The notes below the pieces were generated by a model. That model ran no database searches, was not told the origin of the DNA, and saw nothing but the letters and a program-made list of their open reading frames with translations. From IMG/VR virus record IMGVR_UViG_3300020044_005741, positions 1 to 44,501 of that record: 44,501 nucleotides of DNA, one strand, 5' to 3'. The stretch comes from a virus (taxonomy: Duplodnaviria > Caudoviricetes). The translations under genes and the position numbers were made by a program. Below are positions 1 to 44,501 of the stretch, piece by piece. The stretch's first letter is position 1. Every line of letters starts with the position of its first letter.

Positions 1-121
1 TCAAAAAATTGATTTGTCTTTCGATTGGCATATTGATGTGCAAGATGAAAGATTGAGAACTTTGGAAGCTGATGAAATGAGTACAGACATTAGCTTGTTG
101 AATGGTTTGTTAGATGTTACT
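1..121 (+). repeat. Direct repeat of 35219..35339 (one mismatch), defining a 35,218-bp unit
   Basis: tcaaaaaattgatttgtctttcgattggc... identical at both places except position 88 vs 35306. Confidence 0.95.
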
Positions 122-409
122 GCTACTTATAGCGCAATCGGGCAAACATCATTCAAAGCTACGTTGAAAACTGAATACGGTTCTTATTTGAATCCTGTTT
201 TAGTTGAAGGCTTAGTTGCTGGTGATATGGCTCTTTACAATGTTACTGATAGTGCTTCTGTTGCTATCTCTAGTGCTGTTGAGAATCCAGACGGTACATA
301 CTTAATCAGCTTTGCATCTCAAACAGTTGCAGACGTGTTAAGATTGACTATCACTAAAGATGGTTACAACTTCGACGCGGTTACTGCTGCGACTATTACG
401 ATAGTATAA
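1..409 (+). CDS. Putative major tail (tube) protein, C-terminal part (cut by window start)
   Basis: Homologous to the C-terminal 131 aa of full-length 34695..35624; lies between neck genes and tape measure. Confidence 0.6.
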   Translation, partial: QKIDLSFDWHIDVQDERLRTLEADEMSTDISLLNGLLDVTATYSAIGQTSFKATLKTEYGSYLNPVLVEGLVAGDMALYNVTDSASVAISSAVENPDGTYLISFASQTVADVLRLTITKDGYNFDAVTAATITIV

Positions 410-413
410 ATTT

Positions 414-439
414 AGGGGAGGGCTTCGGCTCTCCCTTTT
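414..439 (+). terminator. Intrinsic terminator/hairpin after major tail gene
   Basis: AGGGGAGGGC-TTCG-GCTCTCCCTTTT; conserved in all three copies of the locus. Confidence 0.8.
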
Positions 440-451
440 AAAACTTAAACA

Positions 452-712
452 ATGGCAAAAGAAAATGATTTTTTAAAGGTTGGTGGTATTACTTGGGCGC
501 TTCATGGCGTTGCTGGTTTAACCTATAATGACTTTGTAGAAATGTACAAAGGAACTCCACAATTAACAGACGGCTTAGATAAGATTTGGAAAACATTAAA
601 AGCCGAGTGCAAAGCTAAAGGTATCGTATGGAAAGAGGAGGAGTTGGCAGAAGCGCCAGCAAATACAGATTTGCAAATCAAGCCTAAGAAGAAAAAGAAA
701 AGCGATAAGTAA
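452..712 (+). CDS. Conserved tail-region protein (possible tail assembly chaperone)
   Basis: 86 aa; homologs at 35671..35931 and 38168..38428; function inferred from position only. Confidence 0.75.
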   Translation: MAKENDFLKVGGITWALHGVAGLTYNDFVEMYKGTPQLTDGLDKIWKTLKAECKAKGIVWKEEELAEAPANTDLQIKPKKKKKSDK

Positions 713-715
713 ACA

Positions 716-1173
716 ATGAAGGCTTTAGCGAATTTATTGAAAAAGATTATTCGCATCGAAAGCAAAGCGGACAAATTGTTTATTGAAATATTGAAGGATA
801 GCAACGTACAAGCGCAGATAATTGACTTCAATTTAGAGCAAATGTACGAGGGCGGTGTAGATAGTGAAGGTCGTTCTTTGGGTGAATATGCCACGATAAC
901 GGTTGCTACTACAAGCCTTTAGCGCGAAGTTTGGGCAACGATGGCAGGACAGACCACATCACGTTAAAAGATACGGGAGAGTTTTATAAATCATTTAGGA
1001 TAAAAGTAGAAAATGACGGGTTCAAAATCACAGCCGACACAATCAAAGAAGATACGGATTTGGCGCAAATTTACCCCGATGTTCTTGGGCTTACTAAAGA
1101 GAGCAAGCAAATGGTTAGTGAACTTATTACACCGTATTTGGTTGAGGCTATACGGGCGCAAATACTGGGCTAA
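716..1173 (+). pseudogene. Tail-region morphogenesis protein split by a 1-nt frameshift near 905
   Basis: ORFs 716..922 and 931..1173 together align with intact 149-aa 35935..36384 (shared TDHITLKDTGxFY); 458 nt is one base short of a whole codon count. Confidence 0.75.
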
Positions 1174-1603
1174 CATAGATGAAATGCCAATTTATAATTG
1201 GTTCAAGTGGCACGAAGAGAAAGACAATAGTTATTTAAGTAAGACGCGCAAAATAGGTTCTTTGGTTAATTACTTTGGGGATAAGATAATGACACAATTC
1301 ATAGAGCGTTTTGGCTTTAGCGAGGTGTTCATTAAGACCTTAGAAAAAGAGAAAGAGTTAGTGTTATTACAAGCGAGAAGAGCGATAACAGATGACAGAA
1401 GTTTAAACGCGTTCATTAAGATTTGTGAATTAGAGATTGAAGCACTAAAGAAAGAAACAACAGAGCGCGCGGACTTCTACGAAATTAAGGGAGTATTAGA
1501 ACACGAAATGGGGTTTCAGATTGATATTAAAAAAGTGAGTGTAGCTGAATACTATACCTACTTCAAAGCATTAAAGAAAATAAGACCTAAACAAAATGGC
1601 TGA
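1142..1603 (+). CDS. Conserved tail-region protein preceding tape measure (possible chaperone)
   Basis: In-frame TTG at 1142 is conserved at 36353; YGxKYWANIDEMP conserved with synonymous changes upstream of the first ATG. Confidence 0.75.
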   Translation: MRLYGRKYWANIDEMPIYNWFKWHEEKDNSYLSKTRKIGSLVNYFGDKIMTQFIERFGFSEVFIKTLEKEKELVLLQARRAITDDRSLNAFIKICELEIEALKKETTERADFYEIKGVLEHEMGFQIDIKKVSVAEYYTYFKALKKIRPKQNG

Positions 1604-4037
1604 AAGCGGTAAAATAACAAGAGAAGATATAATTGCTAAGGACGCATTCACTAGTGCCGTTGACGAAGCAAAACAACTCTTAGATGTTATCAATCAAATT
1701 TCAAACGCGCTTAAAACAAAAGCCAAAAGCACAGCTGACGGCTTCGCTATTGCATCGCCTCAATCAATTGAAGATGTTAAGAAGTTAACAGACCAGATAG
1801 CGGAACTTAAAAAACAGATAGCGGCTTTAGAGTCAGTAACGGAAAAGCAAAAGAAAGCAACAAAGGATTTAACCGCAGCACAAGCAGAGGAAAACTTAGC
1901 AAGACAGAAACAGCGTAGAGAAATAATTGAACAAGTAAAGATTCAAAGTGAAGTTACAACGTCGTACGAAAAACAAGTTGCAGCATTAGCAAAAATTAAA
2001 AGGCAATTAAAAGAACTTTCAGTAGAAGGAAAGCAAGCGCCTGAACAATTACTAAAAGATTTTCAAAAGTTAGATAGCAGCGTAAGAAAAGCAGAGGAGG
2101 GAGTTAAGGAGTTTCAAAGAAGTGTTGGTGATTACGCCAGCGCAACAGTAGAACTTAAAGATTTAACTAGGCAGCTATTAGAACTAGAAAAAGCTGGAAA
2201 AAGAAATACGGACGAGTTCAAAAACTTAAGAGCAAGAGCAGCCGAGTTAAAAGACACTATTTCAGACGTAAAAGCAGAGGTAAAAGCATTAGCCAGCGAC
2301 ACTAGAACTATTGACGGTTTAGTTGGTAGCGTTAATCTTCTTGCTAATGCTTATCAAGTAGCTGAAGGTGCAGCGGCTTTATTAGGTGAAGACAGCAAAG
2401 AATGGCAAGAAACTATGGTGAAGTTACAAGCTATAATGGCTGTAACCACAGGATTACAAGAAATTCAAAACTTATTGCAGAAGGAGAGCGCTGCAATGAT
2501 GTTTTTAAATACGGTTCAAACTAAGGCAGCAGCAGCAGCGCAATCGCTATACGCCTTCGCTACGGGTGGCGCAACAACAGCCACTAAGGCTTTTAGGATA
2601 GCGTTATTAGCTACGGGAATTGGCGCAATAGTAGTTCTTATCGGTTCACTTGCTGGTGCATTTGATTCATTAGGTAGTGCAACAGAAGATGAAACAGATA
2701 AGCAATTAAAGTTAAACGAGGCGTTAAAAGAACATAACGAGTTAGTGAGTAAGGCTATTGAGTTAGGACAAGCGAGAGCGCAAGGCGCAAGAAATAGCAC
2801 AGGAGAATTGCAGAGAGAATTCGATAGAATGAAAGCAAGAGGCGCAAGTGAAAAAGAACTATATGAGCAAGGGCAAAAAATAAGAAGACAAGAGTTAAAC
2901 GACTTAGAAACACAAAGAAAAATAAAGGCTAGTTCGCTTGGTATTGATTATACAACGTCAAAAGAATTCTATGATTTAAGCGAAAAGATAAGAAACAAGG
3001 CAAATGAAATAGAGGTTGCGCGTTTAGAGTTTATTCGAGTTGAAAAACCTAAGGCAATTAAAAAGGCAGCTAATGAAGAAAAGGCTACGGTTACAGATTT
3101 AGCGCAGCACAATATAGAGGAATACGAAAAAGTAAAGAAGGCTATATTGGATGCAATAGACGAGCAAAGGGAAGCGCAAGATGCAATGGCTAGGCATAAT
3201 CAAGAAGCATACGATAAAGAAGTAAAAAAAATAAAAGATAGAGAAAGAGAAAAAATAGAATCAGAAAGAAGAGTTCAGCAACAAGTACTACAAGGAATTG
3301 AGCAAGGAGTTGAAAGAAGAAGTCAGATAGTTCAAAATGGTTTAAACGCTGAAATTAAAAAGCAAGATGACGCTATTGCAAAACAGCAAGAACTAGCAGC
3401 TAAAGGATTAGAAAACACTTTAGCGTATCAAGAAAAGAAACGTGCTGAACTACAAGCAAAGTTAGAGCGTGAAAAAGAAGCCGAAAGAAAACGTGAAGAG
3501 GCATTGCAATTAGCTGGCGCGTTCTTAGGAAGTTACCAACGTAGACTAGATGATAAGCAAAAAAGCCCTCAAGCCTTAGCTGGCGCATTAGCTGATACTT
3601 TAATAGCAAAAGCAATTAGTTCTACTATCGCTGGTGCATTTGCCGAAGGGGTGGAGAATTTTCAAGGTAAAGGAACGGGAACAAGTGATAGTAATTTAAT
3701 TGCTTTCTCTCATGGTGAATCTGTTGTAACCGCGAAGGCGACGCAACAATATAGCGGACTTGTAACGGCAATGAATAAAGGCTTAGTTGATGACTACGTG
3801 AAGCAAATGATACTGCCCGATATGGATGCGCCAACGGTGGTAAACGCTGGCAGCTTTCAAAGCGCGGCTATAATTTACACGTTAAACACTAAGCTTGAAA
3901 GCCTAGAAAAAGCCATTAAAAACAAGCAAGAAATAAAAGTTAATTGGAACGCACAAGGCGAACGAGTTGAAGAGATTGTAAAAGACGGAATGAAGACCGT
4001 TATTAAGCACGTAACAACTGGAAAAAGAAGGTTATGA
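1596..4037 (+). CDS. Tail tape measure protein
   Basis: 813 aa, Ala/Lys/Glu-rich coiled coil, hydrophobic segment (ALLATGIGAIVVLIG), C-terminal FAEGxxxxxGKGTGTSDS...GESV motif. Confidence 0.85.
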   Translation: MAESGKITREDIIAKDAFTSAVDEAKQLLDVINQISNALKTKAKSTADGFAIASPQSIEDVKKLTDQIAELKKQIAALESVTEKQKKATKDLTAAQAEENLARQKQRREIIEQVKIQSEVTTSYEKQVAALAKIKRQLKELSVEGKQAPEQLLKDFQKLDSSVRKAEEGVKEFQRSVGDYASATVELKDLTRQLLELEKAGKRNTDEFKNLRARAAELKDTISDVKAEVKALASDTRTIDGLVGSVNLLANAYQVAEGAAALLGEDSKEWQETMVKLQAIMAVTTGLQEIQNLLQKESAAMMFLNTVQTKAAAAAQSLYAFATGGATTATKAFRIALLATGIGAIVVLIGSLAGAFDSLGSATEDETDKQLKLNEALKEHNELVSKAIELGQARAQGARNSTGELQREFDRMKARGASEKELYEQGQKIRRQELNDLETQRKIKASSLGIDYTTSKEFYDLSEKIRNKANEIEVARLEFIRVEKPKAIKKAANEEKATVTDLAQHNIEEYEKVKKAILDAIDEQREAQDAMARHNQEAYDKEVKKIKDREREKIESERRVQQQVLQGIEQGVERRSQIVQNGLNAEIKKQDDAIAKQQELAAKGLENTLAYQEKKRAELQAKLEREKEAERKREEALQLAGAFLGSYQRRLDDKQKSPQALAGALADTLIAKAISSTIAGAFAEGVENFQGKGTGTSDSNLIAFSHGESVVTAKATQQYSGLVTAMNKGLVDDYVKQMILPDMDAPTVVNAGSFQSAAIIYTLNTKLESLEKAIKNKQEIKVNWNAQGERVEEIVKDGMKTVIKHVTTGKRRL

Positions 4038-5911
4038 AAACACTATTTTACTTAAATGGTGCGCTTATTCAACCACCAGCAAACCAAAAGGAATTATCTA
4101 TTCAATTAAACTTTGATAAGGATGCACCGACTGCACAGGTTTCTATTAATAAGTGGCGTTTTGTTAGAGATAACGCTGGAACTATTCAAGATTATATTGA
4201 TGGGGGTTTACTCGGCTCTGATACTATTTATGGCTCTTACGCTACTACTGCTGGGATATTTGAAGGACTTCCTTTTAGAATCGACCTCGATTATATGGGG
4301 ACGGTTCAAACGATTTTTGATGGGTATTTAGACTTAACAGATAATGTAGAAGTAAGCTGCAACGACATAACGGCAAGCGCAAAAGAATCGCATAAGATTG
4401 ATTGGTTAAACGAAACGGCTGATAGTATAGATTTCCAATATCTTTACGACACAACGCCATCGCTATTCGATAACAAGTTTATCGATATTCCTTACATCAT
4501 AAACACAATACCTAAAGCTGGTGAGGCTTTCTTAGCAACATTAAGCGCGTTTATAATCGCAAAAGAATTTCTTACACTTGGCGAGTTATACAAGTCCGCA
4601 ATAGCTGATATTTCGGGAGGGTTAAACGTGATAGGTGGAATATTAAAACTAATTTCAGTTATAGTCTATACTATAACATTAATAGCGACATTAATTAAAT
4701 TAATTTACGATGCTTTTAACTACATTATACAGCCGATAAAGTACCACCAAGCAATGAGGGTAAAAGACCTTTTAGAAATTGGTTGTACTCATTTCGGTTA
4801 TACTTTTCAATCTTCGATATTTAGTGGTGAATTAAAGGACTTGGTTATATTGCCCGAGAAGTATCAAAACCCTGACACTGACGGCATACTAGGGTTTCTT
4901 AATCCTAACCAGCCCGATATGCGCGGCTATTACAAAGGCACGTTTGGGCAACTATTACGCGACTTGAAAACTATATTTAATGCAAAGATTATTATTGATA
5001 ATGGGAAGTTGATATTTGAGCGTAGAGATTACGACCTTTACCCAGCTACTACGTACCAACTACCCGACCTTACAAACGATTGGAACGGATTTAATACTAG
5101 CGAATTTAATAGTGGCTTTTACATCAAGTTTCAAACAGATATAAACGATAAGAATACTATTGATTCATACAACGGCACAGCGTATCAAATCACGTTTCAA
5201 CCTAACATAGTAGGTAATAAAAAGAACTTGCTATTTAAAGGATATGAAACGGTGAATATACCTTTCTCTCTAGGCAAAAGAAAAACGGAGTTAACAATTC
5301 CAGAACAAATATTTAGAGGTATTTTCGACACGTTCAGCGCAGTTGTTAATGTGTTTGTTTACCTGATTAATGGAGTAATTGACGGTATAAATGCGGTAAT
5401 TGAATTCATTAATGATTTAGTTGATGCTTTAGCTGTCATCGGCATTGACATACCTTTTAATGCTGTTGCGCCTCAGAAGATAGCGCCTGTTGTTTTAGGT
5501 TCTTTGATTACCGATAGAATAGGAATGCTAATGTTAGAAAATGATTTTGTCGATGTACCGAAAATGTTTATGATTAACGAGGGTGCGATACCGAGAAAGA
5601 CCGATGTAGTTGAAACATTTAACGCAAAATATGTTTGGGAAAACTACAAATATATCGATTCTTTTATGCCTATTAACGGTAAGCATAACCAATATATTTT
5701 AAAGCAACACGATAAAGTTCCTTTCTGTTTTGATGACTACGAAAAAGTAAAATTGGATAATCGAATTTTAACTAATTTTGGTGAGGTCGCGCTAGTGGAT
5801 TCTTTGGAATGGGACGTGTATAATCAAAGCGCGGATGTGAAGTATAGAGTAAACAAACAATACTACAACAACTTTAAAGCAGCAATAACAAATGAAGCAA
5901 CAGGAAATTAA
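4034..5911 (+). CDS. Putative minor tail/virion protein with two hydrophobic segments
   Basis: 625 aa, ATGA overlap with tape measure gene. Confidence 0.65.
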   Translation: MKTLFYLNGALIQPPANQKELSIQLNFDKDAPTAQVSINKWRFVRDNAGTIQDYIDGGLLGSDTIYGSYATTAGIFEGLPFRIDLDYMGTVQTIFDGYLDLTDNVEVSCNDITASAKESHKIDWLNETADSIDFQYLYDTTPSLFDNKFIDIPYIINTIPKAGEAFLATLSAFIIAKEFLTLGELYKSAIADISGGLNVIGGILKLISVIVYTITLIATLIKLIYDAFNYIIQPIKYHQAMRVKDLLEIGCTHFGYTFQSSIFSGELKDLVILPEKYQNPDTDGILGFLNPNQPDMRGYYKGTFGQLLRDLKTIFNAKIIIDNGKLIFERRDYDLYPATTYQLPDLTNDWNGFNTSEFNSGFYIKFQTDINDKNTIDSYNGTAYQITFQPNIVGNKKNLLFKGYETVNIPFSLGKRKTELTIPEQIFRGIFDTFSAVVNVFVYLINGVIDGINAVIEFINDLVDALAVIGIDIPFNAVAPQKIAPVVLGSLITDRIGMLMLENDFVDVPKMFMINEGAIPRKTDVVETFNAKYVWENYKYIDSFMPINGKHNQYILKQHDKVPFCFDDYEKVKLDNRILTNFGEVALVDSLEWDVYNQSADVKYRVNKQYYNNFKAAITNEATGN

Positions 5912-6128
5912 CACAGAAGACATTAAAAAGGCTATGGAACTTTTGGCAAACATAGCCAACAACGCCCAGCTTTTTAGTTCACTTGCTGAAAATATGATTG
6001 GCAATTTACCAGCAGACAAACAAAAAGAAGCTAAAGAAATATTGAAGGGTAAAGATGTTAAAAAAGCAATGGATAATTTGAACGGTGCTTTAAATAAAAT
6101 GCAAGATTATGGGCGTAAAAATAGATAG
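5892..6128 (+). CDS. Hypothetical protein
   Basis: 78 aa, overlaps both neighbours within the operon. Confidence 0.7.
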   Translation: MKQQEINTEDIKKAMELLANIANNAQLFSSLAENMIGNLPADKQKEAKEILKGKDVKKAMDNLNGALNKMQDYGRKNR

Positions 6129-8475
6129 CATTTCATTTCCTAGCGAGTTAACAACTGGCACTACTGATTACCTTTTAGGCAACGTACTAAATAGCGTAAC
6201 GGCTACGGTTGAAATTGCTATTGGTTGGTTTGCATTTGCTACATCGGGCAGTAAAATTCAATTTGCGCCAACAAGCGGATACCCGAACCCAGACGAAATT
6301 ATTAAATGTAACTCTTCATTGTTTACAGAGTTTCAATTGGGCGATACTATAACGGTAAACAATACTGCATCTAATGACGGAACGTACACTATTGTCGATA
6401 AGATAAGCGCAAACGAGATAAGAGTAGGCACGTCATTAACTACCGAGTTAAGCAGCACAGCCGAGATAGTAGGAACAACACCAATAACGGCTTTAAACTA
6501 CTTTTACAACTTAATCGAAAACGCAAACGCGCCTTCATACATTTCTCAAATTGATGGTAGCGTTCAAAAATACTTTGCATTTGATTTAGATGCGACCGAT
6601 ACCGTAACGGTGGTGAACTTCTCGGGAGTTGGCGATAAGTCGTGGCAAAGTGGCTCGGCAACTATTAAAGGTAACGGAACAGATGCCTATTACCAATACT
6701 TCACCATTACTCACAACTTCTTAGTGCTGCCATATTACGTGGAAGGTGAATATAGTGATTTGATTGCTGGCATTAAGCCGTATAATTTCGATAACACAAA
6801 TTCACTTAAATACATTGCCGAGTTTGAAGGGTTGTATTTTAAAACGGACCCGAATAAAAAGCAAACAGGTGCGTTCGTTTCTAATAATGGGAATGTAGGC
6901 TGGTTCGATGAAAACTTTAATACAGACCTTACCAATTATTCACACACCGCGATAGTCCACAAGACACCTACAAATATCACATTGCCTAGCGTTGAGATTT
7001 CACAGAACTTAAACACGTTTACTTTCGATGTTACCAACGCTACCGATACGCCATTTGTAATAAATACAACACCTTGCATTTTAGGCTTTTCGTTACTAAG
7101 TGATGAAGCTGACTACACAGATGCGACAAAGACCGTAGAAGAAAACTTTTACATTGATAGAATTATAACCACCGTTACAAACGATGTGCCAGTTGCCAAT
7201 GGTGACTACATCGAAAACGTAAATGTTGAGTTCATTAGTAGCAGTACGGTAAGGATAACAGGAAACTTTAAATTTAGTGCTGGCGATGTTACATTTCTAA
7301 CCGCGCTAAGTGGTAAGCGTTATTGTATGACATTCGATGTAGTTGATGATGCTTTGGCTATTGATGTAGCCGATAGAGTTACGTTATTAGTTGACGCAAA
7401 CGAACTTTATATTGACACTTCAAACGATGGACTAATTGCTTTCGATACCGACATAGTTGAAATGCAAGATGATACGGAAGTGGGCGTAGCAACAACAGAG
7501 GCTTTCCCTACCGATGCAATGGTGATTCGCTCAATAATCGCTTTTGATTACGAAGCAAACACAACATTTGAAACCATAACAGCTAAGATAATAGCTGAAA
7601 ATAATAGCGGTGATTCTTTTGATTTAGACGTGTTCACGTTCGACCTAAGCACACAGCCGAAGGTTAGCGACATAACGCAAATAAATATTAGTCAGGCTAG
7701 GGCATTCGTGCCGAGTGGCAATAGCTTTATGCAAAACATTATCGTTAAGCGTAGGAGTGATTTAGATGCTGGCAATCTTTACTACTATGAGATTGATTTT
7801 CCTATATTGTTTCGTTGGGAATACTGGAAGGCTTTGTTAGGGGTGAATGCTGCTTTTTATAACACATCTTTACCTAACAACGGGTATAACAATTTATGGT
7901 ATCGTTACGATGCTTCACCGTTCAATATTAAAGGCTACGTGAGTTTAGATGTAATAAATGACGGGAACGCGCTAAGTTTTGAAGACAAGATTACTATTGA
8001 TTCATTCAACTATAGTTCAAATAGCGATTGGACAACAAAGACTTTGAAGGCTTACGATGTAGATGATAACGAGTTAACGGACGGTGTGAATAGATACGTG
8101 CAAGGCTTCGCTAAAACAAAGATAGTCGCTGTTTTTGAAAACACTAACTTAATTGATAGCGGTGAAATATTTGTACGATTTGGCGCTGAGGTTTACGAGA
8201 GTGGAGGTGTGAGCGGTTTGCACACAATAGATTCTTTTTATCCAGTTGCGGCAAATGAATGGTTTGAAAACACTAATAATGGAGGGTTAATAGAATTGGC
8301 ATTTACATCAAATAAAGTTACAGCAACAGCTTACTTAAACAACGCTAACATACCAAGCAACGGAACGTTAACACTTTACGCAAGAATTTATAACGGAACG
8401 CCAGCAGACGGTAAATTAATGGAATCTGGTATATTCAAAGCCACAGAAGCAGGAGTATTAAAAGAACTCGAATAA
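6109..8475 (+). CDS. Putative tail/baseplate structural protein
   Basis: 788 aa, Thr/Asn/Asp-rich beta-type composition, in tail module. Confidence 0.65.
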   Translation: MGVKIDSISFPSELTTGTTDYLLGNVLNSVTATVEIAIGWFAFATSGSKIQFAPTSGYPNPDEIIKCNSSLFTEFQLGDTITVNNTASNDGTYTIVDKISANEIRVGTSLTTELSSTAEIVGTTPITALNYFYNLIENANAPSYISQIDGSVQKYFAFDLDATDTVTVVNFSGVGDKSWQSGSATIKGNGTDAYYQYFTITHNFLVLPYYVEGEYSDLIAGIKPYNFDNTNSLKYIAEFEGLYFKTDPNKKQTGAFVSNNGNVGWFDENFNTDLTNYSHTAIVHKTPTNITLPSVEISQNLNTFTFDVTNATDTPFVINTTPCILGFSLLSDEADYTDATKTVEENFYIDRIITTVTNDVPVANGDYIENVNVEFISSSTVRITGNFKFSAGDVTFLTALSGKRYCMTFDVVDDALAIDVADRVTLLVDANELYIDTSNDGLIAFDTDIVEMQDDTEVGVATTEAFPTDAMVIRSIIAFDYEANTTFETITAKIIAENNSGDSFDLDVFTFDLSTQPKVSDITQINISQARAFVPSGNSFMQNIIVKRRSDLDAGNLYYYEIDFPILFRWEYWKALLGVNAAFYNTSLPNNGYNNLWYRYDASPFNIKGYVSLDVINDGNALSFEDKITIDSFNYSSNSDWTTKTLKAYDVDDNELTDGVNRYVQGFAKTKIVAVFENTNLIDSGEIFVRFGAEVYESGGVSGLHTIDSFYPVAANEWFENTNNGGLIELAFTSNKVTATAYLNNANIPSNGTLTLYARIYNGTPADGKLMESGIFKATEAGVLKELE

Positions 8476-8513
8476 AAAAAATAGGAAGTTAAAATATAAA
8501 GTAAATTTGAACT

Positions 8514-10154
8514 ATGAGCGAAAAGATAAGCCAATATAGCACAAGTGTTTCGGCTCTTGCAACGGGCGACTTGATGGACGTGAGTAAACTCATTTCAACC
8601 TCTCCCGATGTTTACCAATCGCAGAAACTGAACTACTCTGTATTATTAACGGAATTAAACAACGACCTATCATTTGTTGATGGAACAGGAACTACAAATT
8701 ACAGCGCTCGTTTTTCGGCTTCTGGTACAATAGCTGATGGTATTATTCAAGATAATGGCACTACATCTGGAATAGGTTCATTAGATGCAGCAACAGCACT
8801 AAACATATCAACGTCATTAGCACAAGGAATAAAGGCAACACAATCAAAGTCAAACGGGAACTCTGAGGGAATTTATGGCATAAATATCGTTGCAAACACA
8901 GGGAGAAATATTGGTATTCAAGGAGAATCAGGAAACTCTTCTACTGAAAGCATAGGTGTTAGAGGTGTGTACGCTACAACTGGGGTTACTAATGTTAGTA
9001 CTTCGTCATACATAACCAACGGTAATGGCGCTGCTGGTTTTTTTCAATCAGGAAGGTCTGGCGCTGGGACAATCTACGGTGTAATTGCAACAACTGACCT
9101 CTTCACTCCTGACGCTGCTGTAACTGGTATTGCTGGTTATTTCAAAGCTGGCGGAGGTGGTTCAAACTATGCTATTCAATTAGTTGACGGTACTGAAGGA
9201 GCTGGCAAATATTTACAATCAGATGCAAGTGGTAGAGCAAGTTGGGTAACCTTAAGTGTGTCAAATTTAGGTAACGCTAACTTAACCGCGTCTGACAACG
9301 CGCGTACATTCACATTAAAAGCAGGCACAACATCAACACAGAACTTTTCAATTTTAAATAGTGATGGAGATGTAGGGTACTATTTTAATGGAGTTGGAAA
9401 TGTGGGCATAGGAACTACGACGTTTGCTGCTAATTATGGTACTGCGAGTGAGGATTTTGTAGTGGGTAACTCTACTTCAGGAACTAATACTTCTTTTTAC
9501 TTAGATAATACTGGAGATAGGAGATATTACGCTTTTCAACTATTGCAAAAAAATTCTAAGAAGCTGTATAATGTAGATACGAGAGGAATAGTAACTTATT
9601 TTGATATTGCTAACGGTACTAATTCAGACGTTGTTTTTGATTTAAGTGCAGGAGGAACAAAGATACAAACTTCAGCAGCTACTTCAGCTACATTTTCAAC
9701 TCATCAGAGTGCTTCTAGTAATGGAAGTGTAATTTACCAAATGGGCTCTACTATTAACAATAGTGGAGGTTATATATATATTAATAATGGTAGCGGGACA
9801 AATAAAATATATTTATCGGGTAATAGGTCAGGCATACAAGCCACGTGGTTTGGAGAAGGAGTTATATTTGGCGGCAGTCTCGGTAGAAGTGCAACGGCTA
9901 TTATGGACGTTATGGGTAGCGGCTCAACATCTGCAACAATAACAGCGTTGTTTCAAAACAGTTCGTCTGTTGCATCATTAAAAGTGCGTGATGATAACTA
10001 CGTTGTTCAAAGAGCGATTAACGCTGCTATTGCAAGCGGTGATTTGGCTAACAATGAAATGAGTTTCTATATTGACGAAGCTGGTAATACATTAACAGTT
10101 AAAGTAAAATATTCAAGCGGTACGGTAAAGACGGGAACAGTAGCATTAACTTAA
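8514..10154 (+). CDS. Putative tail fibre/receptor-binding protein
   Basis: 546 aa Gly/Ser/Thr-rich with GNVGIGTT and [14 protein letters not shown] fibre-like motifs. Confidence 0.75.
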
Positions 10155-10166
10155 AAAAAGAATAAT

Positions 10167-10547
10167 ATGTTAAAAATAACCAACACAGAAACAACAGCCT
10201 TTACCTTTGGTGGCATAGCATTACCAATAGGGCAAGAGATTTACTTATTCATTGAAAACTTCAATTCAAATGTTGGAGTGATGAATGCTAATGCTTTCCC
10301 CAAAAAAGCCGTAGTAGTTGACGGGGTTACTTCTTATGAATCAATACCGAAGATTGACCAATTAGATTCTATTGGAATCATTATAACGGGTGATGAGGAA
10401 ATAAGCAAAGAAGGATTGAAAGGCGTAGGACTTCGCGAAGATACAATCTATGAAGCATCTTTATTAGTTAGAAAATACTTCGAAACTAAAGTGCCTACAA
10501 CATTAGGTTTATTTGCAATAGTAGGTTTAAATTTACAAGCAGAATAA
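10167..10547 (+). CDS. Hypothetical, fibre-associated
   Basis: 126-aa ORF directly after fibre gene. Confidence 0.7.
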   Translation: MLKITNTETTAFTFGGIALPIGQEIYLFIENFNSNVGVMNANAFPKKAVVVDGVTSYESIPKIDQLDSIGIIITGDEEISKEGLKGVGLREDTIYEASLLVRKYFETKVPTTLGLFAIVGLNLQAE

Positions 10548-10561
10548 TTAAAAACACAAAT

Positions 10562-10744
10562 ATGAAACAAGCAGAAAAACAAAATTTAATTGACGCGTTA
10601 AACTACGTTTATTCAATTAGCACGAAAGCGCCAGTAGAAAAGCAAGTACACGATAATTGCTTTAACGCGGCTAAGGAATTAGCAAAAGTAATTGAAGCAT
10701 TAGAAGTAGAGCAAGAAGATAAACAACTTGAAAAAGTAGATTAA
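10562..10744 (+). CDS. Hypothetical protein
   Basis: 60 aa, TAATG coupling to next gene. Confidence 0.7.
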   Translation: MKQAEKQNLIDALNYVYSISTKAPVEKQVHDNCFNAAKELAKVIEALEVEQEDKQLEKVD

Positions 10745-11673
10745 TGGCAAGCGGTGAGTGCATAAAAGCTAACTTCATTATCGTTGCAACAAATCCTGTC
10801 GCAGAAGTGCCGACTATTGAAGGCATTATACCTACTTCATCTGTTGCTCAATGCTGCTCAAACACTACATTCTTTGCAAGTACTGCCGATGATGCGGAAC
10901 TAAAAAACGATAAGACTTCATTCTTATGGGTGCTTTCTCCTTTGGTTTCTGCGTCTGTAATGACCTTACAAAAGGCTGATGCTGATGGCGATTTTCAAGA
11001 TGTTGAAACATTAGATAATAACGACTTCGGTACGCTTTACGATTTATCATTTAACACAGATGAAGATTCTCGTAAGTACATAGGCTATCAACTTAATATG
11101 CGTGATGTTATTATTGCGCACGAAGGCGGATTGTATCGCGTTAAAAATAGCATTACGACTATACTAGGGAACAAAGATTTGTATTCAAATGAATTTTGTT
11201 TGGTAGAGTATTCACCAGCTTTGATAAATGGTACAGTACGCATTGAAACATATACAAACGGCATACGTGGCGCGGCTGGTTCGCAAACAGATTATATCGA
11301 CTTTAATTCTATCAATTGGTACAATCAAATAAGGCTTAAAGGTATGTTTGGTTTCACATCAAGCGAATACACGCGCGAGGAAGTGGAATACAACAACGGG
11401 CAGAAACAATGGGTAGTTGATGAGCAAAAAGAGAAATATATATTGAAGTTGAAACCTATTGAGCAAAGCACGCGAAACTTCGTTAAAACAGATATTCTGC
11501 AAGCCGATGAAATCATTATTACAGATTATAATAGCACAAACCCTGATGAATTTATTGGTGTTTACGTTAAAGGTTCTGGAGGTTTTGAGCCTCGACACAA
11601 TATAAAAGAAGCGTTGCCAGTCGATATAAATTTTGACAGCGCATTTAATAACCAACGAAAAAAACGCTGCTAA
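10744..11673 (+). CDS. Putative virion structural protein
   Basis: 309 aa at the end of the tail module. Confidence 0.6.
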   Translation: MASGECIKANFIIVATNPVAEVPTIEGIIPTSSVAQCCSNTTFFASTADDAELKNDKTSFLWVLSPLVSASVMTLQKADADGDFQDVETLDNNDFGTLYDLSFNTDEDSRKYIGYQLNMRDVIIAHEGGLYRVKNSITTILGNKDLYSNEFCLVEYSPALINGTVRIETYTNGIRGAAGSQTDYIDFNSINWYNQIRLKGMFGFTSSEYTREEVEYNNGQKQWVVDEQKEKYILKLKPIEQSTRNFVKTDILQADEIIITDYNSTNPDEFIGVYVKGSGGFEPRHNIKEALPVDINFDSAFNNQRKKRC

Positions 11674-11674
11674 A

Positions 11675-11905
11675 ATGAATCCGCAATCCATAACTATATT
11701 GATAAGCGTTGCTGGTATTTTTGTGGCGATAATTGCCTACTTCCTTAACCGATTGATTCAGCAAGTAGATAAGATAACCGAGAAGGCAAATAGCATTGAA
11801 AATTCGATGACTAAATTAAGTGTTGAACTTTATTCTATCGATAAAAGATTGAGCGCAATGGAAAGAGATATATACGTTGTACATCGTAACGGAGTAACGA
11901 AATGA
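11675..11905 (+). CDS. Single-TM coiled-coil protein (holin/antiholin-like)
   Basis: Start MNPQ; N-terminal TM followed by coiled coil; upstream of lysin. Confidence 0.6.
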   Translation: MNPQSITILISVAGIFVAIIAYFLNRLIQQVDKITEKANSIENSMTKLSVELYSIDKRLSAMERDIYVVHRNGVTK

Positions 11906-11942
11906 ACATATCTGAAATGTTTGAAAATTACGAACTAACTCT

Positions 11943-12176
11943 ATGACAATGTGGGAAAAAATTAAGGCAGAGGCTAAGGCGCGTTATATTATTGGCTTTT
12001 TAATTGGTGCGATGTTAGCGGCTGCTTTTGTACTATCTTTTTTTGTTGAATATCCAAAGAGCAACGAGGTATTAATAGCGAAGTTAGAAACCGCTTTTAG
12101 TATATCTTTTGGCGCGTTCATTCAACACGTCATGAAAACACCTTACAAAGAAAAAACAAATGGAAATGATAAGTAA
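11943..12176 (+). CDS. Putative holin
   Basis: 77 aa, two hydrophobic helices, charged C-terminus, overlaps endolysin start. Confidence 0.6.
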   Translation: MTMWEKIKAEAKARYIIGFLIGAMLAAAFVLSFFVEYPKSNEVLIAKLETAFSISFGAFIQHVMKTPYKEKTNGNDK

Positions 12177-12636
12177 CCACATAAGCTATTACGAGGCAAC
12201 TCATAGCCCAACAGCTACGGAAAAAGGATTAAACAACGAACCTAATTTAACTCAATTAAAAGCGATGCGATTAGTTGCGGTGAATTGTTTTGAACCTTTG
12301 AGAATGTGGGCGAATGTACCACTAACAATCAATTCGTTCTTTCGTGGTGAAGCATTAAACAAGGCTATTGGAGGTTCGTTAACTAGCCAACATTGCAAGG
12401 GTGAGGCTATCGACATTGACGGTAAGGGTAGAATTAGCAACGCGAAGATATTTCACTTCTTAAAAGAGAATACAGAGTTTGACCAGCTAATAGCCGAGTT
12501 CCCAGTTAATGGTGAACCAGCATGGGTACACGTAAGCTACTCAGAGAAAGGCAATAGAGGGCAAATACTTGTGGCTACCAAAGTAAAAGGTAAAACTGTT
12601 TACTCACCTTACAAACGTGGCGATGTCAACCTATAA
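12160..12636 (+). CDS. Endolysin, peptidase M15 family
   Basis: SFFR...NKAIGG...SQHCKGEAIDI...WVHVS Zn-peptidase motifs. Confidence 0.9.
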   Translation: MEMISNHISYYEATHSPTATEKGLNNEPNLTQLKAMRLVAVNCFEPLRMWANVPLTINSFFRGEALNKAIGGSLTSQHCKGEAIDIDGKGRISNAKIFHFLKENTEFDQLIAEFPVNGEPAWVHVSYSEKGNRGQILVATKVKGKTVYSPYKRGDVNL

Positions 12637-13273
12637 CTTCGACATAAAAGACGGCATCATTTTACTATGCTTTTTAGCGATGCTAGTTTTTAAATTGGAT
12701 TCGTGCAGCGATAAAAAAGAATTGATGAAAGCTAACAACGAATTACTAAACTATTCAGATTCAGTAAAAACGTATAAAGCAAAGAATGGTGAACTAGTAG
12801 AATTCAACAAGGCTCTAGTCATAAACTACGGAACTCAACTTGAGGAAATAGATAAGCTGAAAAAAGACTTAGATTTAAAGCGTGTTGATGTGCTGGTGAA
12901 GTATAAAAGTGTGTTCAAGTACGATACAATAAACCACGTTTTTAGAGAGCAATTGCCTTGTGAAGCGTTCACCGATTCTTTCACCGTAGATTCAACCTAC
13001 TTTAAATTTGATGCGGTGCTTTCTAACAAACGATTATCGCTTTACAATATCGAAGTACCGAATGAGCAAAACTTTGTTATAGGGGAAAAGAAAAACGGGC
13101 TATTCAAAGAGAATGAGTATAGCGTACTTGTAACCAATTCAAATCCTAACATCAAAGGCGAAAGACTAAAGGCATACACTTTAAAACCTTCGCTTAAGTG
13201 GTATAATTCAATCGGCTTTAAAGGCGCTGTTTTTGTCGCTGGGGTTATGGGTGGGTTCTTGCTGGCTAAGTGA
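12617..13273 (+). CDS. Membrane-anchored lysis accessory protein (spanin-like)
   Basis: N-terminal hydrophobic signal with a following Cys, C-terminal TM, follows endolysin. Confidence 0.55.
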   Translation: MAMSTYNFDIKDGIILLCFLAMLVFKLDSCSDKKELMKANNELLNYSDSVKTYKAKNGELVEFNKALVINYGTQLEEIDKLKKDLDLKRVDVLVKYKSVFKYDTINHVFREQLPCEAFTDSFTVDSTYFKFDAVLSNKRLSLYNIEVPNEQNFVIGEKKNGLFKENEYSVLVTNSNPNIKGERLKAYTLKPSLKWYNSIGFKGAVFVAGVMGGFLLAK

Positions 13274-13369
13274 TTTGAAGAACTCAACTAAAATTTCCTT
13301 CTTTTCCTCCATGCTAAACTGGCTGCTTTGCATTGCGATTATTATTTCTTCAATTGTGTTGAACTCCAT
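13208..13369 (-). CDS. Small hypothetical protein (53 aa, MEFNTIEEII...)
   Basis: Manually translated ORF ending the leftward block. Confidence 0.45.
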   Translation of the reverse strand: MEFNTIEEIIIAMQSSQFSMEEKKEILVEFFKSLSQQEPTHNPSDKNSAFKAD

Positions 13370-13378
13370 ACTATTTTT

Positions 13379-13561
13379 CTATTTTATTTTATCAAATATT
13401 TTAAATGTGATGAATGCGATTTCAAAGTAAAAGAAATCTTTTGAAAAGTATATTGATAATAAGCTTTTGTTATCGAGCATATTAGTTTCAACTTCAAATA
13501 TTGAAAGCGTGAATCCATTCCACGCGCTCCACTCTATGCAAATTGGTGTTATTCTGTGCAT
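13379..13561 (-). CDS. Hypothetical protein
   Basis: 60 aa with A-rich leader. Confidence 0.6.
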   Translation of the reverse strand: MHRITPICIEWSAWNGFTLSIFEVETNMLDNKSLLSIYFSKDFFYFEIAFITFKIFDKIK

Positions 13562-13577
13562 AATTTAATGTTTTAAA

Positions 13578-13660
13578 AAACAAGTCAAGAAGCGATTGTA
13601 ACGCACCTTGTAAATTCCCTTCTTACTCTTCACGCTTGCAATCGTGGGGAAACCTTGTTT
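13578..13660. other. Intergenic stem-loop (possible structured RNA/regulatory element)
   Basis: AAACAAG/CTTGTTT outer stem and CGATTGTAA (13593-13601)/TTGCAATCG (13636-13644) inner stem. Confidence 0.45.
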
Positions 13661-13825
13661 ATTTTCATCTTACTTATTGTTTTATCCCAGTGGGAGGGTT
13701 GGTTTTAATTTCAATCTTCTTTTTAATTTCTTCTTTCATGTTGCTTGGGTTAAAAGTGTTTTAATAAATTAGTAATCCTATTAGCATTCCTATTATGAAT
13801 AGTAAGAACATAATTGTTCTTTTTA

Positions 13826-14280
13826 CCATAAAGTGTGTTTATTAATTAAATGAGATATTAGAACTATTGATACTTTTCATAATAATTATTAAAAGAATCT
13901 CTTGTTAATTCATCTATATTTCCACCAATAGCTGACCAAAATCCTTCTGATTCATCATCATATAATATACTTTTTATTTTGGGATACATATTAAATAGAG
14001 ATTTAATAGCTTCTCTACCTTCACCTCTGCTTTTAGATTTAGGTGCAATATCAGAATCTTTATTTCTATTCATAGATTGAACAATAATATACCCATCATA
14101 TTCTTTACTCACTTCCCAAGTAATCATTCCATTATAACCAAATTCTGCATTATATAAAATATGGTCAGAATCTTCTTTTAAAATTATTATGTTTCTAAGA
14201 GAAGTATTCCACGTATTATAATTATCAAACAGTTTTAAATATGTCATAAACTATAACTATATATTAAACACACTTTATGG
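13826..14280. mobile_element. Single-gene module bounded by perfect 16-bp inverted repeats
   Basis: CCATAAAGTGTGTTTA (13826-13841) and TAAACACACTTTATGG (14265-14280) enclose one AT-rich ORF. Confidence 0.6.
13864..14247 (-). CDS. Hypothetical protein, possibly GNAT-fold
   Basis: SRGEGREAIKSLF...SEGFWSAIG resembles GNAT motifs A/B. Confidence 0.6.
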   Translation of the reverse strand: MTYLKLFDNYNTWNTSLRNIIILKEDSDHILYNAEFGYNGMITWEVSKEYDGYIIVQSMNRNKDSDIAPKSKSRGEGREAIKSLFNMYPKIKSILYDDESEGFWSAIGGNIDELTRDSFNNYYEKYQ

Positions 14281-14330
14281 GAAAAGACTAACATAATTAT
14301 TAAAAAACCTTGTTTGTTTAGTTCCATATC

Positions 14331-14483
14331 CTATTTATTTATTGTGTTTAATTCAACGCTTATTTTATTTGCTTCTTTTAATGCTTCCTCTGCTCGTTCA
14401 GTCATAAGAACCTTCGATAGTTCATCTGCTGCTTTTAAGTGAGCGTAGTAGCTTGATTGAAGTATTTGTTGCTTGATGTTCAT
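14331..14483 (-). CDS. Hypothetical protein (MNIKQQIL...)
   Basis: Likely start at ATG 14483 after A-rich leader. Confidence 0.6.
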   Translation of the reverse strand: MNIKQQILQSSYYAHLKAADELSKVLMTERAEEALKEANKISVELNTINK

Positions 14484-14509
14484 TGTGTTTAATTTACTTT
14501 GTTTACTGT

Positions 14510-14824
14510 TTATTTTGTGGGTGGTAAAGATGCGTATTCCCAATGTGTAATATTTACTACATCACCGCTTTCATCTGAAATAAATAGACCTCCTTCTAAA
14601 TGGCAACTAAATCTACATTCAAAAGGCATTTCTATTCCATTTAGTGCTTCAAGTTCTTTTGGCAAAGCATCCTTCACACTTACCCACTTTGGATAGTTGT
14701 AGCCGTGCCTAAAAGCATTTACAAAAATATCTCGTGCCGTTGAGTAGTATGGATTGCCCTCTGATTTAGGATATTCTTTTTCCGCCTCATCCCTCGCTAT
14801 TTTGTCTAACTGTTCGTTGTTCAT
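14510..14824 (-). CDS. Hypothetical phage protein (DUF551-like C-terminus)
   Basis: WVSVKDALP...ITHW...LP pattern. Confidence 0.65.
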   Translation of the reverse strand: MNNEQLDKIARDEAEKEYPKSEGNPYYSTARDIFVNAFRHGYNYPKWVSVKDALPKELEALNGIEMPFECRFSCHLEGGLFISDESGDVVNITHWEYASLPPTK

Positions 14825-14856
14825 ACTTTCAATTTTTAGTTAATACTTTTTTAAAA

Positions 14857-14916
14857 CATTGGTGACGTATGCTGCAAAAATAAACCGCAATCTATTCTCC
14901 TATCCCGTCACCAATG
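14857..14916. other. Intergenic 11-bp perfect inverted repeat with 38-nt loop
   Basis: CATTGGTGACG ... CGTCACCAATG; followed by TTTT on the minus strand. Confidence 0.6.
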
Positions 14917-14955
14917 CTATACTTTACTTCTCTTTTAGATATTCTGTTTTGTGTT

Positions 14956-15144
14956 TCATATACAATTAATTGAGTGGTTTTGAATCAATGTTTTCACGTT
15001 CAACTTTAGCACAGTCGGCTTTTTGAATCGGCTAATAAACAAGTCAGCCATTCTTTCAGCAACTCTTAACTGGTCTTTTGTTTTGCAGCTTTTAATAGTG
15101 GTAATCACTTTTAAATAGGCTCTTTCGATTTGATATGCATTCAT
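14956..15144 (-). CDS. Hypothetical protein
   Basis: 62 aa, coupled to upstream gene. Confidence 0.7.
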   Translation of the reverse strand: MNAYQIERAYLKVITTIKSCKTKDQLRVAERMADLFISRFKKPTVLKLNVKTLIQNHSINCI

Positions 15145-15479
15145 TATAGTAAAGATTTAATTACGTTTTCAATCGCTTTATATTCGTTTTCGCTACATTC
15201 AATTTCATCACCTTCGCTAGTGTAGTAGAATGCTTCGTTAACATCTTCTAATTCTGTGTGATAGTCAGAATATCCTTGCTCTTCCCAAGTATCGGCAACA
15301 CTTTGTGTTAATGTTGAGCGAATAGTTGCGTTAATTACTAACTGCATATTACCGCGAGTTAACTCCACTTCAAAGGTATCGGTATCGTAACTGCCAACTC
15401 CTTCATAGTTAAACTCTAGTCTGTCAATTGCGCGAGATATTTCGCTGCGGTTTTCTAAAAATACATTGATGTCGTACAT
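15144..15479 (-). CDS. Hypothetical acidic protein
   Basis: 111 aa, Asp/Glu-rich. Confidence 0.75.
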   Translation of the reverse strand: MYDINVFLENRSEISRAIDRLEFNYEGVGSYDTDTFEVELTRGNMQLVINATIRSTLTQSVADTWEEQGYSDYHTELEDVNEAFYYTSEGDEIECSENEYKAIENVIKSLL

Positions 15480-15494
15480 ATTATAAGTGTTTGT

Positions 15495-15641
15495 TTAATT
15501 AATTTCTTCTACTATTTTAACTCTTTTGGCAGAAAATTTAAACTTTCTAAATTTCCTTGCTTGATTCATATTTTCAGCTTGAAAAGAATATCTAATATTC
15601 TTAATAAAAGGTGTCGAGTAGATTGCTGTGTAAGTTTTCAT
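15495..15641 (-). CDS. Small hypothetical protein (48 aa, MKTYTAIYS...)
   Basis: Manually translated; first gene after leftward promoter. Confidence 0.55.
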   Translation of the reverse strand: MKTYTAIYSTPFIKNIRYSFQAENMNQARKFRKFKFSAKRVKIVEEIN

Positions 15642-15669
15642 ATAATTTGTTTTTGTTTGTTTGATGTTG

Positions 15670-15700
15670 TAAAGATAAGCACGTTTTCGACAAAAACAAA
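15670..15700 (-). promoter_or_regulatory. Leftward Bacteroidetes-type sigma70 promoter
   Basis: Minus strand TTTG-N19-TATCTTTA resembles the -33/-7 (TAnnTTTG) consensus. Confidence 0.6.
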
Positions 15701-15778
15701 TTATTTAATCAAATTTCTTAGTTAAGTGTTCAACAATACAATTGTTAATATCTTTAACTAAATATTTTAATTACAAAA

Positions 15779-15809
15779 CTTGTTTATTGAAATTATTGCC
15801 TTATCTTTG
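15779..15809 (+). promoter_or_regulatory. Rightward Bacteroidetes-type sigma70 promoter
   Basis: CTTG-N19-TATCTTTG. Confidence 0.7.
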
Positions 15810-15832
15810 ATTCAACAATTAAAACAAACAAT

Positions 15833-16090
15833 ATGAAAACAGTAAACGAAATAAGATTAGCAGCGATAAGAGTAATAAATAATGTAATTACTTTAAAGTC
15901 AAATGTTGCTAATGGCTGTCATTCGGATAAAGAAGAGTTAGAAAAACAAATGATTAGAATAGCTTCTATTAAAGAATGGGCGATAAAAAATAACCAAATA
16001 CAAGAAATAAGAAGTTATTTCGCATCAAAAAATTTTGGTGGGCACAATCAATTTTCGGCTGCTGAACTTGCATCATTTTTTAATAACTAA
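15833..16090 (+). CDS. Hypothetical protein
   Basis: 85-aa ORF after promoter. Confidence 0.7.
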   Translation: MKTVNEIRLAAIRVINNVITLKSNVANGCHSDKEELEKQMIRIASIKEWAIKNNQIQEIRSYFASKNFGGHNQFSAAELASFFNN

Positions 16091-16102
16091 AATCAATATA
16101 AA

Positions 16103-16312
16103 ATGGCAAAAAAGAAAAAAGAAGAAGTAGAATTACTTTCACAACGAGCGTTTGCTCGACTAGATGAAGTAAATCAATCGGAAGGAAGAATAAGTCTATT
16201 GATTAGCTTAGGAAGACTACCAGTAAAGATTATTGCGGGTAAAAAACTGATTGAAAAAACGGAAAGCAATATTAACATAGCAAAAAGAAAAAACAATGAT
16301 AAAAAGAAGTAA
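16103..16312 (+). CDS. Small basic protein, possible Xis/Cro-like DNA binder
   Basis: LLSQRAFARL...RISLLISLGRLP helix-turn-helix-like pattern. Confidence 0.5.
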   Translation: MAKKKKEEVELLSQRAFARLDEVNQSEGRISLLISLGRLPVKIIAGKKLIEKTESNINIAKRKNNDKKK

Positions 16313-16499
16313 AATAGATGAAACGCTACAAATGTTAGGAGAAATTGATTTTAACATTCGATGGCTTGAAACTAAGTTAGAAAACGATAATTTCAATCAA
16401 CTGCGCAACGTAGAACACCAGCGCGATATTGCACGTCGAACAATAGCAAGGTTAACAGAAAGGTACAACAAGCAAATAGACAAATTAAAAATTCACTAA
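16296..16499 (+). CDS. Hypothetical coiled-coil protein
   Basis: 67 aa. Confidence 0.7.
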   Translation: MIKRSKIDETLQMLGEIDFNIRWLETKLENDNFNQLRNVEHQRDIARRTIARLTERYNKQIDKLKIH

Positions 16500-16509
16500 A
16501 TCAAACAAC

Positions 16510-17181
16510 ATGGAAAACAAACAAACAACAATCGAAGAGGTTCAACCAGTAACAGAAGTTACAGCAGTTGAGCAAAAGGTAGAAGAGATTAAATTTCCTA
16601 CCATTCAAAACAATCAAACCGACCTAAGCACGTTCGGAAATAAAGAAGGGTTTGAACACTCAATGAGAGTGGCAAAAGCGTTAAGTGTTAGCGACCTAGT
16701 GCCGCAACAATACAAAGGCAACGTGAGTAACTGCCTTATCGCTATGGATATTTCAAAGCGAATAGGCGCGAGCGAATTAATGGTAATGCAGAACTTATAC
16801 ATAGTTCATGGTAAGCCAGCGTGGAGTTCTCAATTCTTAATAGCCACTTTAAACGCTTGCAAAAAGTTTTCGCCTTTACGTTACGAAGAAGATGACAAAA
16901 ATGGCGGTAGATGCCGAGCGTATGCGGTTGACTTAGCAACGGGTGAAAGATTAGAGGGTGTTTGGGTAACGATGGAAATGGCAGCAGCGGAAAAATGGAT
17001 TGACAAAGCTGGAAGCAAATGGAAAACGATGCCGCAATTAATGATGCGTTACCGTGCAGCCGCTTTCTTTACCCGTCAATTTGCGCCAGAAGTTTCAATG
17101 GGAATAATGACCAGCGAGGAAGTTATAGATATTACGCCAATTCAAAACCAAAAACCAGCTACACAATGGACACAAGAATAA
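16510..17181 (+). CDS. RecT/Bet-like single-strand annealing protein
   Basis: LVPQQYKG...NLYIVHGKP...WKTMPQLMMRYRA motifs; adjacent to exonuclease. Confidence 0.85.
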   Translation: MENKQTTIEEVQPVTEVTAVEQKVEEIKFPTIQNNQTDLSTFGNKEGFEHSMRVAKALSVSDLVPQQYKGNVSNCLIAMDISKRIGASELMVMQNLYIVHGKPAWSSQFLIATLNACKKFSPLRYEEDDKNGGRCRAYAVDLATGERLEGVWVTMEMAAAEKWIDKAGSKWKTMPQLMMRYRAAAFFTRQFAPEVSMGIMTSEEVIDITPIQNQKPATQWTQE

Positions 17182-17816
17182 TTATTGAAGCGGAACAGCG
17201 TTCGGAAGGATGGCACAACGCGCGACTAGGTATGTTTACTTCCTCTCAAATTTACAAGCTAATGACCAAGCCTAAATTGAAAAGTGAAGTGTTAAGCGAT
17301 GGCGCTAAGACGTACATAATGGAAAAGGTTGCCGAAAGTTTAACGGGTATTCGTGAAGAGGTGTTTACTACTCCATCGATACAATGGGGAATTGATAACG
17401 AGCCATTGGCTAAAAAGCACCTAGCACGTTTAAACGATTGGACTATCGAAGAAACTAGCTTTATTAAAATCGAAGCGTTAAACTATGGTGGTTCTGGTGA
17501 TGGCTGGATTCGTGAGATTAACGGTGCTTTAGAGGTTAAGTGCTTAAACACTTCTAACCACTTGCAAGAAATTAGAGATAGTGAAGATTTAAAAGCTAAT
17601 CTTCCAAAGCGATTTTGGCAAGTTCTTTCAGACGCTTATCTTCGCGAATGTGATGTGGCTGTGTTGGCTTGGTTCGACCCACGAGTGCCGAACGATTACG
17701 GACTATTCACTAAGCAATTTAAAGTTGAACAATCGGACGTTAACGAGATGTTGGAGAAACTTAAATACGCAAATGAAGAGTTTCATAATCAACTTGAATA
17801 TTTTACAAAACTATAA
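17166..17816 (+). CDS. YqaJ/lambda-exonuclease-like protein
   Basis: EQRSEGWHNARLGMFTSS, WGIDNEP, GGSGDG, LEVKC motifs. Confidence 0.9.
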   Translation: MDTRIIIEAEQRSEGWHNARLGMFTSSQIYKLMTKPKLKSEVLSDGAKTYIMEKVAESLTGIREEVFTTPSIQWGIDNEPLAKKHLARLNDWTIEETSFIKIEALNYGGSGDGWIREINGALEVKCLNTSNHLQEIRDSEDLKANLPKRFWQVLSDAYLRECDVAVLAWFDPRVPNDYGLFTKQFKVEQSDVNEMLEKLKYANEEFHNQLEYFTKL

Positions 17817-17916
17817 TGACTCACGAAACAACAAACCTATTAAAGGACGTTCTTTCCCTCTTAGTTTAATTACAGAACATTAGCCAACAGATAACGGATA
17901 CAACTAGAGGTTAAAG

Positions 17917-18132
17917 GTGTGTGCGAGATTCATGCAGAGGGTTTTATTAAAAAAAACAAGCAAAATGAAGAAAGGTTATTGGTGCAAACAGCGTGAATTA
18001 GTCACGATTTTGCAAGAAGATAAAACGCATTGTGTGATTAGGTTTAAAAATGGCACAACTATTTGCACAGATTTAAATTCAATTTACGATAGATTTGAAG
18101 AAAATAATTTGAAACAAACGCAATTATTCTAA
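17917..18132 (+). CDS. Hypothetical protein (true start probably MKKGYW)
   Basis: ORF ends in KQTQLF. Confidence 0.55.
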   Translation: MCARFMQRVLLKKTSKMKKGYWCKQRELVTILQEDKTHCVIRFKNGTTICTDLNSIYDRFEENNLKQTQLF

Positions 18133-18154
18133 TTTTTTTTGTATATTAGCATAC

Positions 18155-18257
18155 TCTTAGGGAAAAAGTCGAAATCACTAAGAAATTATTTAATAACCAA
18201 CTCGGTTAACTGGCATACAGGGCTTCGACTCCCTTCCCACCAGTTGCCGAGAAGGTT
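18155..18257 (+). ncRNA. Putative structured 5' leader RNA (two hairpins with complementary loops)
   Basis: TCTTAG/CTAAGA hairpin with loop AGTCGAA; AACC-CTCGG-AACTGG/CCAGTT-CCGAG-GGTT hairpin with loop TTCGACT; -7-like TATATTAG at 18142. Confidence 0.6.
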
Positions 18258-18271
18258 TATATTTAAAAAAA

Positions 18272-18976
18272 ATGGCGGAAGGAAAAAATAAAATTACTAT
18301 TTATCGCGATTGGGTTGATTACTTTGAACCTTTAACAGATGAAGAAGCTGGTAAATTAATTAAACATTTACTGCGTTATACAGATGACCAAAACCCGATT
18401 AGCGACCGAATGACTGAATTACTTTTTTTGCCTTTAAAAAAGACGCTAAAAAGAGATTTAAAAGAATGGGAAGCTAAATGTGAAAAGAATAAATTAAATG
18501 GAATGACAGGAGGTCGACCAAAAACAAAACCCAACGAAACCCAAAATAACCGAACGGTTAATTTTGAAACCCAAAATAACCCGATAATAGATATTGATAT
18601 TGATAATAAGATAATAGATATTATAAAAGAAGATAGTATGTTAGTAAAAACGGCTTCGCCTTACGCAAAAAAAATAATTCCATCGATGGATGAGGTTATT
18701 GAATTTATAGTTTTAGAAAAACAATGCAGCCAAAACGAAGCAGAAAAATTCTTTGACTATTACCAAGCCAACGGTTGGCGAGTCGGTAAAAACCCAATGA
18801 AAGATTGGAAAGCCGCCGCCCGAAATTGGTTAAAAAACGCATCAAACTTTAATAAACAAACTTTAAACACTAATCAAAATGGAACACAACTTACAAAACA
18901 GGAACGAGAGCAAGAAGAGTTTAACCGCCGATACGGTACAAACTTTGGGCAGCAAACCTCTACGGGCAATTACTAG
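18272..18976 (+). CDS. Replication initiator protein
   Basis: N-terminal LTDEEAGKL...NGMTGGRPK domain; C-terminal FFDYYQANGW...MKDWKAAARNW; internal repeats. Confidence 0.8.
   Translation: MAEGKNKITIYRDWVDYFEPLTDEEAGKLIKHLLRYTDDQNPISDRMTELLFLPLKKTLKRDLKEWEAKCEKNKLNGMTGGRPKTKPNETQNNRTVNFETQNNPIIDIDIDNKIIDIIKEDSMLVKTASPYAKKIIPSMDEVIEFIVLEKQCSQNEAEKFFDYYQANGWRVGKNPMKDWKAAARNWLKNASNFNKQTLNTNQNGTQLTKQEREQEEFNRRYGTNFGQQTSTGNY
18536..18625. repeat. Putative origin: two 16-bp direct repeats plus AT-rich tract
   Basis: GAAACCCAAAATAACC at 18536 and 18566, followed by GATA/AT-rich tract. Confidence 0.6.
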
Positions 18977-19625
18977 CCCAGAAGAAATGCAAATATTTAA
19001 CATGAAGCTGGATATTTGCTCGCTAATGGTTGCCGAAAGAAATATGACTGAGGCAAATAGATTACTTATAATCAATTTTTTAACTTCGCAATTTAAGGAT
19101 ATGAGCGCGAATGATTTAGAGGAGGCGGTGAAAATGTACTTAGGAAAGAAACTTAATTGCGACGCGCAGTATTGCGCAAAAATGAGCGCTGAATACTTAG
19201 GTATCATATTATCATCGTATCGAGTTTACAAGCGAGAAAAACAAGCAACAGAGAGAAATATATTACCAAGTGTAACAACTGAAATAATAAAAAGCGACGA
19301 AGATAACTATAACGAGGTGGTAAATTACATTGAAAGAAATGCTAAGTTACCAGAATGGGGAAGCAATATTTATCTATCTGCTTACGAGTATTTGGTTTCC
19401 GAAATAACAAAACCAACAGACGACGAAAAAAGGATATTTGCTGAATCGGTGCGCGAAAAATTAAAACGTGAGCAGGATTTTGCAAGGTTAGAAGGTTATA
19501 CTATGACGGCTCGCGCTAAGGTTAACCAGTTGCAAGATATGCTAACGCGTCCGCAAACATTCGCTAATCATTGCCGAGTTGAGTACATTAAAGACTATCT
19601 AATTAAAAAATATTTAAAATTATGA
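18879..19625 (+). CDS. Hypothetical replication-associated protein
   Basis: 248 aa overlapping initiator end; function inferred from position only. Confidence 0.65.
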   Translation: MEHNLQNRNESKKSLTADTVQTLGSKPLRAITSPEEMQIFNMKLDICSLMVAERNMTEANRLLIINFLTSQFKDMSANDLEEAVKMYLGKKLNCDAQYCAKMSAEYLGIILSSYRVYKREKQATERNILPSVTTEIIKSDEDNYNEVVNYIERNAKLPEWGSNIYLSAYEYLVSEITKPTDDEKRIFAESVREKLKREQDFARLEGYTMTARAKVNQLQDMLTRPQTFANHCRVEYIKDYLIKKYLKL

Positions 19626-20257
19626 AAGTACTAAATTTATACGCTTGCTTAGGCGGCAACAGATACAAATGGACAGACTGCGAAGTAACAGCAGTTGAAT
19701 TAGATAGTGAACTTGCAAGAATGTACAAAGAGCGTTTTCCTAATGATACGGTAATAGTTGCAGACGCGCATCAATATTTATTAGACCATTACAAAGAGTT
19801 TGATTTTATATGGAGTTCGCCGCCTTGTCCGACACATTCAAAAAGCAGGTTCTGGGCTTATGGAAAAACAATGGCTGTTTACCCTGACATGAAGTTATAT
19901 GAAGAAATTATTTTTTTACAGCATCATTCACTTGAAAATCAAAAGTGGGTGGTTGAAAACGTAAACGGGTATTACGAGCCATTAATTCCTGCGCAAAAAA
20001 GAGGTAGGCATTTATTTTGGTCAAATTTCAAATTGCCAAATATTTATAAAAAAGACGTTACAGGAAAAATGAATTTTGATAGTAAGCATGAACCTTTAAA
20101 AAAGTTTCACGAGATAGAAAACTTTGATTATAAAGGTGAACAAAACAAGTTAAAAATATTAAGAAACCTTGTTGATTATGAAGTTGGCTTAACAATATTC
20201 AACACCGCTAGAGGAATTATCAAGAAAAATAATTTGAAACAAACTGAATTATTTTAA
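19622..20257 (+). CDS. Short C5-cytosine DNA methyltransferase
   Basis: KVLNLYACLGG (motif I variant), SPPC (IV), VENV (VI). Confidence 0.85.
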   Translation: MKVLNLYACLGGNRYKWTDCEVTAVELDSELARMYKERFPNDTVIVADAHQYLLDHYKEFDFIWSSPPCPTHSKSRFWAYGKTMAVYPDMKLYEEIIFLQHHSLENQKWVVENVNGYYEPLIPAQKRGRHLFWSNFKLPNIYKKDVTGKMNFDSKHEPLKKFHEIENFDYKGEQNKLKILRNLVDYEVGLTIFNTARGIIKKNNLKQTELF

Positions 20258-20273
20258 AATATTCTTGAAAAAG

Positions 20274-20305
20274 TTTGCAAATAAAAAAAAAACACCCTAT
20301 ATTCG
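20274..20305 (+). promoter_or_regulatory. Bacteroidetes-type promoter
   Basis: TTTG-N20-TATATTCG upstream of ATG 20329. Confidence 0.55.
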
Positions 20306-20328
20306 TTGAAATTATTAAAACAAACGAT

Positions 20329-20484
20329 ATGAAAACAAAGATTTGTACAAGAAAAGAAGCATTTGAAGCAGCAAGAGAACACTTCAATAGAAAAAGATTA
20401 AGAGGCGTAGACGTAGCATTAATGGGAGGAAACAACCCATACTACTTATTTATTTTTAAAGGTGAATCTTTTGAAACTAGATAA
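20329..20484 (+). CDS. Hypothetical protein
   Basis: MKTKICTR... after promoter. Confidence 0.6.
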   Translation: MKTKICTRKEAFEAAREHFNRKRLRGVDVALMGGNNPYYLFIFKGESFETR

Positions 20485-20644
20485 TATGACAGCCACAAAA
20501 GAATGGGGAGGCGCTCGAAAAGGTTCGGGCGCTAAACCAAAATACAACGAGAAAACAACTACCATCGCTTTTCGTGTACCGATTAGCAAAGTCGATGAGG
20601 TTAAGGAAATAATCAAAAACAAACAAACACAATGGAAAAGTTAA
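20462..20644 (+). CDS. Small basic DNA-binding-like protein (RHH-like)
   Basis: WGGARKGSGAKP...TIAFRVP pattern. Confidence 0.65.
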   Translation: MNLLKLDNMTATKEWGGARKGSGAKPKYNEKTTTIAFRVPISKVDEVKEIIKNKQTQWKS

Positions 20645-21084
20645 AATTTAATTGGTGCGCAGCTGAGTTGAGTACCATCTACAAAGTAAAACATAAGCCA
20701 AGCGTTAAGATAGGTTGCAGCCAAGATTCGTACAAGTACATTAAAAATATCTTTGATACTCAAGAGCAGCACGTTGAGCAATTTAATGTGTTTTATTTGA
20801 ATCGAAACAATATGATAATAGGCTGGAAACATATTGGTGTCGGAGGGGTTGCTGGTGTTGTTGCTGACACAAAAATAATTATGAAGCACGCCTTAGATAT
20901 TTGCGCCAGTGCTATAATATTATCACATAACCACCCAAGCGGAAATAAGAAAGCAAGTTATCAAGACATTCAGCTAACCAACAAAGTAAAAGAAGCAGTA
21001 AAATTATTTGATATGACTTTACTTGACCATATTATTATCTGCGATGATTCTTATTTAAGTATGGCTGACGAAGGTTTAATTTAA
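20632..21084 (+). CDS. radC: RadC-like JAB-domain protein
   Basis: E..F....LN, HNHPSG, S..D, LLDHIII motifs. Confidence 0.9.
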   Translation: MEKLKFNWCAAELSTIYKVKHKPSVKIGCSQDSYKYIKNIFDTQEQHVEQFNVFYLNRNNMIIGWKHIGVGGVAGVVADTKIIMKHALDICASAIILSHNHPSGNKKASYQDIQLTNKVKEAVKLFDMTLLDHIIICDDSYLSMADEGLI

Positions 21085-21102
21085 TAACTAAAAACAAAAA
21101 CA

Positions 21103-21375
21103 ATGGAAAACAGAAAACTAATTTACGTTTATACCAAGAGCGGTCAGCTGGTGAATAGCACACCCTTTATTGGTATCGAAAAAGCACTTGAATTTTTGGT
21201 GAAGAAAGCCGAGATTGAATTTGATGTAACCGAAAATGATAAAACTTGTTGGCGCAATGGAATAATGGAACGATGCAGAACGAACGGTGAGAAATACGCT
21301 GGCTATTATTGGCGAAGCAGACCGACAACGGTTTTCAAAACAGCGCAGAAATTTAAAACGGTTAAAGTTTATTAG
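21103..21375 (+). CDS. Hypothetical protein (NUMOD1-like)
   Basis: IYVYTKSGQLV...AGYYWR pattern. Confidence 0.6.
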   Translation: MENRKLIYVYTKSGQLVNSTPFIGIEKALEFLVKKAEIEFDVTENDKTCWRNGIMERCRTNGEKYAGYYWRSRPTTVFKTAQKFKTVKVY

Positions 21376-21694
21376 TATGAAAGCACCCGAAAGAACAACT
21401 TACATCTACCGAATAGTAGGTGAGCAAAGACACCTAGAAATGGTATGCCCAACCGTAATGGCAGCATCGAGATTTGTGGCTAAAGAGTTGGAGTTGAATG
21501 TGGCTAACTTTAGAGTAGAGCCGCACATAGACACAGAGATACCAGTAGGAAATACCTACGTATTAACATCTTACCTTAAATGGAAGTCAAAGGAAAAGCA
21601 GCAAAGTGATGACATTATAGAGCATTTTAGCAATCCTAAACCTCAACATTTGCGTTTTACTGGATTTAATTTTAAGTTTGAGGAAAATGAATAA
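21287..21694 (+). CDS. Hypothetical protein (true start probably MKAPER at 21377)
   Basis: Continuous operon. Confidence 0.6.
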   Translation: MRNTLAIIGEADRQRFSKQRRNLKRLKFISMKAPERTTYIYRIVGEQRHLEMVCPTVMAASRFVAKELELNVANFRVEPHIDTEIPVGNTYVLTSYLKWKSKEKQQSDDIIEHFSNPKPQHLRFTGFNFKFEENE

Positions 21695-21962
21695 GAATTG
21701 TGAAATATGCGGAAAAGAATTCTTTTTAATAAAAAAGAATAAGAAGTATTGCTCTGTTGAGTGTAGAGAAAAAAACAAAGAAATACAACATAATAAATAC
21801 TTTATATCCTGCAATCATCTTTCTACTGTGTATAGTAGAAGAATTCTAAAAAACATAATTCCAATGCCTTGCCTAGAGTGTAATTGTGAAGTAATAGAAA
21901 TTTATAAAAGAAGTAGAAATGCAAATACAAATAACGAAACTATCAGAGTCAATTTTGAATGA
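21678..21962 (+). CDS. Cys-rich putative zinc-binding protein
   Basis: CEICGKEF...YCSVEC and CLEC. Confidence 0.6.
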   Translation: MRKMNKNCEICGKEFFLIKKNKKYCSVECREKNKEIQHNKYFISCNHLSTVYSRRILKNIIPMPCLECNCEVIEIYKRSRNANTNNETIRVNFE

Positions 21963-22179
21963 TGGTCAGCCTGAAAGAGCAATTTATGAATACTTATTGG
22001 AAACATACAAAAACATTAAAAGTTTTGAATGCGTTGACAATATCACTCTAAACACAGAAAACATATTAGAATCAACAAACAATAAAACCACTATCAGCGA
22101 AATTGAATTCATAGAATATGTCGAAAAGGCGGTTTTTTTGTTAAAAACACCACTAGGAATAGATATATGCGAAGAATAG
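21919..22179 (+). CDS. Hypothetical protein
   Basis: 86 aa. Confidence 0.6.
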   Translation: MQIQITKLSESILNDGQPERAIYEYLLETYKNIKSFECVDNITLNTENILESTNNKTTISEIEFIEYVEKAVFLLKTPLGIDICEE

Positions 22180-22457
22180 CAAGAACAGACGACAACCAAC
22201 AATTAATAGTTAAGCAGTTGCGCCAGCTTGGGTGCAGCGTTGCCATTACTTCAATGATTGGGAAAGGGTTTCCTGACCTAGTGATTGGATATAAAAATAA
22301 AAATTTCTTGGTAGAATTGAAGGATGGAAGCAAACCAAAAAGCCAAAAAGGACTTACAATGGATGAGGCGAAGTTCTTCACCGCGTGGTCTGGTCAAATT
22401 GATAAATGCGAATCATTAGAAGAAATTTGCAAGGTAATTGGAATAATACTTTTTTGA
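22167..22457 (+). CDS. PD-(D/E)XK nuclease (VRR-NUC/resolvase-like)
   Basis: GKGFPDLVIG...LVELK. Confidence 0.8.
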   Translation: MRRIARTDDNQQLIVKQLRQLGCSVAITSMIGKGFPDLVIGYKNKNFLVELKDGSKPKSQKGLTMDEAKFFTAWSGQIDKCESLEEICKVIGIILF

Positions 22458-22458
22458 T

Positions 22459-22635
22459 ATGGATGATTACGATTTAATGCCGTTCGGCAAATACAAAGGT
22501 TATGAATTGGGCGATGTACCAGCCGAGTACTTATTGAATATTCTAAGAAGCGGTGAGGCTACGGGGCAACTCAAAGAATACATCGAGGATGTAAAAGATA
22601 TATTAGAGTTGGAGATGCAAAGTAAATTGAATTGA
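22459..22635 (+). CDS. Small MPFGKYKG-motif protein (DUF3820-like), 58 aa
   Basis: Manually translated MDDYDLMPFGKYKG...DVPAEYL. Confidence 0.75.
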   Translation: MDDYDLMPFGKYKGYELGDVPAEYLLNILRSGEATGQLKEYIEDVKDILELEMQSKLN

Positions 22636-22852
22636 AAGCCTCAATACATAGCAAGATAGTTAACGGTAAATGCGCCACGAATAAAGGCAGCATATCAAAA
22701 GCCTTTGAACAATTCGAGGGAAAAGAGATAACCATTACCATTGAAAAGAAAAAAAGGAAGCGTAGCAACGAGCAGAACGCTTATTTGTGGGGGTGTGTTT
22801 ATCCATTAGTTAAAATGCAATTCTATGAAACGTGCGGTGAAGTGTTTACCAT

Positions 22853-23511
22853 CGATATGTGTATGAGTAGTGGCACTTGTACACAATTTCAAATTAGCAA
22901 TAAACTATCCGTGCCATTGCTTATACACGGTGTTAGTAGCCGTTTTTTATTCACGAATTTAATTAAAAATCAAATATATGGGAAGTGTAACTTACAAAAA
23001 TCAACCTGCAATTAACAAGACAAAAGGTAATGTGCCGTTGGCAGGAACGAGCCACATTTACAGAGTGCAAAAGAAACTATGGAATGATAGTATTGAAGAT
23101 GTTTTGCAGGGATTATTTATTGGTAAAACATTACACGTTTGCTGTGGTAAATCATTACTTGGTGACGTGAGATTGGATGCTGATGCTGAAAATAATCCTG
23201 ATATAATTTGCGATGCTTCAAATATGAAAGACTTTGTAAAGGATAACGAATTTGAAACCGTGATTTGTGACCCACCATACAACGGTAATTTCCAATGGAA
23301 TCACGATTTATTGGCAGAACTTTCAAGAGTAGCAAGTAAAAGGATTATTTTTCAGCATTGGTTTATCCCTGCAAACCCAACAGGAACATACAAAAAAGCA
23401 CAGGAAAAGTTTCTTTTGTCTGATGTATTAGTGTGGCAGCCCAAAACTTACTTTGGTCGGGTGCAGGTTGTTTCTGTATTCGATGCTGTTTCTTAAAATG
23501 GCTACTAACGA
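22853..23511. mobile_element. Integron-like gene cassette with split attC-like site
   Basis: CGA at both junctions; GGCTACTAAC (23500-23509) complementary to GTTAGTAGCC (22932-22941); 18-bp stem 22859-22876/22911-22928. Confidence 0.8.
22978..23496 (+). CDS. SAM-dependent (amino-)methyltransferase-like cassette cargo
   Basis: LHVCCG SAM-binding-like loop, IICDA, VICDPPY catalytic motif. Confidence 0.8.
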   Translation: MGSVTYKNQPAINKTKGNVPLAGTSHIYRVQKKLWNDSIEDVLQGLFIGKTLHVCCGKSLLGDVRLDADAENNPDIICDASNMKDFVKDNEFETVICDPPYNGNFQWNHDLLAELSRVASKRIIFQHWFIPANPTGTYKKAQEKFLLSDVLVWQPKTYFGRVQVVSVFDAVS

Positions 23512-23733
23512 GGAGGTTCACGAAATAATGAAGATGAAGTTCAACAGCGTGGAATTGATTAACGAAGATACGGGAGAGGTTATAGTAGTACCTAAAAGCA
23601 CAACGAAAAACACTAAGTTTGAACAGGAACAATACCACGAACAGATAAGAAACTTTGCGAAAGAGTGGTTTAATATTCACATACCGTTGCCGAATGAAGA
23701 AATTATACTAAATTCGTAAAAACAAACAAATCA

Positions 23734-24033
23734 ATGCGAATAAGTGAAAATTTTGATAGTGAGCAAAGGATTATAATAGATAGAATTCTTGTCGATATGT
23801 GGGAAACAATGACGGAGGAAAATTGTAAAGAGTACTACGAATATCTAAAAGAAAAGCTATATTTACATCAAGTGCCGAAAGAAGTTGATTATAGGCACGT
23901 ATTAAAGCAAAGGTTACATGGTAGGATAAAATGGGCTTTAATTACTTGCAACGTGCCGCGACTACTTAAAATGGAAAGAGAAAGAGAAACGTATAAAAGA
24001 CCATACTTCATCGAAATAATGACAAGAATATGA
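23734..24033 (+). CDS. Hypothetical protein
   Basis: 99 aa. Confidence 0.7.
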   Translation: MRISENFDSEQRIIIDRILVDMWETMTEENCKEYYEYLKEKLYLHQVPKEVDYRHVLKQRLHGRIKWALITCNVPRLLKMERERETYKRPYFIEIMTRI

Positions 24034-24176
24034 ATACGAAAATAAAAGCAGTAGTTAAAGGAGTTTTGATAGTAGGTGTTGCGGCATCATTCGCAGCAGT
24101 TACATACTTTGCCAGCTTCGCAATAGCGTTTAGCGTTTATTCGCTAGTGGCTTGTTACTTTATGCTGAATAAATAG
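24030..24176 (+). CDS. Small hydrophobic membrane protein (48 aa)
   Basis: Manually translated; ATGA overlap with upstream gene. Confidence 0.55.
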   Translation: MNTKIKAVVKGVLIVGVAASFAAVTYFASFAIAFSVYSLVACYFMLNK

Positions 24177-24272
24177 GTATGAGCGATAAGAAGATTAAAC
24201 AGTATTACACTAGGATAATTAAAGAGGCTTTAAAAGAAGTTGAGAAAAGACAAAACAATAAAAAGAAAATAA

Positions 24273-24812
24273 ATGGAAACAAAAAGCGTTAAAATATCGG
24301 AGATTAAACCTAACCCGAATAACCCACGACTAATCAAAGATGATAAGTTTGCCAAGCTGGTGAAGTCAGTTAAAGACTTCCCTGAGATGCTGACCATTCG
24401 CCCGATAGTGGTTAATAGCGACATGATTATATTAGGCGGCAATATGCGATATAAAGCGTGCAAGGAAGCTGGGTTAAAAGAGATACCCGTTATTATTGCC
24501 GAAGGATTAACAGAGCAGCAGCAGAAGGAATTTCTGATAAAAGATAATGTGAGTGGTGGTGAATGGGATTGGGATATGTTGGCTAATGAGTGGGAGGTTG
24601 AGCAGTTAGAAGAGTGGGGATTAACCATCAATAATTTCAATACAGATAATATTGATTTAGATGCTTTTTTTGAAGATAGCAATGAGCAAAAAGAACAAAA
24701 AAATAAAATTGTACTTGAGTACACGGATGAAGAATTTGAATTAATAAATGAAGAATTTAAAAAACATTCAGGAAGCAAAGAGCAGATAATTTTTAAATTA
24801 CTTGGATTATGA
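24273..24812 (+). CDS. ParB/Srx-like N-terminal domain protein
   Basis: IKPNPNNPR...RPIVV...ILGGNMRYKAC...IKDN. Confidence 0.85.
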   Translation: METKSVKISEIKPNPNNPRLIKDDKFAKLVKSVKDFPEMLTIRPIVVNSDMIILGGNMRYKACKEAGLKEIPVIIAEGLTEQQQKEFLIKDNVSGGEWDWDMLANEWEVEQLEEWGLTINNFNTDNIDLDAFFEDSNEQKEQKNKIVLEYTDEEFELINEEFKKHSGSKEQIIFKLLGL

Positions 24813-25564
24813 TTGTTTATTTAGCGGGATTTAAAACTATAGAAAAAACGTGGAACAAACCTACAAAAGATATTTATTTATTAAGCTCATTTTGGGAACA
24901 TAAAAATGGAAAATTTGGCGAATATGTAACACAAGAAAAACATATTTTAGATAGTGGGGCATTTTCTGCAATAAATGACAAAACAGGAAAGTATAAAAAT
25001 TTCGATTGGGATGCTTATGTAAAAAAATACATTGCGTTTATAAAACATACTAATCAAAAGCTTTTTTTTGAATTAGATATTGACTGCGTGGTGGGTTTAA
25101 AAAAAGTAGAATACTATAGAAAACAAATTGAAGACGCTATTGGAATACCTCCTATTGTTTGCTGGCATTCAAATAGAGGTTCTGATTATTGGATTAAATC
25201 TTGTGAAGATTATCCTTATGTAGCTTTAGGAACAACAACAGCAAGTAATGCGGGTAAAAAGATAAGAGCAAATCCTGAAATACTACATTGGTTTATCAAT
25301 CATGCGCATAAAAATAAAGCCAAAATTCATGGATTGGGTTTTACTTCAACTCCTTGGTTAAAAAAATTAAAATTTGATAGTGTAGATAGTACGACTTGGA
25401 ATGTAGGCGGAAAATTTGGTAATGTTGTTTGTTTTGATAAGCAAGGATTGCCAACACAAAGATATAAAATGGATAAAACAAAAAAAGCAAAAACAATAGA
25501 GATAAATTTATACAATTTCAATCAATGGCTTAAATTTCAAAAATATGCAGAAAATAATTTATAA
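24809..25564 (+). CDS. TGT-fold DNA deazaguanine transglycosylase-like protein (DpdA-like)
   Basis: ILDSGAFS, ELDID, IHGLG, DSVDSTTW motifs; directly upstream of que genes. Confidence 0.75.
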   Translation: MIVYLAGFKTIEKTWNKPTKDIYLLSSFWEHKNGKFGEYVTQEKHILDSGAFSAINDKTGKYKNFDWDAYVKKYIAFIKHTNQKLFFELDIDCVVGLKKVEYYRKQIEDAIGIPPIVCWHSNRGSDYWIKSCEDYPYVALGTTTASNAGKKIRANPEILHWFINHAHKNKAKIHGLGFTSTPWLKKLKFDSVDSTTWNVGGKFGNVVCFDKQGLPTQRYKMDKTKKAKTIEINLYNFNQWLKFQKYAENNL

Positions 25565-25565
25565 C

Positions 25566-26183
25566 ATGAAAAAAGCAGTAATATTACTAAGTGGTGGACA
25601 AGACAGTACAACGTGCTTATATTGGGCAAAAAAACAATTTAATGATATTTATGCAATCGGGTTTGATTACGGTCAAAAACATAAAAATGAGCTTGAATCG
25701 GCTCAAAAAATTTGCGATAAAGAAAATATCAATTTTAAGATATTAAACATTGAACACTTATTAAATGTAAATAATGAAACTAACCTAAGACTAACAGAAG
25801 GTAGAAATAGTTTGTTTATCACAATAGCTGGTATATATGCAAAATCTTTAGGTATCACAGATTTAATAACTGGAACTTGCCAAATGGATTTCAACGACTA
25901 TCCCGATTGCCGAAGAAAATTTATTGATAGTATTCAATTAACCTTATCTTTAGGGATAGATATAGATTTTAGAATACATACTCCGTTGATGTATTTAACA
26001 AAAGCAGAAACATGGAAAATGGCTAAAGAATTAAATGTTCTTGATATAATTATAAATGACACCAGAACAGATTATAATGGGTCAGATATTTTTAATGAGT
26101 GGGGTTATGGGGTTAATGATAATCATGCAACTGAGTTAAGAGTAAAAGGGTTTTATGAAGCAAAAGAAAAAGGTTGGATATGA
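25566..26183 (+). CDS. queC: 7-cyano-7-deazaguanine synthase-like
   Basis: LSGGQDSTT, FDYGQKH, GRN, YPDCR, TPLMYLTK. Confidence 0.9.
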   Translation: MKKAVILLSGGQDSTTCLYWAKKQFNDIYAIGFDYGQKHKNELESAQKICDKENINFKILNIEHLLNVNNETNLRLTEGRNSLFITIAGIYAKSLGITDLITGTCQMDFNDYPDCRRKFIDSIQLTLSLGIDIDFRIHTPLMYLTKAETWKMAKELNVLDIIINDTRTDYNGSDIFNEWGYGVNDNHATELRVKGFYEAKEKGWI

Positions 26184-26229
26184 TAATAAAAAAAAAATAT
26201 CATAATAAATACTATTCAACTGAAAAAAT

Positions 26230-26586
26230 ATGAATATAATTAGCAAAGAATTTCATTTTAGTTCATCGCACCGAATAGACGGGTTATGTGATGGACACCC
26301 TTGCGGAAGATTGCATGGACACAATTATGTTTTAAAGGTATATTTGAAAGGAGAGCCAAACGAAGTTGGTTTTGTTCAAGATTACAACGATTTAAGACCA
26401 ATTAATGACTGGATAAATAATAACTTAGACCACAAGCACTTAAATGATGTGTTTGAATTCAATCCAACTGTTGAATTTATGAGTAAACACATTTTTAATA
26501 TCTTTAAAAAAGAATTTCCAAAACTACACGCTATTTCAATGAGTGAAACGCCAAAAACAAACTGCTATTATGAGCCAACATACTAA
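26230..26586 (+). CDS. queD: 6-carboxy-5,6,7,8-tetrahydropterin synthase
   Basis: SH, CGRLHGHNY, LDHKHLN, PTVE, ETP. Confidence 0.92.
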   Translation: MNIISKEFHFSSSHRIDGLCDGHPCGRLHGHNYVLKVYLKGEPNEVGFVQDYNDLRPINDWINNNLDHKHLNDVFEFNPTVEFMSKHIFNIFKKEFPKLHAISMSETPKTNCYYEPTY

Positions 26587-27184
26587 ATTAAAAATCTCTG
26601 AAATCTTCTATTCGTTGCAAGGAGAGGGGGCAAGAATTGGAACGCCTACAATATTTATAAGACTATCAGGCTGTAAGACAAAAAATGCCTGTTTTGCATC
26701 TGGTATAAAATGCGATACTGAATTTGAAAGCGGAAAAGAAATGCCAATAGAAGATATTAAAAAATGGTGCGTTGATAATGCGCCACAATGCAGAGAAATA
26801 ACGTGGACTGGTGGAGAGCCAACCGACCAACTTACAGAAGATATAATTGAGTTTTTTAATGCTCAAGAATATTTTCAAGCAATAGAAACAAGCGGACTAA
26901 ATCCAGTACCAAAAGGTTTGGATTTTATTTGCGTATCTCCAAAAGTTGCCGAGCATGTAGTAGCAAAAAATTTTCCTGATGGCGTTGATGAATTGCGATA
27001 TGTGAGGCATAAAGGGCAAGATGTACCAAAGCCAAGCATTCCAGCAAAACACTATTGGTTAAGTCCTCATTCGGACGGCTTCACAATCAATTCTGAAAAT
27101 CTTAAACATTGTATTGAACTCTGTAAACAAAACCCACAATGGAAATTATCACTACAAAACCACAAAATATGGAAAGTACTATAA
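26570..27184 (+). CDS. queE: 7-carboxy-7-deazaguanine synthase (radical SAM)
   Basis: [41 protein letters not shown]. Confidence 0.9.
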
Positions 27185-28011
27185 AAGAAAAATACTTTGT
27201 TACTTGGGAAGAAATCAAAGCTCTTGTTACAAAATATGACAATAAGTTAAAATATTACGGAGTACCAAGAGGAGGACAATATATAGCAGCAATGTTAAAT
27301 CCTGTAAATACTGCAGAAGAAGCTGATGTAATTATTGACGACTTAATTGATTCAGGAGACACTGCGTTGAGATATTTAGAAAAATATCCTGATAAACCAT
27401 TTCTTGCACTTATAGATAAACGAGTAAAAAGTGAATTAACAAATAAATGGATTGTTTTTCCGTGGGAATTAAAAGATGAACCAGTTGAAGATAATTTTGT
27501 GCGTATACTGCAATATCTTGGCGAAAATCCCAAAAGAGAAGGGTTAAAAGATACACCTAAAAGATATATTAAATTCCTAAAAGAGTTTTTGACACCAAAA
27601 GAATTTAACTTTACGACATTTGATGCCGAAGGAACTGATGAAATGATAATACAAACAAATATTCCATTTTATTCACTATGTGAACATCACATAGCACCAT
27701 TCTTTGGTGTTGCAAATGTAGCGTATATTCCAAACGGAAAAATAGTAGGGTTGAGTAAATTAGCGAGAACGGTTGACCTGTACGCAAACAGATTTCAAAA
27801 CCAAGAACGCATCACAACGCAAATAGCAGAAAGAATACAAAAAGAATTAAACCCATTAGGTGTAGCGGTAACAATGAAAGCGCAGCATCTTTGTATGTGC
27901 ATGAGGGGAGTAAAGAAACACGATACGTGGACTACAACAAGCAAAATGATTGGCGTGTTTAAAGATAATCTTAACGCAAGAAATGAATTTCTATCTTTAA
28001 TAAGTAAATAA
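27169..28011 (+). CDS. folE: Phosphoribosyltransferase-GTP cyclohydrolase I fusion
   Basis: N-terminal [27 protein letters not shown] (Gpt-like PRTase); C-terminal [32 protein letters not shown]. Confidence 0.9.
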
Positions 28012-28400
28012 TGGCATACGACAAACTAAAGATATTTAAACAGGCAAAGGAAGTAATAGTTAAACACAAATTGTTTTTTGTGGAGGATATTGTTTCTTTT
28101 TTACCATGTGCAAAACCTACATTTTACGATTTCTTTCCTCCTGACTCTAACGAATTGAACGAACTAAAAGAATTATTAGAGCAGAATAGAGTTACTTTAA
28201 AGGTATCTATGCGCTCAAAATGGTACACCAGCAATGCGCCAGCTTTACAGATGGCATTAATGAAATTGATAGCAACAGATGAGGAACTAAGGAAGCTATC
28301 AATGAATCATACAGACATTACTACCAACGGCAAAGGATTGCACGAGAAGCCTATTATAATTGATTGGAATGGCGGAAGCGATAAGGATAACACCATTTAA
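28011..28400 (+). CDS. Terminase small subunit (putative)
   Basis: N-terminal HTH-like region, DITTNGK tail, immediately upstream of large subunit. Confidence 0.7.
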   Translation: MAYDKLKIFKQAKEVIVKHKLFFVEDIVSFLPCAKPTFYDFFPPDSNELNELKELLEQNRVTLKVSMRSKWYTSNAPALQMALMKLIATDEELRKLSMNHTDITTNGKGLHEKPIIIDWNGGSDKDNTI

Positions 28401-29610
28401 CAAACAGATTGAAGCTAAGAGAGTAGCCGACACCAAGACATTCACCTTATACGGGGGTGCTATTCGTGGCGGCAAATCTTATTGGCTGCTGCTTTGCTTG
28501 CTTTCTAATTGCTTTAAATACGACAAAAGTAGATGGTTAGTGGTCCGCGAATCATTGCCAACATTACGTAGAACTATTCTCATAAGTTTTCAGCGGTTAT
28601 TAGATGAAGGATTCCAACAATACGTTAAGGAGTTCAATCAACAGACAATGACCGTTACCTTCACTAATGGTTCGCAAATCATTTTCCTAGCTGAATCATT
28701 CGACACCGATAAAGAGTTAAACAGATTTAGAGGGTTAGAGATTAATGGCGCTGGCTTAGACGAGATAAACGAACTACAAGAATCAACGCTAAATAAGGTA
28801 ATCGAGCGTAGTGGAAGCTGGACGGGTTCACCTAATTGCCCTATTCAAATCTTAGCAACTTGTAACCCGTCGGGCGGTTGGGTGAAGTCAAGGATATACG
28901 ATAAATGGAAGGATAACACATTACCACCAACGTGGGCGTACATACCAGCAAAGATTAGCGACAATCCGCACATACCTAAAGATTACATTGAATCACTTAA
29001 GGCGAATATGCCACCGCACGAGTACGATGTATTTGTGAATGGTAATTGGGAGGTTGATTTGAATGGCTCGTTATTTAAGCGCAATGATTTTAACTACTTT
29101 GATACATTGCCCGAAGGTACGCCCGATAGCGTGTTGGGTTATGTGGATATAGCCGACGAGGGTAGCGATTACCTTTGTGCGGTGTTTGCTAAGATATACG
29201 GGAAACAAATCTATATCACCGACGCTATCTTTACTCAGGATACTATTGACATCACATGTCCAATGGTAGCAGCTAAGATTAAAGAGTTGAATGTTGACTA
29301 TACACGAATAGAGGGGAACAATCAAGGGAGTGGTTTCATTCGCTTACTTCGTCAATCGGTGCAAGAAGATAAAGTATTGATGGTAAAGAATACGCAAAAC
29401 AAGCACACGCGAATTTTAATGAGTTACCACCTACTCAAAAATAAGTTCTTATACGTTAACCCCGAAAACCAAAGCGATGAATATAGGGCAATGATGCAGC
29501 AGATATACGAGTATAAGAAAGACGGTAAAAGCAAACACGATGACGCACCCGATGCAATGGCTGGTCTGGCTAAGTTCATTCAAGTGTTTATACCCCACGT
29601 ATTAGAATAA
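28369..29610 (+). CDS. Terminase large subunit
   Basis: GGAIRGGKS Walker A, AGLDE Walker B, TCNP, YVDIA, HDDAPDA. Confidence 0.93.
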   Translation: MAEAIRITPFNKQIEAKRVADTKTFTLYGGAIRGGKSYWLLLCLLSNCFKYDKSRWLVVRESLPTLRRTILISFQRLLDEGFQQYVKEFNQQTMTVTFTNGSQIIFLAESFDTDKELNRFRGLEINGAGLDEINELQESTLNKVIERSGSWTGSPNCPIQILATCNPSGGWVKSRIYDKWKDNTLPPTWAYIPAKISDNPHIPKDYIESLKANMPPHEYDVFVNGNWEVDLNGSLFKRNDFNYFDTLPEGTPDSVLGYVDIADEGSDYLCAVFAKIYGKQIYITDAIFTQDTIDITCPMVAAKIKELNVDYTRIEGNNQGSGFIRLLRQSVQEDKVLMVKNTQNKHTRILMSYHLLKNKFLYVNPENQSDEYRAMMQQIYEYKKDGKSKHDDAPDAMAGLAKFIQVFIPHVLE

Positions 29611-29612
29611 AT

Positions 29613-29641
29613 TTTGGCAATTAATTAAATAACTAATTTTA
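29613..29641 (+). promoter_or_regulatory. Putative late promoter upstream of portal
   Basis: TTTGGCAAT...TAATTTTA with 17-nt spacer after TTTG. Confidence 0.6.
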
Positions 29642-29655
29642 AAAAAAAATATTCC

Positions 29656-30918
29656 ATGAGTTACGTATCTAATTTAGTTGCTAAGATATTCGGCATCAAT
29701 ACCGTTAATGGTATGTTCACTCAATCGATATACGACCGCAAGAACCCGATTCTAATTGATACACAGAATAAACTGCAAATCTATAATACTATACCACACT
29801 TTCAATCGGTAGTTAACCAACTTGCCGATATGTTCAAAAACATGGAGGTTAAGCTGTATAATAAAAAGACGGGTGAAGAGGTGGAGAATCACCCAGTTTT
29901 AGACTTATTGAAAAACCCTAATCCTTTACGCTCATTTGAAGAGTTCTTATATGAGTACTACGTTTTTAAGTCAGTGTTCGGAAATGCTTTCATCTATCAA
30001 ATAAAAGGCTTGCCTAGCGCTTTACCTTCGCTAATGTGGAACTTACTACCTAGCGATGTTGAGGTAGTGCCAACGGGTAAACTATACAGTCAAACTACTA
30101 TTGATGGCATCATTAAGTCATACAAAGTGTACGACCAATCGACGTATATTAATGTTGCGCCAAGCGATATGATATACAAGAATGAAGGCGTAGGAGGTAA
30201 TTTGATTACTTCAATTAGTAAGGTTGATGCTTTGCAGTTGCCTTTATCAAATATCGTTGGGGCGTTAAAAAGTGAGAATGTATTGATAGTTGAGCGAGGC
30301 GCAGAAGGTATATTGAGCAATGAAACTAATTCCGATGGTGGCGCGATACCATTAGTTAAAGAAGAGCGTGAGCGTATCGAAAAAGAAATGCAGCGTACCT
30401 ACGGAATATTTGACGGGCAAAAAAGAAAGATTATAACTAATAGTTCTTTGAAATGGCAGCCGATGAGTTTTCCAATGAAGGACCTCATGCTGTTGGAGTG
30501 TATAGAGAGCGACTTTCAAAGCATTTGCGCAGCTTACGGTGCTGATAGGGATTTATTCCCAAGCACGAAGGGGGCGACATTTGAGAATAAAAACAACGGA
30601 TTAAAGGCAACATATCAAAATACTATACAACCTCAAGCGGACGATTTTATAAATACATTGAATAACGCGTTAGCACTAGACAAGCAAGGGTTATACCTAG
30701 AAGCGTGTTATAAGCACGTGCCAGTTTTACAAGAAGATAAGCAAATGGAAGAGCAAGCGGAGAAGACAGAAGCGGAAAAGAATAGCATAAATGTAAATAC
30801 TATAATCACTTTGAACGGTGCAGTTAAGAATGGAGAGATAAGCAGAGAGGTTGCGATAAGTATTCTTAGCGATGTTATGGAGTGCGATTTAGAAGATGCT
30901 AAAAAGTACATCAATTAA
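29656..30918 (+). CDS. Portal protein (HK97-like)
   Basis: HPVLDLLKNPNP, FGNAF, ICAAYG, TFEN, TIQP. Confidence 0.92.
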   Translation: MSYVSNLVAKIFGINTVNGMFTQSIYDRKNPILIDTQNKLQIYNTIPHFQSVVNQLADMFKNMEVKLYNKKTGEEVENHPVLDLLKNPNPLRSFEEFLYEYYVFKSVFGNAFIYQIKGLPSALPSLMWNLLPSDVEVVPTGKLYSQTTIDGIIKSYKVYDQSTYINVAPSDMIYKNEGVGGNLITSISKVDALQLPLSNIVGALKSENVLIVERGAEGILSNETNSDGGAIPLVKEERERIEKEMQRTYGIFDGQKRKIITNSSLKWQPMSFPMKDLMLLECIESDFQSICAAYGADRDLFPSTKGATFENKNNGLKATYQNTIQPQADDFINTLNNALALDKQGLYLEACYKHVPVLQEDKQMEEQAEKTEAEKNSINVNTIITLNGAVKNGEISREVAISILSDVMECDLEDAKKYIN

Positions 30919-30926
30919 AATAAAAA

Positions 30927-30955
30927 TTTGGCAATAGTTTTACTACTTAATTTTG
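30927..30955 (+). promoter_or_regulatory. Putative late promoter upstream of protease/capsid
   Basis: TTTGGCAAT...TAATTTTG with 17-nt spacer. Confidence 0.65.
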
Positions 30956-30965
30956 AAAAGAAAAC

Positions 30966-31832
30966 ATGAGCGAAGAAAATAAACATATCATTAGTGAAGC
31001 CGAAAAGAAGTCGGCTCATTATTCTGTTAAGTCAGCCGATGCTAATATTATAGATGTTAGTACATCTTCGCGTATTGTTACGGGTTTCTTTAATTCTTAT
31101 AACTTCTTCGATTCAGACAAAGACGTGTTGATAATGGGCGCTGCTAAGAAGTCGATAGATGAGCGTGGCGTGAATAGCAATGCGGTTGCAAAGATTAAAC
31201 ACGCTTTGAATCACGACTTAACGACATTGGTAGGTAAGTTGCAAGTGCTGGAGGAAACGACTAAGAACGGCATTACAGGCATATACTTTGAATCTAAGAT
31301 AGCCAACACTACTTTGGGAAATGATACATTGATTAACTATAAAGAGGGCATCTACGACAATCATTCAATAGGCTTTAAATACAATCAACTTTCATTAATC
31401 GAATCGGAAAAGAATCCTGTTGCGTGGAATGAAGTAGTGAGCAAGTTGATGAATCCTGATGAAGCAGAGAAGTACGGGTACTTATACCTTGTTAAAGAAA
31501 TAAATCTATTTGAAGGTTCGACTGTTGCCTTTGGTGCTAACTCATTAACTCCTTTCTTAGGTGTTAAAAGTGGCAATAAAGAAAGCATTACACTAGCATT
31601 AGACAGCAAATTAAATCAATTGATGCACACCGTAAAGAACGGTAGTCAATCTGATGACATGATGCACACGCTTGAATTGCAAATTAAGCAAATCAAACAA
31701 GTATTAAAAGAGATTGAAGTAGCAGAAGTCTTTAATAAGTCCACACTTGCAGAAGTGCCGAGCGAAGTAAAACCAAGCGAAAAAATGAAAACTATAAATG
31801 TAAGTGAAATAATTAAAAATCTAAATTTCTAA
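30966..31832 (+). CDS. Prohead protease (HK97 family)
   Basis: NHD, HSIGF, LFEGSTVAFGAN. Confidence 0.9.
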   Translation: MSEENKHIISEAEKKSAHYSVKSADANIIDVSTSSRIVTGFFNSYNFFDSDKDVLIMGAAKKSIDERGVNSNAVAKIKHALNHDLTTLVGKLQVLEETTKNGITGIYFESKIANTTLGNDTLINYKEGIYDNHSIGFKYNQLSLIESEKNPVAWNEVVSKLMNPDEAEKYGYLYLVKEINLFEGSTVAFGANSLTPFLGVKSGNKESITLALDSKLNQLMHTVKNGSQSDDMMHTLELQIKQIKQVLKEIEVAEVFNKSTLAEVPSEVKPSEKMKTINVSEIIKNLNF

Positions 31833-31834
31833 AA

Positions 31835-33067
31835 ATGGAAGCGAACGAAAAAGCGTTAGTTGACGCAATCAATGCCGAAGTAGGCAAAAAACTAGATGCA
31901 GTTAAACAAGCATCACAAGATGAAATTACATCTTTGAAATCTGAATTAGAAGCTGTAAAAGCTGCTAAAGAAGAATTGAAAAACGAAGTAAATGGAGAGA
32001 TTGTAAAATTAAAAGCGGCTAACGAAGCGGCATCTGTTAAAGCAGAATCTTACAAATCACTTGCTGACTTATTTGTTGATTCTTACAAAGAGATGTTGAA
32101 AGAAAACGGTAAGGACAAAATGAAGAAAAAAGGTTTTAGCGCTTCAATGGAAGTTAAAGCTGCTGGCACTATGACTACTGCTAACATCGATGCAGTTGGT
32201 ACTTCTTCTATTCCTTATGAATTAGCTTCTTTCTCAACTGGTTTGGTAAGAACTCAAAGACGCAGACCATTTATTATCGACCTTACCAACTTCGGTAGAA
32301 CAGATAAAATGTACGTTCAATGGGCTGAGATGGCTAACAACGACCCAGGCACTGCTGGTATGACTTCTGAGGGTTCAGCTAAAACTCAAGAAGATTTCGA
32401 CGTTAACGAAAAATCGGCTAAGGTTGAAAAAGTAACGGCTTACACTAAAGTATCAATGGAGATGTTAGATGACGTAGCTTTCATGGAAGCTGAAATCAGA
32501 AATAACTTAATTGAACTTATCGCATTGAAAGCTGATGCTGGTGTATTAAGTGGTAACGGTACAACACCGAACTTGAATGGTATCATCACTCAAGCAACTA
32601 CCTATGCTGCTGGTTCATTTGCTGGCACTTTCGGTACTTCTGCTAATAACTTCGATGTATTGCGTACTGCAATCAACCAAGTGGAGGCTGCTAACTACTT
32701 GCCTAGCGCAATCGTGTTACACCCAACAGATGCTACGTTCATGGAGTTGACTAAAGCGACTGATAATGGATATGTTGCACCATCTTTATTCGTGGTAAAC
32801 AACGGTATCACTACTTTCGCTGGCATCCCTGTAATTAAAAATACTGGTGTAACTGCTGGTACTTTCTTACTAGGTGATTTCAACCAAGTAAATGTTAGAA
32901 TGCGTCAAGATGCTACCATTTCAATGGGTCATGATGCGGACGACTTCACTAAAAACTTGATTACTATCTTAGCGGAAATGAGATTGGTTTGCTACATTCC
33001 ATCTAATAGAACTGCTGCTTTAGTAACTGGTTCTTTCTCAACTGCAAAAACTGCATTGAATGCTTAA
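31835..33067 (+). CDS. Major capsid protein (HK97 fold)
   Basis: N-terminal coiled-coil delta domain, EGSAK, VSMEMLDD, LSGNG, LLGDF, FTKNLITILAEMR. Confidence 0.95.
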   Translation: MEANEKALVDAINAEVGKKLDAVKQASQDEITSLKSELEAVKAAKEELKNEVNGEIVKLKAANEAASVKAESYKSLADLFVDSYKEMLKENGKDKMKKKGFSASMEVKAAGTMTTANIDAVGTSSIPYELASFSTGLVRTQRRRPFIIDLTNFGRTDKMYVQWAEMANNDPGTAGMTSEGSAKTQEDFDVNEKSAKVEKVTAYTKVSMEMLDDVAFMEAEIRNNLIELIALKADAGVLSGNGTTPNLNGIITQATTYAAGSFAGTFGTSANNFDVLRTAINQVEAANYLPSAIVLHPTDATFMELTKATDNGYVAPSLFVVNNGITTFAGIPVIKNTGVTAGTFLLGDFNQVNVRMRQDATISMGHDADDFTKNLITILAEMRLVCYIPSNRTAALVTGSFSTAKTALNA

Positions 33068-33073
33068 TTAATC

Positions 33074-33102
33074 GGGTGAGGGGGTTAAACCTCTCACCCT
33101 TT
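33074..33102 (+). terminator. Hairpin terminator after capsid gene
   Basis: GGGTGAG...CTCACCC-TTT; conserved in inverted copy 41012..41041. Confidence 0.7.
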
Positions 33103-33115
33103 AATATTTAAAAAG

Positions 33116-33292
33116 ATGGCAAAAAAAGTAAAAGAAGAAGTTGTTGAGGTTGTAAATGTTACTCCTATTCAGGGCAACGTATCAATCAAAATAATTAAAG
33201 ATACCCAACACTTAAAAGCTGGTGAAGTTTACAAAGAGAGCGGTGATATTGCTGCTATCTTAGTAGCTAAAGGAATCGCAGAAATTATTTAA
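33116..33292 (+). CDS. Small capsid-adjacent protein (58 aa)
   Basis: Manually translated MAKKVKEEVV...LVAKGIAEII; homolog at 40813..40992. Confidence 0.75.
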   Translation: MAKKVKEEVVEVVNVTPIQGNVSIKIIKDTQHLKAGEVYKESGDIAAILVAKGIAEII

Positions 33293-33318
33293 GTCGTTTG
33301 TTTGTTTATTGTTTGTTT

Positions 33319-33350
33319 AGGGGTGGGAGTGATTGCCCACCCTTTTTTTT
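33319..33350 (+). terminator. Intrinsic terminator
   Basis: GGGTGGG...CCCACCC followed by T8. Confidence 0.7.
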
Positions 33351-33362
33351 AAAGTTAATTAT

Positions 33363-33926
33363 ATGGCATCTATCTTAGTTCAAACTACTGACTTTACAGG
33401 GCTTTACGCGATAGCGCAAACGACCTATACAACGCCAATACTGCAAGCCTATATTGACGAATTCGAGAAGACTTACATTCGTAAGTTGCTAGGCTTAGAG
33501 TTGGGCGATTTGTTTATTGCAAGTGTATCAAGCTATGTGCCTGTTGGCGCTAGATACTTAGCAATCTACAATCCTTTAGCCATTCAAGTAAATGGAATTG
33601 AAACGGGCGTATATTTAAACGGGCAAAATTGGGTATCGGGTAGAATATACGAGAGCAGAGGAATGAAGGAAATATTAAAAGGCATCATCTATTGCCTATA
33701 TGTACAAGGCACTCAGGCGCACCATTCACAAAGTGGAGTGGCTAAGGCTACTGCCGATGTAAGCGCGGTGATGACGGGAGAGAATGCAGCGCGTATGGGC
33801 GAAATAAGACATAATGGTATCATTAGCGATTGGGAAGCGGTACAATACTACATTCAACAAAACATTGCAACTTATCCAGAGTTCGAGGGCTTTGAGCTTC
33901 AACCTAAATACAGCGCTATTCTATGA
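33363..33926 (+). CDS. Putative head-tail connector
   Basis: Position after capsid; start MASILV matches inverted homolog. Confidence 0.65.
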   Translation: MASILVQTTDFTGLYAIAQTTYTTPILQAYIDEFEKTYIRKLLGLELGDLFIASVSSYVPVGARYLAIYNPLAIQVNGIETGVYLNGQNWVSGRIYESRGMKEILKGIIYCLYVQGTQAHHSQSGVAKATADVSAVMTGENAARMGEIRHNGIISDWEAVQYYIQQNIATYPEFEGFELQPKYSAIL

Positions 33927-34621
33927 CGTACAAAACAGACATAATCGACTATTTAAGCGACGTGCTTAACGCGGTCGACAAAACGATAACAATACTAAGC
34001 ACTACCAACCCGTCGGCTGGGGTGTACACTATAACCGTTGATGACGTAAAGTGGATTCAACCAAGTATAGTTCTCTCAATAGGTAACAATGATTACACCG
34101 TAAGTTCGATTTCGGGCTGTGTGATTACGTTAATAGGTGCGAGTGCTATCGTGGTTAGTTCATTCACTTTACCAACGGTTTACTTCTTTCATGGCACAGT
34201 TAAAGAAACAAACATCACTTTAACTAAAAGGCAATTTGATACGCAGAAAACACCTTTAGTTTATCTTTTAGAGATATTCAGCGAAAGATTCAATGAAGAT
34301 GTAGACGAGTTCGAGCGCGTAAGTGATTTACGTTTATTCTTTCTTACTCATGCCAACTTTGAAGAGTGGGAAGTTGATGATTTCTACGCTAATTCGATTA
34401 AGCCAATGCAGCGCCTTACTCAACACTTTATCGACACGTTAAATAAACAAGTGAGGGTACAACAAATACGCGATTACGAGTTAACTAACCTTTCGAGGTT
34501 TGGCGTTTACGTGAACAATAAAGGATTTGAATCAACATTATTTGAAGATAAATTAAGCGGTGTTGAATTGCGTATTTCGTTGGAATTAAGAAAGCCAACC
34601 GATTGCTCTGGTTGCTGCTAA
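33923..34621 (+). CDS. Putative neck/tail-completion protein
   Basis: Position before major tail gene; conserved homolog 39475..40173. Confidence 0.6.
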   Translation: MTYKTDIIDYLSDVLNAVDKTITILSTTNPSAGVYTITVDDVKWIQPSIVLSIGNNDYTVSSISGCVITLIGASAIVVSSFTLPTVYFFHGTVKETNITLTKRQFDTQKTPLVYLLEIFSERFNEDVDEFERVSDLRLFFLTHANFEEWEVDDFYANSIKPMQRLTQHFIDTLNKQVRVQQIRDYELTNLSRFGVYVNNKGFESTLFEDKLSGVELRISLELRKPTDCSGCC

Positions 34622-34627
34622 AAAAAA

Positions 34628-34656
34628 TTTGGCAATAGGAATATAAAGTAAATTTG
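34628..34656 (+). promoter_or_regulatory. Putative late promoter upstream of major tail gene
   Basis: TTTGGCAAT...TAAATTTG with 17-nt spacer. Confidence 0.65.
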
Positions 34657-34694
34657 AGTATTAAATAAAAAACTAATTTTTAAAAATTAAAACT

Positions 34695-35624
34695 ATGGCA
34701 AATTGTTGCAGTCTTACAGTCGCAAATACAGGGTTTGGCTGTACCCCCATTATGGAAGTAGTGGAGAAATTCATTGAGGTTTCATACTTTAAAGAGGACG
34801 GAACTATCAACGAAATTGATTTGACAGATACTTTCAACTTAGCTTATTTTACCGCGCTTGTAAATAACGCTGATGAGACTTTACGCTGGTATCCATTGCC
34901 GTTCGTTAAGAATATGGTAGATGAGCGCGCAGATTCTGACTTTGAAACTTTTGATGACAAAACTAAAATTGAAAGACAAGTTGGTATTCGTTCAGTTAAG
35001 ACAATGATTACTACTTTAGGAAATAACGCTGGTGCTGTTTCTCCTCAAATGGTTGGTAAGATAAACGATAAGAAATGTAAAGTTTCGGGCTTGTTTGGTA
35101 TTACTAAATCAAAACAATTAGTAGGTGAAATGATTAATGATGGTTACTTGGCGCCAATTAGAATCGACAACGGTTCAATTTCTGCTAAATTAATCAAGAC
35201 TGGCTCAGGTGCTACGACTCAAAAAATTGATTTGTCTTTCGATTGGCATATTGATGTGCAAGATGAAAGATTGAGAACTTTGGAAGCTGATGAAATGAGT
35301 ACAGAAATTAGCTTGTTGAATGGTTTGTTAGATGTTACTTCAACATATTCTGCAATCGGTCAAACATCATTCAAAGCTACTTTAAAAACACAATACGGTT
35401 CATTCTTGAATCCCGTATTAGTTGAAGGTTTGGTTGCTGGTGATATGGCTCTTTACAATGTAACTGATAGTGCTTCGGTAACTATTACATCTATTGCTGA
35501 AAGTCCTGATGGAACGTATCAAATTAACTTTGCTTCGCAAACGGTTGCTGATGTGCTTCGTTTAACCATCACTAAAGACGGTTACAACTTCGCAGCAGTA
35601 ACAGCGAATACTATTACAATATAA
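34695..35624 (+). CDS. Putative major tail protein
   Basis: 309 aa with own promoter and terminator; codon usage resembles the capsid gene. Confidence 0.65.
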   Translation: MANCCSLTVANTGFGCTPIMEVVEKFIEVSYFKEDGTINEIDLTDTFNLAYFTALVNNADETLRWYPLPFVKNMVDERADSDFETFDDKTKIERQVGIRSVKTMITTLGNNAGAVSPQMVGKINDKKCKVSGLFGITKSKQLVGEMINDGYLAPIRIDNGSISAKLIKTGSGATTQKIDLSFDWHIDVQDERLRTLEADEMSTEISLLNGLLDVTSTYSAIGQTSFKATLKTQYGSFLNPVLVEGLVAGDMALYNVTDSASVTITSIAESPDGTYQINFASQTVADVLRLTITKDGYNFAAVTANTITI

Positions 35625-35631
35625 TACACTA

Positions 35632-35658
35632 AGGGGAGGGCTTCGGCTCTCCCTTTTT
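35632..35658 (+). terminator. Terminator after major tail gene
   Basis: Same TTCG hairpin as 414..439. Confidence 0.8.
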
Positions 35659-35670
35659 AAAACTAAAACA

Positions 35671-35931
35671 ATGGCAGCAGAAAATGAATTTTTAAAAGTT
35701 GGCGGTGTAACCTTCGCGCTTTATGGTGTGGCTGGTTTAACGAAAGATGAATTTGTATCGATGTACAAAGGCAGTCCCCATCTTACTGATGGCTTAGATA
35801 AGATATGGGCTACCTTAAAAGCAGAGTGCAAAGCGAAAGGTATTGTGTGGGCGGAAGATGCGTTAAAAGAAGCGCCAGCAAACACAGACCTACAAGTAAA
35901 GCCTAAGAAGAAAAAGAAAAGCGATAAGTAA
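35671..35931 (+). CDS. Tail-region protein, second allele of 452..712
   Basis: Clear homology. Confidence 0.8.
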   Translation: MAAENEFLKVGGVTFALYGVAGLTKDEFVSMYKGSPHLTDGLDKIWATLKAECKAKGIVWAEDALKEAPANTDLQVKPKKKKKSDK

Positions 35932-35934
35932 GCA

Positions 35935-36384
35935 ATGAAGGATTTAGCTGACATATGCAAAAGAGTTATTTATTTGCCTAAAATAGCGGATAAATTATTT
36001 ATCGCAGCTGTCAAAGAAAATGAAGCCTACATAAGAACTTTAAACCTTTATCAATTATACGAGCAAGGGGTAAATACAGATGCTGAAATAATAGGTTATT
36101 ATTCACCTGTATCTATTTATTTAAAAGGTGTTGCGGCTAATTACGGGAGAGATAGCAAGACAGACCACATTACCTTAAAGGATACGGGCGCGTTTTACGA
36201 TTCATTTAAGGTGGTGATTCAAAAAACGCAATTTAAAATAATAGCAGATGACAACAAAGACGGCAACCACCTACAAGACGCTTACCCTAAAATTATTGGT
36301 CTTACCGAAGAAAGTATGGGTAAACTTAAAGAGCGTATGCTTCCTATTATTATTGAAGATTTACGGACAGAAATACTGGGCTAA
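35935..36384 (+). CDS. Tail-region morphogenesis protein, intact divergent allele of 716..1173
   Basis: TDHITLKDTGAFY shared. Confidence 0.8.
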   Translation: MKDLADICKRVIYLPKIADKLFIAAVKENEAYIRTLNLYQLYEQGVNTDAEIIGYYSPVSIYLKGVAANYGRDSKTDHITLKDTGAFYDSFKVVIQKTQFKIIADDNKDGNHLQDAYPKIIGLTEESMGKLKERMLPIIIEDLRTEILG

Positions 36385-36814
36385 CATAGACGAGATGCCA
36401 ATTTATAACTGGTTAAAATGGCACGAGGATAAGGACGATAAGTGGCTAAGTAAAAAAGGCAAAGCTGGGTTACTTACTTCGTACTTCGGTAACCAGGTAA
36501 TGACTCAATTTATAGATCGTTTTGGCTTTAGTGAATCGTTTATAAAGGCACTCGAAAAGGAAAAGGAGTTGGTGTTGTTACAGGCACGAATGGCAATAAC
36601 AGAAGATAGGAGTCTAAGCGCGTTCATTAAGATTTGTCAAATAGAGATTGAAGCATTGAGAGCAGAAACGCAAGACAGAAGCGACTTTTACGAGATTAAA
36701 GGAGTATTAGAGCACGAAATGGGGTTTCAAATTGATATAAAGAAAGTAAGTGTAGCAGAATATTACACATATTTTAAAGCATTAAAAAAAATAAGACCTA
36801 AGCAAAATGGCTGA
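36353..36814 (+). CDS. Second allele of 1142..1603
   Basis: Near-identical C-terminus. Confidence 0.8.
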   Translation: MKIYGQKYWANIDEMPIYNWLKWHEDKDDKWLSKKGKAGLLTSYFGNQVMTQFIDRFGFSESFIKALEKEKELVLLQARMAITEDRSLSAFIKICQIEIEALRAETQDRSDFYEIKGVLEHEMGFQIDIKKVSVAEYYTYFKALKKIRPKQNG

Positions 36815-38072
36815 AAGCGGTAAAATAACGAGAGAGGATATAATCGCAAAGGACGCGTTCACATCTGCCGTTGAGGAAGCAAAAGAATTGTTAAAGGTTG
36901 TTACCGACATTCAAAACGCGTTAAAGACAAAGGCTAAGCAATCAACAGACGGCTTCGCTATTGCATCACCTCAAACACTTGATGATGTTGCTAAACTAAC
37001 CAAACAGATTGAAGACTTAAAGAAGCAAATAATAGCATTAGAGGCGGTAACGGAAAAACAAAAGAAAGCGACAAAGGACTTGACAGCGGCTCAGGCGCAA
37101 GAGAATTTAGCACGTCAAAAGCAACGCCAAGAGATAACCCAACAAGTTAAATTAAATAGCGACCTTACAAGCACATACGAGAAGCAAGTTGTTAGATTAG
37201 CGCAAATAAAAAAGGAGTTAAAGAACATTAGTGCGGAAGGTGGCAAAGCACCTAAGGCTTTGACTGATGAGTTCAAAAAATTAGATACAAGCGTAAGAAA
37301 AGCGGAAGAATCGGTAGGTGAGCATCAAAGAAGCGTTGGTAATTACAAGCAAGCATTAACTGGGTTGAGTGGTCCGCTGGGTAACGCTGCGAATGGTATT
37401 AGTGGAATGGGGCAAGCGTTAAAAGATTTGTTATTAAATCCCGTTGCGCTCGCTATTGCTGCCGTAGCTGCTGCTGTTTATGGCTTGTTTAAAGCGTTCA
37501 CCTCAACAGATAGTGGTGCTACTGAGTGGGCGGTTAAAATGGAGCAAGCATCTGCTGTTTTAGATGTGTTTAGAAAAAAAGCATTGAATGTAATTACCGT
37601 TTTATATGATATATTTAAAGGCGATTACATTGACGCTGCTATCGAAATGAATGAAGCGATTGGAGGAACGGCAGACCAATTAGGAAGAGCAACAGACGGC
37701 GCTCGTAAATATGTTGAAGCATTAGAGGACTTAGAGGATAGAATAAGCAACTACGCGGTTGCATCGGCTAAGGCAAGCCTTCAAATATCAGAGGCAGAAT
37801 TTAACGCAGCGGATAGAGCGTTTTCAATAAAACAAAGGAGAGATTTCTTAATCGAGGCGATTAATTTAAGTAAGGCAGAGGTTAAGGCTCAAAAGGATTT
37901 GGCAGAAGAAAAGTATAAAATAGAAGTTGGTTATTTGGCAGATAAAAGCGGCTTAACTGCAATGCAAATAATGCAATATGTTGATATGAGTGAGGCGCAA
38001 AAAGAGCAAGCCTCCTTTGATGTACAAACAGCGCGAAATAATTATGAAGAAGAATTTAAAGTTCTTATGTAG
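36807..38072 (+). pseudogene. Second tape measure allele, truncated at inversion junction
   Basis: N-terminal ~180 aa homologous to 1596..4037, then divergent; stop codon lies in the inverted sequence. Confidence 0.8.
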
Positions 38073-38164
38073 GCTTCGTTTTCTTTGACCGCAGCAATAA
38101 ATAATTTATCCGCTATTTTAGGCAAATAAATAACTCTTTTGCATATGTCAGCTAAAGCCTTCAT
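38055..38164 (-). pseudogene. 5' fragment of the 35935..36384 homolog
   Basis: MKALADICKRVIYLPK...YIRTLN cut at the junction. Confidence 0.8.
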
Positions 38165-38167
38165 TGT

Positions 38168-38428
38168 TTACTTATCGCTTTTCTTTTTCTTCTTAGGCTT
38201 GATTTGTGCATCTGTGTTTGCTGGCGCTTCTTTTAACGCATCTTCTGCCCACACTATACCTTTCGCTTTGCACTCCGCTTTTAAGGTCGCCCAAATCTTA
38301 TCTAAGCCATCAGTAAGCTGGGGAGTGCCTTTGTACATCGATACAAATTCATCTTTCGTTAAACCAGCAACACCGTAAAGCGCGAAGGTTACACCACCAA
38401 CTTTTAAAAATTCATTTTCTGCTGCCAT
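38168..38428 (-). CDS. Tail-region protein, third allele
   Basis: Near-identical to 35671..35931. Confidence 0.8.
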   Translation of the reverse strand: MAAENEFLKVGGVTFALYGVAGLTKDEFVSMYKGTPQLTDGLDKIWATLKAECKAKGIVWAEDALKEAPANTDAQIKPKKKKKSDK

Positions 38429-38440
38429 TGTTTTAGTTTT

Positions 38441-38467
38441 AAAAAGGGAGAGCCGAAGCCCTCCCCT
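38441..38467 (-). terminator. Terminator after major tail gene (inverted copy)
   Basis: Reverse complement of the TTCG hairpin. Confidence 0.8.
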
Positions 38468-38474
38468 TAGTGTA

Positions 38475-39404
38475 TTATATTGTAATAGTATTCGCTGTTA
38501 CTGCTGCGAAGTTGTAACCGTCTTTAGTGATGGTTAAACGAAGCACATCAGCAACCGTTTGCGATGCAAAGTTAATTTGATACGTTCCATCAGGACTTTC
38601 AGCAATAGATGTAATAGTTACCGAAGCACTATCAGTTACATTGTAAAGAGCCATATCACCAGCAACCAAACCTTCAACTAATACAGGATTCAAGAATGAA
38701 CCGTATTGTGTTTTTAAAGTAGCTTTGAATGATGTTTGACCGATTGCAGAATATGTTGAAGTAACATCTAACAAGCCGTTTAACAAGCTAATATCTGTGC
38801 TCATTTCGTCTGCTTCCAAAGTACGAAGTCTCTCATCTTGTACATCTAAATGCCAATCAAAAGCTAAGTCAATTTTTTGAGTCGTAGCACCTGAGCCAGT
38901 CTTGATTAATTTAGCAGAAATAGATCCGTTGTCGATTCTAATTGGCGCCAAGTAACCATCATTAATCATTTCACCTACTAATTGTTTTGATTTAGTAATA
39001 CCAAACAAGCCCGAAACTTTACATTTCTTATCGTTTATCTTACCAACCATTTGAGGAGAAACAGCACCAGCGTTATTTCCTAAAGTAGTAATCATTGTTT
39101 TAACTGAACGAATACCAACTTGTCTTTCAATTTTAGTTTTGTCATCAAAAGTTTCAAAGTCAGAATCTGCGCGCTCATCTACCATGTTCTTAACGAACGG
39201 CAATGGATACCAGCGTAAAGTTTCATCAGCGTTATTTACCAATGCGGTAAAATAAGCTAAGTTAAATGTATCTGTCAAATCAATTTCATTGATAGTACCA
39301 TCGTTTTTAAAGTATGAAACCTCAATAAATTTCTCCACTACTTCCATAATGGGGGTACAGCCAAACCCTGTATTTGCGACTGTAAGACTGCAACAATTTG
39401 CCAT
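38475..39404 (-). CDS. Putative major tail protein (inverted copy)
   Basis: Only a few residues differ from 34695..35624. Confidence 0.65.
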   Translation of the reverse strand: MANCCSLTVANTGFGCTPIMEVVEKFIEVSYFKNDGTINEIDLTDTFNLAYFTALVNNADETLRWYPLPFVKNMVDERADSDFETFDDKTKIERQVGIRSVKTMITTLGNNAGAVSPQMVGKINDKKCKVSGLFGITKSKQLVGEMINDGYLAPIRIDNGSISAKLIKTGSGATTQKIDLAFDWHLDVQDERLRTLEADEMSTDISLLNGLLDVTSTYSAIGQTSFKATLKTQYGSFLNPVLVEGLVAGDMALYNVTDSASVTITSIAESPDGTYQINFASQTVADVLRLTITKDGYNFAAVTANTITI

Positions 39405-39437
39405 AATTTTTAATTTTAAAAGTTATTATTTATTCAT

Positions 39438-39466
39438 CAAATTTAATTCAATTTATAATTGCCAAT
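39438..39466 (-). promoter_or_regulatory. Putative late promoter (inverted copy)
   Basis: ATTGGCAAT...TAAATTTG with 17-nt spacer. Confidence 0.6.
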
Positions 39467-39474
39467 TTTTTTTG

Positions 39475-40173
39475 TTAGCAATACCCACCGCAATCGGTCG
39501 GCTTTCTTAATTCAAGCGAAATTCTCAACTCAACACCACTCAATTTATCCTCAAACAATGTCGATTCAAAGCCTTTGTTATTCACGTACACTCCGAAGCG
39601 AGAAAGGTTAGTTAATTCGTATTCTCTTATCTGCTGAACTCTCACTTGTTTGTTTAATGTATCAATAAAGTGTTGTACCAATCTTTGCATAGGCTTGATG
39701 CTATTCGTGTAAAAGTCATCAACTTCCCACGCTTCAAAGTTAGCGTGAGTAAGAAAAAACAAACGCAAATCACTCACGCGCTCGAACTCATCAACATCTT
39801 CATTGAACCGTTCACTAAATATTTCAAGCAAATAAACCAGCGGTGTTTTCTGTGTATCGAACTGGCGCTTAGTTAAAGTGATGTTTGTTTCTTTAACCGT
39901 CCCATGAAAAAAGTAAACCGTTGGCAAAGTAAATGAAGTAACAACTATTGCAGCGCTACCACTTAGAGTAATCACACAGCCCGAAATCGAACTTACGGTG
40001 TAATCATTATTCCCTATCGATAGCACTATGCTTGGTTGAATCCATTTAACATCATCAACGGTAATGGTATAAACGCCCGCGCTTGGGTTACTTGTTGCCG
40101 TAATAGTTACGGTCTTATTCACCGCAGTTAGTACGCTATTCAAATAATCTATTATATCTGTTTTGTACATCAT
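39475..40173 (-). CDS. Putative neck/tail-completion protein (inverted copy)
   Basis: Homolog of 33923..34621. Confidence 0.6.
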   Translation of the reverse strand: MMYKTDIIDYLNSVLTAVNKTVTITATSNPSAGVYTITVDDVKWIQPSIVLSIGNNDYTVSSISGCVITLSGSAAIVVTSFTLPTVYFFHGTVKETNITLTKRQFDTQKTPLVYLLEIFSERFNEDVDEFERVSDLRLFFLTHANFEAWEVDDFYTNSIKPMQRLVQHFIDTLNKQVRVQQIREYELTNLSRFGVYVNNKGFESTLFEDKLSGVELRISLELRKPTDCGGYC

Positions 40174-40733
40174 AATATCGCGCTGTATTTAGGTTGTAAT
40201 TGCAAGCCATCGTACTCAGGATATGTTGCCGCGTTTACGTGAATATAGTATTGAACCGCCTCCCAATCGGATATGATTCCATTGTGTCTAATCTCGCCCA
40301 TACGCGCTGCATTCTCTCCCGTCATTACTATACCTACATCGGCTAAAGACTTAGCAACACCGCTTTGAGAATGATGCGCTTGAGTGCCTTGCACGTATAA
40401 GCAATAAATAATACCTTTCAATATTTCTTTCATTCCTCTACTCTCGAATATTCTGCCCTCTGTGTAATACTCTTGCAATAGACTAACACCGTTATTTAAG
40501 CCACTTACTTGAATTGCCAATGGATTAAAAACATTAACGTATCTTGCACCAACTGGCACGTTATTTACTACCGTTGCAATGAATAGGTCGCCAAGCGTTA
40601 AGCCTAACAATTTGCGGATATATGTTTTTTCAAACTCATCAATATAGGCTTGTAATATTGGAGTCGTGTATGTTGTTTGAGCGATGTAATAAAGCCCAGT
40701 GAAGTCTGTTGTTTTAACTAATATTGATGCCAT
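40170..40733 (-). CDS. Putative head-tail connector (inverted copy)
   Basis: Homolog of 33363..33926. Confidence 0.65.
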   Translation of the reverse strand: MASILVKTTDFTGLYYIAQTTYTTPILQAYIDEFEKTYIRKLLGLTLGDLFIATVVNNVPVGARYVNVFNPLAIQVSGLNNGVSLLQEYYTEGRIFESRGMKEILKGIIYCLYVQGTQAHHSQSGVAKSLADVGIVMTGENAARMGEIRHNGIISDWEAVQYYIHVNAATYPEYDGLQLQPKYSAIL

Positions 40734-40812
40734 AATTATAAATTTATCTTTAAAAAAAAGGTGGGTTTTTTACCGCCCACCTCCAAACAAAACAAACAAA
40801 CAAAAGTGTTTT

Positions 40813-40992
40813 TTAGATTATTTCGGCAATACCTTTCGCTACTAATAACGAAGCAATATCGCCGCTTTCTTTATACACCTCACCTTTTTTAAGGTGTTGA
40901 GTATCTTTGATTATTTTAATTGACACGTCGCCAACAATAGCAGCAACTTCTGCAACTTCGATAACCTCTACTTCTTTTACTTTCTTAGCCAT
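40813..40992 (-). CDS. Small capsid-adjacent protein (59 aa, inverted copy)
   Basis: Homolog of 33116..33292. Confidence 0.75.
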   Translation of the reverse strand: MAKKVKEVEVIEVAEVAAIVGDVSIKIIKDTQHLKKGEVYKESGDIASLLVAKGIAEII

Positions 40993-41046
40993 TTTTTATA
41001 GTTTTAAAATTAAAGGGTGAGGTGTTTTAATTCCTCACCCTATTAA

Positions 41047-42279
41047 CTATGCGTTTAACGCTGTTTTCGCAGTTGCGAATGAACCAGTAACCAAAGATAG
41101 AACTCTGTTAGACGGCACGTAGCAAACCAATCTCATTTCAGCTAAGATAGTGATTAAGTTTTTAGTGAAATCATCATTCTCATGACCCATTGAGATAGTA
41201 GCATCTTGTCTCATTCTCACGTTAACTTGAGAGAAATCACCAAGTAAGAAAGTACCAGCTGTGATACCAGTGTTTTTAATAACTGGAATACCAGCGAAAG
41301 TAGTAACACCGTTGTTTACTACGAATAATGAAGGTGCAACATAACCGTTATCAGTTGCTTTAGTCAACTCCATGAATGTAGCATCTGTCGGGTGTAACAC
41401 GATTGCAGAAGGTAAGTAGTTAGCAGCCTCAACTTGGTTGATTGCAGTACGCAATACATCGAAGTTATTAGCAGCAGTACCAAACGTACCGGCAAAAGAA
41501 CCAGCAGCATAAGTAGTTGATTGAGTAATGATACCATTCAAGTTCGGAGTAGTACCGTTACCACTTAATACACCGCTATCAGCTTTCAATGCAATAAGTT
41601 CAATTAAGTTGTTTCTGATTTCTGCTTCCATGAAAGCAACATCATCTAACATTTCCATTGATACTTTAGTGTAAGCCGTTACTTTTTCTACTTTCGCAGA
41701 TTTTTCGTTTACGTCGAAATCTTCTTGAGTCTTAGCAGCACCTTCCGCAGTCATGCCAGCAGTACCAGGATCATTGTTAGCCATCTCAGCCCATTGAACA
41801 TACATTTTATCGGTTCTTCCGAAGTTAGTAAGGTCAATGATGAAAGGTCTTCTTCTCTTAGTTGTTACCAAGCCAGTTGAAAAAGAAGCTAATTGATAAG
41901 GAATTGAGTTAGTACCAACAGCATCGATGTTAGCAGTGGTCATAGTACCAGCAGCTTTAACATTCATCTGAGCGCTAAAACCTTTTTTCTTCATGTTAGC
42001 ACCGTTTTCTTTAACGATTGCTCTGTAACCGTCTACGAATAAGTCAGCAAGTGATTTGTAAGATTCTGTTTTCTCTACGGCTGCTTCATTAGCTGCTTTC
42101 AATTTAACAATCTCACCGTTCACTTCGCTTTTTAATTCTTCTTTAGCTGCTTTAACTGCCTCTAATTCGGCTTTTAAACTTGCTACTTCGTTTAATGATT
42201 CGGCTTTCACCGCGTCAAGTTTTTTACCAACTTCAATGTTGATTGCGTCAACTAACGCTTTTTGGTCTTGTTCTTCCAT
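41047..42279 (-). CDS. Major capsid protein (inverted copy)
   Basis: Homolog of 31835..33067. Confidence 0.95.
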   Translation of the reverse strand: MEEQDQKALVDAINIEVGKKLDAVKAESLNEVASLKAELEAVKAAKEELKSEVNGEIVKLKAANEAAVEKTESYKSLADLFVDGYRAIVKENGANMKKKGFSAQMNVKAAGTMTTANIDAVGTNSIPYQLASFSTGLVTTKRRRPFIIDLTNFGRTDKMYVQWAEMANNDPGTAGMTAEGAAKTQEDFDVNEKSAKVEKVTAYTKVSMEMLDDVAFMEAEIRNNLIELIALKADSGVLSGNGTTPNLNGIITQSTTYAAGSFAGTFGTAANNFDVLRTAINQVEAANYLPSAIVLHPTDATFMELTKATDNGYVAPSLFVVNNGVTTFAGIPVIKNTGITAGTFLLGDFSQVNVRMRQDATISMGHENDDFTKNLITILAEMRLVCYVPSNRVLSLVTGSFATAKTALNA

Positions 42280-42282
42280 TTT

Positions 42283-43152
42283 TTAGAAATTTAGATTTTT
42301 AATAATTTGATTTACGTCGAATTTTGGTTTTATCGGTTCGCTTGATTTTGCTTCGCTCGGCACTTTTGCAAGTGTGGGCTTATCAAAGGTTTCAGCTACT
42401 TCAATCTCTTTTAATATTTGCTTGAATTGTTTAATTTGTAGTTCAAACGTGCTTAACATTTCATCGCTTTGCATTCCGTTCTTCACCGTATATTCAAGCT
42501 GATTTAATTTACTTACAAGTGCTAAGGTCATTGATTCTTTACTTCCGCTCTTAACTCCCAAAAATGGTGTTAATGAATTTGCACCAAAGGCAACCGTCGA
42601 GCCCTCGAATAAATTTATTTCTTTAACTAAATAAAGATACCCGTACTTCTCTGCTTCCTCAGGATTGACTAATTTGCTCACTACTTCATTCCATGCAACG
42701 GGATTCTTCTCCGATTCAATTAATGAAAGCTGGTTGTACTTGAAACCTATTGAATGGTTGTCATAGATACCTTCTTTGTAGTTAATCAAAGTATCATTAC
42801 CCAAAGTAGTGTTAGCTATCTTAGATTCAAAGTATATGCCCGTAATACCGTTCTTAGTCGTTTCCTCAAGCACTTGCAACTTACCTACTAATGTTGTGAG
42901 GTCGTGGTTCAATGCGTGCTTAATCTTAGCCACCGCGTTGCTGTTAACTCCACGCTCTTCGATTGACTTCTTAGCAGCGCCCATTATTAACACGTCCTTA
43001 TCTGAATCAAAGAAGTTGTAAGAATTAAAGAAGCCCGTTACTATTCTTGATGAGGTGCTAACATCAATTATATTAGCATCCGCATACTTAACAGAATAGT
43101 GAGCCGCTTTTTTTTCGGCTTCACTAATTATATTTTGTTTTATTGCGTTCAT
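42283..43152 (-). CDS. Prohead protease (inverted copy)
   Basis: Homolog of 30966..31832. Confidence 0.9.
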   Translation of the reverse strand: MNAIKQNIISEAEKKAAHYSVKYADANIIDVSTSSRIVTGFFNSYNFFDSDKDVLIMGAAKKSIEERGVNSNAVAKIKHALNHDLTTLVGKLQVLEETTKNGITGIYFESKIANTTLGNDTLINYKEGIYDNHSIGFKYNQLSLIESEKNPVAWNEVVSKLVNPEEAEKYGYLYLVKEINLFEGSTVAFGANSLTPFLGVKSGSKESMTLALVSKLNQLEYTVKNGMQSDEMLSTFELQIKQFKQILKEIEVAETFDKPTLAKVPSEAKSSEPIKPKFDVNQIIKNLNF

Positions 43153-43169
43153 GCAGTATTTTATTTAGT

Positions 43170-43198
43170 CAAAAATAAGTACTTTATTAATTGCCAAA
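43170..43198 (-). promoter_or_regulatory. Putative late promoter (inverted copy)
   Basis: TTTGGCAAT...TATTTTTG with 17-nt spacer. Confidence 0.65.
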
Positions 43199-43206
43199 TT
43201 TTTATT

Positions 43207-44469
43207 TTAATTGATATACTTTTTAGCGTCTTCAACATCGCACTCCATAACACCGCTTAGAATGTTTATTGCCACATCGCGACTTATCTCTCCTCTACCT
43301 ACTGCGCCATTCAATAAAATGATTGTATTAATGTTGATGCTGTTTTTTTCTGCTTCTGTTTTTTCGGATTGTTCTTCCTTTTGTTTGTCCTCTTGCAACA
43401 CTGGCAAATAAGAATAGTCAGCATATAAGTAAAGCCCTTGTTTTTCCAAACCGAACGCATTGTTTAAGATGCTCATAAGGTCATCGGCTTGAGGTTGTAT
43501 TGTATTTTGGTAAGTTGATTTAACCCCGTTGTTTTTATTCTCGAATGTTGCGCCCTTCGTGCTTGGGAAAATATCTCTATCAGCACCATAAGCAGCGCAT
43601 ATAGTTTGAAAGTCGCTCTCTATGCACTCCAATAGCATCAGGTCTTTAATCGGAAAAGTCATCGGCTGCCACTTCAAAGAACTATTGGTGATTATTTTAC
43701 GTTTCTGCCCGTCGAAAATGCCATAACTTCTGCCCATTTCACGTTCTATTCTATCGCGTTCCTCTTTGCCTAAAGGTATGGCGCCTCCATCGGCTTGGCT
43801 TTCATTGCTTAATATACCTTCTGCACCACGTTCAACTATTAACACGTTCTCACTTTTTAATGCACCTATTATATTTGATAAAGGCAACTGCAATGAATCA
43901 ATCTTGCTTTGTGATGTTATAAGGTTGCCACCCACTCCCTCATTCTTATATATCATATCGGAAGGCTGCACATTAAAGTAAGTGCCTTGATCATATACCT
44001 TATAAGACTTAATAATGCCGTCTACCGTTGTTTGATTATATAACTTACCCGTTGGAATAACCTCAACATCGCTTGGCAGCAAGTTCCACATTAATGAAGG
44101 TAACGCGCTTGGTAGTCCTTTAATCTCGTAAATGAAGGCATTACCAAACACCGACTTAAAAACATAGTATTCAAATAGAAACTCCTCGCGCGTTCGCAAA
44201 GGGTTAGGTCTATTCAATAGGTTTAATACCTCATGCTCTTTAATCTCCTCACCAGTCTTTTTATCGTATAGCTTTATATCCATATTCTTGAACATATCGG
44301 CAAGCTGGTTAATCACCGATTGAAGGTGAGGAATGGTGTTGTAAATTCGTAGCTTATTTTCCGTATCAATAAGAATGGGATTCTTACGGTCGTATATTGA
44401 GGTCGAGTACATACCGTTGAAGGTGCTAAGCCCGAACATGCGAGCCACTAAATTAGATACATAACTCAT
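43207..44469 (-). CDS. Portal protein (inverted copy)
   Basis: Homolog of 29656..30918. Confidence 0.92.
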   Translation of the reverse strand: MSYVSNLVARMFGLSTFNGMYSTSIYDRKNPILIDTENKLRIYNTIPHLQSVINQLADMFKNMDIKLYDKKTGEEIKEHEVLNLLNRPNPLRTREEFLFEYYVFKSVFGNAFIYEIKGLPSALPSLMWNLLPSDVEVIPTGKLYNQTTVDGIIKSYKVYDQGTYFNVQPSDMIYKNEGVGGNLITSQSKIDSLQLPLSNIIGALKSENVLIVERGAEGILSNESQADGGAIPLGKEERDRIEREMGRSYGIFDGQKRKIITNSSLKWQPMTFPIKDLMLLECIESDFQTICAAYGADRDIFPSTKGATFENKNNGVKSTYQNTIQPQADDLMSILNNAFGLEKQGLYLYADYSYLPVLQEDKQKEEQSEKTEAEKNSININTIILLNGAVGRGEISRDVAINILSGVMECDVEDAKKYIN

Positions 44470-44501
44470 TTGAATAATTTTTTTTAAAATTAAGTATTAA
44501 A

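Follow-up and report, generated by a model that had tools for sequence, protein, structure and literature searches.

How a complete gene cassette came to interrupt a ninB-like gene in a tailed phage that has no integrase of its own is the question raised by this locus. The window is the whole stretch of DNA analysed, the 44,501 nucleotides of IMG/VR record IMGVR_UViG_3300020044_005741. A first-pass annotation, made from the sequence, had attributed the insertion to a host-encoded IntI-like recombinase acting in trans. The analysis described below indicates that the cassette quite probably came as a circle from an array of another phage or prophage and was inserted by a recombinase without the I2 insertion of IntI, through a single exchange of AA|C with AT|C.

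The insert and the empty alleles of ninB

CGA is found at 22853 and again at 23509, flanking a 656-bp insert, and a frame of 143 aa is regained when 656 bp are deleted. The flanking CGA and the regained frame had been seen in the first-pass annotation. Four registers of the deletion, from 22853-23508 to 22856-23511, are equivalent in this respect. Nearby in-frame deletions also give open frames, so frame restoration by itself is not diagnostic. The boundary was instead fixed by empty alleles that read through the site, the search for which had been suggested at the outset. A ninB search returned 26 loci, including 20 close relatives (82-92% aa), and all 20 have an empty site and an intact 143-aa protein, with sequence continuous across the site. 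The C allele, G|AT on the - strand, was present in 5 of the 20 and the T allele in 15; the insert occupies the C allele, and its crossover position is resolved to within four positions. One intact empty-allele protein matched the PHROG NinB/Orf family with E 2.6e-18.

Freshwater sequencing runs were also searched. In contigs from five of eight runs the joint leaves out 656 bases exactly (3 letters are ambiguous). A sixth run has the T allele of the empty site, although X10 and X12 are possibly one data set, which affects these counts. The filled allele was found in none of the eight runs, and there were no matches to it in IMG/VR in a search that may leave out the record itself.

The coordinates of the features are given in Table 1. 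At the left junction the target half reads AT|C, in contrast to AA|C in the array copies. The frame of the ninB 5' half now extends through the hairpin to a stop at 23015. At the other end, one base separates the cargo stop from an ATG contributed by the cassette end (23494-23500). This ATG, at 23498 and in frame with the ninB 3' half, could serve as a restart giving a 73-aa product, and a split NinB might in that way still be made.

Table 1. Coordinates of the cassette, its hairpin and the interrupted gene
Feature	Position	Strand	Basis
ninB/orf-like gene 5' half, 74 codons	22632..22852	+	NinB E 0.004, relatives
Gene cassette, 656 bp	22853..23508 (equivalent registers to 22856-23511)	+	empty alleles, run contigs, L056 copy
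Left junction CGA, common to cassette and target	22853..22855	+	sequence; L284
attC-like hairpin body	22854..22931	+	fold; model R1, 53 bits, E 1e-8
Hairpin parts	spacer 22854-58, arm 22859-76, loop 22877-910, arm 22911-28, spacer 22929-31	+	fold
R box, GTT side	22932..22941	+	complementary to 23500-23509
Cargo, 172 aa, predicted minimal class I SAM-dependent amino-methyltransferase	22978..23496	+	DPPY, folds, PHROG
ninB 3' half	23498..23719	+	sequence
R box, AAC side	23500..23509	+	inferred cut AA|C; right junction CGA 23509-23511
Right half of ninB target	23509..23526	+	T at +9, CG at +13/14

The phage and its contig

The window carries tailed phage genes, namely portal, prohead protease, capsid, terminase, RecT/YqaJ and queuosine pathway genes. 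The host is probably a member of the Bacteroidota, judging from where relatives of the cassette and of its hairpin occur. A direct repeat (88-78%) with a spacing of about 35.2 kb pairs positions 1-2135 with 35219-37346. Moreover, head and tail genes are present as 72-95% identical inverted and direct copies (29637-36044 vs 38055-44488). This layout suggests a 35.2-kb genome followed by pieces of related strains, some of them inverted, and the contig looks chimeric; the insert is outside the duplicated segments. Clustered at 24809-28011 are queC, queD, folE, a TGT-like gene and a radical-SAM gene, a set typical of 7-deazaguanine DNA modification pathways.

The cargo gene

Amino-methyltransferases are recognized by the motif (D/N/S)PP(Y/F). 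In the cargo family the motif is DPPY, invariant in 86 sequences, and the structure model of the cargo (pLDDT 82) combines it with a class I fold. Class I methyltransferases matched the model at TM about 0.5, with RNA amino-methyltransferases first. The cargo has DPPY and the class I SAM-dependent fold in common with the orphan phage DNA amino-methyltransferases of PHROG 3816 and 11619, to which its sequence matches are weak (E 2e-7 and 9e-6), but it differs from them in being only 172 aa long and in having RNA amino-methyltransferases as its best folds. No match was found in Pfam or NCBIfam, and a profile search of the PDB returned RsrI alone, at E 0.09. The substrate may be DNA, and the enzyme would then methylate phage DNA against restriction. 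Since the cargo is co-directional with the operon, it would not need its own promoter; a promoter scan was at chance level.

The hairpin at the circle junction

When the ends of the insert are rejoined, they form a 98-nt hairpin consisting of 10 Watson-Crick pairs, spacers of 5 nt and 3 nt, an 18-bp stem and a 34-nt loop. A hairpin of about this size with G-T mismatches on the + strand had been proposed for the circularised insert, and refolding recovered it with three G-T pairs on the + strand of the 18-bp stem. With DNA energies, the fold of the circle junction had z = -3.83 on the + strand, where 0 of 300 shuffles were as stable, and z = -2.62 on the - strand, where 5 of 300 were. The folding energy was -17.9 kcal/mol for the presumed recombining G-T strand vs -15.0 kcal/mol. 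The in situ stretch without the circle junction has no significant structure (z -1.43). An Rfam search of the window stretch and of ten loci with whole hairpins gave no relevant family.

The hairpin was compared with the attC sites of integrons (Nivina 2016, PMC5027507). As in attC, the imperfect hairpin is closed by R boxes with conserved AAC/GTT, whose inverted repeat reaches about 15 bp, and it has an unpaired central spacer and a variable terminal loop, the length of which differs widely across sites. G-T mispairs are in excess and the folding energy is lower on the recombining strand, whose AA|C fits the junction, and each unit holds one gene. The break had been called compatible with AA|C and the empty target had been read as G|AT on the - strand, in agreement with a junction at the AAC of the G-T strand and with the C allele. 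Unlike attC, however, the hairpin has no extrahelical bases opposite the AAC arm. The body contains three G-T wobbles and no bulged bases, and the stem is ungapped at this site and in the aligned sites of the hairpin family, so the absence of extrahelical bases noted in the first pass is borne out. The family further differs from attC in having two fixed G-T wobbles.

The hairpin family

Scanning 632 kb of loci for the structure yielded 68 sites, compared with 0 in 538 kb of block-shuffled sequence, and spacer asymmetry and G-T polarity were concordant in 66 of the 68. In 46 aligned sites the inner stem has 19 pairs, ungapped and without a bulge, and two-sided changes were seen at 16 of these pairs, figures that are inflated and partly circular because the sites were picked by a hairpin scan. 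Arm sequences are not conserved, but the arms covary. AAC/GTT was invariant in 46 of 46 sites, partly by selection. The fixed wobble columns played no part in site selection; G-T was present at one stem pair in 43 of 45 sites and at another in 31 of 44.

Model R1, built from the aligned sites, was run on 151 genomes sampled from the phylum of a Bacteroidota MAG, with only 21 candidates scored per genome, and had matches in 84. The R1 counts are lower bounds, since the sites of P12002L and Leef_1 and most of those of the Freya phages were found by the scanner and missed by R1. In the window the one R1 match is the truncated site of the insert. The Vibrio attC sites (L407) gave no matches with either R1 or the scanner.

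Two further observations concern the contents of these sites and arrays. In long non-host sites (about 120 nt) a loop ATG opens a frame through the 3' arm in 51 of 114, for example at 3530-3651 of L004; the corresponding count for short sites, whose loops give less room, is 0 of 176. The host array of G127 (L124-L126) includes several IS110-sized genes, one of them confirmed, and a gene for a retron-type reverse transcriptase.

Gene polarity in host and phage cassettes

The bottom strand of attC is cleaved at AA|C and is richer in G-T mispairs (Nivina 2016, PMC5027507). If the G-T strand is the bottom strand, the junction is expected at its AAC, and the window junction falls there. Gene polarity was called on this basis, in whole loci and by two measures. 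At viral sites the gene is on the G-T strand in 63 of 65 cases by ORF and 67 of 68 by purine skew, which is an inverted arrangement, whereas at host sites it is opposite the G-T strand in 52 of 55 and 56 of 59, respectively, which is canonical. Metagenome loci show the viral polarity (74 of 93 by ORF, 112 of 114 by purine skew). An earlier ORF tally (36 same, 45 opposite) was discarded because its 560-nt cut-outs miss long genes.

A canonical integron cassette has its gene on the top strand with the hairpin downstream. This arrangement was found in the host arrays but not in the insert, where, as in other phage cassettes, the gene is on the G-T strand and the hairpin consequently precedes it. 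The first-pass description of a hairpin upstream of the cargo was correct for the insert; as a trait of the whole system it does not hold, because it belongs to the phages and host cassettes are canonical.

The candidate recombinase

The window has no match to the tyrosine-recombinase Pfam family or to the phage array recombinase, which extends the earlier remark that no integrase is nearby to the whole contig. A tyrosine recombinase lies <12 kb from sites in 10 of 11 hit-rich host genomes; the array of the other genome, G021, has no recombinase close by. At 8 host loci a junction, identified by the R-box partner of the nearest site, lies no more than about 170 bp from the recombinase. Furthermore, the phage contig L072 encodes its own 267-aa recombinase, which ends an inverted array that includes the body type of the insert. 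This protein has 228 relatives in IMG/VR. Among 79 other fetched loci, model matches were found in 48, and 260 of 261 were on the recombinase strand, all upstream. By the scanner, all 145 sites around the phage recombinase were upstream of it (0 downstream), in 51 of 61 loci, and a conserved junction lies 48-65 nt before the recombinase start in 38 of the 40 loci listed. A search of viral contigs with the host recombinase gave one locus, L144, without a site nearby. Of the 79 contigs (L307-L385), 13 have <500 bp of sequence before the phage recombinase, which is what breakage of assemblies at variable arrays would produce.

The array-linked recombinase resembles IntI and Xer (PMC7790495, PMC4889954) in its catalytic R-K-H-R-H-Y motifs, and it shares with IntI an adjacent attI-like site and a cassette array. 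Its best profile matches were XerA and IntI, below the TIGR02249 cut-off. The K-to-H spacing is 52-54 in the phage enzyme and 58-59 in the host set, only part of which demonstrably heads arrays, compared with 101 in Vibrio IntI and 62-69 in XerC/D-like proteins. On this measure neither the phage nor the host version has the I2 insertion, and every array-linked enzyme measured was without it. In this the candidate differs from IntI: integron integrases are held to owe single-strand recombination to the I2 helix (PMC7790495, PMC4889954), and recombinases without intI_Cterm, also those near attC sites, are held not to be IntI (Cury 2016, PMC4889954). In a quick tree the recombinases grouped with the single IntI included, which has a long branch, and apart from XerC/D-like proteins (SH-aLRT 95). 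Of the original proposal, action in trans stands, because the phage has no such enzyme; the description as IntI-like and host-encoded has to be amended, given that the array-linked enzyme is without I2 and that in many phages the enzyme at the head of an inverted array is encoded by the phage itself.

A homologous recombinase, 52% identical to the host array enzyme, is encoded beside tet(X3) on an Acinetobacter plasmid (L405, 3022-3687); no hairpin was found beside that gene. Among the isolates Freya_1 to 10, the sequence immediately before the recombinase varies by up to 4 kb (Freya_10, L402, 1-4146), in a stretch that holds small genes and at least one site. These differences could reflect array variation or the choice of genome end.

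The cassette and its hairpin in other loci

The cargo protein has 614 homologues, and the cargo was found at 92-98% identity in unrelated phage contexts. An array copy in L056 is 94.5% identical over insert nt 7-656. Locus L284 is 100% identical to insert nt 1-84, is directly preceded by TAA and has another gene behind the body; as the match begins straight after TAA, the left end of the insert is at the C of AAC. The first-pass annotation had proposed looking for these ends with different cargo and in arrays next to a tyrosine recombinase, and both were found in other loci.

Among 125 distinct copies of the hairpin body of the insert, AAC precedes nearly all. It is plainly absent only in the window, L258 and L282, and all three read W-W-C. 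Ten of 13 'NON-AAC' tags were register offsets with AAC present and are no true exceptions. The left ends alone are available for L258 (near 1449, TA|C) and L282 (near 250, TT|C); both appear to truncate a gene, and they are candidate secondary insertions.

Pairs of loci carrying the body of the insert share the downstream gene alone in 34 cases and the upstream gene alone in 0. Bodies at least 95% alike with unrelated flanks were seen in 264 + 12 pairs, and of 8 unselected pairs with the downstream gene in common, 4 have different bodies. The loose link between body and gene indicates that exchange occurs at the GTT end too, AA|C being the favoured break. Top-strand recombination or homology between arms would account for the exchange at the GTT end.

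Two variations on the cassette were also observed. In X1 and X3 an identical cargo (window 22942-23499) is found with a different R-box pair, whose two ends have kept their complementarity, and an attI-like end comes next; X14 has the same right end. Comparison of these sequences suggests that the R-box ends are corrected against each other. In L001, L006, L007 and L018 the cargo has no hairpin and lies between direct repeats of about 26-43 bp, which may represent a second capture route.

The target site

The 22 phage array ends and 8 host junctions compared have an attI-like consensus in common: 29 of the 30 carry T at +9, and YG predominates at +13/14. The matrix used 22 distinct ends of 36, leaving out those with a partner under 10/10 and six hairpin-body- or tRNA-like loci. 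Scored against it, the ninB target ranks among the best 1.5% of the 6579 WW|C sites in the window (the best 9% under a host-only matrix), and its score is 2.7 vs a training median of 9.5. The target is best read as a secondary site and a weak attI mimic, comparable to the GWT attG sites of IntI1.

Insertion of cassettes by IntI1 uses GWT targets and a replicative single-strand exchange (10.1101/2022.09.11.507474). The crossover in ninB has a GWT core (minus-strand G|AT) provided that the cut falls at AA|C, a placement that is subject to the four-position ambiguity. The locus resembles the SALINs and attC x attG events described there in being a lone cassette at a G|WT-compatible site, with no integrase in the replicon and a gene disrupted. 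It differs from them in that the target is a phage gene, the cassette is inverted and the candidate enzyme is not IntI. In addition, the CRGM motif at +6 to +9, a feature of IntI1 hotspots only, is absent (the target reads AAAC), and there is instead a weak likeness to the attI of the cassette's own system.

Mechanism and alternatives

In the proposed sequence of events the cassette would be excised as a circle from the array of another phage, and a Xer-like tyrosine recombinase would paste it into ninB at the G|AT secondary site. As the phage has no such recombinase, the insertion was most likely made in trans. The G-T strand, here the coding strand, would fold as single-stranded DNA and be cut at AA|C, and one strand exchange with the double-stranded AT|C target would be resolved by replication, as for attC x attG. 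The fixed G-T wobbles and the 5/3 spacer asymmetry would replace extrahelical bases. A host array and a co-infecting phage or prophage are about equally probable as the source of the enzyme; the body of the insert is of the phage type and occurs beside the phage enzyme in L072, but arrays such as those of P12002L have no annotated integrase. Loss of ninB would be tolerated, and the nin region of lambda is dispensable. The enzyme, having no I2, would have to avoid the second exchange in some other way (PMC7790495).

The junctions alone do not separate this single-strand route from one in which the same recombinase acts on double-stranded DNA, in a Xer- or Tn916-like reaction with a mismatched overlap, and the hairpin is a cruciform or an mRNA structure. 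An enzyme without I2 and sites without extrahelical bases would suit that route, as would the coincidence of the G-T strand with the mRNA strand in phages and the open start codon in the loop of 51 of 114 long sites. It seems rather unlikely nevertheless, since the G-T strand of hosts is non-coding and mRNA folding fails to explain the bias there, the arms covary without sequence conservation, and attC sites are known to have more G-T pairs on the strand that recombines (PMC5027507). Capture by the RecT and YqaJ encoded by the phage (Red-like), or illegitimate recombination through the 3-bp CGA microhomology, would make the hairpin a passenger. The hairpin-free cargo between direct repeats of about 26-43 bp in L001, L006, L007 and L018 and the swapping of hairpin bodies between genes are in its favour. 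This explanation is unlikely because the homology here is merely 3 bp, both ends fall at AA|C, where array units and attI-like ends begin or stop, and the insert is one complete permuted cassette.

It was also considered that the filled allele is a chimera of assembly or amplification. The contig does contain diverged duplicates of head and tail genes, inverted and direct (72-95% identity), neither junction turned up a second time in the eight runs or IMG/VR, and the cargo and the empty allele are present in the same runs. However, assembly joins require long overlaps rather than 3 bp, two independent joins would each have to fall on the AA|C position, and the insert is outside the duplicated part of the contig, all of which makes a chimera very unlikely. 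Least probable of all, and barely credible, is insertion by a canonical IntI, with I2, of some host. IntI1 does insert cassettes at GWT sites (10.1101/2022.09.11.507474), and it recombined several phage-borne attC sites (PMC9892861). Against this, I2 is absent from every array-linked enzyme measured, complete integrons are reported to be very rare in Bacteroidetes (PMC9024848), and attC1 of phage P12002L, which has the polarity seen here, was the site whose junction with attI1 was not verified (PMC9892861).

Relation to known systems

The locus has an integron/SALIN-like footprint that departs from integrons in two defining features, I2 and extrahelical bases. No description of such a system was found in the open-access literature, subscription papers being largely outside the coverage. 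We lean slightly towards the broader view that Bacteroidota and their phages share a widespread, undescribed sister system of integrons. In it a recombinase without I2 would act on single-stranded G-T-wobble hairpins, and the phages would hold a mirror-image pool of cassettes, many with their own enzyme and attI; the insert would then be an in-trans footprint on a third-party phage gene. What the locus adds to the arrays is a pair of filled and empty states that fix the extent of the cassette, its polarity and the off-target core.

Such a system would account for a large reservoir of cassettes that has gone unseen in a phylum described as almost free of integrons; one complete integron is named in Bacteroidetes in the available text of Neron 2022 (PMC9024848). 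It would also give phages a site-specific means of gaining small accessory genes, such as anti-restriction methyltransferases. If this view is true, the enzyme is a living model of the IntI ancestor before I2. A natural enzyme without I2 that is tied to bulge-free hairpins makes the role of I2 directly testable, and the Polaribacter phages Leef_1, Freya_10 and P12002L are cultured systems for such tests.

The integrases of Leef, Freya and Ingeline were taken as signs of a temperate lifestyle by Bartlau 2021 (PMC8776804), in the available text of which cassettes are unmentioned. The scanner found 3 sites upstream of the integrase in Leef_1 and 1 in Freya_10, and one weak, inconsistent match in Ingeline_1. 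If the broader view holds, many of the flavophage 'integrases' behind temperate calls would be cassette-shuffling enzymes.

Clusters of attC sites in phages were described by Qi 2023 (PMC9892861). The CALINs of Polaribacter phage P12002L reported there resemble the present locus in occurring in a Bacteroidota phage, with attC-like sites, DNA methyltransferase cassettes and no integrase. The sites were treated as ordinary attC sites with 'divergent directions', and the available text gives neither a cognate enzyme nor an insertion with an empty allele. In our analysis the scanner found 5 sites of the present hairpin family in P12002L, on the coding strand, and its arrays have no annotated integrase. 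On our reading attC1 would be an inverted-type site and attC2 would coincide with the attI-like array end. Positions 29248-32924 of P12002L (L065) comprise a whole inverted array.
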